Part shown: one piece after another, positions 1 through 64,000 of the stretch | How positions within the stretch are numbered: position 1 is the first letter of the stretch | How the letters are laid out: every line of letters begins with the position of its first letter | Source: a virus | Lineage: Duplodnaviria > Heunggongvirae > Uroviricota > Caudoviricetes | Length of the DNA: 64,000 nucleotides | Reading direction: 5' to 3' (one strand) | IMG/VR virus record: IMGVR_UViG_3300037487_000968 | Coordinates: 13,280 to 77,279 of that record | Translations under genes and position numbers: made by a program | The notes under the pieces: generated by a model | What the model was told of the DNA's origin: nothing | The model's database searches: none | The model's input: only the letters and a program-made list of their open reading frames with translations

Positions 1-753
1 ACCAGTTCCAACTAACTTTGCTGTACCGCGTTGGCCTGTATCAGCAACTTTATTTAAGAACTTAGTTTCTTCTTCAACTTTCTTACCCTTGACTTTTTTC
101 TTTGCCTGTGCAGCAACTTCAAGCTTCTTGGCTTTTTCTTCAAGTGCTTTCTTAGCTTGTTTCTTTTCAAACATGCTTGCAACAACTTCACCAACGACTT
201 TTTCTTCGCCAGCACCGCCGAAATTAGGCATACCACCTGCTTCTGCATCTGTATCTATTGCTGGTTCGACTTCATCATCACCAAACTCGCCAGCTAAGTC
301 AGCGTGCTCGGGTTCTTGCATTTCGTCGCCCATTATTCTGTCAAAGTCTGCACGAAGATCAGCAAGTTGTGATTCTAGATCATCAACTCTCTCTTCTGTA
401 GTTTCTTCGCCACCAAATTCGTCGTCTTCACCTTCGTCGTCGAATTCACCTTCTTCGTCATCGCTATCTTCATCATCGCCGGCTTCGCCGTCGTTCTGTT
501 GATCAGCGTCTACTTCATCTTTGTCTGACGAAATTTCTTTAGTAAAATCTTGATCTGGTTCACCACCAACTTCATCGGATTCCTCTAGTTCGTCTTTTTC
601 TTCTTCAACTGCATCATCTTCTTCATCGACGATGCTTTCGTAAATAGTACGAGCTTTTTCTACGATGATTTGATGGAGAAGTTCTGATGCTTGGTCAGAA
701 TCTTCGCTTAATAGCAGATCCAAAACCTTTTCAAGTTTCTTTTGTTGTGACAT
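1..753 (-). CDS. Acidic prohead core/scaffold-like protein (runs off the left edge)
   Basis: Not in the ORF track because it is truncated. ATG at 753 follows AAGGAGA; translates MSQQKKLEKVLDLLLSEDSDQASELLHQIIVEKARTIYESIVDEEDD..., very D/E-rich and open to position 1. Lies two genes downstream of the portal, where T4-like phages place prohead core genes. Confidence 0.75.
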   Translation of the reverse strand, partial: MSQQKKLEKVLDLLLSEDSDQASELLHQIIVEKARTIYESIVDEEDDAVEEEKDELEESDEVGGEPDQDFTKEISSDKDEVDADQQNDGEAGDDEDSDDEEGEFDDEGEDDEFGGEETTEERVDDLESQLADLRADFDRIMGDEMQEPEHADLAGEFGDDEVEPAIDTDAEAGGMPNFGGAGEEKVVGEVVASMFEKKQAKKALEEKAKKLEVAAQAKKKVKGKKVEEETKFLNKVADTGQRGTAKLVGTG

Positions 754-927
754 GCCTAATCTCTCCTTGATTAATTAAAAAATATCCAATATACTATTTA
801 TTAGTATTCTAGGTATTTAACTCATTGGGGAAGATTATGGCGGGAAATGGCTGTAAAAGATGCCATTTTTTAAAAACTCATTGCGTAGAGTTATTTAGTC
901 TCTATAATAGGGAAATAAACAACTAGT

Positions 928-1155
928 TTATAGGCTTCCCATTCCACCGGCATCTGGCTCGGCAGATTGCCCATACATATCTGGTAGGAAGTTAAGATGT
1001 TGTGCCTTTTCGTACTTTTCGGCGTCGCGAGATTTTCTTAATTTTTGAATATGAAGCATAGTTAATCTCGGACGGCGAGTATCATCCATTTTTGCCTGGC
1101 CTAATTGGTCATCAGCTGGATCATAAAATTCTACTAAGATTTCTCGTGCTTGCAT
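928..1155 (-). CDS. Small head-assembly region protein, function unknown
   Basis: 75-aa ORF immediately downstream of the portal, basic core RRPRLTMLHIQKLRKSRD, GATAAATA element 5 nt upstream of the ATG. Confidence 0.65.
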   Translation of the reverse strand: MQAREILVEFYDPADDQLGQAKMDDTRRPRLTMLHIQKLRKSRDAEKYEKAQHLNFLPDMYGQSAEPDAGGMGSL

Positions 1156-1160
1156 ATTCT

Positions 1161-1168
1161 TATTTATC
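1161..1168 (-). promoter_or_regulatory. Late promoter element GATAAATA
   Basis: tatttatc on + strand, in the short gap between the portal stop and the 75-aa ORF; matches the motif found before other late genes. Confidence 0.6.
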
Positions 1169-1173
1169 TCTTA

Positions 1174-2886
1174 TCAACTTCCGAAATTATCTACTTCGGT
1201 ATCTGTTGCGCCGGTGTCTCCGCCGGGTGCTGCGCCTGCATCGGGTTCTTCACCTTCGGGTGCCATATCATCAATACCGGAACTTGTAATACCTACATCA
1301 GATAAGCCCGATGGTGCAGAACCGCCTTGTGGCTCTGGAGCAAATGTTTTAGTTAGTCTACTACGCTCTTCTTTCCACATACGTTCATTCTCAGCTATCT
1401 GTTCCTCTGACCAATGCAGATATGTCTTTAGAATATATCTCTTTGATACAAACGGTACATCCATTAATGCGGTGAATGTATTAATACGTGCAGAGTCGAG
1501 CTCAAGCTGTCTATATTCTGAGAACGATTGCGGTGGAGTAAATTCTAATTCAAATAAACTATTATCAATTGTAATACCGCGGAACTTTAAGAATAACTTA
1601 AATTCCATATCAATTGGTTCAATAACCTGCTGTTGATACCGTGTAACAACTTTAGAAAAACGAAACTCTTGAATAAATGCTGTGCCAATTTTGCCATCGC
1701 TCATTGCTGCTGTTCCATCTTCCGGTCCTGTCGGCAAGTACGAACTAGGGACTCCAAGGGCACGAAGCATCTTGTTATTGAAATAACGCAAGTCGTCAAT
1801 ATCACCCAGATTTTCACCACCTGGCAATACTTCAACTTTAGAACCACGTCCTTCGCTTGTTACAGCAAAGAAGTAATCTTCTAAAATAGACATAGGATTA
1901 TATGTAGAGTCAACTACATTAGCACCGCCGCCGGTTCTACTCGGAATACGTTTTTGTTGCACTTCGTAGCGAATACGCTCAAGGTACTGTTGCGCCTTAT
2001 TTGGTGGCATAGTACCAACATCAATAAAGAACATACGGCGCTCTGGCGCACGATGTATGCGATAGATTAAGATAGCATCTTCTATAAGCTCTTTCTGCTT
2101 ATAAACTTTGTATATTTGCTCTAGTATGCTAAGGCCGAAGGGCCACGCTGCATTCATGCCGTCTGTAAGCGATAATTGTACAATATGTTCGGCATCTACT
2201 GCTGTAGCACCACCGTCTTGATAATTTGCTGTTCCGGCACCGCCATATCCACCGGATACATAATTCATATTACCTTGCATAGGTGGGGAAAATATAATAC
2301 TATTGGAACCAAATGCTTCGTTTGAAAGCTTATTAAGTTGATTTGTACCAACTAAACTCTTCATATTAAGATCGATATCTTTAATAAAATAGCTTTCAAT
2401 CTTTTTGCCATCGCTTTCATTCACAATAACTTTTTCTACTTTAGCAGGATCAACCCAGTAAAGTTTAAAGGATTCGGGATCACGCAAGAAGAATTGATCA
2501 CCATAAACTAATACAGAACGAAACATTCTCCATAGTCTACGATTGATTTTATTAAGTCTACACCACTGACCTAACGATTTTTCTAATATCTGAATTTCAG
2601 AGGGAGTAGGATCATCATTAAATTTAATAACAAGTGGTAGTTTAGATATTTCGTCACATTCTGTCCCGAAGTCAGCAATTGTGTCAATTGCTGCACTAAT
2701 TTCGTGATCATAATTCATTTGATCATATACAGCATATCGCTGTAAACGATCTGGCGGGCCAGAATATACTTCTGGTAACCAATTACTATATTTTGCCGTA
2801 GAAGCATAAGCAGATGTACCGTTGACAGCTCTCTGTGCTACAGGGAGGACTGAATTAACAGGGCGAAAAAACTTTTTCCAAGTCAC
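1174..2886 (-). CDS. gp20: Portal protein, T4 gp20-like
   Basis: Hallmark motifs IYRIHRAPERRMFFIDVGTMP..KAQQYL and EDYFF...EGRGSKVEVLPGGENLGDIDDLRYFNNKM..ALGVP; 570 aa. Confidence 0.95.
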   Translation of the reverse strand: MTWKKFFRPVNSVLPVAQRAVNGTSAYASTAKYSNWLPEVYSGPPDRLQRYAVYDQMNYDHEISAAIDTIADFGTECDEISKLPLVIKFNDDPTPSEIQILEKSLGQWCRLNKINRRLWRMFRSVLVYGDQFFLRDPESFKLYWVDPAKVEKVIVNESDGKKIESYFIKDIDLNMKSLVGTNQLNKLSNEAFGSNSIIFSPPMQGNMNYVSGGYGGAGTANYQDGGATAVDAEHIVQLSLTDGMNAAWPFGLSILEQIYKVYKQKELIEDAILIYRIHRAPERRMFFIDVGTMPPNKAQQYLERIRYEVQQKRIPSRTGGGANVVDSTYNPMSILEDYFFAVTSEGRGSKVEVLPGGENLGDIDDLRYFNNKMLRALGVPSSYLPTGPEDGTAAMSDGKIGTAFIQEFRFSKVVTRYQQQVIEPIDMEFKLFLKFRGITIDNSLFELEFTPPQSFSEYRQLELDSARINTFTALMDVPFVSKRYILKTYLHWSEEQIAENERMWKEERSRLTKTFAPEPQGGSAPSGLSDVGITSSGIDDMAPEGEEPDAGAAPGGDTGATDTEVDNFGS

Positions 2887-2890
2887 GATA

Positions 2891-3409
2891 TTATCCTTTA
2901 TTTCTTAAATTTTGTGCATCACGTCTTGCCTGTGTCCACGGTTTGCCTTTTTTAGTGATAGATATTTTTATATAACGGCCATCATCTTTTCTTCCAATAT
3001 TTGCCTGACGAACTTTTTCAGCATGTTCTGCTGTTTTCGTCCCTTTATAATTTGCTCTTTGTTCTTCTGTCCTAATTTTTCCTAAGTTTCCTAGAGAAAT
3101 TTTTAATTTTGTTTCTTCGTTCTGTTTCTTTCCTAACATGCCTCTAGGACTTGCATGTCCGCCGTGAATTTTATTTTCAAGAATACCAGTACCATCAATT
3201 AATAATCCAAATTTTTCTGTAAGTTGTCGTTCTAATACCAATGCATCAACTTCTGTCATACATTCTTGTATAAATTGTCTAAATGCTCTCTTAGGTAATT
3301 TATACCCAGGATGTGGATCATTAACTCGTGTACCGTGTCCATACCCAATATAGTATGGAGATCCATCTTCTCGAATGTATTGATAGACATAAAAAATAGT
3401 TTCCGACAT
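2891..3409 (-). CDS. Free-standing GIY-YIG homing endonuclease with NUMOD3-type repeats
   Basis: N-terminal FYVYQY...PYYIGYG bipartite motif; C-terminal GKKQNEETKLKIS / RTEEQRA / KTAEHAEKV repeats; inserted between tape measure and portal genes. Confidence 0.8.
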   Translation of the reverse strand: MSETIFYVYQYIREDGSPYYIGYGHGTRVNDPHPGYKLPKRAFRQFIQECMTEVDALVLERQLTEKFGLLIDGTGILENKIHGGHASPRGMLGKKQNEETKLKISLGNLGKIRTEEQRANYKGTKTAEHAEKVRQANIGRKDDGRYIKISITKKGKPWTQARRDAQNLRNKG

Positions 3410-3410
3410 A

Positions 3411-6400
3411 TTATGCTTGTACTCTTGCGTATTTTAGGATATCTTTATTAACTGATACTAAGTTATTTGTACTTAGTAGAAGTTGCTCTAATAACGAACT
3501 TTGATAACCAAGTGCAGTATTTATGCCTGTGTCGGCACTTGTCTTCTCTATTCCGGCGCCGTTTGCTTGTATACTCTCTTTTGGTGTTGCTTGCTCACCT
3601 TTAGAACCCTCTGCTGTCGATACTTGAGACGGACTGTTAAGTTCGGATGCCTTTGGTGTATTTGGCGTGCTCACACCTGCAGTTGATGTTGGTGCCGGCA
3701 GAGATACTGATCCTATCTTAGCTAATGCGCCAAATGCTAATGCTTTTACTATATCAATACCATTAATGGTTTCTACAATAGATTTTAATGTATCTAGTCC
3801 TGTAAATGCGCCCAATGAACCCGACAATGTATCTAATCCCGTTGATAATGAAATAAATGCGTTAGCTGAAGATTCTAATCCCGGTGCAAGGACAGATAAT
3901 ACCGATGATAAAATTTGTATTCCACTACCGGCAATACCAGCGGCTAATCCAAATGCTAATAATGCCATAGCACTTATATCGGTTAGTGCTGTTATACCAA
4001 GCGCAACATCTGTTAAACTTTCTCCATCTAATTCACCTAGTGGAACTAAACCTGCTGCCAATTCTGCTATTCCCGGTGCCGCAATACCAGCTGTCACCCC
4101 AAATGCTAATAACGCTACAGCACTTATATCAGTTAATGCTTTTATTCCCGGTGCAATACTTAATAAACTACTAGCATCTAATTCACCTAGTGGAACTAAA
4201 CCTGCTGCCAATTCTGCTATTCCCGGTGCCGCAATACCAGCGGCTAATCCAAATGCTAATAATGCCATAGCACTTATATCAGTTAATGCTTTTATTCCCG
4301 GTGCAATACTTAATAAACTACTAGCATCTAATTCACCTAGTGGTACTAGACCTGCTGCCAATTCGATTATGCCAGGTGCGGCCGTACCAGCTGCCAATCC
4401 AAATGCTAATAGTTTTATAGCATTTATATTAGATAAAGCGTCAATACCGGGCACGACACCTAATAAACTCTCGCCATCTAGTTCACCAATTGGAACTAGA
4501 CCTGCTGCTAATTCTGCTATTCCAGGACCAGCAATACCAGCAGCTAATCCAAATGCTAATAATGCTATAGCACTTATATCAGCTAATGCTTCTATTCCAG
4601 GCGCGACACCTAATAAACTCTCGCCATCTAGTTCACCAATTGGGACTAAACCTTCTGCTAATATACTTATTCCAGGCCCAGCAATACCAGCAGCTAACCC
4701 AAATGCTAATAGTTTCATAGCATTTATATTAGACAACGAATTTATGCCAACTGAATTAACTATTAATGCAATACCGTTTAATTTACTAAGTGGTACAAGA
4801 CCTGCTGCTAATTCTGCTATTCCAGGACCAGCAATACCAGCAGCTAATCCAAACGCCATCAGCTTTATGGCATTTATATTAGACAACGAATCTATACCTA
4901 TTGCATTAATTATTAATGCAACACCGTCTACTTTACTAAGTGGTACTAATCCTGTTGCTAATTCGATTATACCAGGTGCTGAAATACTAGCGGCTAACCC
5001 GAATGCCATTAACCGTATGGCATTTATATTAGATAATAAATTTATACCAATGGCATTAAGTATCAATGCAACACCATCTATTTTACCAAGTGGTACTAGA
5101 CCTGCTGCGAGTAATTTTATTCCTTCGCCTGCTTTATCACCTACATATCCTAACCCTAGTAATCCAATTACGCTCACACTTGAAAGTTCATTTATACCCA
5201 TTGCAACTGTGAATAAATTAAATCCATCTATTTCGTTGAGTATAGCAAGACCTTCTGCTAATGCTTTTATACCGGGTGCAGCAACTAATGCCGAAAGGCC
5301 AAATGCCATTAATTTAATTTTGCCGGCAGCGGTTAATGCATCTATACCTTTTGCAAGACTAGCTAGATTTGCACCTTTTAATGGCTCTAATAATGCGAGA
5401 CCTTCTGCTAATAGTTTTATACCCGGTCCTGCAACTAGTGCTGCTATACCAAACGCTAATAACCCTGGAGCACCTATTAATAACCCAATAGATGCAAGGC
5501 CTGCTGCTGCACCTAATGCTATTAAACCTCCGGCAACTTTAAGCATATCAGTGAATCCAATGCCGGCAAAAGCTTGCATGCCTTCGCCTATTAATTTAAG
5601 GCCATATCCTACACCAATTATTCCGGGTGTGGCTATTAATGCTGCTGTACCTAAAGCTAATAATCCTGCTGATGCTATCAACATAAACGGTAATGCTATT
5701 GCAAGAGTGACAGCTAATGCAGCAATACCTGCGCCTACTCCTACTAATCCTACAAACCCTACAGTGGCAAGATTTGAAATTGCTTCGCTCATTATTTTAA
5801 ATGCAAGACTAACACCGAGTAATCCGGGTGTAGCTATTAATGCTGCTACACCTATTGCTATTAAACCTACTGACCCTGCTATTAAAAACGGAGTTGCTAA
5901 TGCTAATGCAATAGATAACCCTGTTAATCCTACTGCCATGCCTAATAAACCTGCAACACCTATTGCACTAAGTTTTTCAAGGCTCGATGATAACATCATT
6001 AAGCCCGGGCTGGCTATTAATGCAGCCACACCTAGTGCTGTTAATCCAACTGAACTTACTACCAATAACGGTGCTGCCAATCCTAGTGCAACACCAAACA
6101 TAGTTAATGATGCTGCCACACCTAATAAATCGTTTGCTTTAATGTCTGTGAGTGACTTTAATCCCCATGCTAACATTTTAATTGGTATAGCGGCAACTAA
6201 TGCTGCTGCACCAAAAACTATTAATCCAGGTGCTGCCATTATCAACAGAGGTGTTGCTAATATAAGAGCCGCAGCAAGGCTAGATATTCCTAAAGCAATA
6301 CCTGCTATTTGCAACCCACTAATTTCACTTAATCCTTTAAGACCTTGTGCTAATAAAGCTATTCCGGGACCTGCCACTAGTGATGCTGCGCCTAACGCTA

Positions 6401-8606
6401 ATAATCCTATTGATCCTATTATTAAAGCTGGTGCTGCAATTGATAGTCCTACACCGAGTCCTATAAGGGCTGCTGTAATACCTAATATCTGCATACCACT
6501 AACATTTTTTAAAGAATCTAATCCTTTACCTAACATTTCGAAACCCGAACCGATCGATTGTATGCCGGCACCCAATAGCCAAAGAGATGCACCCATTACT
6601 GCTAATGCAGCGGCACCTGCTAATATAGCAACAGTTCCTACGCCGGTGCTCATTATAGCACCTAATCCCATTACGGCTAATGTTAAGCCTACTATAGCCA
6701 CGCCTGCTTTTGCTAAATCTTCCCAACTTACTTTAGTAAATTCAGCGACTGCTTTTCCTGTAATCCATAGAGCGGCTGCAATACCCGCTAATGCAGACAC
6801 ACCTAATAAAACTTTTGGATTGCCTAATGCTTTTAATCCATCTGCTAATCCTATTAAAAATCCTTTAACACCTTTACCTAATCCTTTACCAATATCGCCA
6901 ATACCTTTGCCAATCTTACCCATTAGGTTACTGCCTTTACTACTCTTACCACCGGCGCGATCTGCTAAACTTTCAGTGACATGTGTTGTACCTTTCTTAC
7001 CTGCTCCACCAAATGCCTTAGCCTTCATTGCCGATGTAATAGCAGTTAATGCAGTACCGAATAAATCTAAACTCTTATATAACGCAATACCTATAACTCC
7101 GATACCTATCCAGGCAGTTAAATCGATGCCATCCGCGACACCGAATACTTTTAATACCGCTGATAGCCCGTCTGATAATTTATTGAATCCCCAAATAATA
7201 AATTCTAGTGGTGCTATTATAAGTTTCAAAACAGTAGTAAGTGCATTTAACATGGTAGCGGTTGGGCCAAATGCTCTTTGTAATAGAGATTTAAGATTTT
7301 CCCATGCTGTTGCAAGGTCTTTACTTGCCTTATTACTTGCCATTAATCGCTGTACTTCTTCTTCTTTAAGCGGTTTAATTGCATCTGCCTGCTGTGTTAA
7401 TCCTACAATAAAATCTAATGATGCCCCAGCGCCTTCAACACCGGCTTGCTTTAGCATATTTAATCGTTGCTTTTCTGCTTCAAGTTCGCCGCGATGTGCT
7501 TTTATATATTCTTTCATTTGTTGAGCTTGCATTTCTTCAGGCATGCCTTTCAGCCCTTCAGCAAAGGAAGCAAATGATTGGGCAAACCCACCCATACCTA
7601 CTTTCTGAAGATTCATAAATGTTTCATTCAGTGGTTTAATAGGGTCTGTCATTAATTTTAAGATCTGCTTTGCTATATTTTGATCTTTAAACGATGATAA
7701 GAAAGCACCAACTCCTTGCGCTGCTTTGCTGCCAATTTGCCCATTCAATAAGTTTGCCTCAGTGCTCTTCGAAATTGATTCTATGTTGGCCATAATAGCC
7801 GCCCGAGACATCCCAGTAGCCATTGTTAATCTAAAAATACCTGCGCCGAACTTTTGTAAGCCTTCTGATGTTTCGGCAGCAGTTTTAAGATTTACATCTG
7901 CTGAATTCTGCTGCACACTTAAATATGAACCTAATAGATCAGCAGATTCCTTACTTGAAAATCCAAATTGAGTTAAATTAGCACTTGCCATACCTACTGT
8001 CTTAGCAAATTTTCCAACACCGAAAGAATTTACAGAGGAACTATACTTCGCCATTGATGCTGCAAGTTCTGTGAATCTAACCCCCGTTTCTGCTGTAAGT
8101 TGGCGCAATGATTGAAAACCATCCTTGGCTCCAGCAAATCCACTTATAACATTAACACCAGCAGCAGTTAGCTCATCAAATGTTTTTACATTATCTTCAA
8201 AAGCCTGCTTAATTGCTAGGCCAGATTTAATTATAGCAGAATTAAGAAATATTTGACTGTCAAAGTTATCTTTTTCTGATCTCCAACGCTTCTTTTGTCT
8301 TTTAGATTCTTCATCTACTTCTCTATTACGTTTTTTACGTCTAGGATCTTCGGATTCCAAATCTTTAATTAATTTTTCAAGTTCGGTCCTTGCCTTCTTC
8401 ATATCCTCCGGCGTAAGACCGGTACCGCCTGCTGTGGCTGTTTTTAATAATTGAGCAAATGTTTTGGAGTGAATTCCGAGAGATTTTCTGAGAATGGCTT
8501 CTATTGACTCTGATGTCTTTTCAGTAGCCCACGGAGGAAGTTTCTCTAATTCATCAGAAATTGCACCTTCTGCAATGCCAGTAATATAAACAGAATTATC
8601 AGCCAT
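3411..8606 (-). CDS. Tail tape measure protein
   Basis: 1731 aa, helical N-terminus, long Ala/Gly/Leu/Ile-rich repetitive region, located next to tail chaperone-like genes. Confidence 0.85.
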   Translation of the reverse strand: MADNSVYITGIAEGAISDELEKLPPWATEKTSESIEAILRKSLGIHSKTFAQLLKTATAGGTGLTPEDMKKARTELEKLIKDLESEDPRRKKRNREVDEESKRQKKRWRSEKDNFDSQIFLNSAIIKSGLAIKQAFEDNVKTFDELTAAGVNVISGFAGAKDGFQSLRQLTAETGVRFTELAASMAKYSSSVNSFGVGKFAKTVGMASANLTQFGFSSKESADLLGSYLSVQQNSADVNLKTAAETSEGLQKFGAGIFRLTMATGMSRAAIMANIESISKSTEANLLNGQIGSKAAQGVGAFLSSFKDQNIAKQILKLMTDPIKPLNETFMNLQKVGMGGFAQSFASFAEGLKGMPEEMQAQQMKEYIKAHRGELEAEKQRLNMLKQAGVEGAGASLDFIVGLTQQADAIKPLKEEEVQRLMASNKASKDLATAWENLKSLLQRAFGPTATMLNALTTVLKLIIAPLEFIIWGFNKLSDGLSAVLKVFGVADGIDLTAWIGIGVIGIALYKSLDLFGTALTAITSAMKAKAFGGAGKKGTTHVTESLADRAGGKSSKGSNLMGKIGKGIGDIGKGLGKGVKGFLIGLADGLKALGNPKVLLGVSALAGIAAALWITGKAVAEFTKVSWEDLAKAGVAIVGLTLAVMGLGAIMSTGVGTVAILAGAAALAVMGASLWLLGAGIQSIGSGFEMLGKGLDSLKNVSGMQILGITAALIGLGVGLSIAAPALIIGSIGLLALGAASLVAGPGIALLAQGLKGLSEISGLQIAGIALGISSLAAALILATPLLIMAAPGLIVFGAAALVAAIPIKMLAWGLKSLTDIKANDLLGVAASLTMFGVALGLAAPLLVVSSVGLTALGVAALIASPGLMMLSSSLEKLSAIGVAGLLGMAVGLTGLSIALALATPFLIAGSVGLIAIGVAALIATPGLLGVSLAFKIMSEAISNLATVGFVGLVGVGAGIAALAVTLAIALPFMLIASAGLLALGTAALIATPGIIGVGYGLKLIGEGMQAFAGIGFTDMLKVAGGLIALGAAAGLASIGLLIGAPGLLAFGIAALVAGPGIKLLAEGLALLEPLKGANLASLAKGIDALTAAGKIKLMAFGLSALVAAPGIKALAEGLAILNEIDGFNLFTVAMGINELSSVSVIGLLGLGYVGDKAGEGIKLLAAGLVPLGKIDGVALILNAIGINLLSNINAIRLMAFGLAASISAPGIIELATGLVPLSKVDGVALIINAIGIDSLSNINAIKLMAFGLAAGIAGPGIAELAAGLVPLSKLNGIALIVNSVGINSLSNINAMKLLAFGLAAGIAGPGISILAEGLVPIGELDGESLLGVAPGIEALADISAIALLAFGLAAGIAGPGIAELAAGLVPIGELDGESLLGVVPGIDALSNINAIKLLAFGLAAGTAAPGIIELAAGLVPLGELDASSLLSIAPGIKALTDISAMALLAFGLAAGIAAPGIAELAAGLVPLGELDASSLLSIAPGIKALTDISAVALLAFGVTAGIAAPGIAELAAGLVPLGELDGESLTDVALGITALTDISAMALLAFGLAAGIAGSGIQILSSVLSVLAPGLESSANAFISLSTGLDTLSGSLGAFTGLDTLKSIVETINGIDIVKALAFGALAKIGSVSLPAPTSTAGVSTPNTPKASELNSPSQVSTAEGSKGEQATPKESIQANGAGIEKTSADTGINTALGYQSSLLEQLLLSTNNLVSVNKDILKYARVQA
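3911..5410 (-). repeat. About ten tandem 150-bp (50-aa) repeats inside the tape measure gene
   Basis: cct(g/t)(c/t)tgc recurs at 4051, 4201, 4351, 4501, 4651, 4801, 4951, 5101, 5251 and 5401; unit resembles LAAGLVPLGELDASSLLSIAPGIKALTDISAMALLAFGLAAGIAAPGIAE. Confidence 0.9.
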
Positions 8607-8629
8607 ATGTTTCTTTGATTAAGTCCCGT

Positions 8630-8665
8630 GATAAATAAGATAAATAGTATTCGATACTATTTATC
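8630..8665. promoter_or_regulatory. Divergent late promoters forming a perfect 12-bp inverted repeat
   Basis: GATAAATAGTAT (8639-8650) TCG ATACTATTTATC (8654-8665), plus another GATAAATA at 8630-8637, between the divergent tape measure and chaperone genes. Confidence 0.75.
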
Positions 8666-8687
8666 AAATATTTTAAGAGGAAGAATT

Positions 8688-9533
8688 ATGGAAAAATTAA
8701 CACACCAAAATCCGTTAAAAGGATATTTCAGACAATATAAACTATTTCTAAAATTGCCAAGTGGTACATCTTATTATGCGCCTAACGTAGTAAAATTCAC
8801 CGATACAGGCGAAATTGGCATTATGCCTATGACTGGTAAGGATGAACTTATTTTAAAAAATCCAGATGCATTATTAAACGGTGAAGCATTAACAGAAGTT
8901 ATTAAAAGTTGTGTTCCCGAAGTTAGCGATCCACGATCATTATTAACAAATGACATCGATGCATTGATTACGGCTATTCGGTATGCTACATATAATGATG
9001 CACTAGAAACAGAATTGGCATGCCCAGCCTGCAGTCATAAAAATCTATTTAAGTTAGATTTGCAGTATTCACTAGATAATATGTCTTTCTTGGATTCAGA
9101 ATATGTTGTTAACCTAGATAGCGGATTGAGTGTGTTTGTTAAACCGTACGGTTTCCCCGAATTATTAAAGGGATTACATGCACAATTTGAGCAGAGTAAA
9201 TTGACTCGTGCAATCGAAAATGAAAATATTACCGAAGATCAAAGAATGAAACTATTTGCTACAGCATTTAAGGAACTTTCAGTCATTACATATGCGCTAA
9301 TGGTAAATTCTGTACTAAAGGTTGTAGATGAAAGTAAAAATATTAATGTAACTAATAAAGACGATATTAAGGAATTCTTACAAAATATTGATAAGAAGAG
9401 CAGTGATAAAATTTCTGATTTGATTAAAGAAATAAATCAGATTGGTATCAAGAGATCATTTACAGCCGTGTGTGATAAGTGCAAGCATAGTTGGGAAAGT
9501 GAGGTTGATTTTAATCCTGTAAATTTTTCATAA
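8688..9533 (+). CDS. Baseplate hub assembly / tail assembly chaperone, T4 gp26-like
   Basis: ATG at 8688 after AAGAGGAAG; LKLPSG, MTGKDELILKNPDALLNG, DIDAL..AIR, two CxxC pairs (CPAC, CDKC), ends DFNPVNFS. Confidence 0.75.
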   Translation: MEKLTHQNPLKGYFRQYKLFLKLPSGTSYYAPNVVKFTDTGEIGIMPMTGKDELILKNPDALLNGEALTEVIKSCVPEVSDPRSLLTNDIDALITAIRYATYNDALETELACPACSHKNLFKLDLQYSLDNMSFLDSEYVVNLDSGLSVFVKPYGFPELLKGLHAQFEQSKLTRAIENENITEDQRMKLFATAFKELSVITYALMVNSVLKVVDESKNINVTNKDDIKEFLQNIDKKSSDKISDLIKEINQIGIKRSFTAVCDKCKHSWESEVDFNPVNFS

Positions 9534-9538
9534 GGTCC

Positions 9539-9760
9539 TTGATTTTTCTACCTTCCGATAAATTAGGTGACCTAATCCAATCTTATACTAGAGAGGCATT
9601 AGTGTTGAAAGAGCAAATAACCGACATATGCTTCTTTATGAAGGGTGGGATTGAATGGAATTCAGCTTGGGGTATGAGTTTTGAAGATAGAGAGATTGCT
9701 ATTCGAACTATCAATAAGCGATTAAAAGAACAGAACCCAGGTGGTAAGGAATACATGTAA
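9539..9760 (+). CDS. Small tail chaperone extension, probably reached by -1 frameshift from the upstream gene
   Basis: TTG start without a well-spaced SD; lies in the -1 frame of the upstream ORF, directly after slippery A_AAT_TTT at 9521-9527; ICFFMKGGIEWNSAWGMSFEDRE segment. Confidence 0.65.
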   Translation: MIFLPSDKLGDLIQSYTREALVLKEQITDICFFMKGGIEWNSAWGMSFEDREIAIRTINKRLKEQNPGGKEYM

Positions 9761-9769
9761 GGAATAATT

Positions 9770-10345
9770 ATGCATAAGAAACCAGACACGCAAGAACTCA
9801 ATATCCCGAGAGATGATGTCGAGTGCTGGGAACGTTATCCTAAACATCGTTGGGTATATGATTTATCAAGACTTCTTGACGCTCAAAATATTAAATGGAG
9901 TCCGTACGAAACTGATTTATTAAAAGATAAAGAAGTAAATATGTTTCTTGATACCTATAATAATGTAGAGTACGAACCCGGCTATATCTATATCAATAGC
10001 CCTCACGGAATTCATGTGATTACAGAAGTTTATATCACAAAGGGTGAGATTAAGTTAGCAAGATATATAGACAAAGATACAAATATAGAAATTCAAGATA
10101 CTATCGGTAATATAGAATTGCGAATTAATGCATTTATATCTATGCATTTTTTAAAATTCACTGGCATCATTACTATAGAATCAATCGGCAACAATATAAT
10201 GTCGATTCGTTTGCGTCCCTATTCAGAATTCGGGCTTAATGTTAATCCAGACATTGTTAGATTAACAAAGAGAATCTATAAGAAAACTGATATAACAGTA
10301 AATGGTCTTACAGACCAAGTCCTTCACGAAACACTCGCTTCGTAA
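9770..10345 (+). CDS. Hypothetical protein, possibly a degenerate ATP-grasp-like fold
   Basis: 191 aa with AAGGA SD; N-terminal DDVECWERYPKHRWVYD motif and C-terminal GIITIESIGNNIMSIRLR. Confidence 0.55.
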   Translation: MHKKPDTQELNIPRDDVECWERYPKHRWVYDLSRLLDAQNIKWSPYETDLLKDKEVNMFLDTYNNVEYEPGYIYINSPHGIHVITEVYITKGEIKLARYIDKDTNIEIQDTIGNIELRINAFISMHFLKFTGIITIESIGNNIMSIRLRPYSEFGLNVNPDIVRLTKRIYKKTDITVNGLTDQVLHETLAS

Positions 10346-10970
10346 ACTCCGCTTCGTTTTTCGTTCGTACTGTTTACTTCGTGATTTAATAGTTATATAG
10401 ATTATTGACGGAGGAGTCAGACCAAGGGTATCCAAAACCTGGATACTGGAAGCCTTGACGGTTTCGCAGACTGTTATATCGGAAAATTTCATAGTGTTGG
10501 ATTGATTATGTCAACTATCGCTAATACATATTAGCGTTCCTGAAGGGGTCTAAGGCGTTTTAAAGGCCACACAGACTCAATGCATTGTTACCACTTATAA
10601 CCAATGATAACGCATTTGGGAGGGCATACCCGTTTCACGTGCCTCCCACAAACTTAAACTTGATCATCTTACTAAGAACGTGCATAGATCTCTCTGATGC
10701 TCTTTTCTTATGATCTTGCCACTGCACATTCAGTGGGCCTGGCTGTTGCGCTCCTCTCCGAACGACACGCCAGCGAAATATTAACTAGGCTCGCTAACCT
10801 TATAATGTGATATAGAAACTTTTTTTTGGATTGCTTGAGTAAGAATTGGGCTTGCTTGAATAAACCTATACGCTGTTGGTCATATATGTTCACAGGGTGC
10901 GTCAGTCCTGCTATCTTTGTAATTTTGCTTGAACAGTTTTTACTGTTACACTATTTTAGCTGTAACAATC
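10324..10970. ncRNA. Candidate large structured non-coding element (ncRNA or origin)
   Basis: About 650 bp without a credible ORF between convergent genes, with at least eight inverted repeats (e.g. GTATCCA/TGGATAC 10428-10446, CGCTAAT/ATTAGCG 10519-10536, GGGAGG.CA/TGCCTCCC 10618-10647, CCACTG/CAGTGG 10719-10736, TGTTACA/TGTAACA 10944-10967). Confidence 0.45.
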
Positions 10971-10995
10971 TTTTATCATACACAATCTTGATATA

Positions 10996-11565
10996 CTATG
11001 TTGTTTTGATTGAATTCAGTGAAAACGTCCGCATTTCCTCAATTCGGCGTAGCCAGCCTGCTATATACTTCGATTGAGTTGGTTTCCTTGTTACAATATC
11101 TTTATAAAATTGTGCTCGCTGATCACATATTTGATTGCACATAGAAACTGCATCTAAACCAGCAATTGATGCTAATGTTTGCTGACCGATGTGCCCGTCA
11201 TCTTCGGTGCCAGCAGCTCTCTGTATAAATTTGCTTGCCGTACCTACACCATGATTTACACACCCGTCAAACTGTAATAAAGCAACATGATTAGGAAGTT
11301 TATCACATGAGCCTGCTAGCCAGTATTCTTTATAATATATACTTTCCGCCATATCCCACGTCAGCCCAGCGATATCAATACTCTGATGAGAATTTTTTGC
11401 TATACCGTATTTTGTTTCTCCACCGGGATCAATAGGATCATTACTATATCCACATTTAGAAAGATTAGTGCCATCTCGAACACCAGGTGCTTCTAGATTC
11501 CATGACCCGCCCACTTCGTACAACATAAGACGATTTATTGCATTTTCGAATATTTTTGAATACAT
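10996..11565 (-). CDS. Glycoside hydrolase family 108 lysozyme with C-terminal peptidoglycan-binding domain (endolysin candidate)
   Basis: E-x-GG near N-terminus, DPGGETKYGI, FDGCVNHG, DGHIGQQT, KYIAGWLRR motifs. Confidence 0.9.
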   Translation of the reverse strand: MYSKIFENAINRLMLYEVGGSWNLEAPGVRDGTNLSKCGYSNDPIDPGGETKYGIAKNSHQSIDIAGLTWDMAESIYYKEYWLAGSCDKLPNHVALLQFDGCVNHGVGTASKFIQRAAGTEDDGHIGQQTLASIAGLDAVSMCNQICDQRAQFYKDIVTRKPTQSKYIAGWLRRIEEMRTFSLNSIKTT

Positions 11566-11574
11566 ATATCTACC

Positions 11575-12135
11575 TCATACGACAAAGTTCCCATAGAAAC
11601 ATTTTCCATAGCATCCGTTTTGTCCTGTTAATTCTGTTACCTTACCAGGCTGTCCTATCCACTTTTCTAAATTCTGCTGTGTCAGCATATGTGGGTGGCC
11701 TTCGTGTGCAGGTATATCAATCCACTCAAACATTCGTAGCACCTTAGCAGCACGTTTGGCATTCTGAATAATCTTCTTTGGATTTTCCGAATGTTGCATA
11801 ACATTGTAGATCCATACTTCATCCCATCCGGTTTCTTTAACATCCTCGCCACCCACTACCTGAACTGAGATATTTTTGCTCTTATATCTATCTTTAGTCC
11901 ATTGGGGATAATTTATAGGATCACAAACTTTACCTTCGACAAGATTATATGTCTTTAATAACATAGAAGTAGGCCCACCGCCAATATCGAGTATTCTTTT
12001 ATTCCCTGCATCATACGAAAAATAATTACCTATTAACCCCATTAAATTACCATAGATAAAATGCTTTTGGTCTTCGCCAAACGTATTACAGCAATCACCC
12101 CAAAACCCCTGCTCAAATTCTAAATCATTATGCAT
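11575..12135 (-). CDS. Class I SAM-dependent methyltransferase
   Basis: ILDIGGG motif I; WDEVWIYNVMQH motif. Confidence 0.8.
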   Translation of the reverse strand: MHNDLEFEQGFWGDCCNTFGEDQKHFIYGNLMGLIGNYFSYDAGNKRILDIGGGPTSMLLKTYNLVEGKVCDPINYPQWTKDRYKSKNISVQVVGGEDVKETGWDEVWIYNVMQHSENPKKIIQNAKRAAKVLRMFEWIDIPAHEGHPHMLTQQNLEKWIGQPGKVTELTGQNGCYGKCFYGNFVV

Positions 12136-13264
12136 GGGGATATTCCTTTTTTAACCAGTCTAAATCTTTTCTATTAGGATTAGGTTCATACCAGCCTTTC
12201 TTACCATGCACATTTAATACCGATTGAAAATATTCTTCGTACATAGGTGCTATTCTTTCCATAGAATAATTCTTTTCTGCATAATTTCTACAATCTGCTG
12301 GTTTAATATTACCAATATTTTTAGCTGCCCATACAAACTGTTCAAATGTTCTACCGCGATATCCTGTATAACTATGTATATTATTTTCAGCCAACGCACC
12401 CCAATCGGACGATATAACAGGTGTCCCTGACAACATAGATTCTATCTGCACTCCTGCGAACGGCTCGTTGTACATCGAGATAACAAATGTAGCACGAGCT
12501 TTACTCATTAGTTTTCGCCTTAATTCTGTATCAGCATGGCCAACTTCAGTGACATGACTAGGAATAGTCTTATATCCCATATCTAATAAACTACCTTGGC
12601 CTGCAATAATTAATTTTGCTCCAATTTCTCTAGTAATTTGTTCAGCAATATGAACACCTTTACCGTCATATACACGCCCTATATACAAGAAGTAATCATC
12701 TTTCTTCTTTGAATATGTAAAGTCATTCAAGTCAAAGTAGTTAGGTATCACAACTTCGTACCAGTCTTCGTTACATTTCAACACGCTATTTAATCCATAA
12801 TAGGCAGAATGCATGGCATATGACTCAAAAATCTTATACCGTGCCCAGTGCCCAGCAGGGTATCCAATACCAGGTTCAACTGTAATAAGATCGGGGTGAG
12901 CATCACACACAGGTCTAACACCATGCCCCCAAAACGGTAATATGAAATCGTTTGGTTGTTTGCGTTTTCCAATTTCTTTAATAGCATTCTTAAAGAAAGT
13001 TTGATATGCCAGATCATTTAGATCGTATTTAAAGAATGTCTTACGCCAGTCGTAATCACCATATGTTTGTTTCCAAACATCAGAAGTTAAAACTGTAACA
13101 TGTTCATCGCAAACGACATCAGATTCTTCGTGGCCGTAGTGTATGATAGTATGTCCACGTCCTGCCATCATCTGACAAAACTTAACTACTTTTTGTGTGA
13201 AGGCACAGGCAGTAAATTCTTTACTACTAACCGTATGCGGAACGCCTAATACATGAAATCTCAT
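12128..13264 (-). CDS. GT-B (family 4-like) glycosyltransferase
   Basis: FLYIGRVYDGKG, EPFAGVQIESMLSGTPVISSDWGA, YSMERIAPMYEEY motifs. Confidence 0.9.
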   Translation of the reverse strand: MRFHVLGVPHTVSSKEFTACAFTQKVVKFCQMMAGRGHTIIHYGHEESDVVCDEHVTVLTSDVWKQTYGDYDWRKTFFKYDLNDLAYQTFFKNAIKEIGKRKQPNDFILPFWGHGVRPVCDAHPDLITVEPGIGYPAGHWARYKIFESYAMHSAYYGLNSVLKCNEDWYEVVIPNYFDLNDFTYSKKKDDYFLYIGRVYDGKGVHIAEQITREIGAKLIIAGQGSLLDMGYKTIPSHVTEVGHADTELRRKLMSKARATFVISMYNEPFAGVQIESMLSGTPVISSDWGALAENNIHSYTGYRGRTFEQFVWAAKNIGNIKPADCRNYAEKNYSMERIAPMYEEYFQSVLNVHGKKGWYEPNPNRKDLDWLKKEYPHA

Positions 13265-13285
13265 CTTTATTCCCCTTGCTTCCTA

Positions 13286-13307
13286 TATTTATAACGGGAG
13301 ATAAATA
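13286..13307. promoter_or_regulatory. Back-to-back late promoters (TATAAATA on -, GATAAATA on +)
   Basis: tatttata 13286-13293 faces the glycosyltransferase; GATAAATA 13300-13307 faces the resolvase. Confidence 0.65.
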
Positions 13308-13339
13308 GCAGGTAAATAGTGATAACAAGGGATTTAATA

Positions 13340-13888
13340 ATGCCGTCGAAAAGTAAAGCAAAAGGTAATGCGTGGGAATTAGATGTAGCTAAATTTCTAT
13401 CAGCTACATATAACGAGTCATTTATTCGTATACCTTCATCTGGCGCATTTGTAGGTGGCAAGAATAATTTTCGTAAGACACAAATCGATTCTGCACAGCT
13501 ACAAGGTAAGAAGGGAGATATTCATCCTCCAGAAGCGTGGAAGCATTGGAATTTAGAATGCAAAAGTTATGCAGATTTCCCCTTTCACCAATTATGGACT
13601 ACAGATGTAAAGATACTTGACGCATGGATTGCCCAGCAACACGATGTTGAGGATGTTGGAGACTTAAATCTAATACTAATTAAGATAAGTCGAAAAGACA
13701 AATGGGTAGTCTATCAAGAGAATTTAGGATTTCTCTCAGATAGATCTATACATTATAAAGGTTGGTATTTTACAAGCTGGAACGATTTCTGGCTTAAACA
13801 GACAAACATTGATCTTGTGAAACAACTATCGATTTCTGACTTAGTCGCTCAAGTTTCTTCGAAAATTTCCAGGCCTTCAGTTCTTTAA
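13340..13888 (+). CDS. Holliday junction resolvase-like PD-(D/E)XK nuclease
   Basis: ATG at 13340; SKAKGNAWE, RIPSSGA, GDI, LECKSY motifs typical of Hjc-like phage resolvases. Confidence 0.8.
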   Translation: MPSKSKAKGNAWELDVAKFLSATYNESFIRIPSSGAFVGGKNNFRKTQIDSAQLQGKKGDIHPPEAWKHWNLECKSYADFPFHQLWTTDVKILDAWIAQQHDVEDVGDLNLILIKISRKDKWVVYQENLGFLSDRSIHYKGWYFTSWNDFWLKQTNIDLVKQLSISDLVAQVSSKISRPSVL

Positions 13889-14504
13889 GTTCGAGTTTCT
13901 TTGCAAGTTTTAGGGCCTTTAATTCTTTAGCTTCTAAATTGGCACGTTCTTTGCGAATATATTCAAATTCAAATTCTGCGGCCGTATCACCTAATATACC
14001 GTTAAAATCCGGAACTTCAAATATCCACCAATCTACATTTCTAATTTTTTTGGCGCCACGTTTAGGTGATCCGTCTAAATTAAAAGGTATTTCTATATTG
14101 CTTGATTTAGGAATATCTTTATATGCTGCATGTGGTATCAAGAAATAATAAAATTTATTCTGTATTCTTTCATATGCTACTACCCGTAATAATCCGATCT
14201 TACTATGAATGCGATGTATCGGGGCACCATATGATTTACCTAAACCCGATATACGAACTGATGTTGATTTTGCATCTGACCCATCTGGAAAATCCATTTT
14301 CTCCGTATTAATACGTTTTATACCCTTCCTTATAGAAATTGCTTGTTCTAATAGTGTACCGGGTGATATAAGTTCGTTTTCTATAACAAGTCTCTCTCGT
14401 ATGAATGTATAAATTTCTGATTCTTCTGTTAAGTTAGGAAAAATCATCGGAAATAATAAATCAAAAAATGCATGAGTTAATGCAGGGTCTTTATCTTTAG
14501 CCAT
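13794..14504 (-). CDS. Hypothetical protein, possible PD-(D/E)XK-type nuclease
   Basis: ATG at 14504 with AAGGA SD; LLE...DFPDGSDAKS acidic/Lys motif; Lys/Glu-rich helical tail overlapping the resolvase 3' end. Confidence 0.55.
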   Translation of the reverse strand: MAKDKDPALTHAFFDLLFPMIFPNLTEESEIYTFIRERLVIENELISPGTLLEQAISIRKGIKRINTEKMDFPDGSDAKSTSVRISGLGKSYGAPIHRIHSKIGLLRVVAYERIQNKFYYFLIPHAAYKDIPKSSNIEIPFNLDGSPKRGAKKIRNVDWWIFEVPDFNGILGDTAAEFEFEYIRKERANLEAKELKALKLAKKLELKELKAWKFSKKLERLSQKSIVVSQDQCLSV

Positions 14505-14532
14505 CTTATCCTTTGTAATTGTCAAGAAGTTC

Positions 14533-14562
14533 AGTGTATGCTCGATATTCTTAGAAAAGCAA
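14533..14562 (-). promoter_or_regulatory. Sigma70-type promoter candidate TTGCTT-N18-TACACT
   Basis: Located in the gap between the gp46 stop and the 14504 ORF. Confidence 0.45.
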
Positions 14563-14570
14563 CGATCTTC

Positions 14571-16346
14571 TTATATAATTTGCGTATCACTGCTCTCTAT
14601 GCTAGTGAAACCACCTTCTTTCACTACTTTTAACACGCTCGATACACGGCCAACTAATTCATCCCTGTGAGAGATTAGATAAATGTTTCTTTTACTTTCT
14701 CTTCCCATTTTCTTAAGAATTGCTAGTGAAGCTTCAACACCACTTGTATCTAAACCGCCATCTATAAGTTCATCGATGAAAAGTAAATTTACTTTTGAAT
14801 TCATATTCTCAAATACATCTCTAAACGACCAGCTTAACGAAAGTATTAATCTAGTTCTTTCACCGCGACTTAGATTATCGAAGTCAAATTCTTTACCATA
14901 CATTGTTATCTCAACTTCAAGATCTGATTTGAATTTAACAGAATGTGGAAGACCGATATCCGCCAGATAATGTGCTAAACGATGATTTAAGAATGCTAAA
15001 TTCTGATCGATAATTTTCTTACGAATAAAAGAATCTTTATTGGTTAGTAGTTTCATTAAAAATTCTTGATGATCCCGTAATTTCACAAGATTATTTAATT
15101 TTGTGAAATCTATTTCTTGTAATCCATCTCGCTTTAATGATTCGATTTGATCTACATAAGGGTTAATTGCTTCTAATTCCGATGATAGATTATTACCTAA
15201 TGTATCAAGGGTTGTCTTATGTCTGTATGCTTCATCAACCGTATCATAAAATGTCTCAGGCAGCTTAGGTATAAGAGAGGACACACTGCTCGCGAGTGCG
15301 CTTACTTCGTCGCGTTTTGCTGCTTTTTCGCGTAATTTAGCGTGAGCATCTTTGTGTTGTGCCTCGTACTCCGCATGAACCTTAGTATGCGTCTCTTTGT
15401 CCATTTCCCCGTTACACGTTGGACAGATTTTTTCAACTGAACTTGCTAAAACTTTATCTAATCTTGTAATTGTTCTAGTTGAATCATTAACATCTTTTTC
15501 TAAACCGCCCAACTCCTTTGTGAGAGATCTATACTCAGCAGTTAAATCTTCTACTTCTTTCTTAGATTTATGAAGGGCAATTTCGCTATCAATATCAACC
15601 TTAAGATATTCCATTATAGTTGATTGAATTTTATCTATCTTTTGTGTTTTTGCGCCATCCCACGCCGAAGATTTGGCTTCCAGCGTTGTAATATTTGTTT
15701 CAATTCTCTTATTCGCTTCGGTAGCTGCCGTGATCCGAAATTCCTCTTCTTTAATTTCATCTTTTGTTATCCGTGCCTCTTCTTTAAGCTTATCTGCTTT
15801 TTCAGAGAGTTTGGTAATACCGAGTAGCTGTTCGATGATAATTCTTTGTTCATTTGTTTTTAATGCTAAGAAAGGCTCGACATATGTATTCAACGCAAGT
15901 ATATGTTTGAACATATCGTGAGATATGCCTATAATACGTTCAATCTCTACTTGTGTATGACGGCCTTCACCTTGTGATTCGTCTTCACCGGATGTATCTT
16001 CTTCGACATCATCCTTAATAAACTTAAAGATACCTGGCCTACGCCCGCGCTCAATCTTATAATTTACTCCATTCATTTCGAATGTGAGAGTAACCAACAT
16101 ATTTTTCATATTGGTTTTATTGATTAAATTATCTTTCTTGATATTAGTTAAGGCAGAACCGTATAAGGCATAACTCAACGCATTAACAATGGTAGATTTA
16201 CCTACACCGTTTCTATTGTCATTACCACCCAAATCTAAATTCTCACCAAGAACAAGCACTAATTCATCAGTGCTAAAATTAAGAGATTGGGTAACATTAC
16301 CTATACTCATGAAGTTCTTTATTGTTAAACCTTGTAGTTTTAGCAT
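14571..16346 (-). CDS. gp46: Recombination endonuclease ATPase subunit (SbcC/Rad50, T4 gp46-like)
   Basis: KNFMSIG, Walker A NGVGKST, zinc hook CPTC, signature LSRGE, Walker B LFIDE..D.GLD, H-loop ISH. Confidence 0.95.
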   Translation of the reverse strand: MLKLQGLTIKNFMSIGNVTQSLNFSTDELVLVLGENLDLGGNDNRNGVGKSTIVNALSYALYGSALTNIKKDNLINKTNMKNMLVTLTFEMNGVNYKIERGRRPGIFKFIKDDVEEDTSGEDESQGEGRHTQVEIERIIGISHDMFKHILALNTYVEPFLALKTNEQRIIIEQLLGITKLSEKADKLKEEARITKDEIKEEEFRITAATEANKRIETNITTLEAKSSAWDGAKTQKIDKIQSTIMEYLKVDIDSEIALHKSKKEVEDLTAEYRSLTKELGGLEKDVNDSTRTITRLDKVLASSVEKICPTCNGEMDKETHTKVHAEYEAQHKDAHAKLREKAAKRDEVSALASSVSSLIPKLPETFYDTVDEAYRHKTTLDTLGNNLSSELEAINPYVDQIESLKRDGLQEIDFTKLNNLVKLRDHQEFLMKLLTNKDSFIRKKIIDQNLAFLNHRLAHYLADIGLPHSVKFKSDLEVEITMYGKEFDFDNLSRGERTRLILSLSWSFRDVFENMNSKVNLLFIDELIDGGLDTSGVEASLAILKKMGRESKRNIYLISHRDELVGRVSSVLKVVKEGGFTSIESSDTQII

Positions 16347-16349
16347 GTA

Positions 16350-17360
16350 TTACAATCCGTTATAAATTTCTATTAGTTTGTTTGGATCAAAAGATCCACT
16401 ATCAATTGCTGTTAATTGTTCTATTACAATTTGATCTACAGTTTTGAATGTAATATCACCTGCGAATTCTTTTGTTAAATCATCATCTGGATTTCGAATA
16501 AGTTTAAATTCTCTTACGCTATACTGAGACATAAATGTTTCACGTAGAAACGCAGCTTCCTCGTAAGTTATGTCAATGTCTAGTGTGACTTGAAGATATG
16601 TTTTTGGCTTTAGGTAAATTTCGGGATTAGCCAATAATGCTGCTAAATTAATAGTTATGAAACGAGGGCCAGCTTCGTAATCCATAAATTCGGGCTCTTT
16701 ATCCCATTCTAAATACATTGCCCCGCGTTCGAAGTCCCATACATCAGAATAGTTGTGTCCAAAAGGATTACCAATATAATTAATTTTACCTTTGGTTTGC
16801 CGTAAATGAAAGTGACCCGAAAATACATAGTCTTGATTTTCAAAATGCTCTGCGTTTAAAGTGCCGTGATCAGGCATTTCTACATTGGCATTCATTTTGA
16901 ATCCAGGTAGTTCCAGGTGGCCAAATAGATACTTTGAGTTAATAACTGTAATATCTTTCCATTCTTCTTCTACAAGCCAGGGAATAAGTGCCACATCATC
17001 TTTAACCAATGGCTCATCGATAAGCACAATGTTAGGAAACTCGCTACCTACCACCATAGAGTGTATTTCTCTCTTTTCCCGATAGAAAAGATCGTGATTA
17101 CCGACTATTATATATACTTTCTTAAATGTATCATTTAGCATTCTTAATATCTTCATAGAATAATTTAATGATAGAATATTAATATTACTTCTGTGATGAT
17201 GAAAGTCACCCATGAAGATACACGTTTCTGCACCCCTTATATTTGCTTCTTCTATAAACCATTCTATAAAATCAACACAATCTCTATTATGTTGTTCAGA
17301 GTTGTGCCTCAGACCAACATGCAGATCTGTGAATACCATAACTTTTTTAAATAAATTCAT
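16350..17360 (-). CDS. gp47: Recombination endonuclease nuclease subunit (SbcD/Mre11, T4 gp47-like)
   Basis: Metallophosphoesterase motifs DLH, GDFHH, GNHD, GHLE, SGHFH. Confidence 0.95.
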   Translation of the reverse strand: MNLFKKVMVFTDLHVGLRHNSEQHNRDCVDFIEWFIEEANIRGAETCIFMGDFHHHRSNINILSLNYSMKILRMLNDTFKKVYIIVGNHDLFYREKREIHSMVVGSEFPNIVLIDEPLVKDDVALIPWLVEEEWKDITVINSKYLFGHLELPGFKMNANVEMPDHGTLNAEHFENQDYVFSGHFHLRQTKGKINYIGNPFGHNYSDVWDFERGAMYLEWDKEPEFMDYEAGPRFITINLAALLANPEIYLKPKTYLQVTLDIDITYEEAAFLRETFMSQYSVREFKLIRNPDDDLTKEFAGDITFKTVDQIVIEQLTAIDSGSFDPNKLIEIYNGL

Positions 17361-17368
17361 TTATTTCC

Positions 17369-18028
17369 TTATGATCTGCAATCTATTACAGGATCTCTTA
17401 ATTTGATACATTTAAATCCTTTAAATGAATCCTTTGTTTTACAGACTTTTAGTCCATACTGAACATCTATTCCTAATGCTCTTGATGCTAACCCACAAGA
17501 ATTAAATATACTCTCGTTTCCAAATAGATCAATTATTTTTATCTTATACCCATACTTAGAATGTTGTTCTTTTTCTTTATCTGTGAATCCAGTGGTAGCA
17601 ATCCGATGCAATCTTTTTTCTATCTTAATCTTATAAGATTTAATTTCTTCTTTACTTAACCCATAATTTAGATGTTTTTCTCTAAGGGTAGCAGCCCTTT
17701 TATCTATATGTTGATTTGTAATAAATGACCATCCTCCACATGCCTCATTCTTCTGATTATAGTAATTCGAATTAGATTTTATATCTGTTATAGAATCTAA
17801 CCACTTCTGCTCATACTTTAGTGTCTCTTTATTATCGTCAACATTTATATATTCTAAGATATATCTAGTAAAATCAAAAGGTCTTTTTTTAATTGCTCGC
17901 AAGAACCTAGTATTTGATCCTTTATATCGATCATTTAAAGATCCATGATGAGAGCCTATGTAATTCATACCATTACTTAGATCTAACCATTTATACACGA
18001 ACCCGTAATAATCTATTTTATATATCAT
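17369..18028 (-). CDS. Free-standing GIY-YIG (Seg-like) homing endonuclease
   Basis: GFVYKW...MNYIGSH, YKGS, EQKWL, YYNQKN motifs; C-terminal FNSCGLASRALGI helix-turn-helix-like segment. Confidence 0.85.
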   Translation of the reverse strand: MIYKIDYYGFVYKWLDLSNGMNYIGSHHGSLNDRYKGSNTRFLRAIKKRPFDFTRYILEYINVDDNKETLKYEQKWLDSITDIKSNSNYYNQKNEACGGWSFITNQHIDKRAATLREKHLNYGLSKEEIKSYKIKIEKRLHRIATTGFTDKEKEQHSKYGYKIKIIDLFGNESIFNSCGLASRALGIDVQYGLKVCKTKDSFKGFKCIKLRDPVIDCRS

Positions 18029-18085
18029 AAGAAATCTCTTAGTATATTTATTCCTAGGGGATTGGCACGCACGATTATTTAGGAA

Positions 18086-18997
18086 TTACTCATTATCGTC
18101 TTTAGCAGATTCCTGAGCATCTTCTCTCAGTTGTCTGATTTCTGATTCGATTGCTAACTGTCTAGAGAAGCTTGGACTAGCACCGCTATCAATTAATAGA
18201 TCATCACGTAGATCTTGATTTTTCTTTTCTAAGTTAAGAACTCTTGTAAAGCTATTCTGTAAAGATTGTGTATAATATGAGAATGGATTATCACTTTTGG
18301 ATTCGTCAAACTGTAAACCCATTTGCGCTAATTGAAGTAGAGCCTGCCCCTTCATTTCGTCGATATATGTATAGCCGCGCCAATTACCACGCTGACCATA
18401 TTTGTTTACCATAAGAATAAACATCTTAGCAAGTTTATTTGTTATAGAGCCTTTTTCTAAATTAAATTTACCACCTTTAGAATGTGATCTGCCAACTTCT
18501 TTTGTGGCACCGTTTTCAATAATATAATGTTTAAACGGAAAGAAATTTAACTTCAAATGATTATCTGCGACATTCTTAGGATTCTTCTTTCTACCCGGTG
18601 CCAGAGGGATATGTTCAAAAGTTAAAACTCTATATACCAGATCGTCAACCGGTATAGTATCTGGTTTAATCTTGTATTCTGAAAGTTTAGGTCTTTCTGT
18701 CCTTGAAGTATTATTTGCTAAAGCTGTTGCAAATGCTGCCGCACTAAATCTAGCTGCCCTTGCTGCTTTTGCTTTATTTTGCGTTTCGACAAGAAATACT
18801 TCTTGAAGATTATCTACAATAACATCATAATCACTATATTTCTGATCGGTATATTCACAAAAAGTATTCTTACTTTGGTGAATTTCCTTCAACATATCCT
18901 TATTATTTAAATAATTAATTTTCTTAACTGGAAAAACCGATGGGGCTTGCACCTCTGGTGTTTCATCTTCGTCTTCAAAATCTATAGAACCAATCAT
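18086..18997 (-). CDS. gp55: Late transcription sigma factor, T4 gp55-like
   Basis: NYLNNKDML, NWRGYTYIDEM, FDESKSDNPFSYYTQ motifs; upstream of gp47/gp46 as in T4; ATG at 18997 after AGGAGA. Confidence 0.85.
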   Translation of the reverse strand: MIGSIDFEDEDETPEVQAPSVFPVKKINYLNNKDMLKEIHQSKNTFCEYTDQKYSDYDVIVDNLQEVFLVETQNKAKAARAARFSAAAFATALANNTSRTERPKLSEYKIKPDTIPVDDLVYRVLTFEHIPLAPGRKKNPKNVADNHLKLNFFPFKHYIIENGATKEVGRSHSKGGKFNLEKGSITNKLAKMFILMVNKYGQRGNWRGYTYIDEMKGQALLQLAQMGLQFDESKSDNPFSYYTQSLQNSFTRVLNLEKKNQDLRDDLLIDSGASPSFSRQLAIESEIRQLREDAQESAKDDNE

Positions 18998-19023
18998 ACT
19001 TTCTCCTAAATAGGGTTTTATAT

Positions 19024-19052
19024 AGTATAGCAAAAGAACTTCGTTAGGTCAA
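19024..19052 (-). promoter_or_regulatory. Sigma70-type promoter TTGACC-N17-TATACT with extended -10 TG
   Basis: Near-consensus hexamers with 17-bp spacer, about 27 nt upstream of the gp55-like start. Confidence 0.75.
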
Positions 19053-19086
19053 GGGTTCCGTAATTAACATGCCAGTTTATGACCTG

Positions 19087-19094
19087 GATAAATA
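19087..19094 (+). promoter_or_regulatory. Late promoter element GATAAATA for the baseplate operon
   Basis: 21 nt upstream of ATG 19116, followed by AGGAGA SD. Confidence 0.7.
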
Positions 19095-19115
19095 AGCAGA
19101 TAGGAGAATAAATAA

Positions 19116-19790
19116 ATGGCACAACAAGATATGCGAGCAAGGCTTCAGCCTAAATCCTTATATAATGAGGAAGTCCTCGGCCCACGAAATAGTTCAAATA
19201 TTTTATTTCCTTTATGGTCAACACGCGGTGTGGTGTTTCCTTATACTCCTTCTGTTGCTACAGGGAACGTTACTGAGTACGATCCTACTAGCTTCATACA
19301 TTCTAACTTTGGTTACAATGCTTATGTTAGATCGTATCCAAAGCCTATCAGTATATCGGCTGAATTTACAGCACAATCAAACGATGAAGCATTGTATTTA
19401 TTGGCGGTGATAAGCTTCTTCCGGTCCGTTACGAAATCTTATTTTGGTATCAATCCGTATAATAAAGCTGGCACGCCACCTCCCACACTTATATTCAACT
19501 ATTTAGGAGACTATCAATTTAACAATGTTCCTGTAGTTGTTAAGGAATTCTCTTACACATACGAAGCAAATATAGATTATGTACCAGTTAGCACAGTAAA
19601 TAATCAGGCGTTTTCTGATAACATAGGTGTAAATCTGCCAGCCGGCAATAATGGTGGATATACATGGGTTCCGACACATCTTACTGTGCAACTTGATCTA
19701 GATACACAATATATCCCTATCAAACTTAGAAATGAATTTAATCTTGACGAATTCCGCCAAGGGAAGATGATTAATAAAGGATATATCTAA
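19116..19790 (+). CDS. Baseplate tube initiator/cap-like protein (gp48/gp54-type)
   Basis: FPYTP, ISISAEF, GTPPPTLIF, FNNVPVVVKEFSY motifs; first gene of the baseplate cluster. Confidence 0.65.
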   Translation: MAQQDMRARLQPKSLYNEEVLGPRNSSNILFPLWSTRGVVFPYTPSVATGNVTEYDPTSFIHSNFGYNAYVRSYPKPISISAEFTAQSNDEALYLLAVISFFRSVTKSYFGINPYNKAGTPPPTLIFNYLGDYQFNNVPVVVKEFSYTYEANIDYVPVSTVNNQAFSDNIGVNLPAGNNGGYTWVPTHLTVQLDLDTQYIPIKLRNEFNLDEFRQGKMINKGYI

Positions 19791-20077
19791 TGGCTCAGAA
19801 CTCTAAAGATACAAGTCAGTATTCGTTGACTCCAACTAAGAATTGGTATTTAGATTTATGGATCCCAAGGACGGTATCTAAGAACGATTATGATAAAATT
19901 ATTATTATTCCACCGGAATTTAACCAAAGGCCCGATTTATTAAGCCAACAAGAATACGGGACACCAAAATTATGGTGGGTATTCTGTCTTAGAAATCCCG
20001 ATTTAATGTCAGATCCTATTAACGATTTTGTTGCAGGATTAGAAATTTTTATTCCTAATAACATACTAAAGCAATAA
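19790..20077 (+). CDS. gp53: Baseplate wedge subunit, gp53-like (LysM-related)
   Basis: RPDLLSQQEYGTPKLWWVF..RN...DP...F..G..I.IP motif. Confidence 0.85.
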   Translation: MAQNSKDTSQYSLTPTKNWYLDLWIPRTVSKNDYDKIIIIPPEFNQRPDLLSQQEYGTPKLWWVFCLRNPDLMSDPINDFVAGLEIFIPNNILKQ

Positions 20078-20078
20078 T

Positions 20079-22736
20079 ATGGCAAAAGATTTCATGGCAC
20101 CGCCATCTGATAAACATACCTATACAGTTAATGGTCAGATAGTAGATAAAGCAACATACGATAAAAGTAAGGCAGCATTTGATCAAAGCTTTGCCGCAGC
20201 AAGTGGATCAACAACTACACCACCTGATGTAATAACTACAGGTTCTGCACCGGTAATTAATAAAATAACTTCTGCACCGACAGCACCTGTAATTACCAAA
20301 GGTTCGGATACACCTGTTGAAAAGACAACATTCAATGCAGCAAAAGATTCCCAATCTGCATATGCGAATAATGGTACACCACCAGAACAAACAATATTAG
20401 AATTTTCGCCAAATATATTAGACAACTATGATGTATATACATATCATTGGAAGTTATTTATTGTACCGTTGACCGCGTCAGCAAGCGGTAAGGTTCTTGA
20501 TACCAATTTTCAAACAATTATTGCAGAAAGTGGCGTGACAGATCTAACAATAGATAAGGTAGAGGTGCAGAGCATTGCTGGCCCCACAGTAGAGACTGGT
20601 ACAGGCACCGCTACAAAGTTTAAATTTGAGATAGTAGAACCTTCGGGGGCAGGTCTTATAGATAAAATGTTCTATGAATCTATTGCATTAGGCATAGGTA
20701 ATTGGATGGTTACTCCTTACTTTTTACAATTAGAATTTAGAGGTCGTGATCCTGCCACAGAAGATTCAATTATAAACGGCGCACCCAACGGGCTTGGTTC
20801 GCTAAGATGGGTATGGCCGATAAAACTAACATCTTCTAAAATTAACGTAACGCAAGTAGGGACACGGTATGAATTTGATGCAATATTGTATGATGAATTA
20901 CCGCAGACTAATTCATATTTTTCAATTCAGCATAATGTAGTTTTAAAGAAATTACAGACCTTCGGCGATGCCATGGTGGATTTAGAAAATAAATTAAATG
21001 CTGATTGCTATGAAAAATTAATAGATAATTATAGCATACCTGATTCGTATAAAATTATAGTAGATCCTAAACTAGCAAAAATAAACCTTGTAAACCCAGA
21101 CCATAATAAAAATACCGCTCGTGCATCTGATTATGTAGATTTTTCTAAGAAGGCCGCATCTTTCAATACAGGCACTTCTGTTGATAAAATTATTGATTCT
21201 TTATTAGGCAGTACATCAGCATTTCAGAAAAAAGTCCAAGATTCTGCCACCCCTTCTTCTGAACCGCGGCCGTCAAACCAAGAAACAGACCAAATGAAGA
21301 AGCTTTGGAGAGTAGTTACTGAAGCAAGGCCTATTGCTTTCGATTCATTAAGACAAGATAATGCTGTAGCAACAACAATCTACGTAGTTGAATACGATAT
21401 TGGCATATTAGATGCAACACCGGCACAGACAGGGCAAACACCCGAGACTATACCCTCGGCCCGGAAAAGATATGAAGAGTATGGTAAAAAGAGAATATTA
21501 AATAAAAAGTATAATTATATATTCACTGGATTAAATGATCAAATAATTGCACTAGATCTTGATATGAAGTATTCTTTTGCTGCCGCTACTGCTAGATTTG
21601 GTGGTATATATGTTGATAGTGCCGGCAGTACCAAAGGTGTCTCTCAACAAAATCATCAAGAAGAAGAGCAGAAGGCTGGCGAGATTGTTAGAAAGGCTCT
21701 TCGATTTATTAACGACGCAGAACCCGGGACAAATGTTGATGCAAAAGTTGCCGAAGCTAAAAAATCGATTGCCGCCACAAAAGTAGATCCTGTTGTATCT
21801 GCTAGATATGTGGCTCTCTTAGAAGGAGCTAAACCTGCTAATAAACAAGCATTTGTTAAAGATGCACAGACCAAAGGCGGCATAGATGCATCTGGTAATA
21901 CAAGCCCATTAAATCAAGCTGCAAGTCAAGCAACATCATTAGCGACCTCTAACAACGGGTTAACATTTATTTCTGATGTAGATGCAGGCTCTCAGGCTGC
22001 GAAAAATGTTAAAGCAACTGCTGATGCTTCACGTAAAGGTAAATTAAGACCTATACCGTACAGAGAAGCAACACAAGAGGGTAATTTTACTGGTGTAGAC
22101 CCGGCAAGCGATGCCGGTAGGGCAAGAACATCAAGTTTATTTGCAACTGCTTTATATTCGGGCTTAGATGGCAGTTTACAAAGCCTTAAATTAACCATTA
22201 AGGGTGATCCGTTTTGGCTATTTCCTAGAAATATTAATACAGATGCTAAATCGTTACCTTATAAAGCTAATATGTCGGCAAGTGCTGCCATAGAAGAAAT
22301 AAAATCAACGCATAAGAAGAACACTGGTTCTGTAAATATATATGGTACAGATAATTTTATTGTTGTTCGCTTTAGAACCCCTAGAATGTTTAATGATGTT
22401 ACAGGTTCTATTGATCCTTTTACAGAGGTAGAGTCGTTTAGTGGTGTATATAAAGTTGTGCGAATTATAAATAAATTTGATACGGGAAAATTTACCCAAG
22501 ATCTTGAATGTATATTAGATCCTGTAATTAATCTTACCGATTTTCTAACATCAATAGAAAATGCAAATAAAATTGCAGACCCGATGATAACATCTTTATA
22601 TAGTGATGTTCCACCAACAGCTATAAAAACACAAAAAATAACAGGTGGCACAATACCGCCCAAGGGCGAAGTAAATACCGTACGCAATACTGCAGGTAAT
22701 GTAGTGAATACACCAGCAGGTCCCGGTAAATCGTAA
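20079..22736 (+). CDS. Baseplate hub protein (gp27/GpD-like)
   Basis: Between gp53 and gp5; C-terminal LTIKGDPFWL and FSGVYKVVRIINKF..GKFTQ.L motifs typical of hub proteins. Confidence 0.65.
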   Translation: MAKDFMAPPSDKHTYTVNGQIVDKATYDKSKAAFDQSFAAASGSTTTPPDVITTGSAPVINKITSAPTAPVITKGSDTPVEKTTFNAAKDSQSAYANNGTPPEQTILEFSPNILDNYDVYTYHWKLFIVPLTASASGKVLDTNFQTIIAESGVTDLTIDKVEVQSIAGPTVETGTGTATKFKFEIVEPSGAGLIDKMFYESIALGIGNWMVTPYFLQLEFRGRDPATEDSIINGAPNGLGSLRWVWPIKLTSSKINVTQVGTRYEFDAILYDELPQTNSYFSIQHNVVLKKLQTFGDAMVDLENKLNADCYEKLIDNYSIPDSYKIIVDPKLAKINLVNPDHNKNTARASDYVDFSKKAASFNTGTSVDKIIDSLLGSTSAFQKKVQDSATPSSEPRPSNQETDQMKKLWRVVTEARPIAFDSLRQDNAVATTIYVVEYDIGILDATPAQTGQTPETIPSARKRYEEYGKKRILNKKYNYIFTGLNDQIIALDLDMKYSFAAATARFGGIYVDSAGSTKGVSQQNHQEEEQKAGEIVRKALRFINDAEPGTNVDAKVAEAKKSIAATKVDPVVSARYVALLEGAKPANKQAFVKDAQTKGGIDASGNTSPLNQAASQATSLATSNNGLTFISDVDAGSQAAKNVKATADASRKGKLRPIPYREATQEGNFTGVDPASDAGRARTSSLFATALYSGLDGSLQSLKLTIKGDPFWLFPRNINTDAKSLPYKANMSASAAIEEIKSTHKKNTGSVNIYGTDNFIVVRFRTPRMFNDVTGSIDPFTEVESFSGVYKVVRIINKFDTGKFTQDLECILDPVINLTDFLTSIENANKIADPMITSLYSDVPPTAIKTQKITGGTIPPKGEVNTVRNTAGNVVNTPAGPGKS

Positions 22737-22753
22737 CATATTAATAGGCACAA

Positions 22754-25318
22754 ATGGGATATATAGATACATCAACAAGAACAACTAAACCTACATCCAA
22801 TGACAACTTTCAACCGGCTGGTAGATCGACTGCATTATTTGGAGTATTCTTAGGTTTCATAAAAGACGCCACTGATGTACAAAAAAACGGTAGACTGCGC
22901 GTCTGGATTCCGGAATTAGGTTCTGCGCCAGATAATGAAGACGGTTGGATTATTGTTAATTATTGTTCTCCGTTTGCAGGCGCCACAAACGTCGACACCA
23001 TAAGCCAAACAGATACTCATTCCTTTGATAAAACGCAAACATCTTACGGTATGTGGATGATACCGCCCGATATTAATAACGAAGTATTAATAATGTTTAT
23101 TAACGGAGATCCTTCAAGGGGAATATGGATCGGATGCTTATATAATCAGTTTATGAATAATATGATTCCGGGTATGGCAGCCGATTCTAAGAATTGGGAA
23201 TATCCTGGAAAAACTATCCCTGTTGCAGAATACAATAAGTGGGATGAAATAGATAAGCCGGACCAGGCAAGTAAACCTTATGAAAAGACAAAATTTAAGG
23301 GTGTTGGAAATCAAGGACTTATCACTGATAAAGGCCGCGGAATAACAACCTCTAGCGCCAGAAGAGAAGCACCTAGTAGGGTATTTGGTATTATTACGCC
23401 CGGACCACTTATTGACAGTAACGTAACATCAGATAAATTCAGAAGAAAGGGTGGTTCATCTTTTATTATGGATGACGGCGATGGTACAGAATATGTTCAG
23501 TTAGTCACAAAGACAGGTGCTCAAATTAGGTTAGATGAAACAAATGGATTTGTATATCTAATTAATAGAGACGGAACAGCATGGGTTCAAATGGACCAGA
23601 AAGGTAATATTGATATTTTTAGTGCCATCGATATTTCTCTGCGCGGTCAGCGTGATGTTAATATTCGTGCAGATAGAAATGTAAATATCGAAGCTGGTCA
23701 AAACATTTATATGAAGGCAGCAAAAGACACCATACAAGAAACAACTGTCTTTACGTATGATGTAAATAATGTCCCTAAAACAAAAACTATACCTGTATGG
23801 AACTATAAAGGCGAGGGTGCAGGTCAGGGTGGTAACATTGTTATGCAGGCATTAAATAACTGGCATAGTACCACACAGAAAAGCGCATTTTTAACAGTTA
23901 TTGAAAATAATATGGATGTAGATATAGGTAATACATTTAACCTTGCTACACAAAGGGGCTGCCAGAATTATAACTCAAAATTAGGCATTAAGATGACAAC
24001 AGATGCTGCATTTGATTTAGCTGCTACGGGTAATATACGAGCAGGATCTAATGGTACTATATCTGTTGTAGGTATTGGCGGTATAGTAATGTGTACCAAT
24101 GCCGATCTTAGTTTAAATGCCACCGGTAATATCATAGAAACTGCCGCCGGAACATATTCTTTAGATGCTGTATCTGTTGGAATAGGCACTAGTGTAAGCA
24201 TTGACGGAAACTTAGATGTAACCGGTAATATAACCGGCGGAACAATCGTAGGTAATTTTCCGGGATTGCGTGGCGGACCTGGCGCAACAACCGGGGGGCC
24301 TGGTGCTGCACCATCAATAAATTCTCCCCTTGTTGCAGAAAAAGCACTTGCGGCAGCAATAGCTGTACCAGCAGAAGTCAAACAACTTGTTGAGAAAATT
24401 AATATTCTGGCAACATGGTTACCAACTGTAACATACCCTAAATGGCAACAAAATATAGCATATAAATCCGGTGATCTTGTTACTAATAACAACATCATTT
24501 ATATTTGCGATGCGGCAGGTGCACCAGCTTCGGCAACATTTGATGCATCAAAATGGACAATATTAATACCAGAAGACAAATTCAAGAGAAAATCAGAATC
24601 TTTAGAAACCACAGTGTCAAGATTCCCTACGTACGAACCTTGTCCAGAGCACGAAACATTTAGCTTTGGTTCTATTTCGGGATATACACCTAAACAAACA
24701 GAAGGTGCTAAAACCTATCAAGGTTCGGGTGCTGCAGGTAGTACCACTACAAGTTCACCTGCACCTAATACTAATCCAGGTGCTAATAATAAAGATATTC
24801 CGCCTACACCGGCAGATGAAAGTGCAACTACCAAAGACTTTAATATGCAGGCATATGAATGCCAGTTAAAAATAAACGAAGGTGTTAAATATGTTTCGTA
24901 CAAGGATAGTAGAGGCCTGCCGACTGGTGGCATAGGTCACTTATTAAGAACAAACGAAATTTCTCAATTCCCTGTACCGACGCCGATATCTGCAGAGCAG
25001 GTAACTGCTTGGTTCCAAGCAGACGCGCCAATCTCTATATCGGGTGCTCAAAGATTATTAGGCATGGATTGTTGGGGTAATCTAACAGATATTAGAAAAC
25101 GTGCGTGTGCAGATTTAGTTTATAATATGGGCGAAGGCGGCCTGTCTAAATTTAAGAACTTCTTAACAGCAATGAAGGCAGGTGATTACAATGCTGCAGG
25201 TGCAGCATTAAGGGATTCTGCATGGTTCGGGCAGGTCGGACAACGTGGTCCCAGAATTATAACGATGATTGTACAAAATGTCGATCCTAATGGATGCGAT
25301 AAAAAATTCCAAGGATAA
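22754..25318 (+). CDS. gp5: Baseplate spike, gp5-like: OB-fold, beta-helix, carbohydrate-binding module, C-terminal T4-type lysozyme
   Basis: GRLRVWIPEL...PPDINNEVLIMFINGD OB-fold; WQQNIAYKSGDLVTNNNIIY CBM5/12-like; catalytic E-x8-D-x5-T in EGVKYVSYKDSRGLPTGGIGH; SAWFGQVGQRGPR. Confidence 0.9.
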   Translation: MGYIDTSTRTTKPTSNDNFQPAGRSTALFGVFLGFIKDATDVQKNGRLRVWIPELGSAPDNEDGWIIVNYCSPFAGATNVDTISQTDTHSFDKTQTSYGMWMIPPDINNEVLIMFINGDPSRGIWIGCLYNQFMNNMIPGMAADSKNWEYPGKTIPVAEYNKWDEIDKPDQASKPYEKTKFKGVGNQGLITDKGRGITTSSARREAPSRVFGIITPGPLIDSNVTSDKFRRKGGSSFIMDDGDGTEYVQLVTKTGAQIRLDETNGFVYLINRDGTAWVQMDQKGNIDIFSAIDISLRGQRDVNIRADRNVNIEAGQNIYMKAAKDTIQETTVFTYDVNNVPKTKTIPVWNYKGEGAGQGGNIVMQALNNWHSTTQKSAFLTVIENNMDVDIGNTFNLATQRGCQNYNSKLGIKMTTDAAFDLAATGNIRAGSNGTISVVGIGGIVMCTNADLSLNATGNIIETAAGTYSLDAVSVGIGTSVSIDGNLDVTGNITGGTIVGNFPGLRGGPGATTGGPGAAPSINSPLVAEKALAAAIAVPAEVKQLVEKINILATWLPTVTYPKWQQNIAYKSGDLVTNNNIIYICDAAGAPASATFDASKWTILIPEDKFKRKSESLETTVSRFPTYEPCPEHETFSFGSISGYTPKQTEGAKTYQGSGAAGSTTTSSPAPNTNPGANNKDIPPTPADESATTKDFNMQAYECQLKINEGVKYVSYKDSRGLPTGGIGHLLRTNEISQFPVPTPISAEQVTAWFQADAPISISGAQRLLGMDCWGNLTDIRKRACADLVYNMGEGGLSKFKNFLTAMKAGDYNAAGAALRDSAWFGQVGQRGPRIITMIVQNVDPNGCDKKFQG

Positions 25319-25321
25319 TAT

Positions 25322-26098
25322 ATGGCATGTAATGCACCAACAATAGTAGTAGGCGGTGAGACGATATCTACCAGTGACTTTGAAAATGCAAAAGAATTGC
25401 TATCTGTCAGTGGTGACGGTGGCGACCCTACTGCCGATGGATATGACGAAAATATAGCTGGTGGTAATAATACCACAGGAACAACAGGAGTACAAGTAGG
25501 CAATATGCCAACACAAACATCTTTACCCACACCTAGCCCTATACCCGGTACAGCATCAAATAATGTGCCTCCTCCGGGTGGCGACGGGACACCCGTGACC
25601 GGTTCCTTATGGAGCGGCGACTATGATGCACAGTTAAGTCCAAATTTCAAGGTAAGTGCTTTCACTACTAAAGCACTATTCCCGAATCAACTTACTAACT
25701 TCGATACAAATTATACTACAGATAAGAGATTTACCAATTTAAAGGCTTTGGCAGTTAATGTTGCCGAACCATTGCTTGCTAAATTTGGCGCGTTTAGAAT
25801 TAATTCAGGTATTAGAAATGCAAATTCTACATCATCGGGTATTAGCCAACATGTGCAAGGTGCAGCAATGGATATACAGTTTTCTGGGTGGAATTATCAG
25901 AAATACTGGGATAATGCAGCATGGGTTAAGGATAATATCCCGTATGATCAGTTCATATATGAGCATAGCGATTCAACGGGATTAGTATGGTATCATCTGA
26001 GTTTTAATAATGCAGGAAACAGGGCAGCATCACTACCAACTAAAGTCATGACAATGTATAGAAATCATTACGATCCAGGCCTACAAAAACACGGATAA
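25322..26098 (+). CDS. Peptidase M15A-type zinc peptidase with low-complexity N-terminus
   Basis: LSPNF, INSGIR, SQHVQGAAMDI, WYHLSF motifs. Confidence 0.85.
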   Translation: MACNAPTIVVGGETISTSDFENAKELLSVSGDGGDPTADGYDENIAGGNNTTGTTGVQVGNMPTQTSLPTPSPIPGTASNNVPPPGGDGTPVTGSLWSGDYDAQLSPNFKVSAFTTKALFPNQLTNFDTNYTTDKRFTNLKALAVNVAEPLLAKFGAFRINSGIRNANSTSSGISQHVQGAAMDIQFSGWNYQKYWDNAAWVKDNIPYDQFIYEHSDSTGLVWYHLSFNNAGNRAASLPTKVMTMYRNHYDPGLQKHG

Positions 26099-26130
26099 TA
26101 CTCTCTATAAAAACTCTATATAATTTTCTG

Positions 26131-26138
26131 GATAAATA
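26131..26138 (+). promoter_or_regulatory. Late promoter element GATAAATA
   Basis: 16 nt upstream of the gp25 ATG; sits in the loop of a short TTTCTG/CAGAAA stem (26125-26145). Confidence 0.7.
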
Positions 26139-26154
26139 ACAGAAAGAGAATTAT

Positions 26155-26574
26155 ATGGCATCAAATCAACGCGGCTTAGTACAAAAGAATGTAATCACAA
26201 GGAAGCCCTATTTTGTTGGATTCAACACAATAGGTCAGCCTAATCCGCCCTATTCATTAAATAATATTGAACTTGTAAAAAGAGACATATTAAATCAGTT
26301 TGCTACACCAATGGGTTCTAGAGTAATGCTCCCGGGCTTTGGAACAAACATTTATAGTTATTTGTTTGATCCGTTTGATGAATATACAAAAAATGCAATT
26401 ATTGAGGACGCTGTAAGAGTTGTACAGGATGATCCTCGTGTTAAGTTTGTGTCTATCGACGTTTATCAGAAAGATCAAGCATTAACGGTTGCACTAGTAT
26501 TATTATTTGTTCCAGAATCTATAACAGATAGTTTGTTTGTTTCGTTCTCGCTCACCGATAAGGAATCGTTCTAA
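26155..26574 (+). CDS. gp25: Baseplate wedge / sheath initiator, gp25-like
   Basis: TPMGSRVMLPGFGTNIYSYLFDP and DPRV motifs. Confidence 0.9.
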   Translation: MASNQRGLVQKNVITRKPYFVGFNTIGQPNPPYSLNNIELVKRDILNQFATPMGSRVMLPGFGTNIYSYLFDPFDEYTKNAIIEDAVRVVQDDPRVKFVSIDVYQKDQALTVALVLLFVPESITDSLFVSFSLTDKESF

Positions 26575-29500
26575 TGTCAGAAAGTATTCGTCAATCAAAC
26601 TTGTTCGCTGCAGAGGACTATAAGAAGATCTTTAAGGCATATGCCTTCATAGATTATACTGCCTATGACTTCGACTCATTGAAACAAGCATTAATCAATT
26701 ATATACAAACTTATTATCCGGAAGACTTCAACGATTATATTGAAAGTTCTGAGTTTATTGCTATTATCGAGTTGCTCGCTTATTTTGGTACAAGCCTAGC
26801 ATTTAGAACTGATTTAAATAGTCGTGAAAACTTTATAGATACAGCTGAGCGTAGAGAAAGTATTATTCGTCTAGCGCAGATGGTTAACTATGTTCCTCGT
26901 AGAAACATAGCAGCTAATGGCTTATTTAAGATTACAGCAGTTCAGACAGATCAACCGTTAACCGATGCAAACGGGGTTAATATCGGTGACCATTCTGTCT
27001 ACTGGAATGATCCTAATAATCCTGATTGGTTTGATCAATTCGTACAAATATGTAATGCATCATTCAGCACATTAAACCCGTTTGGTCGTCCTACAAAGAG
27101 CGGGACAATTGGCAGTATTCCTATCGATTTATACCAGCTTAATAGTATTTTAAGGTTGAATGTTACATATCCTGCATCTATTACTATTAATGGACAACAA
27201 TACCCGATTGATATTTGTAATCCAGATTTTGTTACAAATCAGACAATATTTGAAAGAGATCCTGATCCCGCTAATGCATTTAATTTCATTTATAGAAATG
27301 ATAGCTTAGGTATGGCGTCAGCCAACACAGGTTTCTTCTTATATTTCAAACAAGGTAATCTAATCAATACAGACACTAATTTTGATTTTCCTGTACCAAA
27401 TAGATTATTTCCAATTGATATTCAAAATATCAATCAGGACGATGTCTATGTGCAAGAAACAGATCAGTCAGGCACTGTTATAAACAAATGGATTAAGGTG
27501 CCTGCATTATCGGGCGAGAATATTATTTATAATAGTATTCAGTTTGCACAAAGAAATATTTTTGATGTTTTAAGCGGTGCCAACGATACAGTAACTATCA
27601 GATTTGCCGATGGTAATTTTGGTAATGTCCCTACAGGCTTATTTAGATTTTGGACTCGTATTAGTGCAAATCAAGCTCTTGTAATTAGACCAAACGATGT
27701 ACAGGGCTTACAAATCAGTATACCGTACGTTGGTGTAGATCAGCAATCGTACACTCTTAATATTACATTCAGTCTAGAACAAACAATAGGTAATGCTGCC
27801 GCAGCCGAAACTAACGATCAAATAAAACTGCGTGCTCCGGAGGTGTTCTCTACACAATCGCGCATGGTTAACGGAAGTGACTATAATGTTTTACCATTGA
27901 TATATGGTAATCAAATCACTAAGATACAGGCGTTAGATAGAACATATAGCGGTCAAAGTCGTTATATTGATTTAAACGATCCCACAGGTTTTCACCGAGA
28001 CTTAATCATCTTCGGCCAGGATGGTGCATTATTTAGAGATAATCAAAATATATTGTCTCAAGTTGTTAATGATTCTTCTAATTCGGCTACTATAGAGGTA
28101 ATTCTTGTGAACACTATACAAACAATGTTGCAAGATCCTAAGGTTAATAACTTCTTCTATGACGAATATCTACCTCAATTTGAGTCTAAGATTAGGGTTA
28201 ATCCATCAACTTTATCCCCAACAGGTAGATCATTATTAGATCTAGTTCCTACAACAGATGTATTTGGCACACTTAATCCGGCTATAGACCCTTCATCGCC
28301 GTTATACTGGAAGACAAGTCCTGTAAAATTTAAAAATACCACAGGGTATTTTTCTAACGACCCTTCATCTACAACACCTTTAGAATTAATAAATAGTCTT
28401 ACAGCAGATAACATAGATGGTGAACAATACGAACCATGGACATTTATAAACAATGGGGCTGTGATACAATTTGCTAATCCGGCTACACCTACTACTATAA
28501 TTGCAACATTAAATTCGGTAGGCATTAATAGTGTTGTTCAATCCGGTATTCCGCTAGTTATTAGTCTATTAAATCCGTTTGCTAATATAGGACCGGTAGA
28601 GTTAAGTGTTGAAGAACAAGCAAATTACCAAGCTCAAAAAATATACCCTGCGTTTAGAACTACACTAACAACTAGCGAGATAAGTGAAGTTGTTTTAGCA
28701 ATAGAAGCTGGGCTATCGTTCTGGTTATATTATGATTTATTAACAAATGAATGGCATACATCTACTGCTTCTACCCCGAGCCTTACTAATCAGATCGATC
28801 AACCGTGGGAATATGCTCCTGCTGATGATATATTAGGCACACCGCAGATTTATTCTACCACGAATTGGCCGTTATCTGCCGCTGGCGGACTATTGTATAT
28901 TTCTATAGCAAGTAACAGTCAGACAGGTACAACAACATATGATTTAACAGCAAGAGGTAGAGTATATGTGTTTGAATCTTATAGAGATGTTAGATTCTAT
29001 TGGGAGCCAAATTTAACCATTATTGATAATTCCACTGGCCTTGCATTACAAGATTCTATTGAAATTATGCCTTTTGTTAATACTACTAGTCTTATAGATA
29101 ACAACGAACCTGTAATACCTAATCCACCTGTAGATTCTTACCTTAGAACAAAGGTTAATTTTAATATTACAGGTGTTTACATTCAGGACGATGGATATCT
29201 AGATAGTGCTAAAGTTGAGGTATCTTTAATAGATGCTAATGGCGATGGTATATCTGATGATCCAGCAGGATTTGATAAAATAGTGGCACCAGAAGACAGA
29301 GTTGTCTTTGAGTATTTTACAAACGAAATAACTGGATACCTGAGTACAAGGCCGTGGGTTGCTAGATGGAAAACTGATTTGCAAAATGAGATAGGAGACC
29401 TGTATGTTTATTTTCCTATAGCAGATCCGGGTGTTGATACGGGGTTATACGGATCCGGCCCATATATAGCAAATGTGCAATTTGATCCTATATCTGAATA

Positions 29501-30572
29501 TAATTATATTTTAGAACCTAGCACATATCAAGCATTACATCCTTCCACGTTCTTTTATGTTTATATGGACGAGGTAGACCTATTGTTCATTAATAATTTG
29601 TCACAGATAAAATACACAAACCCGGCTGGTGCAGACGGACCACCAGCTACTATTGCAAATCAATTGACTGCATTTTTTAATAATACAAATTTAGCAGATT
29701 ATCCTTGGTTAATAGGTACAGATATAATCGTAAATAAATCAAGTATTTTAACAACTTATTTTACAAATAAATCGTATTTGCTTTATACTGTTAGTCCTCC
29801 GGGGTTTGGTATCTATTATTCTTTACAATTTGCATCCACTATTGATACAGATTATGTAACAGGTAGTATTATCGAAAATATTATCGATAAGTATCATTAT
29901 GATAAGAACGGAAAAGTATTTACTCAAAATACAACTATCAATCAAATAGATAGACTACCGTTTTATTTTAAATGGAGTCATTATTCCCCTATTGATCAAA
30001 GAGTTGATCCATCGGCAACAAATATTATAGATATGATTGTTATCACAGATAGTTATTATAGAGATGTTACTATCTGGAAAAATTCAAATGGAAGTTTATC
30101 TACCTTCCCTGCTGCACCTACAACAGAAGAATTAAGAATTCAGTTCCAGGGCTTAGATCAGTATAAAATGGTCAGTGATTCAATGGTTTGGAATTCTGGT
30201 ACATTTAAAATCTTATTCGGTACACAGGCTGCGGTCGAATTACAGGCAACTTTTAAGGTGGTTAAAGCAGCATCAACTAGTATAAGTGATAATGAAGTAA
30301 AGACTTTAGTTATAACTGCAATTGATCAATATTTTGATATTAGAAACTGGGATTTTGGTGAAAAATTCTTCTATACAGAATTGGCAGCATTCATACACCA
30401 ACAACTTTCTAGAATTATTAGTTCTGTTGTTATTGTTCCTAGTAATTCTAGTTCGCAGTTTGGTAACCTATTTGAAATTATAGCAAACCCTAACGAATTG
30501 TTTATTTCTACCGCAACAGTGAATAATGTCTCTATAGTAGCAAACCTGACCGAACAGAATCTTCGTGCATAA
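26574..30572 (+). CDS. gp6: Baseplate wedge protein, gp6-like
   Basis: YDFDSLKQAL, FNDYIESSE, ENFIDTAERRES, IRFADGNFGNVP, ETNDQIKLRAP, QSRMVNGSDY motifs. Confidence 0.9.
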   Translation: MSESIRQSNLFAAEDYKKIFKAYAFIDYTAYDFDSLKQALINYIQTYYPEDFNDYIESSEFIAIIELLAYFGTSLAFRTDLNSRENFIDTAERRESIIRLAQMVNYVPRRNIAANGLFKITAVQTDQPLTDANGVNIGDHSVYWNDPNNPDWFDQFVQICNASFSTLNPFGRPTKSGTIGSIPIDLYQLNSILRLNVTYPASITINGQQYPIDICNPDFVTNQTIFERDPDPANAFNFIYRNDSLGMASANTGFFLYFKQGNLINTDTNFDFPVPNRLFPIDIQNINQDDVYVQETDQSGTVINKWIKVPALSGENIIYNSIQFAQRNIFDVLSGANDTVTIRFADGNFGNVPTGLFRFWTRISANQALVIRPNDVQGLQISIPYVGVDQQSYTLNITFSLEQTIGNAAAAETNDQIKLRAPEVFSTQSRMVNGSDYNVLPLIYGNQITKIQALDRTYSGQSRYIDLNDPTGFHRDLIIFGQDGALFRDNQNILSQVVNDSSNSATIEVILVNTIQTMLQDPKVNNFFYDEYLPQFESKIRVNPSTLSPTGRSLLDLVPTTDVFGTLNPAIDPSSPLYWKTSPVKFKNTTGYFSNDPSSTTPLELINSLTADNIDGEQYEPWTFINNGAVIQFANPATPTTIIATLNSVGINSVVQSGIPLVISLLNPFANIGPVELSVEEQANYQAQKIYPAFRTTLTTSEISEVVLAIEAGLSFWLYYDLLTNEWHTSTASTPSLTNQIDQPWEYAPADDILGTPQIYSTTNWPLSAAGGLLYISIASNSQTGTTTYDLTARGRVYVFESYRDVRFYWEPNLTIIDNSTGLALQDSIEIMPFVNTTSLIDNNEPVIPNPPVDSYLRTKVNFNITGVYIQDDGYLDSAKVEVSLIDANGDGISDDPAGFDKIVAPEDRVVFEYFTNEITGYLSTRPWVARWKTDLQNEIGDLYVYFPIADPGVDTGLYGSGPYIANVQFDPISEYNYILEPSTYQALHPSTFFYVYMDEVDLLFINNLSQIKYTNPAGADGPPATIANQLTAFFNNTNLADYPWLIGTDIIVNKSSILTTYFTNKSYLLYTVSPPGFGIYYSLQFASTIDTDYVTGSIIENIIDKYHYDKNGKVFTQNTTINQIDRLPFYFKWSHYSPIDQRVDPSATNIIDMIVITDSYYRDVTIWKNSNGSLSTFPAAPTTEELRIQFQGLDQYKMVSDSMVWNSGTFKILFGTQAAVELQATFKVVKAASTSISDNEVKTLVITAIDQYFDIRNWDFGEKFFYTELAAFIHQQLSRIISSVVIVPSNSSSQFGNLFEIIANPNELFISTATVNNVSIVANLTEQNLRA

Positions 30573-30585
30573 AATGGATTTATAA

Positions 30586-33500
30586 ATGACTCAGTATATT
30601 ACAAAACTACCGGCAATATTTCAAACAGTAACAGAAAAGAAATTCTTTGATGCTACTTTTGATCAGGTATTTTCTAAGAAAGATAGTGATCTTCTAGCAG
30701 GATATATAGGTCGTAGAACACCTGGTGATTATAATCCAGTTACAGATTTTTATCTTCCTGAACCATCTAAGAACAGAACCTGGTGGCAATTAGAAGCAAC
30801 AGCTTTTGCCAGGACAGAAGATACCACAAAATCTAATATATTTTTCTATGAAGATCTATTAGAACGGTTGGGATACTATGGTGCTAATACACTTAATCAA
30901 GATAGATTATTTGAGTCAGAATATTATAGTTTTGGACCACCGATTGATTATGATATGTTTATTAATTATCAGAACTATTATTGGGTAGAACAAGGATTAT
31001 CTATAATCAGCATTAGTGGTGTATTAAGTACAGATATTATCGGCCAGGCATCTTATACTACACCACCTACCGCTACACCACCAAACTTTACAATATCAAC
31101 AGGTATGACTATATCTTTAGTAGACGATCCGGTCTATGGTACACCGCACGTTGTAGAAAATATTGGTAGCTGTATAGGTATTCGACTAGTATCGCAATTC
31201 TCGGATTTTACACAAGGCACTGTATTTGAATACCTGCCATGGGACGGATCTATAGAATTATCTACAGGTAGAGTTATCAATAATTTAAATTGGGATATTA
31301 ACACATGGGATACACAAACTCAGCCCGGATCCGGTGACTACATAACAATTGAGCGTGGCTCACCCGATAGAAATGCTTGGTCGAGAACAAATAAGTGGTT
31401 TCACATAGACACAATTATAACAACCTCAACTATAACAGGCACCTCTTTTCCAACAAATGCTACGCGAGCATTAAGACCTATTATACAGTTTATCGCCGAT
31501 CTAGATCTTTATAAATCAGGAACACAATTTAGATCAGAGATTAACTACGGATTCAGAGATGATGCAATAAGTCAGCCTTTAAGATTAGCAGATTATCAAG
31601 GCCAGTCCTTATTATATATTAACAGTACACTTGATACTGATTTACATGATAAAGATTTAGTATGCTTCTTCAATGATAATACTATTATATCAGTTGATAT
31701 AATTCCGTGGGATATGTCGGGGTGGTCAACTTCGGAATGGGATTCTATTGTTGATACTGAAATAAATCATTATATACTACAAGCAAATTTACTGCTCGAT
31801 GGTACTATTAATTTTACACCATATACCGCGTGGTCTACTCCTGTACTCGAGGGCGATATAGTCTTTATAATAAGTGATGCACCTTACGATGGTGCGTTAC
31901 GTGGGTCAACTTGGTATTTTTCTTTAGGTATATGGCTCGAAGCATTTAACGATAAAGTCTCCACTAATCAGTCACCTCTATTCCAACTATATGATCACAA
32001 CGGTATAGAATTAAATGATTCTATAACTTACCCGCTGAGTACATTTAACGGTAGCAAAATATTTTCATATAAAATAAATGCAACACCAGGGGCCTCAGCT
32101 GATCCTGTATTAAAATTTCCTATTATCTATACTGCTTTAGGTCAGGCATCTGACATTATTTTCCAGAATAATCTTATGACTAATAGATATACATACGGGT
32201 CTGCATTGATACCGATTGATGGCTATTATTACTATAAGACAGTAACAAATCCTGTATTATTTAATAATTGGAATTTATACCAACCGTGCCCGTGTAGTAA
32301 TATTGTCCCACCGCCACCTGTTAATTGTTTAGAAACAAGCAAACAAAGGGTTATTGATAAATTTGTAGTAGGATATGGATCAGAGTATCAATTTAAGTTG
32401 AGTGTTGAACCATATGGCTATCCAGAATCACCAGATTTAGTTGTATCTGTAAACGGCATTGAAGTTAAAAATAGTTCAGAACAAACAAACGGTTATACAT
32501 TTGTCGAAATTAATAATGCCATATATGTGGATCTAGCTGCATATCTTGCACCATTATTATTAACGACACAATCTCAGCCACCGGTTGTAGAAGTGCAAAC
32601 ATATACACACGGGCTACTAGACCCTTCGGCAATTGGCTATTTTGAAATTCCACAACAATTAGAAGCTAATCCTAATCAACTCGAAGTATACGAAATTAGC
32701 GGCAGTAATTTAACACAGCAATTTGCTTCTATTATTACTAATCAAATCGGCGCCACTGGTTCCGGATTTGGCGGTCCAAATAATTATAGAGATACAAGAA
32801 AGAATAGATCTGTAGGTGCATATATATTACAGAATACAGCACCATTATTAAAAACTATGTTGATATCATCATCTAATGATCTAGACTTTATTGTTGGAGA
32901 AAGATTTAGTCAGGATGAATATACAAAGTTTAAAAATAAATATCTAAGAACTGCTCTGCAACTTATTAACAGAGGATTTGACCCTGTACAATATCATAAT
33001 AATACCATTGTAGTTAGCGCATGGGTGGATGAGATATTAAAGACTGTAAATGTTTCAAATGAATTTTCTAATGCATTTGCTTATTCTTATATGATTGCAA
33101 ATGGTAGTCCGTATATGGACGAGTCGCAAGTTGTACCTATTAGTGGAGAAATATCTTTAACGAATTATATCGATTTATCAGATCCCAGAAATGCTTTATA
33201 CACTTATGATACAACAGGTCAAGAAACATTATTAATTATAGGTGAAGATTACGAAATAGTATCTACCAATCTATCTATTGATATTCTTTTTAATCTAGAT
33301 AGAGTACCAGCTGGCAGCACAGTATTTTTCGCACTATATAAGAATCCTCTACCGGCATATATTCCGTCTACACCTTCTAAGATAGGTGCATATGCCACGT
33401 ATCTACCTCGTATCGAATTAGACACATCATACATTGTTCCTACAAATGTAATAATCGGGCACGATGGATCTAAGACAATTGCGTACGGTGATTACAGAGA

Positions 33501-36500
33501 TCAGTTATTACTAGAACTTGAAAAGAGAATTTATAATTTAATTCAATATAGATTTAGAAATCAGTATTATCTACCTCTACGTATAGAATCTGTGAAATCA
33601 GGGTATTTTAGGCAGACAAGATATTCAAGACAAGAATATTTAGATATTACCAATTCGTACTTAAACAAGTGGTGTGCAAAGAATAAGGCAAATTATCGAG
33701 CCAATGATTGGTATTCGATGTATGATAATCCGGCAGTGGTACCTAGCTTTACACCGGGTGTAGGTAATATATGGAAACTATATAATTATAGAAGTGCTGT
33801 TGATAATACTGGTCAATCACTAAATTTACCGGGAAATTGGAAGGGTATCTTCCAATATTATTATGATACATATTGCCCTGATACTCGCCCTTGGGAGATG
33901 TTAGGGTTCAACGAACAGCCGAGTTGGTGGGTAGCACAGTACGGACCTGGCATAACAAATTTAGCAGGACAAACAGTATGGCCTAATACACCAATATACG
34001 CACTAATGTGGGCCGATATAGAATACGGTATTATTCGCCAAGGCCCATCTGCAATATATGATCCTGTCACTACTTTACCACAAGAACAGCCGATGTGGGC
34101 AAGACCAGGTTTATCAGCAATTATACCTGTTAATGCTGTTGGAGAAATTATACCTGTTCCTACGTTATTTAGTATGGCATTTTCGGGTAATTTCTACGAA
34201 CCGTTTGATCACTTCGATGCAGAGTGGGTTTATGGTGACGGCGCACCTGTCGAACAAGCATGGATGTCTACATCAGCCTATATATTCAGTGTGCAAGAAT
34301 TCTTGTATCTAATGAAGCCTGCAGTGTATGGCGAATTTATGTGGGATACACTTGGCACAGAATTATCACCGGGTAAAATAATAGTACCTGAAATAACTTC
34401 AGTGGGTCCAGTGTTTGAATTGGGAACTATGATCGGGGGTAGCTTATATACCAATGGGACATATAATAATGTAACCCTTCCTGGCGGAACTGGCCATCAG
34501 GCTAAGGCTACAATTATTGTATCAAGTAACAGTATCTTATCTGTAACCATAACGAGTGCAGGATATAAATATACAGTAGGAGATATTCTTACTGCATTAG
34601 CAAGTGATATAGGGGGTACCGGTTCTGGATTCAGTATTTCAGTTGCCGCAGTTGTTGCAATCCCTGTAATATCAAATACAAATTGGCAATTTGTACAAAA
34701 TGATACATTTACTAATAGAGATCCATTCTTCGCATGGATGCGTCCCAAGAATGCAGACCAGGTTGTCCATGCCGAAAGTATTGATGGTACAATTCAAATC
34801 AGGTATGGATATCAAAGATGGATCAGTGATAGAATATTATTCTTAGGCAAAGATGTTACATCTACCTTCGGACAAAAAGTTAGAACATTAGATGTAAATC
34901 TTGCGAATAAACTCGCAGGATTCACCAATAAAGACACAACTAACACCTATATCGAATCTGTTAGCCCTGCTGCACTAACTAATAGTTTAATTATACCTTC
35001 GACTAATTTTAATGTTATTTTACACAAGAGTCCTGTGGTAGACACATATTCTTACAGTGGAATTATTATTCGTGCTCTTGCAGATGGAACATTTGCGGTT
35101 TATGGCTACGATTTATTAAGTGCCGAATTTATTACATTGGCTCGTTCTAATGCTACCTTAATTGATATCTCAATAGGCGGCACACCAGCAGCATATCAAT
35201 ATTTTGCAACCGGCGCAACATATAACCCGGGTGATATTGTTAGATACAACGGTATTTACTATACAAGTTTAGTTACGCAAACTACTCAGAAATTTATATC
35301 AGATAATTATCAGAAATTAAAAAGTTTGCCAATCATTGGTGGCATCTCTGTAAGTTATAAACCAGTTTCTACAGATACAATTGTAAAGATTCCTTACGGT
35401 TCTGTTTTAAAGACAGCGCAAGATGTCTTTGACTTAATGATAGGATGGGGTTCTTATCTAGAATCACAAGGTTGGAAATTTGATGAAGTAAATCAAGATA
35501 CAAATCAATTAAGCGACTGGTTAGCATCTGCAAAACAATTCTTATTCTGGTTGAATACAAGCTGGGCACCAGATGCATCAATTCAGCTAAGTCCGCTGGC
35601 TAATAAAGCAACGTTGGTTGTTTCTCGTGGTTATCCGAACGATGTAGAATCATTATCAAACGGTGTTTATAGTATATTAGATAAATTTGGTGTCGCTATT
35701 GCGCCAAATAACACATCTACAAATAGAGACGGTATGCTGATTACAGTAGAGCCTGCAACGCTTGCCTCTGGCGGAATTTATTATCTGCAAGTCAGCACAT
35801 CAGAGATAGAGCATGTTCTTATGTTTGATAATATAACAAGCTTCAACGATACTGTTTATTCTCCATTGCTAAGAGCAAGACAACAGAGATTACGCTTCAA
35901 TGGTTTTAGAAGTAATGCGTGGTATGGAAAAATGGAGGCTCCTGGCTATCTTGTGATTGATAGTCAGCTGGTACCTAATTTTGATACCATTGTAGAAAGT
36001 ATGCGATACTATTATGATCCAAATACAACTATTGATAATCCAAGTCTCGAAGACCTTGGTAGACATTTAATTGGTTATGAAAGCAAGAGTTACCTTGATA
36101 ATCTTCAGGTAGCAAACGATGTCCAGTATTTGTTCTATCAAGGTGCTATTAAACAGAAAGGTACAGCACAAGCATTTGATAAGTTGTTTAGATCTACAAA
36201 AGTTCAGAGTAACGAGATTATTGAAGTATACGAGGAATGGGCGTTAAAACTCGGTAAATTTGGAAATACAATTGAGCAAGTATCAACTGAATTTGTTTTA
36301 CAACCTGAACAAAATACAGGCGAAGTTATTGTTGCTAGATTAAACTTCATACCTTCGACTATAGGTTTTGTAAGGCAAATTAATATATTGAATGCACAAA
36401 ACATATACACATCAGTTCCTAAGATTATAGTATCTCTGCCAGATGCAACACCTAGTACATGGTCTATATTTGATCCACTTCACCAATACGATAAAGATGA

Positions 36501-39500
36501 TGTAGTTAGATACGATGATGTGCAAGGTAATCCAGTATATTATTCTAGTAACGACTCTGATAATACAGGAAATGCACCCTCTTCTACTAGTGCATATTGG
36601 ACAATTGTATTAAAAACATGGGTGACGAAAGCATATATAGTATTAGATGCTGCCGGCCGAATTTCTCGTGTAGATATTACTGAACCCGGTTATGGTTATT
36701 TAAAGGCACCTACTATAGGAATCAATTCTGGTACCGAATTACACGACCTTGACAAACTATATAGTATATGGCAGGGTGAAATTATTAATGATACATCACT
36801 TGATAATATTATTGATATCGATATAGATCAAACAGATGTATGGACTGTACGCCCAAATGATCCTTCATATTCGCTAGAATTTCCGACCACAGATAAGATA
36901 GATTATTCATTACCAAATGCCGGATATGTGAATTTTAATGATGTTACTTGGTCATCGTTTGACGTAACGCAAACAGCAGTGGGGTGGGGTACTTCGGCTT
37001 TAAATCCGGCAGAATCAGACACACTTTGGATTGCTAAAACGTTTACCGAAGACTGGTCTGTTTATAAGATGGTAGCATTCAATAATACATGGAGTGTGAC
37101 AAAAGATACTGATAATAATTTATTGCTATTAACTGAACAATCAGCTGATGCTACATTAAATATAGCGCCGCAAGGCCCGGCATCTATCACAGCAAAACTT
37201 GTTAACGGATATATTTCGGCGATAAATGTGGTCACCGGCGGTAGCGATTATGATGATGCGTTAAATATGACTGCAGGGTTCATAACAATTACTGATTTAG
37301 TGTCGGGTGCACCAGACGAGGCTGCAACAGCCGTGGCCGCAATTAGTAACGGTACTATCACATCTATTATAATAACACATGGTGGCGCAGGCTATATTCT
37401 GCCCGTTATTAATATTCCTGCCCCGACCGACATAATCGGAATTCAGGCTGTAGCTACAGCAGAAGCATTATTCCAGGTCGAAATTGATGCCATAGTAAAC
37501 GGCGGCGGATTCTACTCATCTGCACCTACTATAAGTTTTATAGGTGAAGCAATAGTACCGGCAGAAGCAACAGCAACTATTACCGATGGTATTATTACTG
37601 GTGTAACAATTGATATATTACACCCGGGTGCGTATTCAGTCCTTCCTACCATTTCTGTATCACAGGCAGATAACATTAGTACCGCTATATTGACGCCTGT
37701 AGTCAACCAGATAACAGGTGCTATTGAATCAGTCGATATAGCTAATGCAGGTACCGGATATACGGTGGGTGCTACAATAACAGCAACTCGTGTTATTGAT
37801 CCAGATCCGGCCTTTATTGATGCTGTCTTTGAGATTACATCAATAGAAGCAAATGGTGAGATAATCAGCATAGATGTTACAGTGCAAGGCACCGGCTATC
37901 AATCAACTAATCCAGGTATAATTATTCCGCAACTATCGGATTCAGTAATAGGTGATAAAACTGATTTTGGAAATATGGTTGTCTTACAACAAGTTGTTAA
38001 CAGTAAGGTAATTGCTGAAAATAATTATACAGTCGGTATTTTACCATATACAACGACAGATTATACCAGTCCGGGTACATATACAGATCCTACCACGCTT
38101 GTGACATATAACGCATATTATCTTACAACACTCGCCGGCATACCGATTACAACAGACGATATTGGTAATTATGCTGATTTTACTAATTTATTATTATACA
38201 AAACAATGCGTTGGTATACTATGCCAACAACGCCCGCGTATATAGTTGCCAATGATAAAATCTGGGTAGACAATATAAACAATATATGGTCTGTACAAAA
38301 ATATAATGGCGCTACATATTCGACATTCAGACAGCAAGAATCTTTAATTGACTCTTCTTTGTTCGAAAGTGCTAGTGTATTCGCTACAAGCTCTAAGGAT
38401 GAGCTAGTACAATTACCTATATATGATCCATTTAAGAATATTTTACCAGGTCCTGCAAAACAAAATATCACATATATTTCAATGCAAGATCCTGCCAGCT
38501 ATAATGTAACAGCTGATGCAAGTCTGTTCAGTGAAAATATAAAATTTGCCGAAAGACAAGTGGGGCAATTATGGTGGGATATATCTTCTACGCGGTATGT
38601 CTATTATGAACAGCCGATTGCATTAGATGGCAGCGAAACTAATACAGATAATATTATTTACAGACGTAATCATTGGGGGCAAATTTTCCCAGGAAGTTCT
38701 GTTGCCATTTACGAATGGGTTAGGAGTTCAGTGCCACCTGCCTTATATACAGGCACAGGTGTACCAAAAGACACTACTACATATGTGCAGGCCCGAACAT
38801 CAAATAGATTTACTGGTAATACAGAAACTAATTATTATTTCTGGGTATTAAATACAACTGATAAGCCTAATAAAGAAAATAGAACTATGGCGGCAATAGA
38901 TGTTTCCCGCATGTTACAGGCACCTAAGAGTCAAGGATTTGCATTCTTCTGCCCAATACAACAAACATCTACAAATAATTGTTATATGTTCTATAATATA
39001 CAACAGGTATTAGCATATCGTGGTAATAATGTTCAAATTAAGTATAGACTAACAGAAAGAAACGATCAGGAACACGTACAGTGGGCATTCTTCAGGGAAG
39101 GCGATACAGGTTCAATAATAACAGACCAGTTCTGGAATAAGATGGTAGACAGTTTGTGTGGATATACAAAAGTACTCCCGATATCAGACGAATATAACGG
39201 TATAGTAGTTGCAGGTAATCCGTGGGATATGTCAACCTGGGATATGTTAGAATGGGATACATATGGAGAGATTCTGCCTGTACCTGATTCTACTTTAAGC
39301 GAAGGTGAGAAATATGGTATCGATTATCGTCCACGTCAGAGCATGTTTGTATTACTTAATGCTGCAAGAAAAGTATTTGTTCAATCAGCAAATGCATTAT
39401 TAAAATATATTGCTATACGTGATAATAATCCAAGTTGGAATAATAATGTATCTCTCGGCAATTATTGGACATATACTGACTGGTATGCCGTGGGATATGA

Positions 39501-41313
39501 AAATGCAACGCCAAATATAGTATTTCAAACTCTTACGCAAGCTAACGATGCTTTAGTTGCTGGTAAACTAAATGTTGGTGATATTGTTGAAGTTTCCAAT
39601 GGTACAACCGATGGTCGATTCATATTATATGCAGTGGTTCAGCTTAACCCTAATGTCCCTACACTCAGCCTAAACGAAATAGGTATCGAAAATAGCGCAA
39701 TTAAATTACTAGATACAATTTATGTCGCAAATAATTTATATAGTTTACCACAAGAATTAAGACAATTATTAAATGCATTCAGGACAGAAGTTATGGTAGA
39801 TGCATATCTTGTAGACCAAAACGAATTATTCTTCTCGATGATAAACTATGTTATGAGTGAGCAGAGAAATCCTAATTGGGTATTTAAGACCTCTTACATT
39901 TATATCAAGGAAAATAATTTACCTTTATCACAAGATCAATTGTATGTACCGGATCAGATTAGTAATATTATTCAATATATCACTGATTCTAAACCATATC
40001 ATACACAGATAAGAGATTACACAAGTTCGAACGTAACATCCGATATTGCTGCTGGCAGTGCAACTGATAGTTATAATTGGAATATAAAGGTACAGTTTGG
40101 TCCAGATTATGCCGGTGAACAATATAATACCCCGGTAGGTAGTTTAGATGCCCTCACCTTTATTAATAACCCAGATCAGTTTGTTTCAAGAGACGATGTA
40201 TACTCGGTACCACTAACTTTCTTTGATTCAAGTAAAGTAGGATATTCTCGATTATACCCGTATACCTTTGATTTTAGTAGTTTAGGTTCTAGTGGATTTA
40301 TTTCTACACAAGATGATATTTTTAAAATAGTCGGTGTACAGATAGGAGAGGTGGCACTTATCGCCGAGCAAGATTTCTATGCTGAGTATAATGCTGATAC
40401 AACCTATACCATTTACTTCTATAATGATCCCGGAACTTCACCGGTGCCTGTTGCTCTTGTATGGTTCGGTGGAGGTCAATTAGCAACAATTAATAGTGAT
40501 ACATATAGAAACGAAACTGCTAATGGTATCGAGAGTACTGATGATCTAGTTATTAATGTTGATACAAAATTACCTGCCAATATAGATAGCGGGGTATATT
40601 CTGCGATTAACGATATGTGGGACCTAAATGACCCAGTTATAAAACAAATAATTGAGGCCGAAGGCGGCGAAGTAGGGTTCGGGAATAGTTTTTGGGATCA
40701 AAATACAACAAACCATATTCAACTTTTAAATAATACCATAAGCTTCAATGAAAATACAAACGCCAACGATGGCCCTAATTTCTATAGAAATGCAGAAATA
40801 TATTCCGGTATCCTGGTATTAGATTTACCTGCCCCTACAGCAGAAACAGAAAATCTTGATGTTATAACAGTAGCAGCAGCTTCTGACATTTTCCCAGATC
40901 CGGATAATACACACGGAACAATCTGGATCAATGGAGAACGCATCCAATATAGAATGAAAACTCCACACCCTACGTTAGCTAATACATGGGAATTGAGATT
41001 AATTCAGCGAGGAACAATGGGTACTGCCGCCGTCGCACATATTGTATCAACATACGGATATGCACCGTGGGGAAGTCTACTATGGACTATGCCATCGCAG
41101 GTGGTATGGGTTGAAAGAGCCAATATTATGCCAACAGAATCTAATACCATAGTATGGAATGCAGCAGATGCAAATGCCGACCCACTAACCGAAACCACAC
41201 CTGGTTCGGGCGATTATACAAATATTTCTCTTGTACCACTCGGTGGTCTATGGTATGCACAAACTCCAGAAGCCACTTTCTTAAAACAAGGTCAAGGCAT
41301 AAGTATACCATAG
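30586..41313 (+). CDS. Giant baseplate wedge/structural protein (gp7-like) with inserted beta-rich and carbohydrate-binding-like modules
   Basis: 3575 aa directly after gp6; repeated I..V.I..GG.GY modules; YNPGDIVRYNGIYY and YDKDDVVRY modules; C-terminal KPYHTQIR and GTIWINGERIQY motifs. Confidence 0.75.
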   Translation: MTQYITKLPAIFQTVTEKKFFDATFDQVFSKKDSDLLAGYIGRRTPGDYNPVTDFYLPEPSKNRTWWQLEATAFARTEDTTKSNIFFYEDLLERLGYYGANTLNQDRLFESEYYSFGPPIDYDMFINYQNYYWVEQGLSIISISGVLSTDIIGQASYTTPPTATPPNFTISTGMTISLVDDPVYGTPHVVENIGSCIGIRLVSQFSDFTQGTVFEYLPWDGSIELSTGRVINNLNWDINTWDTQTQPGSGDYITIERGSPDRNAWSRTNKWFHIDTIITTSTITGTSFPTNATRALRPIIQFIADLDLYKSGTQFRSEINYGFRDDAISQPLRLADYQGQSLLYINSTLDTDLHDKDLVCFFNDNTIISVDIIPWDMSGWSTSEWDSIVDTEINHYILQANLLLDGTINFTPYTAWSTPVLEGDIVFIISDAPYDGALRGSTWYFSLGIWLEAFNDKVSTNQSPLFQLYDHNGIELNDSITYPLSTFNGSKIFSYKINATPGASADPVLKFPIIYTALGQASDIIFQNNLMTNRYTYGSALIPIDGYYYYKTVTNPVLFNNWNLYQPCPCSNIVPPPPVNCLETSKQRVIDKFVVGYGSEYQFKLSVEPYGYPESPDLVVSVNGIEVKNSSEQTNGYTFVEINNAIYVDLAAYLAPLLLTTQSQPPVVEVQTYTHGLLDPSAIGYFEIPQQLEANPNQLEVYEISGSNLTQQFASIITNQIGATGSGFGGPNNYRDTRKNRSVGAYILQNTAPLLKTMLISSSNDLDFIVGERFSQDEYTKFKNKYLRTALQLINRGFDPVQYHNNTIVVSAWVDEILKTVNVSNEFSNAFAYSYMIANGSPYMDESQVVPISGEISLTNYIDLSDPRNALYTYDTTGQETLLIIGEDYEIVSTNLSIDILFNLDRVPAGSTVFFALYKNPLPAYIPSTPSKIGAYATYLPRIELDTSYIVPTNVIIGHDGSKTIAYGDYRDQLLLELEKRIYNLIQYRFRNQYYLPLRIESVKSGYFRQTRYSRQEYLDITNSYLNKWCAKNKANYRANDWYSMYDNPAVVPSFTPGVGNIWKLYNYRSAVDNTGQSLNLPGNWKGIFQYYYDTYCPDTRPWEMLGFNEQPSWWVAQYGPGITNLAGQTVWPNTPIYALMWADIEYGIIRQGPSAIYDPVTTLPQEQPMWARPGLSAIIPVNAVGEIIPVPTLFSMAFSGNFYEPFDHFDAEWVYGDGAPVEQAWMSTSAYIFSVQEFLYLMKPAVYGEFMWDTLGTELSPGKIIVPEITSVGPVFELGTMIGGSLYTNGTYNNVTLPGGTGHQAKATIIVSSNSILSVTITSAGYKYTVGDILTALASDIGGTGSGFSISVAAVVAIPVISNTNWQFVQNDTFTNRDPFFAWMRPKNADQVVHAESIDGTIQIRYGYQRWISDRILFLGKDVTSTFGQKVRTLDVNLANKLAGFTNKDTTNTYIESVSPAALTNSLIIPSTNFNVILHKSPVVDTYSYSGIIIRALADGTFAVYGYDLLSAEFITLARSNATLIDISIGGTPAAYQYFATGATYNPGDIVRYNGIYYTSLVTQTTQKFISDNYQKLKSLPIIGGISVSYKPVSTDTIVKIPYGSVLKTAQDVFDLMIGWGSYLESQGWKFDEVNQDTNQLSDWLASAKQFLFWLNTSWAPDASIQLSPLANKATLVVSRGYPNDVESLSNGVYSILDKFGVAIAPNNTSTNRDGMLITVEPATLASGGIYYLQVSTSEIEHVLMFDNITSFNDTVYSPLLRARQQRLRFNGFRSNAWYGKMEAPGYLVIDSQLVPNFDTIVESMRYYYDPNTTIDNPSLEDLGRHLIGYESKSYLDNLQVANDVQYLFYQGAIKQKGTAQAFDKLFRSTKVQSNEIIEVYEEWALKLGKFGNTIEQVSTEFVLQPEQNTGEVIVARLNFIPSTIGFVRQINILNAQNIYTSVPKIIVSLPDATPSTWSIFDPLHQYDKDDVVRYDDVQGNPVYYSSNDSDNTGNAPSSTSAYWTIVLKTWVTKAYIVLDAAGRISRVDITEPGYGYLKAPTIGINSGTELHDLDKLYSIWQGEIINDTSLDNIIDIDIDQTDVWTVRPNDPSYSLEFPTTDKIDYSLPNAGYVNFNDVTWSSFDVTQTAVGWGTSALNPAESDTLWIAKTFTEDWSVYKMVAFNNTWSVTKDTDNNLLLLTEQSADATLNIAPQGPASITAKLVNGYISAINVVTGGSDYDDALNMTAGFITITDLVSGAPDEAATAVAAISNGTITSIIITHGGAGYILPVINIPAPTDIIGIQAVATAEALFQVEIDAIVNGGGFYSSAPTISFIGEAIVPAEATATITDGIITGVTIDILHPGAYSVLPTISVSQADNISTAILTPVVNQITGAIESVDIANAGTGYTVGATITATRVIDPDPAFIDAVFEITSIEANGEIISIDVTVQGTGYQSTNPGIIIPQLSDSVIGDKTDFGNMVVLQQVVNSKVIAENNYTVGILPYTTTDYTSPGTYTDPTTLVTYNAYYLTTLAGIPITTDDIGNYADFTNLLLYKTMRWYTMPTTPAYIVANDKIWVDNINNIWSVQKYNGATYSTFRQQESLIDSSLFESASVFATSSKDELVQLPIYDPFKNILPGPAKQNITYISMQDPASYNVTADASLFSENIKFAERQVGQLWWDISSTRYVYYEQPIALDGSETNTDNIIYRRNHWGQIFPGSSVAIYEWVRSSVPPALYTGTGVPKDTTTYVQARTSNRFTGNTETNYYFWVLNTTDKPNKENRTMAAIDVSRMLQAPKSQGFAFFCPIQQTSTNNCYMFYNIQQVLAYRGNNVQIKYRLTERNDQEHVQWAFFREGDTGSIITDQFWNKMVDSLCGYTKVLPISDEYNGIVVAGNPWDMSTWDMLEWDTYGEILPVPDSTLSEGEKYGIDYRPRQSMFVLLNAARKVFVQSANALLKYIAIRDNNPSWNNNVSLGNYWTYTDWYAVGYENATPNIVFQTLTQANDALVAGKLNVGDIVEVSNGTTDGRFILYAVVQLNPNVPTLSLNEIGIENSAIKLLDTIYVANNLYSLPQELRQLLNAFRTEVMVDAYLVDQNELFFSMINYVMSEQRNPNWVFKTSYIYIKENNLPLSQDQLYVPDQISNIIQYITDSKPYHTQIRDYTSSNVTSDIAAGSATDSYNWNIKVQFGPDYAGEQYNTPVGSLDALTFINNPDQFVSRDDVYSVPLTFFDSSKVGYSRLYPYTFDFSSLGSSGFISTQDDIFKIVGVQIGEVALIAEQDFYAEYNADTTYTIYFYNDPGTSPVPVALVWFGGGQLATINSDTYRNETANGIESTDDLVINVDTKLPANIDSGVYSAINDMWDLNDPVIKQIIEAEGGEVGFGNSFWDQNTTNHIQLLNNTISFNENTNANDGPNFYRNAEIYSGILVLDLPAPTAETENLDVITVAAASDIFPDPDNTHGTIWINGERIQYRMKTPHPTLANTWELRLIQRGTMGTAAVAHIVSTYGYAPWGSLLWTMPSQVVWVERANIMPTESNTIVWNAADANADPLTETTPGSGDYTNISLVPLGGLWYAQTPEATFLKQGQGISIP

Positions 41314-41331
41314 TAAACTAGGTAGATAATA

Positions 41332-41484
41332 ATGAAGATAAATAAAGAAAACGATGATAAAGAACAAAAACCCGAACCTAAAAAAGATGACGGGTTTATT
41401 GATATAGCATACATGGATGTTCAATGTCATTTGATAATAAAAGATAAAGATACTGGTGAAATACTAGTAAATAAAAGGGGTTAA
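41332..41484 (+). CDS. Small virion-region protein (50 aa, below ORF-track cutoff)
   Basis: MKINKENDDKEQKPEPKKDDGFIDIAYMDVQCHLIIKDKDTGEILVNKRG fills the gap exactly; stop is 1 nt before the next ATG; start uncertain because GATAAATA lies at 41337-41344. Confidence 0.55.
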   Translation: MKINKENDDKEQKPEPKKDDGFIDIAYMDVQCHLIIKDKDTGEILVNKRG

Positions 41485-41485
41485 G

Positions 41486-42238
41486 ATGCTAGATACATAT
41501 CGTGCTTCTATACAAGGGTTTGTTAAGATCAGAGATAAAGATACTAATGAAATATTAGTAGACACACATAATGATGTACTATATGGAAATATGTCTGCTG
41601 CATTGGCACACTCTCTTATAGGTAATTCTAATAGTTTCTTATACTATATGGCCTTCGGCAATGGCGGAGCATACATTGGCCCAACAGGCACAATTTCATA
41701 TAAACCTTCGTTGGGTGGTGCCGGCAGTCTAATTAAAAACCCTACGGCTAATTTGTATAACACAATTTATGTAAAAAAACTATCTAACGATGCAACAGAC
41801 ATAACTAGTTATGATCCGTTATCAAGAGCATATATTTCTGCAGAAAATTATGCAACAAATTATGAAGATATTATTGTAGATGTTACAATAGGATATAGCG
41901 AACCACCTGCATCAATATCTTCCAGTGCTATTCAACAATCTTCAATTGATAATTCTACTTTTGTGGGTACACCGGACACATTAACAGTAACTTCTAACAC
42001 ACTTGTATTCAACGAAATAGGTTTATTCTCAGGTTCAAATAATTTATTTACAGGTGGTTTTACAGCAGATACAGCTGATGTAGATAATTTTGTTATACAA
42101 ACTCCTAACTTTTCAGGAATTGCTGGATCAAAATCAAAATTAATGTTAACACACGTAATTTTTCACCCTATACAGAAATCTGCTAATAGATCTCTTGAAA
42201 TTATTTATACACTTAGAATACAAATGGGTGCATTATAA
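41486..42238 (+). CDS. Baseplate/tail-fibre attachment structural protein
   Basis: YMAFGNGG, VFNEIGLF, HVIFHPIQKSANRSLEIIYTLRI motifs, typical of tail-collar/fibre attachment proteins. Confidence 0.65.
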   Translation: MLDTYRASIQGFVKIRDKDTNEILVDTHNDVLYGNMSAALAHSLIGNSNSFLYYMAFGNGGAYIGPTGTISYKPSLGGAGSLIKNPTANLYNTIYVKKLSNDATDITSYDPLSRAYISAENYATNYEDIIVDVTIGYSEPPASISSSAIQQSSIDNSTFVGTPDTLTVTSNTLVFNEIGLFSGSNNLFTGGFTADTADVDNFVIQTPNFSGIAGSKSKLMLTHVIFHPIQKSANRSLEIIYTLRIQMGAL

Positions 42239-42241
42239 TTT

Positions 42242-43344
<1,103 letters not shown>

Positions 43345-43345
<1 letters not shown>

Positions 43346-44871
43346 TGCGTGAATATATTATTACAGTTAATGATCCAGCAATATGGGATACCGGCCTATG
43401 GAAAGAACTAACAGTTGATGGTCTAGGCGATAACTTTATCCCTGCACGAGCAATTGAAGTTTTAAATGAGAGACCTTTTAATGACTTTTCTGCTCATTTT
43501 AATTTAACAGACGAAGAGGCAATTGCAATTAGGCAAGATTCGCGTATTGCATTTGTCGAATTACAGGCTGATTTACAAGAAGGTGTTATCAAAGAACACT
43601 TTGGAACAAGAACAACATATACATACGATAAAAGCAATTCAACTACAAATACAATGAAAAATTGGGGATTACTTAGGGCAAATGGTCTAACCAATCCTTT
43701 TGTTTCCTCAACAGCGATAAGTACTGGTCTTACTTATAATCTAGACGGAACAGGGGTTGATATTATTGTTGTTGACTCAGGTGTGGAAGCAGGCCATCCA
43801 GAGTTTGCTGTCAACACTGACGGTACTGGTGGATCTAGAGTAGTAGACTTTGACTGGGCAAGCCTTGGTGTTCCAGGCACACCCTCGGGCCCAAGCATTG
43901 GTGGCTACTTAGGTGACGGAAATGGCCACGGATGCAATTGCGCTAGTATTTCTGCCGGTAATACATGCGGCTGGGCTAGTGGTGCTGCAATTTATAGCTT
44001 AAGAATCTTTGCCGGCAACAGTATTATGAATGGTGCATATCTAGGGGCAATCAGTTCCGATATTTGTTTTGATATAGTTCGTGCGTTTCACCTAGCTAAA
44101 GTAGCCGCAGGCAATACTCGCCCGACTATTTGTACAAATAGCTGGGGATATCGTTCTACTTATAGTTATATGGTTTCAACTGTATGGCGAGGAAGCACAT
44201 ATGTCGGGACATCGACTAATACAGCATATGGCCAGGTTAATTATGTCCACCCTTATGTTGTGAATTATTTAGATATTAGTGCCACGAATTGTGTTAATGC
44301 CGGCGTTATCTTAGTCGGTGCCGCTGGGAATTATTATCACAAAATCGATGTTCCCACCGGTGTTGATTACAACAATTATTATAATAACTCAGTGTACGGA
44401 CTGACCTATTATCATCGCGGAAGTAGTCCAACTCGGGCCGATGGATTTATTAATATTGGCGCTGTTGATAATACCACAACCGAGCAGAAAGCAACCTTTA
44501 GCGAAACAGGCCCACGTGTTGACATATATAGTCCCGGCGTAATGATTATGGGTGCATATGCAAATAAAGCATATAATACTGCTGCTGTGCAAGATTCGAG
44601 AAACCCTATATATTATCTTAATAAAATCTCTGGAACAAGTCAGGCCACACCGCAGGTTACCGGGCTGTTGGCATGCGTGCTACAGGCACGCCCTGGTATG
44701 ACACCTGCACAGGCTAAGCAGTTCTTAATAGAAAATAGTACACAAGGGATGTTAGATGAAAATGCGGCGGGAGGTACAGTATATACGAATACTCGTTATC
44801 TGCAAGGTGGTGTAAATCGCTATCTTTACCAGCCGTTTAATAATTCAATTCGGGGATCAATTGTTAGTTAA
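43345..44871 (+). CDS. Subtilisin-family (S8) serine protease
   Basis: Catalytic triad motifs VVDSG, GNGHG, SGTSQATP; oxyanion AAGN; prodomain-like N-terminus; ATG 43345 overlaps the fibre stop (TAATG). Confidence 0.9.
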
Positions 44872-44890
44872 ATGATATCTTACATAAAAT

Positions 44891-44898
44891 GATAAATA
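44891..44898 (+). promoter_or_regulatory. Late promoter element GATAAATA
   Basis: Intergenic, followed by GAGG SD and ATG 44923. Confidence 0.7.
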
Positions 44899-44922
44899 AC
44901 AAAACAGAGGAATTTTAAGTAT

Positions 44923-45501
44923 ATGTCATATACAATTCACAAATCAGATGGACAATTAGTAACAGTTGCCGATAATTCGCTTGACACGACATACTATGTT
45001 GATTCAGTACCGCCCGGTACTGGAGCAGGAACTATACTTGTCGGCAGAAACACAATCGATTACGGTGCATCTATTGCACAGAACTTCTTGCAGATGACTG
45101 AGAATTTCGCAAGTATAACAGGCACATTTCCAAGCGATACTAAGGCTTTACAAGGTCAGCTATGGTTTGATAAAACTATAAGAAGTTTGTATGTAAGAGT
45201 AACAGCTACAACATCCGGTGGTTTGGCTAATTGGGAAAAGATTGTTACGGTAGATAACAGTGGAAATGCACAAGTCGATGGTGACCTTACAGTAACAGGC
45301 GATACACACTTAGAGGGCGGATTAACAGTTGATGGTGCAATTACTGCAGAAGGTGGATTACACGTACCGGTTACCTTTACTGCGTTTCCTCTTGTACCAC
45401 CACAGGTAGCACAAAACGGAGATCTGCTTGTTGTAGGTTCTGTAGTTTCTATATATGCTGGTGGTGCCTGGAAACAAATATTCCCACCAATTTACTCTTA
45501 A
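44923..45501 (+). CDS. Short fibre-like structural protein, paralog of the 42242 N-terminal domain
   Basis: [37 protein letters not shown] shared with the collagen fibre. Confidence 0.75.
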   Translation: MSYTIHKSDGQLVTVADNSLDTTYYVDSVPPGTGAGTILVGRNTIDYGASIAQNFLQMTENFASITGTFPSDTKALQGQLWFDKTIRSLYVRVTATTSGGLANWEKIVTVDNSGNAQVDGDLTVTGDTHLEGGLTVDGAITAEGGLHVPVTFTAFPLVPPQVAQNGDLLVVGSVVSIYAGGAWKQIFPPIYS

Positions 45502-45516
45502 TAGGCAGGCCAAAGA

Positions 45517-46794
45517 ATGACTTATCACAAGTATGGTTTAATACAGGCTGCAACATATAATGCATATGCAGCTCTTATAAATAGTATATATGCAGATACA
45601 AATGCAGGTTCTGTCACTGAAACGTCGGCAGATTATGGATACGGACAAGCAACTACCATACCTACAGTAGCAGTTGGTAACAATATTACCGCTGCTCAAT
45701 GGACCGCACTCTTTGGCAAAATCACACTTTGTGGTACACACCAGGGTGTTAGTGTTTCCCCAATACCGTCTTCGGTATCTACAGGTAATTTAATTACTGC
45801 ATATAATGAATATCTAACAACAACTACATTAACAGATGTGGTCAGTAGACTAATTGCAAATAGAATGATTGTTGCTGTCGGCGATCTTGCTAGTGCATCT
45901 CAACCAACGCAAACTTCTGCATTAACTTGGACAACCGGCCTTCAATACACGTTTAGCATGGATTTCAGTACATGGGATAATGCAAGACACTATTTTAATA
46001 CCGGGGGTTCCGTAGTAATAGGTGGCGCACATCCTACTGGCGATCCCGATAATGCTTATTGGTCGGCTATCTTTACCGCTATGGGATCTCTTAAGTTTAC
46101 CTGGCACGATACAATCCCAGCAAATGGTTCGGGGCCTGGATCGAATAAAGGATTTTACGATTTAACAACAACCTATGCTCGAATCTATCAAAGATCAAAC
46201 ACAACAGGTTATCCTAGTTATACAAATAACTATATAGCAATATATGCAAAATTAAATGCTGCGGCTGGTACTAATGGTAGAATTGATTTCCTAATTCAAC
46301 TAATCGATAATGACCCAACTCCCAATACAAAGACTGTTGGCACACAATACTTTATTAGTAATTTAACCTCAACCGGTATCCTTAGCACTATAAGTTATAC
46401 CGGCACAACATCATTTATTGCAGGATCATTCTCGACAATAGCTAGTATTGCATACCCAGGCGTACCTTTAGCATTAAGTATGACACCGACTACAATAGCA
46501 GCAGTTGTAACGGGTGGTGGCGCCGGAACTGCCACAACATCATCAGTAGCTGTAACAGCATCGGGTGGTACAGCACCTTATACATACGCATGGACAAATG
46601 AAGCTGGAACTGTATCTTTCTCTGCTCCTACATCAGCGACTACTACATTCAGTAGGGTAATGACTAGTGGTGAGATTGCATCAGGTACAGCAAGATGTAC
46701 AGTAACAGACTCTGCTTTACCAACACACAATACCACTTATATGCCAATTAACTGGTCAATGAATAGTAATGCGCTAAACGATACGAGTGCGTAA
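45517..46794 (+). CDS. Virion structural protein with C-terminal Ig-like segment
   Basis: Thr/Ser/Gly-rich; ARHYFNTGG motif; VTASGGTAPYTYAW...CTVTDS Ig-like strand pattern. Confidence 0.65.
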   Translation: MTYHKYGLIQAATYNAYAALINSIYADTNAGSVTETSADYGYGQATTIPTVAVGNNITAAQWTALFGKITLCGTHQGVSVSPIPSSVSTGNLITAYNEYLTTTTLTDVVSRLIANRMIVAVGDLASASQPTQTSALTWTTGLQYTFSMDFSTWDNARHYFNTGGSVVIGGAHPTGDPDNAYWSAIFTAMGSLKFTWHDTIPANGSGPGSNKGFYDLTTTYARIYQRSNTTGYPSYTNNYIAIYAKLNAAAGTNGRIDFLIQLIDNDPTPNTKTVGTQYFISNLTSTGILSTISYTGTTSFIAGSFSTIASIAYPGVPLALSMTPTTIAAVVTGGGAGTATTSSVAVTASGGTAPYTYAWTNEAGTVSFSAPTSATTTFSRVMTSGEIASGTARCTVTDSALPTHNTTYMPINWSMNSNALNDTSA

Positions 46795-46814
46795 ACAGCC
46801 TAAGTTCTAAACTA

Positions 46815-46860
46815 AAAACCTCTGTTAAAACTATAGATAAATAGTGTTAACGGAGGTTTT
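46815..46860 (+). promoter_or_regulatory. RBS-sequestering hairpin containing a late promoter
   Basis: AAAACCTCTGTTAA (46815-46828) pairs with TTAACGGAGGTTTT (46847-46860, one G:U), covering the GGAGG SD; GATAAATA at 46836-46843 in the apex. Confidence 0.8.
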
Positions 46861-46862
46861 CC

Positions 46863-47222
46863 ATGGAAGAAAGATTACAAAAAGCACTCGAGTTTGCTAA
46901 CTATAGACAAACTCTCAACAATCAACTACATAAGATAAAAATTCGAGCAGAAGGATTACTTATATTTGCTAAGAACGGTGGCAATTTTAATGTCAATCAG
47001 GAATTAATTTGCTTCTTAGATTATCTTGTTCGCACTGGCATAACTGAAACAAGTATCCTCGATAGTGATAATATCCCTGTACAAATTGCCGATGTGGCTG
47101 AATTTCTTAAAGAAATCACAAGACGCTATTTTGAAGTGACAGATGACTATCTGAAAGAATATCAAGATATACGAAAATTAAGAAATGTTAAATCTATTGT
47201 TGACCTAAAGGATGACGAATGA
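46863..47222 (+). CDS. Hypothetical protein, first gene of the modification operon
   Basis: 119 aa, strong GGAGG SD, stop overlaps next ATG (ATGA). Confidence 0.7.
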   Translation: MEERLQKALEFANYRQTLNNQLHKIKIRAEGLLIFAKNGGNFNVNQELICFLDYLVRTGITETSILDSDNIPVQIADVAEFLKEITRRYFEVTDDYLKEYQDIRKLRNVKSIVDLKDDE

Positions 47223-48124
47223 CACGCGGTGTATTAATGTTCGCACATAATAATACTGAGATTGATTATCTCAAAATTGCCTGTGCGAATGCGTTAATGG
47301 TGAAGAAAAATCTAAATGTACCTGTTACTTTAGTAACAGATATAGACACATTAAAATGGGGAAGAACATCTCTCGGTAAAGAATTACTGGATAGTTGTTT
47401 TGAAAAAGTCCGTGTAGTTCCTAGAGATTATAAATTTAATAATAGTAGAAACTTCTCAGACACTGCATTTAACACCAAACCTCTACAATTCTACAATTGC
47501 AATCATTGGACCGCATATAGATTTTCACCATACGATGAAACACTATTCATAGATTGTGATTATTTAATAATGAGTTCTGCGCTTAGTAATTGTTGGGGAA
47601 GTAATTATGATGTAATGATTAATAGTAATATCTATACACCACTTAATGAAACTAATCCATTCTCTAAGAAAGTAGACGAATTAGGTATTACACTATATTG
47701 GGCAACTGTGATTTATTTTAAGAAATCGTCTTTAGCAGAGCATATGTTTTCTTTAGTTAAACACATTCAGAGCAATTACGGGTATTACAGAGATCTATAC
47801 GGATTCTCTAGTGGAATGTTTAGAAATGACAATGCATTCAGCATAGCAGTCCATACATTAAATGGATTCAATACAGAAGAGCCGAGTATTCAACAATTAC
47901 CTATACCGGGATTATTAATGTCCTGGGATACAGATGATATTCAAGATGTCAATGGGATAAACGATATCACTCTTTATTCAGAAAAGACAGGTAAAACAGG
48001 TGAATATATTCTAACTAGATTAAAGGGTATGGATGTTCATATTATGAATAAATGGGCAATTAATCGCCATGCTGATAAATTAATTAATCTCTATAAGGAT
48101 GATACATGTCACGCGGATATTTAA
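47219..48124 (+). CDS. GT-A fold nucleotide-sugar glycosyltransferase
   Basis: RGVLMFA start, SPYDETLFIDCD (DxD), WATVIYFKK, FRNDNAFSIA. Confidence 0.75.
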   Translation: MTRGVLMFAHNNTEIDYLKIACANALMVKKNLNVPVTLVTDIDTLKWGRTSLGKELLDSCFEKVRVVPRDYKFNNSRNFSDTAFNTKPLQFYNCNHWTAYRFSPYDETLFIDCDYLIMSSALSNCWGSNYDVMINSNIYTPLNETNPFSKKVDELGITLYWATVIYFKKSSLAEHMFSLVKHIQSNYGYYRDLYGFSSGMFRNDNAFSIAVHTLNGFNTEEPSIQQLPIPGLLMSWDTDDIQDVNGINDITLYSEKTGKTGEYILTRLKGMDVHIMNKWAINRHADKLINLYKDDTCHADI

Positions 48125-48957
48125 TTTTAGCACAAGATACAAAGAAACATGATTATACAAAACTTGCGTATGCGCTGGCGTTAAGTATAAAAAATTCTCA
48201 AGGTATGGTAAACAAGGTAGCATTGGCCACAACATCAGACAATATACCCGATAAGTATCATGAAGTTTTTGATGCTGTGATAGATGTACCTTGGACAGAT
48301 CAAGCAGAATATTCTAAATGGAAAATCGAGAATAAATGGAAGTATTATTATATGACTCCGTTTGACGAAACCATTATATTAGATGCTGATATGTTATTCC
48401 CAACAGATATTAGCCATTGGTGGGATATCTTATCGCAGAAAGATATATGGATCACGGATAAACCCAGGACCTATAGAGGAGAAATAATAACCTCAACAGA
48501 ATATAGACCGACCTTTGTTGCAAACAATTTGCCCAATGTTTATACAGCATTTATGTATTTTAAGAAGAGCCAAATTGCAGCAGAATTATTTAAAATGGTA
48601 GAAATAATTTTCGAAAATTGGGAAAGATTCTTCTACAACTATTTAGACGAAACTCGACCTAAGCACCTATCGGGTGATGTTGCCTATGCTTTAGCAATCA
48701 AATTATTAGGCATCGAAAACGAGTGTTTTGGTAATTCTTCGTTTGTACCATCGTTTGTACATATGAAATCGTTATTACAAGATGTAGATGAAAAATATAT
48801 AACCGAAGATTGGACAGAACACTTCCCTACACACTTTGCAGACAATGGGACTTTTAAGATTGGTAACTACGAACAAACATTGCCCTTTCATTATCAAATT
48901 AAATCTTGGTTAAAAGATGATATGATTACAACTCTAGAAAAAAGGCTCGATATATGA
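48106..48957 (+). CDS. GT-A fold nucleotide-sugar glycosyltransferase, paralog of upstream gene
   Basis: RGYLILA start, TPFDETIILDAD (DxD), AFMYFKK, FVHMK. Confidence 0.75.
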   Translation: MSRGYLILAQDTKKHDYTKLAYALALSIKNSQGMVNKVALATTSDNIPDKYHEVFDAVIDVPWTDQAEYSKWKIENKWKYYYMTPFDETIILDADMLFPTDISHWWDILSQKDIWITDKPRTYRGEIITSTEYRPTFVANNLPNVYTAFMYFKKSQIAAELFKMVEIIFENWERFFYNYLDETRPKHLSGDVAYALAIKLLGIENECFGNSSFVPSFVHMKSLLQDVDEKYITEDWTEHFPTHFADNGTFKIGNYEQTLPFHYQIKSWLKDDMITTLEKRLDI

Positions 48958-49562
48958 AACCTTTAATATTAATGTATGTCTTCTATGATAAGAATGGAGA
49001 TATTAAAGCAATCACACCTGTATTAAATGATACCTATGCGGCTGACTTTTCTGTGGCAACTTTTCCACTGTCCGAAGTAGAAATGTTTTTAACCGCACAG
49101 AAAAACACGTTCGATTATCAGGTAAAGGTAGTTGAAAAAATAACAGGTATAACCTATTCCCTTGTTAAGAAGCAATTAAATATTAATTATACAAGAACAT
49201 TAAATACATATCTTACCAAAGTCGATGAAGTATTACCTAATGGTAATTCCGTTATTATTACTAACGATACAGTTAGGGGCGGTGTATTTATTGAAGTGAA
49301 CAAGGCATTAAAAGAAGTGCATAAGCAGATAGCATCTTCCGAAGAGCAAGAAGATGTTGTTAATAATTTCTTCAATAGTGGTCCATCAATTGTGTACCTT
49401 ACTAAAGAAAATAATCCTTATCATTTATTATTTTCGTTTTCATTCTTGCCGAAAACATTATTCAGTGTAGATAAATTGTATTTTCCTTATAAAGGGTCAT
49501 ATACTAATACAAGTGCCTATACGAAAAAAATAATAGTCGGGTACGGATTTAAAGAAAAATAA
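48954..49562 (+). CDS. Hypothetical protein
   Basis: 202-aa ORF translationally coupled to the upstream gene; no recognised motif. Confidence 0.65.
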   Translation: MKPLILMYVFYDKNGDIKAITPVLNDTYAADFSVATFPLSEVEMFLTAQKNTFDYQVKVVEKITGITYSLVKKQLNINYTRTLNTYLTKVDEVLPNGNSVIITNDTVRGGVFIEVNKALKEVHKQIASSEEQEDVVNNFFNSGPSIVYLTKENNPYHLLFSFSFLPKTLFSVDKLYFPYKGSYTNTSAYTKKIIVGYGFKEK

Positions 49563-49578
49563 CATAGGAATAAACCAA

Positions 49579-50583
49579 ATGGCATTTACACCAATGAGCG
49601 AATTATCAGTTATTTTTATCAGTTATGATGAAGATAATTGCGAAGAAAATTGGGCTGATTTACAGAACAAGGTGCCCTGGGCGCAACGTGTCCACGGTGT
49701 AAAAGGATCTGATGCAGCACATAAGGCTGCTGCAAATTTATCAGATACAAGTAGATTCATTTCAGTTGATGCCGATAATATTGTTGATCCTAATTTTTTC
49801 GATATGGAATTAGATTATGATCATCCTAAATTATCAGGTAAGGCAGTCAGCTGGGCAGCAAAAAATTATGTAAATGGTTTAGAATATGGCAACGGTGGCC
49901 TAAAATGCTGGCCTAAACAATATGTTTTAGATATGCGTACTCACGAAAATTCCGATAGTACTGATGAAAGAAATCAGGTAGATTTCTGTTGGGAAGATAG
50001 TTATGTACAGATGGCAAATCAGTACAGCACTACCTACCCAAATGGTAGTCCACGGCAGGCCTTCCGCGCAGGATTCAGAGAAGGTGTTAAGATGAGTTTA
50101 GATCAAGGTGGTAAAGTGCATCCAGATAATTTCAAGAAAACCATCTGGTGGGGAAATTATAAACGTCTTATCACATGGTGCAGTATTGGTGCCGATGTAG
50201 AAAACGGCTTATGGTCTATGTACGGTACTCGTTTAGGTTGTCAAATGACTAATCTAACAGATTGGAATTATGTAAATGTTAGAGACTTTGATTATCTAAA
50301 CAATCTATTTACAAACGAAATAATGCCTAAATTCGAAACAAAGGCAGATGTAACTACCGCGGAAAAATGCTATAAGACTGGCTATGTCTGGGATACACAT
50401 AAATTACAGAATTCAATTAACGAGTTAGGTGTTGATTTAAGAAAATGTCTTGGATTAGAACTTGCTGAATTAGACAAAATCGGTAGCAAATTCTATAAGG
50501 CAGCTCAATATAACACTCCTCGAATGAATAAAATGTTCACAGAAGAAGAGTTATACGAACTTCGAAGAATTAATAGCAAATGA
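49579..50583 (+). CDS. Glycosyltransferase-like protein (GT-A, DxD)
   Basis: VIFISYDE, VHGVKGSDAAHKAAA, ISVDADN, YGNGGLKCW, AFRAGFREGVKM. Confidence 0.65.
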   Translation: MAFTPMSELSVIFISYDEDNCEENWADLQNKVPWAQRVHGVKGSDAAHKAAANLSDTSRFISVDADNIVDPNFFDMELDYDHPKLSGKAVSWAAKNYVNGLEYGNGGLKCWPKQYVLDMRTHENSDSTDERNQVDFCWEDSYVQMANQYSTTYPNGSPRQAFRAGFREGVKMSLDQGGKVHPDNFKKTIWWGNYKRLITWCSIGADVENGLWSMYGTRLGCQMTNLTDWNYVNVRDFDYLNNLFTNEIMPKFETKADVTTAEKCYKTGYVWDTHKLQNSINELGVDLRKCLGLELAELDKIGSKFYKAAQYNTPRMNKMFTEEELYELRRINSK

Positions 50584-51176
50584 TAGATTCTTCGTTTATT
50601 ATTAAATACACAAATGCATTATATTCTACTCCTGCAGAGTTTGCACCCAGATATGACGAATTTCGTGATATGTTTAGTTCGGGTCAGGTTCTTAGTAAAG
50701 AATGGATTGTAGAACAACTCTACAATATAGATCATACATATTATAATAAAAAATTAATCATAGTTGGTGCTTGGTATGGCACACTAGGTATGATGCTTAA
50801 GAAAAAGTTTCCTAGTACAAAGGTAACAATGCTAGATATAGATCCTCGTTGTGAGAAATTTATTCATAATATGATCTATGATAATCCAGATTTAAAAAGC
50901 ATAACCGCAGATATGTATAGACATTCTTATGTCGAAGATGTTATAATAAATACAAGCTGCGAACATATCAACAATGTTCGAGAATGGTTATCTTTAATTC
51001 CTAAGGGTCGAATAGTTGTTTTACAATCAAACAATTATCTTAAAGGCAATGGGCATGTCAATTGTGTTAATAGCACAGAAGAATTTATAGAACAGGTAGA
51101 TTTATCGGATGTCTTATATACAGGCGAGTTAATAATGCCGATGTATACAAGATATATGATAATAGGTAAAACATAG
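50580..51176 (+). CDS. Class I SAM-dependent methyltransferase-like protein
   Basis: IIVGAWYG glycine loop, LDIDP acidic motif, INTSCEH, VLQSNN. Confidence 0.7.
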   Translation: MIDSSFIIKYTNALYSTPAEFAPRYDEFRDMFSSGQVLSKEWIVEQLYNIDHTYYNKKLIIVGAWYGTLGMMLKKKFPSTKVTMLDIDPRCEKFIHNMIYDNPDLKSITADMYRHSYVEDVIINTSCEHINNVREWLSLIPKGRIVVLQSNNYLKGNGHVNCVNSTEEFIEQVDLSDVLYTGELIMPMYTRYMIIGKT

Positions 51177-51185
51177 AGGGTATTT

Positions 51186-52595
51186 ATGAATGCAGATAAT
51201 GAACAATCTCGTATAGAGTTTATTAAGAAACGAGTTGATAAAGAGATTGGACCGACCTTTTGTTTGGCTAAATGGCACCATGTAACTATGTATCTGCAAT
51301 CAGGAGAAACACATAGTTGTTATCATCCTAAACCACATAAGATACCACTCGGCGAAATTGCTATTAACCCATCGGCTTTGCACAATACAGAAGAGAAAAA
51401 GCAAGAACGAAAGTTAATGTTAGAAGGTGGTAAACCTGTTGGATGTACCTATTGTTGGAATATAGAGGATATGGGTCCCGATTATGTAAGTGACAGACAT
51501 ATTCGTAATGCTTCTATCTTTAACGAAGAGAGACTTAAGGAGTGTGCAACCGGATCGTGGGATCAGAATATTAATCCACAGTATATAGAAATCAACTTTG
51601 GAAACGAATGCAATTTCAAATGCGGTTACTGCCATCCTAAATATTCAACACGCTTCTATAACGAGATTAAAGAGTTTGGCCCTGTTACGACTGTCTCGAA
51701 TCATCGTTGCGATATTGATTGGATGAGATTATATCAACGCGAAGACGAAAATCCTTATGTAGATGCATTCTGGAAGTGGTGGCCGGAACTTCGTAAGACA
51801 TTGACTATTATGCGTGTGACCGGTGGGGAACCATTATTACACCGAAGCACATGGCAGTTATTTGATAAATTAGAAGAAGACCCTTTACCACATTTAGAAT
51901 TAAATATAAACAGTAATCTAGGTGCTAAACATGCCTTGGTGAAAAAGCTGACAGAGAAGGTAACAAGTCTGCTAAAAGGTAATAAAATAAAAAGCTTTAA
52001 ATTATTTACTAGTTTGGATACTTGGGGACCGCGTGCTGAATATATTCGTACCGGTTTAGATTTAGTACTATGGGAAAGAAACTTTTATGAATACCTAAAT
52101 CAGACTAATAGTCCTATTACATTCATGATTACCTTTAATTTATTATCAGTAACAACCTTTAAATCTTTCTTAGCAAAAATATTAGAATGGCGCAAACAAT
52201 ATAAATCAAACGGCATGCCCGGTGAACAACAGCACCGTATTAGATTTGATACACCGTATCTACGTGATCCATTGCAGTATGACATGAACATATTACCTAA
52301 AAAAGACTTTATGCCATTTATGCTCGAATCGTTGAAGTTTATGGAAGATAATGTCGATAATGAAGATACTGATAAATTTACCAGTATAGAATATGAAAAA
52401 TTTAAAAGAGTTGTAAATTATATGGATACAACAATATACTCTGATGAAAAATTAATCACAGGGCGCCGAGATTTCTATAACTGGTTTTCGGCCTTAGACG
52501 CTCGACGCGAAACAAAGATATTATCAGTATTTCCGGAGATGAGCGATTTTTATCAATTGTGCGAAGAGATAAATCGCTCACACCCCAAGCTATGA
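51186..52595 (+). CDS. Radical SAM enzyme 1 with N-terminal Cys/His-rich auxiliary domain
   Basis: CNFKCGYC, TGGEPL, INSN; N-terminal CLAKW...HSCYHP...CTYC. Confidence 0.9.
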   Translation: MNADNEQSRIEFIKKRVDKEIGPTFCLAKWHHVTMYLQSGETHSCYHPKPHKIPLGEIAINPSALHNTEEKKQERKLMLEGGKPVGCTYCWNIEDMGPDYVSDRHIRNASIFNEERLKECATGSWDQNINPQYIEINFGNECNFKCGYCHPKYSTRFYNEIKEFGPVTTVSNHRCDIDWMRLYQREDENPYVDAFWKWWPELRKTLTIMRVTGGEPLLHRSTWQLFDKLEEDPLPHLELNINSNLGAKHALVKKLTEKVTSLLKGNKIKSFKLFTSLDTWGPRAEYIRTGLDLVLWERNFYEYLNQTNSPITFMITFNLLSVTTFKSFLAKILEWRKQYKSNGMPGEQQHRIRFDTPYLRDPLQYDMNILPKKDFMPFMLESLKFMEDNVDNEDTDKFTSIEYEKFKRVVNYMDTTIYSDEKLITGRRDFYNWFSALDARRETKILSVFPEMSDFYQLCEEINRSHPKL

Positions 52596-53791
52596 CAATC
52601 GATCATAATATAGTTTGTCTCATGCCATGGATGCATATGCATGTATGGCCTAACGGCGATACCTTTCCTTGCTGCATGAGTGATTCTAGCATTGTATTTG
52701 GTAATGTTCATAGAGAAAATATCAACGAATTAATTAATAATAATAATTATAAGACACTAAGAAAACAAATGATACAGGGAGAAAAACCTGCGGCCTGTTC
52801 ACGATGTTACGAATTGGAAACTTCAGCCAATAGTTGGACACTAAGAAAGAATAGCCTATCTAGTTTTAAAGATTATTTACCTCTTATAGGGGAGACCAAC
52901 AAAGACGGTAGTATAGATAACTTTAAAATGAGATATATGGATATTCGCTTCAGTAATTTATGTAATATGAAATGTAGAACCTGCGGGCCCGATTTAAGTA
53001 GTACATGGCATGAAGATCAAGTAGTTATGTATCCGGAATATTCGTCTCCTAAGTTCATAGATTTAAAAACCAATCCCACTTTTATGGAGCAATTAATACC
53101 TCATCTGAATACAATAGAGGAGGTATATTTTGCCGGTGGTGAGGCATTAATAACACCACAACATTATGAAATATTAGATTATTGGTTGGCCAAAGGCAAA
53201 ACTGATGTGAAATTGCGTTATACAACAAACTTTAGTGGGCTAAAATATAAGAATAAATCTATTTTAGATTATTGGAAAAAATTTAAAGATGTAAGAGTTG
53301 CAGCAAGCTTAGATACATATGGCGTTCGTGCAGAGTATGCTAGAAAAGGTACAAATTGGGATAAAATTATTCAAAATCGAAGTATAATGATTGAAAGTTG
53401 TCCCGATGTTTATTTTGAAATTACACCTACAGTAAGTATTTTTAGTGTTCATAGTCTATTTAATTTTCACAAAGAATGGGTAGAAAAAGGTCTTCTAAAT
53501 ATAAACAATATTAGAATTAATATTTTAACTCATCCTCGGTATTTCTCTATTACTATATTACCCGAAGAATATAAAGAAGAGATATGTAATTTATACAAGA
53601 AGTACGAAGAATGGCTAATAAATAATGGTGCACAGAAACATATAATAAATGCTATTCGTGGTATAGTAAGTTACATGAATAGTGAGAATCATACAGAATT
53701 ATTAGAACAATTCAAAACAGAAATCAACAGAATCGACAATATTAGAAATGAAAATTTTAAAGATATATACCCGGAGTTAAAAAATTTATGA
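52592..53791 (+). CDS. Radical SAM enzyme 2 with N-terminal SPASM/twitch-like domain
   Basis: CNMKCRTC, FAGGE, YTTN; N-terminal CLMPW...PCC...CSRC; ATG 52592 overlaps the upstream stop. Confidence 0.9.
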   Translation: MTIDHNIVCLMPWMHMHVWPNGDTFPCCMSDSSIVFGNVHRENINELINNNNYKTLRKQMIQGEKPAACSRCYELETSANSWTLRKNSLSSFKDYLPLIGETNKDGSIDNFKMRYMDIRFSNLCNMKCRTCGPDLSSTWHEDQVVMYPEYSSPKFIDLKTNPTFMEQLIPHLNTIEEVYFAGGEALITPQHYEILDYWLAKGKTDVKLRYTTNFSGLKYKNKSILDYWKKFKDVRVAASLDTYGVRAEYARKGTNWDKIIQNRSIMIESCPDVYFEITPTVSIFSVHSLFNFHKEWVEKGLLNINNIRINILTHPRYFSITILPEEYKEEICNLYKKYEEWLINNGAQKHIINAIRGIVSYMNSENHTELLEQFKTEINRIDNIRNENFKDIYPELKNL

Positions 53792-55146
53792 GTACTACAG
53801 TACCTGAAGATATTCCTCAAGAAAAAAGAATAGAATGGTTATCTAAGAATTTAGATAAATTTTGTGTGTTACCGTGGCTTAATTTAAATACAAACACAGA
53901 TGGTAACATAAAGCTATGTTGTAATATTCAGTTAGAACATTTAGTAGCAGATGCTGATACCGGCACATATAACCTAGGTAAACACGATATAGAGACAATA
54001 TGGAATAGTGTCTATATGAAATATACGCGCAAAATGCACCGTCGTAATTTCGGTTCTACCGAATGCAAAGAATGCTATAAGGCAGAGAAAGTGTCCGGGC
54101 ATAGTCCACGGGTAGGGCAGAATGCATTATGGATAGAAAGACAGGACCATGACGAACAGCTCAAAAACCATCTTGTTGATGTTTCGCAAGAGGAGCCGAT
54201 GGTTAATCCGGTACAGTTACCTACTAGCCTAGAACTTAGATTAGGTAATCAATGTAATCTAAGATGTATAACATGCTGGGGCATGAGTAGTTCTTTAATA
54301 CATGAAGAAAGATCGGCATATCTAAAGAATAATTTATTAGATGACCCAAAACTAATATGGCTAAAGTCGAGGTGGAAAAACGAAATAGAAACTGTTGAGA
54401 AGACAGAAGTTAGTGAATGGTTTGATACTGACATATTCTATAATAATTTCAGAAAAATGGCGCCTACTCTTAGACGTCTATACACAACCGGCGGCGAACC
54501 TACAGTAATTAAAGCAAATTATAAGATGTTACAAATGTTGCTAGATGCAGGAAATACTGACTGTAGAATAGAATTTACAAGTAATATGACTAACTGGAAT
54601 CCATTATTCTACAGTAATTTATCTAAATTTAAGAATGTCGAAATACAAATGAGTATAGATGGCGTAGATGAAATTGGGGAATATATCAGATACCCGAGTG
54701 ACTTCTCTAAAGTAAGAGAAAATATTGATAAGGTAGTAAAAATAGCATCAAGAAATCCTAATTGGAGTATTAAATGCTATACCGTATTGCAGGCACTAAA
54801 TTATAAACATCTTACACCCATATGGGATTTATTAAATAACATAGGATTTAAGTACTGTAAGAGTATAGACTGGTGGCCAATAACATTAGTTGCGCCAGCG
54901 TTTTTATCATTAGGCGCTGTACCGTTAGAAACACGCACTGAATATATGCCAGAATTGCAGAAGGCTTTTGATTTATTCAAAGAGTTAGGAGACGGTCGTT
55001 TATATCTAGCAGATGATACAATTAGTGCATGTAAAGAATCTATGTTAAATGTATCATATCAGCCCATACTAGAATCTAATCTTGCAACTTTTATAGAATT
55101 TACAGATAAACAACGAGCAGTAACTAATAAATTAGGAAAAATATGA
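53788..55146 (+). CDS. Radical SAM enzyme 3 with N-terminal SPASM/twitch-like domain
   Basis: CNLRCITC, TGGEPT, SIDG; N-terminal CVLPW...LCC...CKEC. Confidence 0.9.
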   Translation: MSTTVPEDIPQEKRIEWLSKNLDKFCVLPWLNLNTNTDGNIKLCCNIQLEHLVADADTGTYNLGKHDIETIWNSVYMKYTRKMHRRNFGSTECKECYKAEKVSGHSPRVGQNALWIERQDHDEQLKNHLVDVSQEEPMVNPVQLPTSLELRLGNQCNLRCITCWGMSSSLIHEERSAYLKNNLLDDPKLIWLKSRWKNEIETVEKTEVSEWFDTDIFYNNFRKMAPTLRRLYTTGGEPTVIKANYKMLQMLLDAGNTDCRIEFTSNMTNWNPLFYSNLSKFKNVEIQMSIDGVDEIGEYIRYPSDFSKVRENIDKVVKIASRNPNWSIKCYTVLQALNYKHLTPIWDLLNNIGFKYCKSIDWWPITLVAPAFLSLGAVPLETRTEYMPELQKAFDLFKELGDGRLYLADDTISACKESMLNVSYQPILESNLATFIEFTDKQRAVTNKLGKI

Positions 55147-56126
55147 TAGACGACACATTGATAGAAATTAAACCTAAGAGTAGGCCGTACGTTAGTATAA
55201 CCTGGCAGGTCAGCGATTTCTGTAATTATAAATGTAAATACTGTAACCCTGGTAATTGGGCCGGCAATAATGCTAAGAACAGGAATGAGTCAGAATATGA
55301 ACAGGTACTCTATAACTTAAATTATCTCCTTGGCCATTATGAAACTCGCGGGTATAATGCATTTAAGTTTTATTTTAGCGGAGGCGAACCAACAGTATGG
55401 CCACATCTGCTTCCGCTCATTACCTGGTTAAAAGGGAGACTTGATGATCCGCAAATAGGTATCAATACAAATCTTAGTACATCTACGGCTTGGTGGAAAA
55501 AGAACCATCATTTATTTCACGATGTTGTTGCAAGTTATCATATTGATTTTGCCAATACAGAGAGATACATAAATAATCTTATTTTCTTACAGGATAAAGT
55601 TAATTATCTATGCAGCAGAATGATGATGCAAGAGGATAAATTTGATGAAATAATATTATTCGGTGAAAGAGTAAAATCTACATTGCAAAATTATAATATA
55701 GAATGGGTACCGTTATTCGACGAAATTAGTGTCGATACCGGGCCGTGGAAATATAAAGAACAGCGTATGTATGATTTCTTTGAGACTCACAGTTTTGATA
55801 CTCAGACATTATTAAAGAAACCTGCAAGTAGTCGATGGGCTTGCGCCAGTAATGAAATATATGATTCGGGTAGAATAATTCCGTTGAACGGGAATAGATT
55901 AGTAGCGGAACGTAGGAACTTTTTCGAAGGTTGGCAATGTAATGTTGATGAAAGTTTATTTATTAATAGTGCAGGTAATATCACTGCTGCTAGTTGCGGC
56001 CAAGGTCCCGCACTAGGTAATATATATGATACCGTTAATGCTATGTCGCAACCTATTATATGTAAGAAAACGCAATGTACGTGTGGTACAGATATTCTTA
56101 TAACTAAATCTCGCAAAAATGGCTGA
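55143..56126 (+). CDS. Radical SAM enzyme 4 with C-terminal Cys-rich domain
   Basis: CNYKCKYC, SGGEPT, INTN; C-terminal WQC...ASC...ICKKTQCTC. Confidence 0.9.
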   Translation: MIDDTLIEIKPKSRPYVSITWQVSDFCNYKCKYCNPGNWAGNNAKNRNESEYEQVLYNLNYLLGHYETRGYNAFKFYFSGGEPTVWPHLLPLITWLKGRLDDPQIGINTNLSTSTAWWKKNHHLFHDVVASYHIDFANTERYINNLIFLQDKVNYLCSRMMMQEDKFDEIILFGERVKSTLQNYNIEWVPLFDEISVDTGPWKYKEQRMYDFFETHSFDTQTLLKKPASSRWACASNEIYDSGRIIPLNGNRLVAERRNFFEGWQCNVDESLFINSAGNITAASCGQGPALGNIYDTVNAMSQPIICKKTQCTCGTDILITKSRKNG

Positions 56127-57372
56127 CCCTATCTACTGTGCCTTAGCATTTAATTCAGTTAGCTTCGGGCCGTTTGGTGGCAGTAGACCATGCTGTGCAG
56201 TTGATACACAGTTTTGGCAAGAAAGTAAAGACATACTTTCTGACTACGATGACCAAATAATACCATGGTTTAATAACCCGTCTTTAGTAAAGTTACGAAA
56301 GACATTATTAGAAGGTAAATGGAGTCCGGTGTGTAATATGTGTAAAACACGTGAACAACACGGACAACCTAGCACAAGAACAATATTCAATGAAGAATTA
56401 ACAAGAATTGAAACTCGTACCAAACTAGATTGGAGAGAAGATAAAAGTATTTTAACCAATCTATCTAAGGTATTTCTATTAGATGTTACTGTTGGTAATA
56501 AATGCAATAGTGCATGTCTAATGTGCAATCCAGCAGCTAGTTCTTTATGGGCTAAAGAACAAGAAATAATTACAGGGAAAGAATTTGAATGGATATCGAA
56601 AAATTGGTTTGCCGAAGAGCATGTACCTGCATTATTAGATCACTTACCTAATTTACGTACCATACAATTTGTTGGTGGAGAACCCACAATTAGTCAACCA
56701 CATATTTTTCTGTTAAAAAGACTGATAGAATTAGATCGTGCTAAGAATATTTCGTTAGGATACGTTACGAATCTAACCGGTGTATCAGCTGAATTATTAG
56801 AACTGTGGGGGCACTTTGGTACTAAAAATATCACCATTAGTGTTGATGGTGTTGGCCCTGTCAACGAATATATTAGGTACCCGTTCAGCTGGAATAAAGT
56901 AGTAAATCAATTATCTAACCTTAAAGAGATAGCGAAGAATGGGGGTTATAATATAGGTTTAAGTCATACCGTAACTTCACTTAATCTATTAACAATAGAT
57001 CAATTATTAAGTTGGTGGGAAGAGGAAGTAAAAGATGGATCGGGTGTATCTACATGGTTACCACATATACAATGCGTAAATAATCCTGATCATTTTAATC
57101 CAATTTATATGCCGCGGGATATGAAGGAAAAGGCTCGAGAAAGTCTACTCAGGGTAGAGGAAATGTGTATAAAAAATAACCTTGGTCCAAAATATACAGC
57201 AGCAATGGATAATATAAGAACAAATATATTAGATAAAGATGCACCCGAAGGGCCGGTATATGCACGTACCATGTGGTTAAAAATGCAAGACTTCTTAATT
57301 TCTTTAGATAAATACAGAAATAGAGATATATTTGAATACTTACCTTTTATGAAAGAATACTGGATCAACTAA
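56119..57372 (+). CDS. Radical SAM enzyme 5 with N-terminal SPASM/twitch-like domain
   Basis: CNSACLMC, VGGEPT, SVDG; N-terminal YCALA...PCC...CNMC. Confidence 0.9.
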   Translation: MADPIYCALAFNSVSFGPFGGSRPCCAVDTQFWQESKDILSDYDDQIIPWFNNPSLVKLRKTLLEGKWSPVCNMCKTREQHGQPSTRTIFNEELTRIETRTKLDWREDKSILTNLSKVFLLDVTVGNKCNSACLMCNPAASSLWAKEQEIITGKEFEWISKNWFAEEHVPALLDHLPNLRTIQFVGGEPTISQPHIFLLKRLIELDRAKNISLGYVTNLTGVSAELLELWGHFGTKNITISVDGVGPVNEYIRYPFSWNKVVNQLSNLKEIAKNGGYNIGLSHTVTSLNLLTIDQLLSWWEEEVKDGSGVSTWLPHIQCVNNPDHFNPIYMPRDMKEKARESLLRVEEMCIKNNLGPKYTAAMDNIRTNILDKDAPEGPVYARTMWLKMQDFLISLDKYRNRDIFEYLPFMKEYWIN

Positions 57373-57374
57373 AT

Positions 57375-57962
57375 ATGCCAAATCCTAATTTAACTAACAT
57401 ACTTAATTTAGCAATCTGCCTATATGGACTAAACGAAGATAAAGAACTCGTACAAAGAATAAGAAAAGAAAATGATAGAATTTTCCCAGGACACCGATTA
57501 ACTTATTTCGAAACTACAAGTGACCCAATTCTTCACAGAAATTTGTGGCTAGCGAGCTTTAAGAAACGCCAGCATGAATTAAACAATATCGTTGAATTTG
57601 ATGCATGTTTAGCACTTAATATCGAAGATAAATGGGTAACTGATTTTCTGTATTCTCCAACTAATCCAGTATTTGACTTAATAATAAATCCTTTAACATT
57701 TAAGAATATGTCAGATGAGAAATTATATTTCGTTAAAGGCGCCTACAGTAAGGGATTTACAGTTATCTCACCTAGTGTATTTTTTGCATCATCGTTGCTA
57801 TTTGATCTAGCGTGTAATTTCAGTATTGCAAGGCCGACATTTCCGAAGGATAGGGCAAGAGAAACAGATGATGAGGATTTTTATTACTTTTTAAAAACTC
57901 TTAAAATAAGAACGGAGTGTACGAACTATGAGAATAGCAGTTTGTTTAAGCGGACAACCTAG
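57375..57962 (+). CDS. Hypothetical protein, possibly a degenerate paralog of the downstream gene
   Basis: LAICLYG and KKRQHELNNIVEFD resemble IAVCLSG and KKQYEIENNFRYD of the next ORF. Confidence 0.55.
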   Translation: MPNPNLTNILNLAICLYGLNEDKELVQRIRKENDRIFPGHRLTYFETTSDPILHRNLWLASFKKRQHELNNIVEFDACLALNIEDKWVTDFLYSPTNPVFDLIINPLTFKNMSDEKLYFVKGAYSKGFTVISPSVFFASSLLFDLACNFSIARPTFPKDRARETDDEDFYYFLKTLKIRTECTNYENSSLFKRTT

Positions 57963-58725
57963 GGTTATTGATTATGCAGCCCAGTCGATTCTAAATTTCT
58001 TTTCGGGCGAACATCAGTATGATTTTTTTTGCCATACATGGGATTATAATTCGTATAAACGTAAGAAAGAGAATCCCGAAATTGGTGAGTTTCCTGTATG
58101 GTGGGAAAAAGATGTTAAGGTAGATGTAGAACAATTAAAGAACTCTCTTGCATTATTTAATCCTAAGAAGTATATCATTCATGATGCACATGTATTAGGT
58201 AAACGATTTATATGGGATTCATTAATGTATTCGTTAATGTATGCAAATAATCTTAAAAAACAATACGAAATAGAAAATAATTTTAGATATGACTTCGTTG
58301 TTAAATCTAGGTATGATACTATTTTTTCACCCGACCGTAAGTTTGTGTTAAACAAACGGGCAGATAAAGATAATTATTTAGATTCTTTCTGCATTCATGA
58401 TGCCAGAATGACTTACGAATATAATAGGGTGAACACATCGGATAATGTATTTTATGGAACATCGTTGGGGATGGATATGATATGCGATGTATATAGACAT
58501 ATTTATATAAAGATGAAAAATATAAGATTAGATGATTTTGAATATCTAGGACCCGGGTCGTATATATCCGATTATGCCGAAGGTAGAAATCTACGATTAA
58601 TAGCAGCAGCGAGTGAACTATTTGAGACTGTATATAGAAAAGAAATGATACCACAAGATCCTGTTGCTAACTTCCCTGCCTTTCGCGAATTTAACCAATC
58701 TATGTATAGAAGGATATATGATTAA
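57928..58725 (+). CDS. Putative glycosyltransferase-like protein
   Basis: MRIAVCLSGQPR start, FCHTW, YDFVVKSRYD motifs, typical of proteins in surface glycan loci. Confidence 0.6.
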   Translation: MRIAVCLSGQPRVIDYAAQSILNFFSGEHQYDFFCHTWDYNSYKRKKENPEIGEFPVWWEKDVKVDVEQLKNSLALFNPKKYIIHDAHVLGKRFIWDSLMYSLMYANNLKKQYEIENNFRYDFVVKSRYDTIFSPDRKFVLNKRADKDNYLDSFCIHDARMTYEYNRVNTSDNVFYGTSLGMDMICDVYRHIYIKMKNIRLDDFEYLGPGSYISDYAEGRNLRLIAAASELFETVYRKEMIPQDPVANFPAFREFNQSMYRRIYD

Positions 58726-59455
58726 ACTATTCTATGCAGTTGGCGATTCTTTTGTATTTGGGCAAGAAATGGGCCCCCCAATTACACCTCAAAATTTACA
58801 TATATTTGACGATTATAAAAGACGTCATTGTTATACCGGTATAATATCTGATGCACTAAAGATAGAGAATTATAAAAATAGTGCCTGCCCTGCCGCATCT
58901 AATGAACGATCGTACAGAATGTTAATAAACGACATAACTACCGCAATGTTGACATATAAGCCCGATGAAATTTTTGTAAATATAGGATTAACAAGTGCAA
59001 CTCGACGAGAATTTTGTATGAATGAAAGAGGGCATTACTACTTACATATGCATACATATGAACCGTCACTTGAGCATAATATACAGTGTCATGACTTATG
59101 GAAAGTTATAGTTAAAGACTTTAATCACTCATTAGGCGACGAAATGTTTAATGCCATGCTAATCTTGGGTATGCAAAATTTCTTATATGTTAATAAGATT
59201 CCGTACCTAATGTCTTACTCTTTACGTACACCCCATGGCATAGCAGTAACCAATGAGTGCGTGCCTGCACCTGTGTTAAACCAAATACGTTCGAGAAGAT
59301 TTTTTTCGTGGCCGTCCTTCATGGAATTCGTTTTAAATAATTCCTACGATAGGGGACCCGGGCACCATCCGTTAGAAGTGGGTCACTTAGCATGGGCCGA
59401 ACTTCTTTTAAGGTATATAAATGACAATAATTTATTAGATAATTCGGATCTATGA
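58718..59455 (+). CDS. SGNH/GDSL hydrolase-like protein
   Basis: ATG 58718 after AAGGA; GDSFVFG block I; C-terminal HHPLEVGH. Confidence 0.7.
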   Translation: MIKLFYAVGDSFVFGQEMGPPITPQNLHIFDDYKRRHCYTGIISDALKIENYKNSACPAASNERSYRMLINDITTAMLTYKPDEIFVNIGLTSATRREFCMNERGHYYLHMHTYEPSLEHNIQCHDLWKVIVKDFNHSLGDEMFNAMLILGMQNFLYVNKIPYLMSYSLRTPHGIAVTNECVPAPVLNQIRSRRFFSWPSFMEFVLNNSYDRGPGHHPLEVGHLAWAELLLRYINDNNLLDNSDL

Positions 59456-61260
59456 AGATAGCCGTATTAATTGCAGGAGAATATAGGGAATTTGCAATTG
59501 CACATAAATTTTGGACATTCCTGGGTTGGCCAGATGTAGATTGCTATTTCTCTACATGGACACAGAGTTGTCGCGTTACAGACGATGTGCATATGCCATA
59601 TACCTGCGAAATCATAACTACTGAAAATATTCGAAGTCTAATAAATGTAATAGATCTAGAAATTACAGAATTAGTTGTGGAGGAATTAGGTAATCACTTC
59701 ACAACATGGAAGATGATTAGTAGATGGAAATCTGCAATAAATTTATTAAGAAAATCAAAGATTCAGTATGATCGTGTTATATTAATACGCCCGGATATTG
59801 CTTTAGCGTACGATGAAAAGTTATTTAAAGAATTTATATATCAAAGTTTTAATGATAATGACTTATATGGTATAACTAATTCAGACCTTAATGTGCCATT
59901 TCCGTTAAAAGATCGAGGGCAAATGTCCGACTTGATGCTCTTAGGCACACAAAATAGTGTCATGAAATTGCTTGATTTACCCACAGATGGTTTCTTTAAA
60001 ATACAAGATACGAAGAGGATTCCTATATTAATTGATGTTCATGCATACCTTGCTGAACATTGTTCAAAACTGTATAGTAGATTTATGAATATGCCGATAG
60101 CTGATCAGTGCATTGTTCGTACCAATTGCAGGACATTAACTGATCCTACTTTCTATGATTGTAAATTAAAAGCAAAAGAATGGTGGGAGAAAAAACATAA
60201 AAAATTTTACTGGATGGGCGGAAATATATGGGATTATAAGTTATATCATGATACACATCCGGAAAGTAGAAGGCAAAGAACATTCAACACAGATAATATA
60301 AATCTCTGGGGAAAGATTGATTTATCGTGTCATTGGGATAGTCCCCGCGGTAGCCAATCTTGGCACGCTCCAGACACAGAAGAAATATTCTTACGTAATA
60401 GTGCAGATAAGCACAATCAACATAAGATCACCTACGGAAAAACTGATATTACATATGACTACAATTCTTTCGGATTTCGTACAGATTCGGGGCCTAAAGA
60501 ATTTGAAGATATAGGAACGAATCCTGTATTTATGGTCGGCGGCTGTTCTATAACCGAAGGGATAGGACTACCCGAACACCGCATCTGGCATAGTTTCTTA
60601 TACAATAGGCTTGCTGATCATTGTAATAGACCTATGGTAAAACTCAATATGGGCAAAGGCGGTATCAGCATTGCAACAACAATACGATACATTTATACAA
60701 TGATAGAACATTATAATGTGCATCCTGATTTACTATATATTGTATTACCACCAGTAAGTAGGCAGGAATTAATAGTTGATAATCATAACGACTATGTACA
60801 CCATTATATACCGGGTTTACCACCGCCATTAAATGCCAGCCGTTTATTAAATAATGCTATAAATGTATTAAATAAAAATATAAATTATAGACAATTATAT
60901 CATAATTGCTATCGTGATTTATTATTTCTTAAATGGTTTCTTTTAGCCAAAAATATTCCGTGGTTCTTTAGTTCCTGGTCAAATGATTTTGCAGAAGAAA
61001 CTATTAAACAATTAATACCCGCCGCTAGTGGGGCAGATTATACTATTCCGTCAGAGTTATTGATTAATTATATACCTGCGAAAATTTTATATAACGAATA
61101 TATAAAACCCGATAATATAAAATTTCCGCAGACGATTGCTAGAGATTATGTACATTATGGTCCCAATTCGCATCTTGATTTAGCAGATCAGATTTATGAT
61201 AAATTAAGTAAACATAACAACTTTAGGCATATATTAGAAAAATGGAGAAAAGATGACTGA
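59452..61260 (+). CDS. Fusion of glycosyltransferase-like N-terminal domain and SGNH-like C-terminal domain
   Basis: MKIAVLIAGEYR...YDRVILIRPD, then YNSFGFR, GCSITEG, NMGKGG, ARDYVHYG. Confidence 0.65.
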   Translation: MKIAVLIAGEYREFAIAHKFWTFLGWPDVDCYFSTWTQSCRVTDDVHMPYTCEIITTENIRSLINVIDLEITELVVEELGNHFTTWKMISRWKSAINLLRKSKIQYDRVILIRPDIALAYDEKLFKEFIYQSFNDNDLYGITNSDLNVPFPLKDRGQMSDLMLLGTQNSVMKLLDLPTDGFFKIQDTKRIPILIDVHAYLAEHCSKLYSRFMNMPIADQCIVRTNCRTLTDPTFYDCKLKAKEWWEKKHKKFYWMGGNIWDYKLYHDTHPESRRQRTFNTDNINLWGKIDLSCHWDSPRGSQSWHAPDTEEIFLRNSADKHNQHKITYGKTDITYDYNSFGFRTDSGPKEFEDIGTNPVFMVGGCSITEGIGLPEHRIWHSFLYNRLADHCNRPMVKLNMGKGGISIATTIRYIYTMIEHYNVHPDLLYIVLPPVSRQELIVDNHNDYVHHYIPGLPPPLNASRLLNNAINVLNKNINYRQLYHNCYRDLLFLKWFLLAKNIPWFFSSWSNDFAEETIKQLIPAASGADYTIPSELLINYIPAKILYNEYIKPDNIKFPQTIARDYVHYGPNSHLDLADQIYDKLSKHNNFRHILEKWRKDD

Positions 61261-62056
61261 TAAAAAAACAATTGTGGTTTGCGGGGACAGTTTTAATTAC
61301 GGAATAGGTTGCGTAAATCAACATACCCAGCCGTATGGAGTATTAACAGCCAAACATTTTGACTGGGATTTAGTTAGACTAGCAAGAGGTAGTGCAAGTA
61401 ATTATGTTATACACCTACAAGGAAAATATGCAGCAAGAATGAATCCAAAACCGCATCTTGTAATACTAGGAACAACATCATATGATAGGCTAGAGTGGTT
61501 GGCAACAGGTAAAGAATTTAAAGGCGAACCCCGCCTTGAGGATGTTAATTATCATTTATATCCGCCACACCATCATCCTCAACCATTACACGATGCGCCA
61601 ATGCCGTACCATCTTGCTGGGGATCCAAACTATCAACCTAAGATATTGAGCGAACAAATGGTCGCTATACCTGATTTTTTACATCATATCAAAACCTCGG
61701 GCTATGCAATAGATTATTATAAAAGATTACATAGTGAATCTATAGAAAAATTAAACCTAATTAATACCTATTACTTTGATATATTTGACTCTCTTATAAA
61801 AAGGGATTATGATGTAGGGGTAATATCAATGGCATATAGAATAATAAAAAATGCCGGCATTAATTGTGTTATATGCTCGCAAGAAAGTCAGTTTAAAGAA
61901 TTAGTGGAAGATGAGAGAGATTATTTCTTCCCTGATTGGGGTAGATGTACTGCAACCTGGCCAGATTCGGTAGGTAGTCTGCACACTGGCGAAGGCGGTC
62001 ACAAAGATATAGCCAATCGTTTAATAAGTCATATTGAAACATATAACTTAGCCTGA
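61253..62056 (+). CDS. SGNH/GDSL hydrolase-like protein
   Basis: GDSFNYG, LARGSASN, C-terminal SLHTGEGGH. Confidence 0.7.
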   Translation: MTDKKTIVVCGDSFNYGIGCVNQHTQPYGVLTAKHFDWDLVRLARGSASNYVIHLQGKYAARMNPKPHLVILGTTSYDRLEWLATGKEFKGEPRLEDVNYHLYPPHHHPQPLHDAPMPYHLAGDPNYQPKILSEQMVAIPDFLHHIKTSGYAIDYYKRLHSESIEKLNLINTYYFDIFDSLIKRDYDVGVISMAYRIIKNAGINCVICSQESQFKELVEDERDYFFPDWGRCTATWPDSVGSLHTGEGGHKDIANRLISHIETYNLA

Positions 62057-62064
62057 GAATTATA

Positions 62065-62811
62065 ATGAAATTAGCTATATATGGAGATAGTTTTGCAGCA
62101 CATCAATTGCATATTAAGGATAATAACGGAAAAATATTACAAGAACATCTGGGTCGAGGTTGGCCAGAGATTTTGGAAGATTATCACGAAGTTAATAATT
62201 TTGGATCGTCCGGCACAGCATTTATGTACAGCTACGAATTATTCCTAAAGAATTATAAAGATTATGATTTGAATATTTTTATTGCTACTTCACCACAAAG
62301 AACATACGTAAGAGCACTAGATGGAAGATTAGTATTTGGGATAGACTTTGTGGATGAAGAGGTTGAACGAATTAAGAAAGCGCCATTTTATAATAGAAAA
62401 TATATACACTTAGAGATACTAAAGAGTGTAAGAATATATTTAGAATTATGGCAGGATATAGAGTTATTACGTTACGCTCAACATGCAATGGTTAATAATT
62501 TATGGAATCTTGCCCCTAATACACTAGTTATACCTGCATTTGAAGACTCGATAGAACAAACATGTTTTAATCTAAATGATTTATCTAGACAAGAATTAGA
62601 TAATGTTGAAAATGGCTTATATAGAAAACTTAACTATCCTGTAATGAAATGTTTAAGGAAGTGCCATTTTTCGGAAGAAAATAATAAGATATTAGCAAAA
62701 TATATATTATCTGCAATAGAATCAAATCAGAAGATATTTGAACTCGGCCATGCCGAGTTGGCGGTGCCTTCTAAAAATTTTAATTTTTATATGGAAGACA
62801 GTGAATTATGA
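62065..62811 (+). CDS. SGNH/GDSL hydrolase-like protein
   Basis: YGDSFA, NFGSSGT, C-terminal CHFSEENN. Confidence 0.65.
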   Translation: MKLAIYGDSFAAHQLHIKDNNGKILQEHLGRGWPEILEDYHEVNNFGSSGTAFMYSYELFLKNYKDYDLNIFIATSPQRTYVRALDGRLVFGIDFVDEEVERIKKAPFYNRKYIHLEILKSVRIYLELWQDIELLRYAQHAMVNNLWNLAPNTLVIPAFEDSIEQTCFNLNDLSRQELDNVENGLYRKLNYPVMKCLRKCHFSEENNKILAKYILSAIESNQKIFELGHAELAVPSKNFNFYMEDSEL

Positions 62812-63242
62812 AAAAAGTGTCAAAGCCATGGGGGTACGAGTTATGGATAGCCGATGGAGTCGATACTCCATATGCAAGTAAGCGTATATTATTTAAGGCA
62901 GGGAATAGAACTAGTCTGCAAGTCCACGAATACAAAATTGAAACAAATTATGTTCTTAGTGGATCGGGAATATTACATCGCAGTAAAGAGCCATTAGATC
63001 TAATTGTATTCATGCAGAATGGGATGACAGCACAACAGGTAAAAGATTACGAAGACACCTTTGAAGTAGTAGATCTGCATGAAGGGGTAATATTCAACAT
63101 AACACCGGGATATGTGCATCGGGTTATTGCCATTACAAATTTAGAATTCATGGAAACAAGTACAACAGAGCTCGATGATGTTATTAGATTACAAGATGAC
63201 ACAGGAAGAGAACACGGTAGGATATTAAAAGAACATGAATGA
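62808..63242 (+). CDS. Cupin, mannose-6-phosphate isomerase type II-like domain
   Basis: KPWGYE, SLQVHEYKIET, PGYVHR, ETST..LDDVIRLQD. Confidence 0.85.
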   Translation: MKKVSKPWGYELWIADGVDTPYASKRILFKAGNRTSLQVHEYKIETNYVLSGSGILHRSKEPLDLIVFMQNGMTAQQVKDYEDTFEVVDLHEGVIFNITPGYVHRVIAITNLEFMETSTTELDDVIRLQDDTGREHGRILKEHE

Positions 63243-64000
63243 TCTAACCGTTCTTATACTTGCTGCAGGCTACGGTCGCCGCATGGGCCCGTTCTCAAGA
63301 ATGGTCAATAAGAGCCTTGTTCCTTACGATAACAAGCCATTAATTAGCCATATAATGGCTAAATTTGACCCTAATACAAAATTTGTTATCGCGTGTGGCA
63401 ACATGGGTCAACAAGTTAAAGACTATATGTTAAATGTACATTCTGAGAAAAATATAACTTTTGTTGATATACCCGAGTTTGATGAAGGCAATACGGGACC
63501 TGCCACAACTATAAAATATTGTGCAGAATATTTGCCAGAAAAATTTCTATGGATTACATGCGATACCTTGTTTGAATTTAATCTTGCTGATAAACTAGAC
63601 CATAATTGGATTGCTGTATCGCCTGTAGATAGCACGGTGGCGCAGGATTATTGTTGGATAGAAAGAGATGGAGATACCATTGTAAAAATTCATAATAAGA
63701 AAAGATCTTCACATGCTGTTGATGCATTTATTGGACTGATGTATGTCAACGATTCACAATTTATTAATAACCTTATTGACTCTAAAGCAAAAGATGCATA
63801 TGAAGGGTTTAACAACATCGATCTAAGAGCTTATACAGTAAGATCTTGGCAAGATTTTGGAACATATGAAAAATGGAAAATGCTTAGTGAAGGCTTACCT
63901 GAAGTAAGTTTTCCAAAGCCGGATGAACTATTCTACAGAGACAACAATAAAATTATTAAATTTACAACTGATGAAAAATTAGCACGCTTAAGGCACGAAA
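63235..64000 (+). CDS. Sugar-phosphate nucleotidyltransferase (runs off the right edge)
   Basis: Not in the ORF track. ATG 63235: MNDLTVLILAAGYGRRMGPFSRMVNKSLVPYDNKPLISHI..., later WITCD and WQDFGT; open to the window end. Confidence 0.85.
   Translation, partial: MNDLTVLILAAGYGRRMGPFSRMVNKSLVPYDNKPLISHIMAKFDPNTKFVIACGNMGQQVKDYMLNVHSEKNITFVDIPEFDEGNTGPATTIKYCAEYLPEKFLWITCDTLFEFNLADKLDHNWIAVSPVDSTVAQDYCWIERDGDTIVKIHNKKRSSHAVDAFIGLMYVNDSQFINNLIDSKAKDAYEGFNNIDLRAYTVRSWQDFGTYEKWKMLSEGLPEVSFPKPDELFYRDNNKIIKFTTDEKLARLRHE

Follow-up and report, generated by a model that had tools for sequence, protein, structure and literature searches.

What does a long gene-free interval do in the genome of a tailed phage? 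The window (the whole stretch of 64,000 nucleotides that was analysed) belongs to a virus record of 210,450 bp, 55% complete, and carries at 10346-10995 a gene-free gap of 650 bp, the longest non-coding gap of the window, as the preliminary description had stated. It lies between convergent genes, a 191-aa ORF on the plus strand and a PHROG endolysin on the minus strand, in a neighbourhood that includes a baseplate hub, this 191-aa unknown ORF, the endolysin, a resolvase and gp46/gp47. The closest cultured matches of the hub are PA5oct-like phages (43%), followed by GAP32-, Asteriusvirus- and RaK2-like jumbo phages, and the window phage is, as judged from sequence, a PA5oct/GAP32-like jumbo myovirus of fresh water. 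The 191-aa ORF (window 9770-10345) has no PHROG match. A 76-aa small ORF within the gap also has none, and the frames of the small gap ORFs are broken by indels among homologs.

Homologous loci were collected with three queries (the flanking ORF, a DNA pattern, the hub), which gave 12, 24 and 79 loci (the 79 from the best 80 of 524 hub matches), and alignments were made of 16 full-length units and of 26 3' halves, with duplicates and truncated copies left out. Folding energy and covariation among homologous gaps had both been proposed earlier as checks on a structured RNA. The former is unconvincing by itself and marginally better than that of shuffled sequences only (z -1.2 to -1.6): for the gap, z is -1.62 on the plus and -1.42 on the minus strand, with 4 and 7 of 100 shuffles equally good, and for the core at 10405-10830 it is -1.2 on the minus and -1.5 on the plus strand (60 shuffles). 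Covariation is strong. Two-sided changes were found by RNAalifold at 41 of 101 pairs in the 16 sequences, and in the 3' half 18 of the 32 tested pairs, pseudoknot included, change on both sides in the 26 homologs, a value that none of 500 shuffles reached in a control that ignores relatedness. The hand-set structure of the 3' half is paired in 97.5% of 809 cells (26 sequences), and pairing falls to 31-41% when the partners are slid. The pseudoknot joins the loop at 10594-10602 with 10472-10479. The strand, which had been left undetermined, can now be given as minus, since G.U combinations outnumber A.C (40 against 9 cells). The gap thus holds a conserved, pseudoknotted structured element of about 540 nt, which is most likely a non-coding RNA. 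Its parts, read on the minus strand, are as follows.

10944..10967, minus strand: inverted repeat with a conserved -10-like hexamer TAAAAT (10953-10958), a possible promoter, or a terminator or processing hairpin of the endolysin operon.
10405..10946, minus strand: whole structured unit of about 540 nt, from alignments and covariation, with the 5' end inferred and the 3' end set at box 2.
10845..10916, minus strand: dispensable 5' module, a hairpin (10892-10911) and a GGUUU/AAACC-type stem with an A-U/G-C swap in 7 of 16 sequences; its pattern is matched in 22 of 24 loci and absent from L024 and L042.
10773..10799, minus strand: P1 hairpin, resembling the first Polynucleobacter-1 hairpin by eye (unscored).
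10739..10773, minus strand: stem with an apical hairpin (10749-10764) that we take to be T-loop-like; G-C to U-A swap in 4 of 16.
10662..10738, minus strand: hairpin 10718-10738 and branched stem 10662-10715, with a variable insert; most pairs show two-sided changes.
10618..10647, minus strand: hairpin with a conserved GUGAAA loop, presumably T-loop-like; two-sided changes per pair in up to 10 of 16.
10579..10616, minus strand: long hairpin; its loop (10594-10602) supplies the pseudoknot's 5' strand; helices 1-3 of the 3'-half structure.
10480..10542, minus strand: closing stem 10535-42/10480-86 around a small hairpin and the stem 10491-10518, which bears the most conserved loop; helices 5-8, of which helix 5 is paired in 100% of cells and covaries at 4 of 4 pairs.
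10472..10479, minus strand: 3' strand of the pseudoknot; 3 of 5 pairs with two-sided changes, in 8, 8 and 7 of 26 sequences.
10455..10461, minus strand: box 1 (X1), from the box alignment.
10428..10446, minus strand: last hairpin, between the boxes, of widely variable length, from the alignments.
10405..10411, minus strand: box 2 (X2), identical to box 1 and 50 nt downstream of it, from the box alignment.
10304..10383, minus strand: CGNAG-repeat tail, an imperfect DNA hairpin (10325-10383) and a small hairpin (10304-10316), overlapping the end of the convergent 191-aa ORF.

The preliminary description had seen in the gap a large structured non-coding RNA, possibly of the ROOL or GOLLD kind. 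The structured element itself stands, now with strand, pseudoknot and bounds, and the eight local stems on which it was based are exact inverted repeats at the positions given for them (for the GGGAGG.CA/TGCCTCCC stem the 6-bp core was checked and is exact); the CAAGG/CCTTG stem is kept in 21-25 of 26 sequences per position, with compensatory change absent. The long-range pairing of 10409-10416 with 10751-10760 had to be dropped: the complement is inexact, three of its positions fail to pair in 8, 5 and 7 of the 16 homologs with zero compensatory change, and the partner bases sit within a covarying local hairpin. Membership of ROOL or GOLLD was likewise given up. GOLLD (RF02032) and ROOL are large, ornate and phage-borne like the element, but Rfam gave nothing for the window at E<=10 and nothing for 7 clade loci, there is no tRNA in the window, and high abundance is not indicated. 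The earlier failure to assign the gap to tmRNA, RNase P or an intron agrees with the lack of any Rfam or ARAGORN match (HEARO and OLE included). A BLAST search of cultured phages with the window gap gave no match.

A possible relative, partly catalogued, was found at the syntenic site of more distant phages (hub 30-47% identical), which carry there, on the same strand, an element of 350-600 nt; the Rfam model Polynucleobacter-1 (RF01718) matches its first third in 5 of 17 loci tested. A 16-mer from the core of this distant family occurs at no fewer than 120 viral loci (about 1200 stretches are estimated), and 107 of 136 loci with the 16-mer pass the family pattern filter. A minimal GIY-YIG gene lies upstream of the distant element, in the same orientation, at 46 of 57 loci. 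In the distant family, loops that we take to be of the GNRA type alternate with UUCG-type loops. The same 16-nt core loop is shared by L150, L154, L157, L170 and L184 and by L155, L180 and L198, in which the twin-box pattern described below is absent; these are perhaps further subfamilies.

The full-length members of Polynucleobacter-1 resemble the window unit in locus and in helix order (topology matched by eye), the shared order of the 3' half being a long hairpin with pseudoknot loop, closing stem, conserved CAA loop, pseudoknot strand, box, hairpin and box. The published model differs in that it spans 141 nt and carries no functional assignment. The window unit, for its part, is longer, with an additional module at the 5' end and no GIY-YIG neighbour. 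According to the part of Weinberg et al. (2010) available to us, some members already show a 3' extension in the alignment (PMC2864571). The Polynucleobacter-1 model (>37 bits) finds no match in the window, in its record (E<=10) or in 7 clade loci. Covariance model R1 reaches other syntenic elements at E 6e-34 to 0.44 and finds none in the window clade, PA5oct or GAP32; no profile link was obtained between the clades, as models built on either side fail to reach the other. The kinship of the window unit with Polynucleobacter-1 therefore rests on synteny and helix order, and the unit is not filed here as a member; from sequence it appears to be a divergent variant of a partly catalogued kind. 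A description of the element was not found in the literature searched, and in the portions of the sources covered Polynucleobacter-1 is named in PMC2864571 only.

The feature most informative about function is the pair of short boxes at the 3' end. In the distant family, two 7-nt boxes lie 48-60 nt apart on either side of the last hairpin and are identical to each other in 80 of 80 non-redundant loci, with 7 variants (shuffled mean 13.9, maximum 26); this count covers loci that fit a pattern with 4 of the 7 letters fixed, so that the test concerns three positions. On a FastTree tree computed with the box columns excluded, the box changed at least 32 times. Among 74 aligned sequences, the sole column covarying with each variable box base is that of the corresponding base in the other box, and no column complementary to the box bases was found. 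The window clade has a shared core of 4-5 nt, in which four positions match in 26 of 26 sequences, rare variants included; the fifth base matches in 22 of 26 against 10.6 expected, three of the four mismatches being transitions, and the base 5' of the core matches in 10 against 8.3 expected and is thus not concerted. In L086 the two boxes are two transitions apart, a difference that a third partner pairing by G.U wobble could explain as well. Matched boxes were also found in eight cultured phages, in two variant groups that represent about one independent change. If one box pairs with the strand complementary to the other, identity covariation without any partner column should result, and change by identity, rather than by complementarity, fits pairing of box 1 in the nascent RNA with the DNA template at box 2. 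The simplest partner to assume for the box is the template strand of the DNA. Covariation of this kind, between the same and not the complementary base, is overlooked by standard RNA screens.

Ribosome hopping was considered, as the boxes of the distant family often consist of a codon and a stop, and was rejected: the window boxes contain no stop, and all 7 bases are matched, not 3. In L118, of the distant family, an internal deletion has removed box 1, the pseudoknot strand and the last hairpin. In L028/L410 a third box copy lies just past box 2 and derives from a short tandem duplication.

Upstream of the unit, the hexamer TAAAAT or a variant of it was found in 21 clade loci at 433-694 nt from box 2 (two further rows of the tally are internal matches). 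In the window the -10-like hexamer lies 550 nt from box 2 and has no -35, and a scan for sigma-70 promoters gave none on the minus strand; in GAP32-like phages the 5' end of the element bears an extended -10 promoter. In one of four RNA runs, an RNA-library contig covers 10409-10759 and ends at box 2 (DNA carry-over is possible); its depth is 8.3 against 3-11 for coding contigs of the same run, and contigs cannot rank expression. The element is uncovered in the other three runs, which carries no weight against transcription. The PA5oct RNA-seq paper, in the part available, reports four ncRNAs, none at the locus of the element.

Beyond box 2, at least two CGNAG motifs occur on the element strand in 21 of 25 clade loci and on the other strand in none of the 25, against a background of 6%; records G000 and G001 have the tail in single copy. 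A first count of mini-hairpins was uninformative. Mini-hairpins of the GCGNAGC type are more stable in DNA and are present at phage priming sites, according to the part of the source seen (PMC13037366). The conservation of the final codons of the 191-aa ORF is due to their overlap with the CGNAG tail, which lies on the opposite strand.

A second copy of the element was found in three of four complete clade genomes, in the same orientation and 47% of the map away; the three represent one shared gene order and not three independent cases.

G001:12920-13152 (L237): second, diverged copy, beside a phoH-like gene.
G003:123374-123598 (L415): second, diverged copy.
G004:139226-139450 (L414): second, diverged copy.

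The second copies differ in their 5' half, have no clear CGNAG tail and lie far from recombination genes. In two of the three genomes (G003 and G004) the paralogous copies differ from each other at the fifth base of the box and each is self-matched, which argues against a shared protein as the cause of box identity; in the third genome with two copies the box matches extend over 4 nt. The record of the window lacks the region expected to hold a second copy, and no second box-to-box unit was found in it. In G001 (L243), an RNA-binding protein (phrog_850, 10100-11506) and an RNA ligase (phrog_968, 14386-15462) are close together.

On its anatomy, the element looks more like an RNA that acts in cis, linked to its own DNA, than like a free structural RNA. 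On balance, our analysis favours, with some reserve, the interpretation that the element is an R-loop primer and origin comparable to RNA II of ColE1. RNA polymerase would transcribe the unit, the folded body of which would position box 1; while the polymerase moves across box 2, the transcript would pair through box 1 with the template DNA strand there and nucleate a lasting RNA-DNA hybrid. The displaced strand would then expose the tail as single-stranded DNA hairpins for the loading of helicase or primase, and the 3' end of the RNA, produced by a cut of host RNase H or by termination, would prime leading-strand synthesis by a T4-like replisome of the phage. A complete relative encodes a polymerase, a DnaB-like helicase, SSB, a clamp loader and UvsX (126 of 218 selected ORFs scanned, of 409 in all), and no phage RNase HI domain was found in 5 records.

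As far as the sources were available, an rG stretch of the RNA of ColE1 must pair with a dC stretch of the template DNA (PMC4412123), the primer begins 550 bp upstream, and helicase is loaded on the displaced strand (PMC5043065; PMC3167613). The element resembles RNA II in its size, about 550 nt of folded RNA, and would share with it a stretch that pairs with the template and a single-strand signal downstream on the displaced strand. In ColE1 this signal is the n'-pas/ssiA primosome site. The two differ in that the G runs of ColE1 are about 245 nt apart, whereas the element has boxes of 5-7 nt of mixed sequence 50 nt apart, and in that the element belongs to a phage with its own replisome. No homology to ColE1 was found by nhmmer, by pairwise ranking of 122 ColE1 windows (in which AT-rich windows won) or by the covariance models R1 and R2, and the tail gave no profile match to ColE1. 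A post-hoc motif chain, chosen with ColE1 in view, built on two T-loop-like motifs of the distant family and missing the window's own element, has its best score inside RNA II (24 bits), a value reached by 3 of 300 shuffles and none of 57 phage chunks. A GC-skew switch is absent at the element. The R-loop origins oriF and oriG of T4 are, as proposed here for the element, transcription-primed and belong to a T4-like phage; they consist of a promoter and an unwinding element, and a large knotted RNA or twin boxes are not mentioned in the part of the source seen (PMC4412123).

The same hybrid of box 1 and template could serve another purpose, such as ending transcription between the convergent operons or opening the DNA for recombination or packaging, which we rate as unlikely. 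Identity covariation shows a need for strand pairing and not its purpose, resolvase and gp46/47 adjoin the site in most clades, and the missing tail of the second copies and the missing skew switch would agree with such a role; a knotted body of 540 nt with a strand-specific CGNAG tail, however, exceeds the needs of a terminator, and the second copies are distant from the recombination genes. Size, ornate fold and pseudoknot would also suit a GOLLD/ROOL-like RNA that acts in trans, in a structural or regulatory role, with a single protein or partner RNA bound by both boxes, and a wobble partner would allow the box mismatches of the window clade, mostly transitions at the fifth base (3 of 4). 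Such an RNA is nevertheless a rather unlikely explanation, as the paralogs within one genome carry different boxes and a complementary partner column is absent, the sole RNA-library contig has coding-like depth, and none of the four ncRNAs in the part of the PA5oct RNA-seq study seen maps to the locus. That the fold is adopted not by RNA but by single-stranded DNA of the minus strand, as a structured DNA origin, is improbable. G.T wobble would fit this case too, the tail is DNA-like and weak evidence of transcription came from one of four RNA runs, but the alternation of GNRA- and UUCG-type loops in the distant family and the conserved T-loop-like motifs are RNA signatures, and GAP32-like phages place an extended -10 promoter at the 5' end.

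The frequent upstream position of the GIY-YIG gene on the same strand in the distant family suggests a partner or guide RNA for this minimal nuclease, a role that is very improbable for the element: the nuclease is not adjacent in the window clade, GAP32 or PA5oct, no homolog was found in the window's record (55% complete), and a variable guide segment was not seen. Template jumping guided by repeats, as in telomerase-like or DRT systems, also predicts identity covariation, and the element might accordingly be a template for repeat-adding reverse transcription, with the twin boxes guiding the jumps. We regard this as scarcely credible. No RVT_1 match, which a template RNA of a retron, DRT or DGR would call for, was found in the window's record or in five relatives that are 93-100% complete (0 of 6 records), so that cDNA is an unlikely partner of the box, and the window's record has no second box-to-box unit.

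A broader form of the R-loop primer interpretation is more tentative, and we see it as nearly balanced, leaning slightly to the negative: PA5oct/GAP32-like phages would start replication from knotted primer RNAs with a twin-box code of free sequence, in the window clade from two co-oriented origins that halve the genome, which would make these RNAs a counterpart of ColE1 RNA II and provide the first function for Polynucleobacter-1. No description of the replication start of PA5oct/GAP32-like jumbo phages was found in the literature searched. If true, the proposal would give a role to an RNA motif that was listed in 2010 with no function, and would carry structured-RNA priming over from plasmids to giant phages; the answer that the element offers on the replication start can be tested directly in cultured phages such as Sharanji on E. 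coli K-12.

The distribution of the element was examined in phages, plasmids and bacteria. BLAST searches of plasmids with the L090 and GAP32 elements, and of phages with the L150-type element, gave no match. Among 121 bacterial genome loci (15 of 64 parts searched), model R1, run on 79, gave no full-length match below E 0.09, and the pattern filter retained one family member, a 419-bp Flavobacteriales MAG locus without context. Of the five cultured phages first examined, three (RaK2, Atu_ph07 and Vibrio phage 2.275.O) have no such element at the corresponding site, and the gaps of GAP32 and PA5oct show, by eye, the same 3' layout. The GAP32 gap (L277) matches 71 cultured records, GAP32 itself among them. 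In GAP32- and Asteriusvirus-like phages there are mostly 4-5 matching places per genome, and in K64-1-like Klebsiella phages the match is a single short piece. At 75.9-77.2 kb of PA5oct (L274:5035-6300) and in several enterobacterial jumbo phages, tiny CDS annotated as 'hypothetical' overlap the element and may be spurious. Elsewhere in the window, 3411-8606 encodes a tape-measure-like protein of 1731 aa with a long repeat region, overlapped by an antisense ORF of 1285 aa, and the tail genes are followed at 48106-63242 by a long run of ORFs that resemble, as judged from their translations, glycosyltransferases, radical-SAM proteins and hydrolases.
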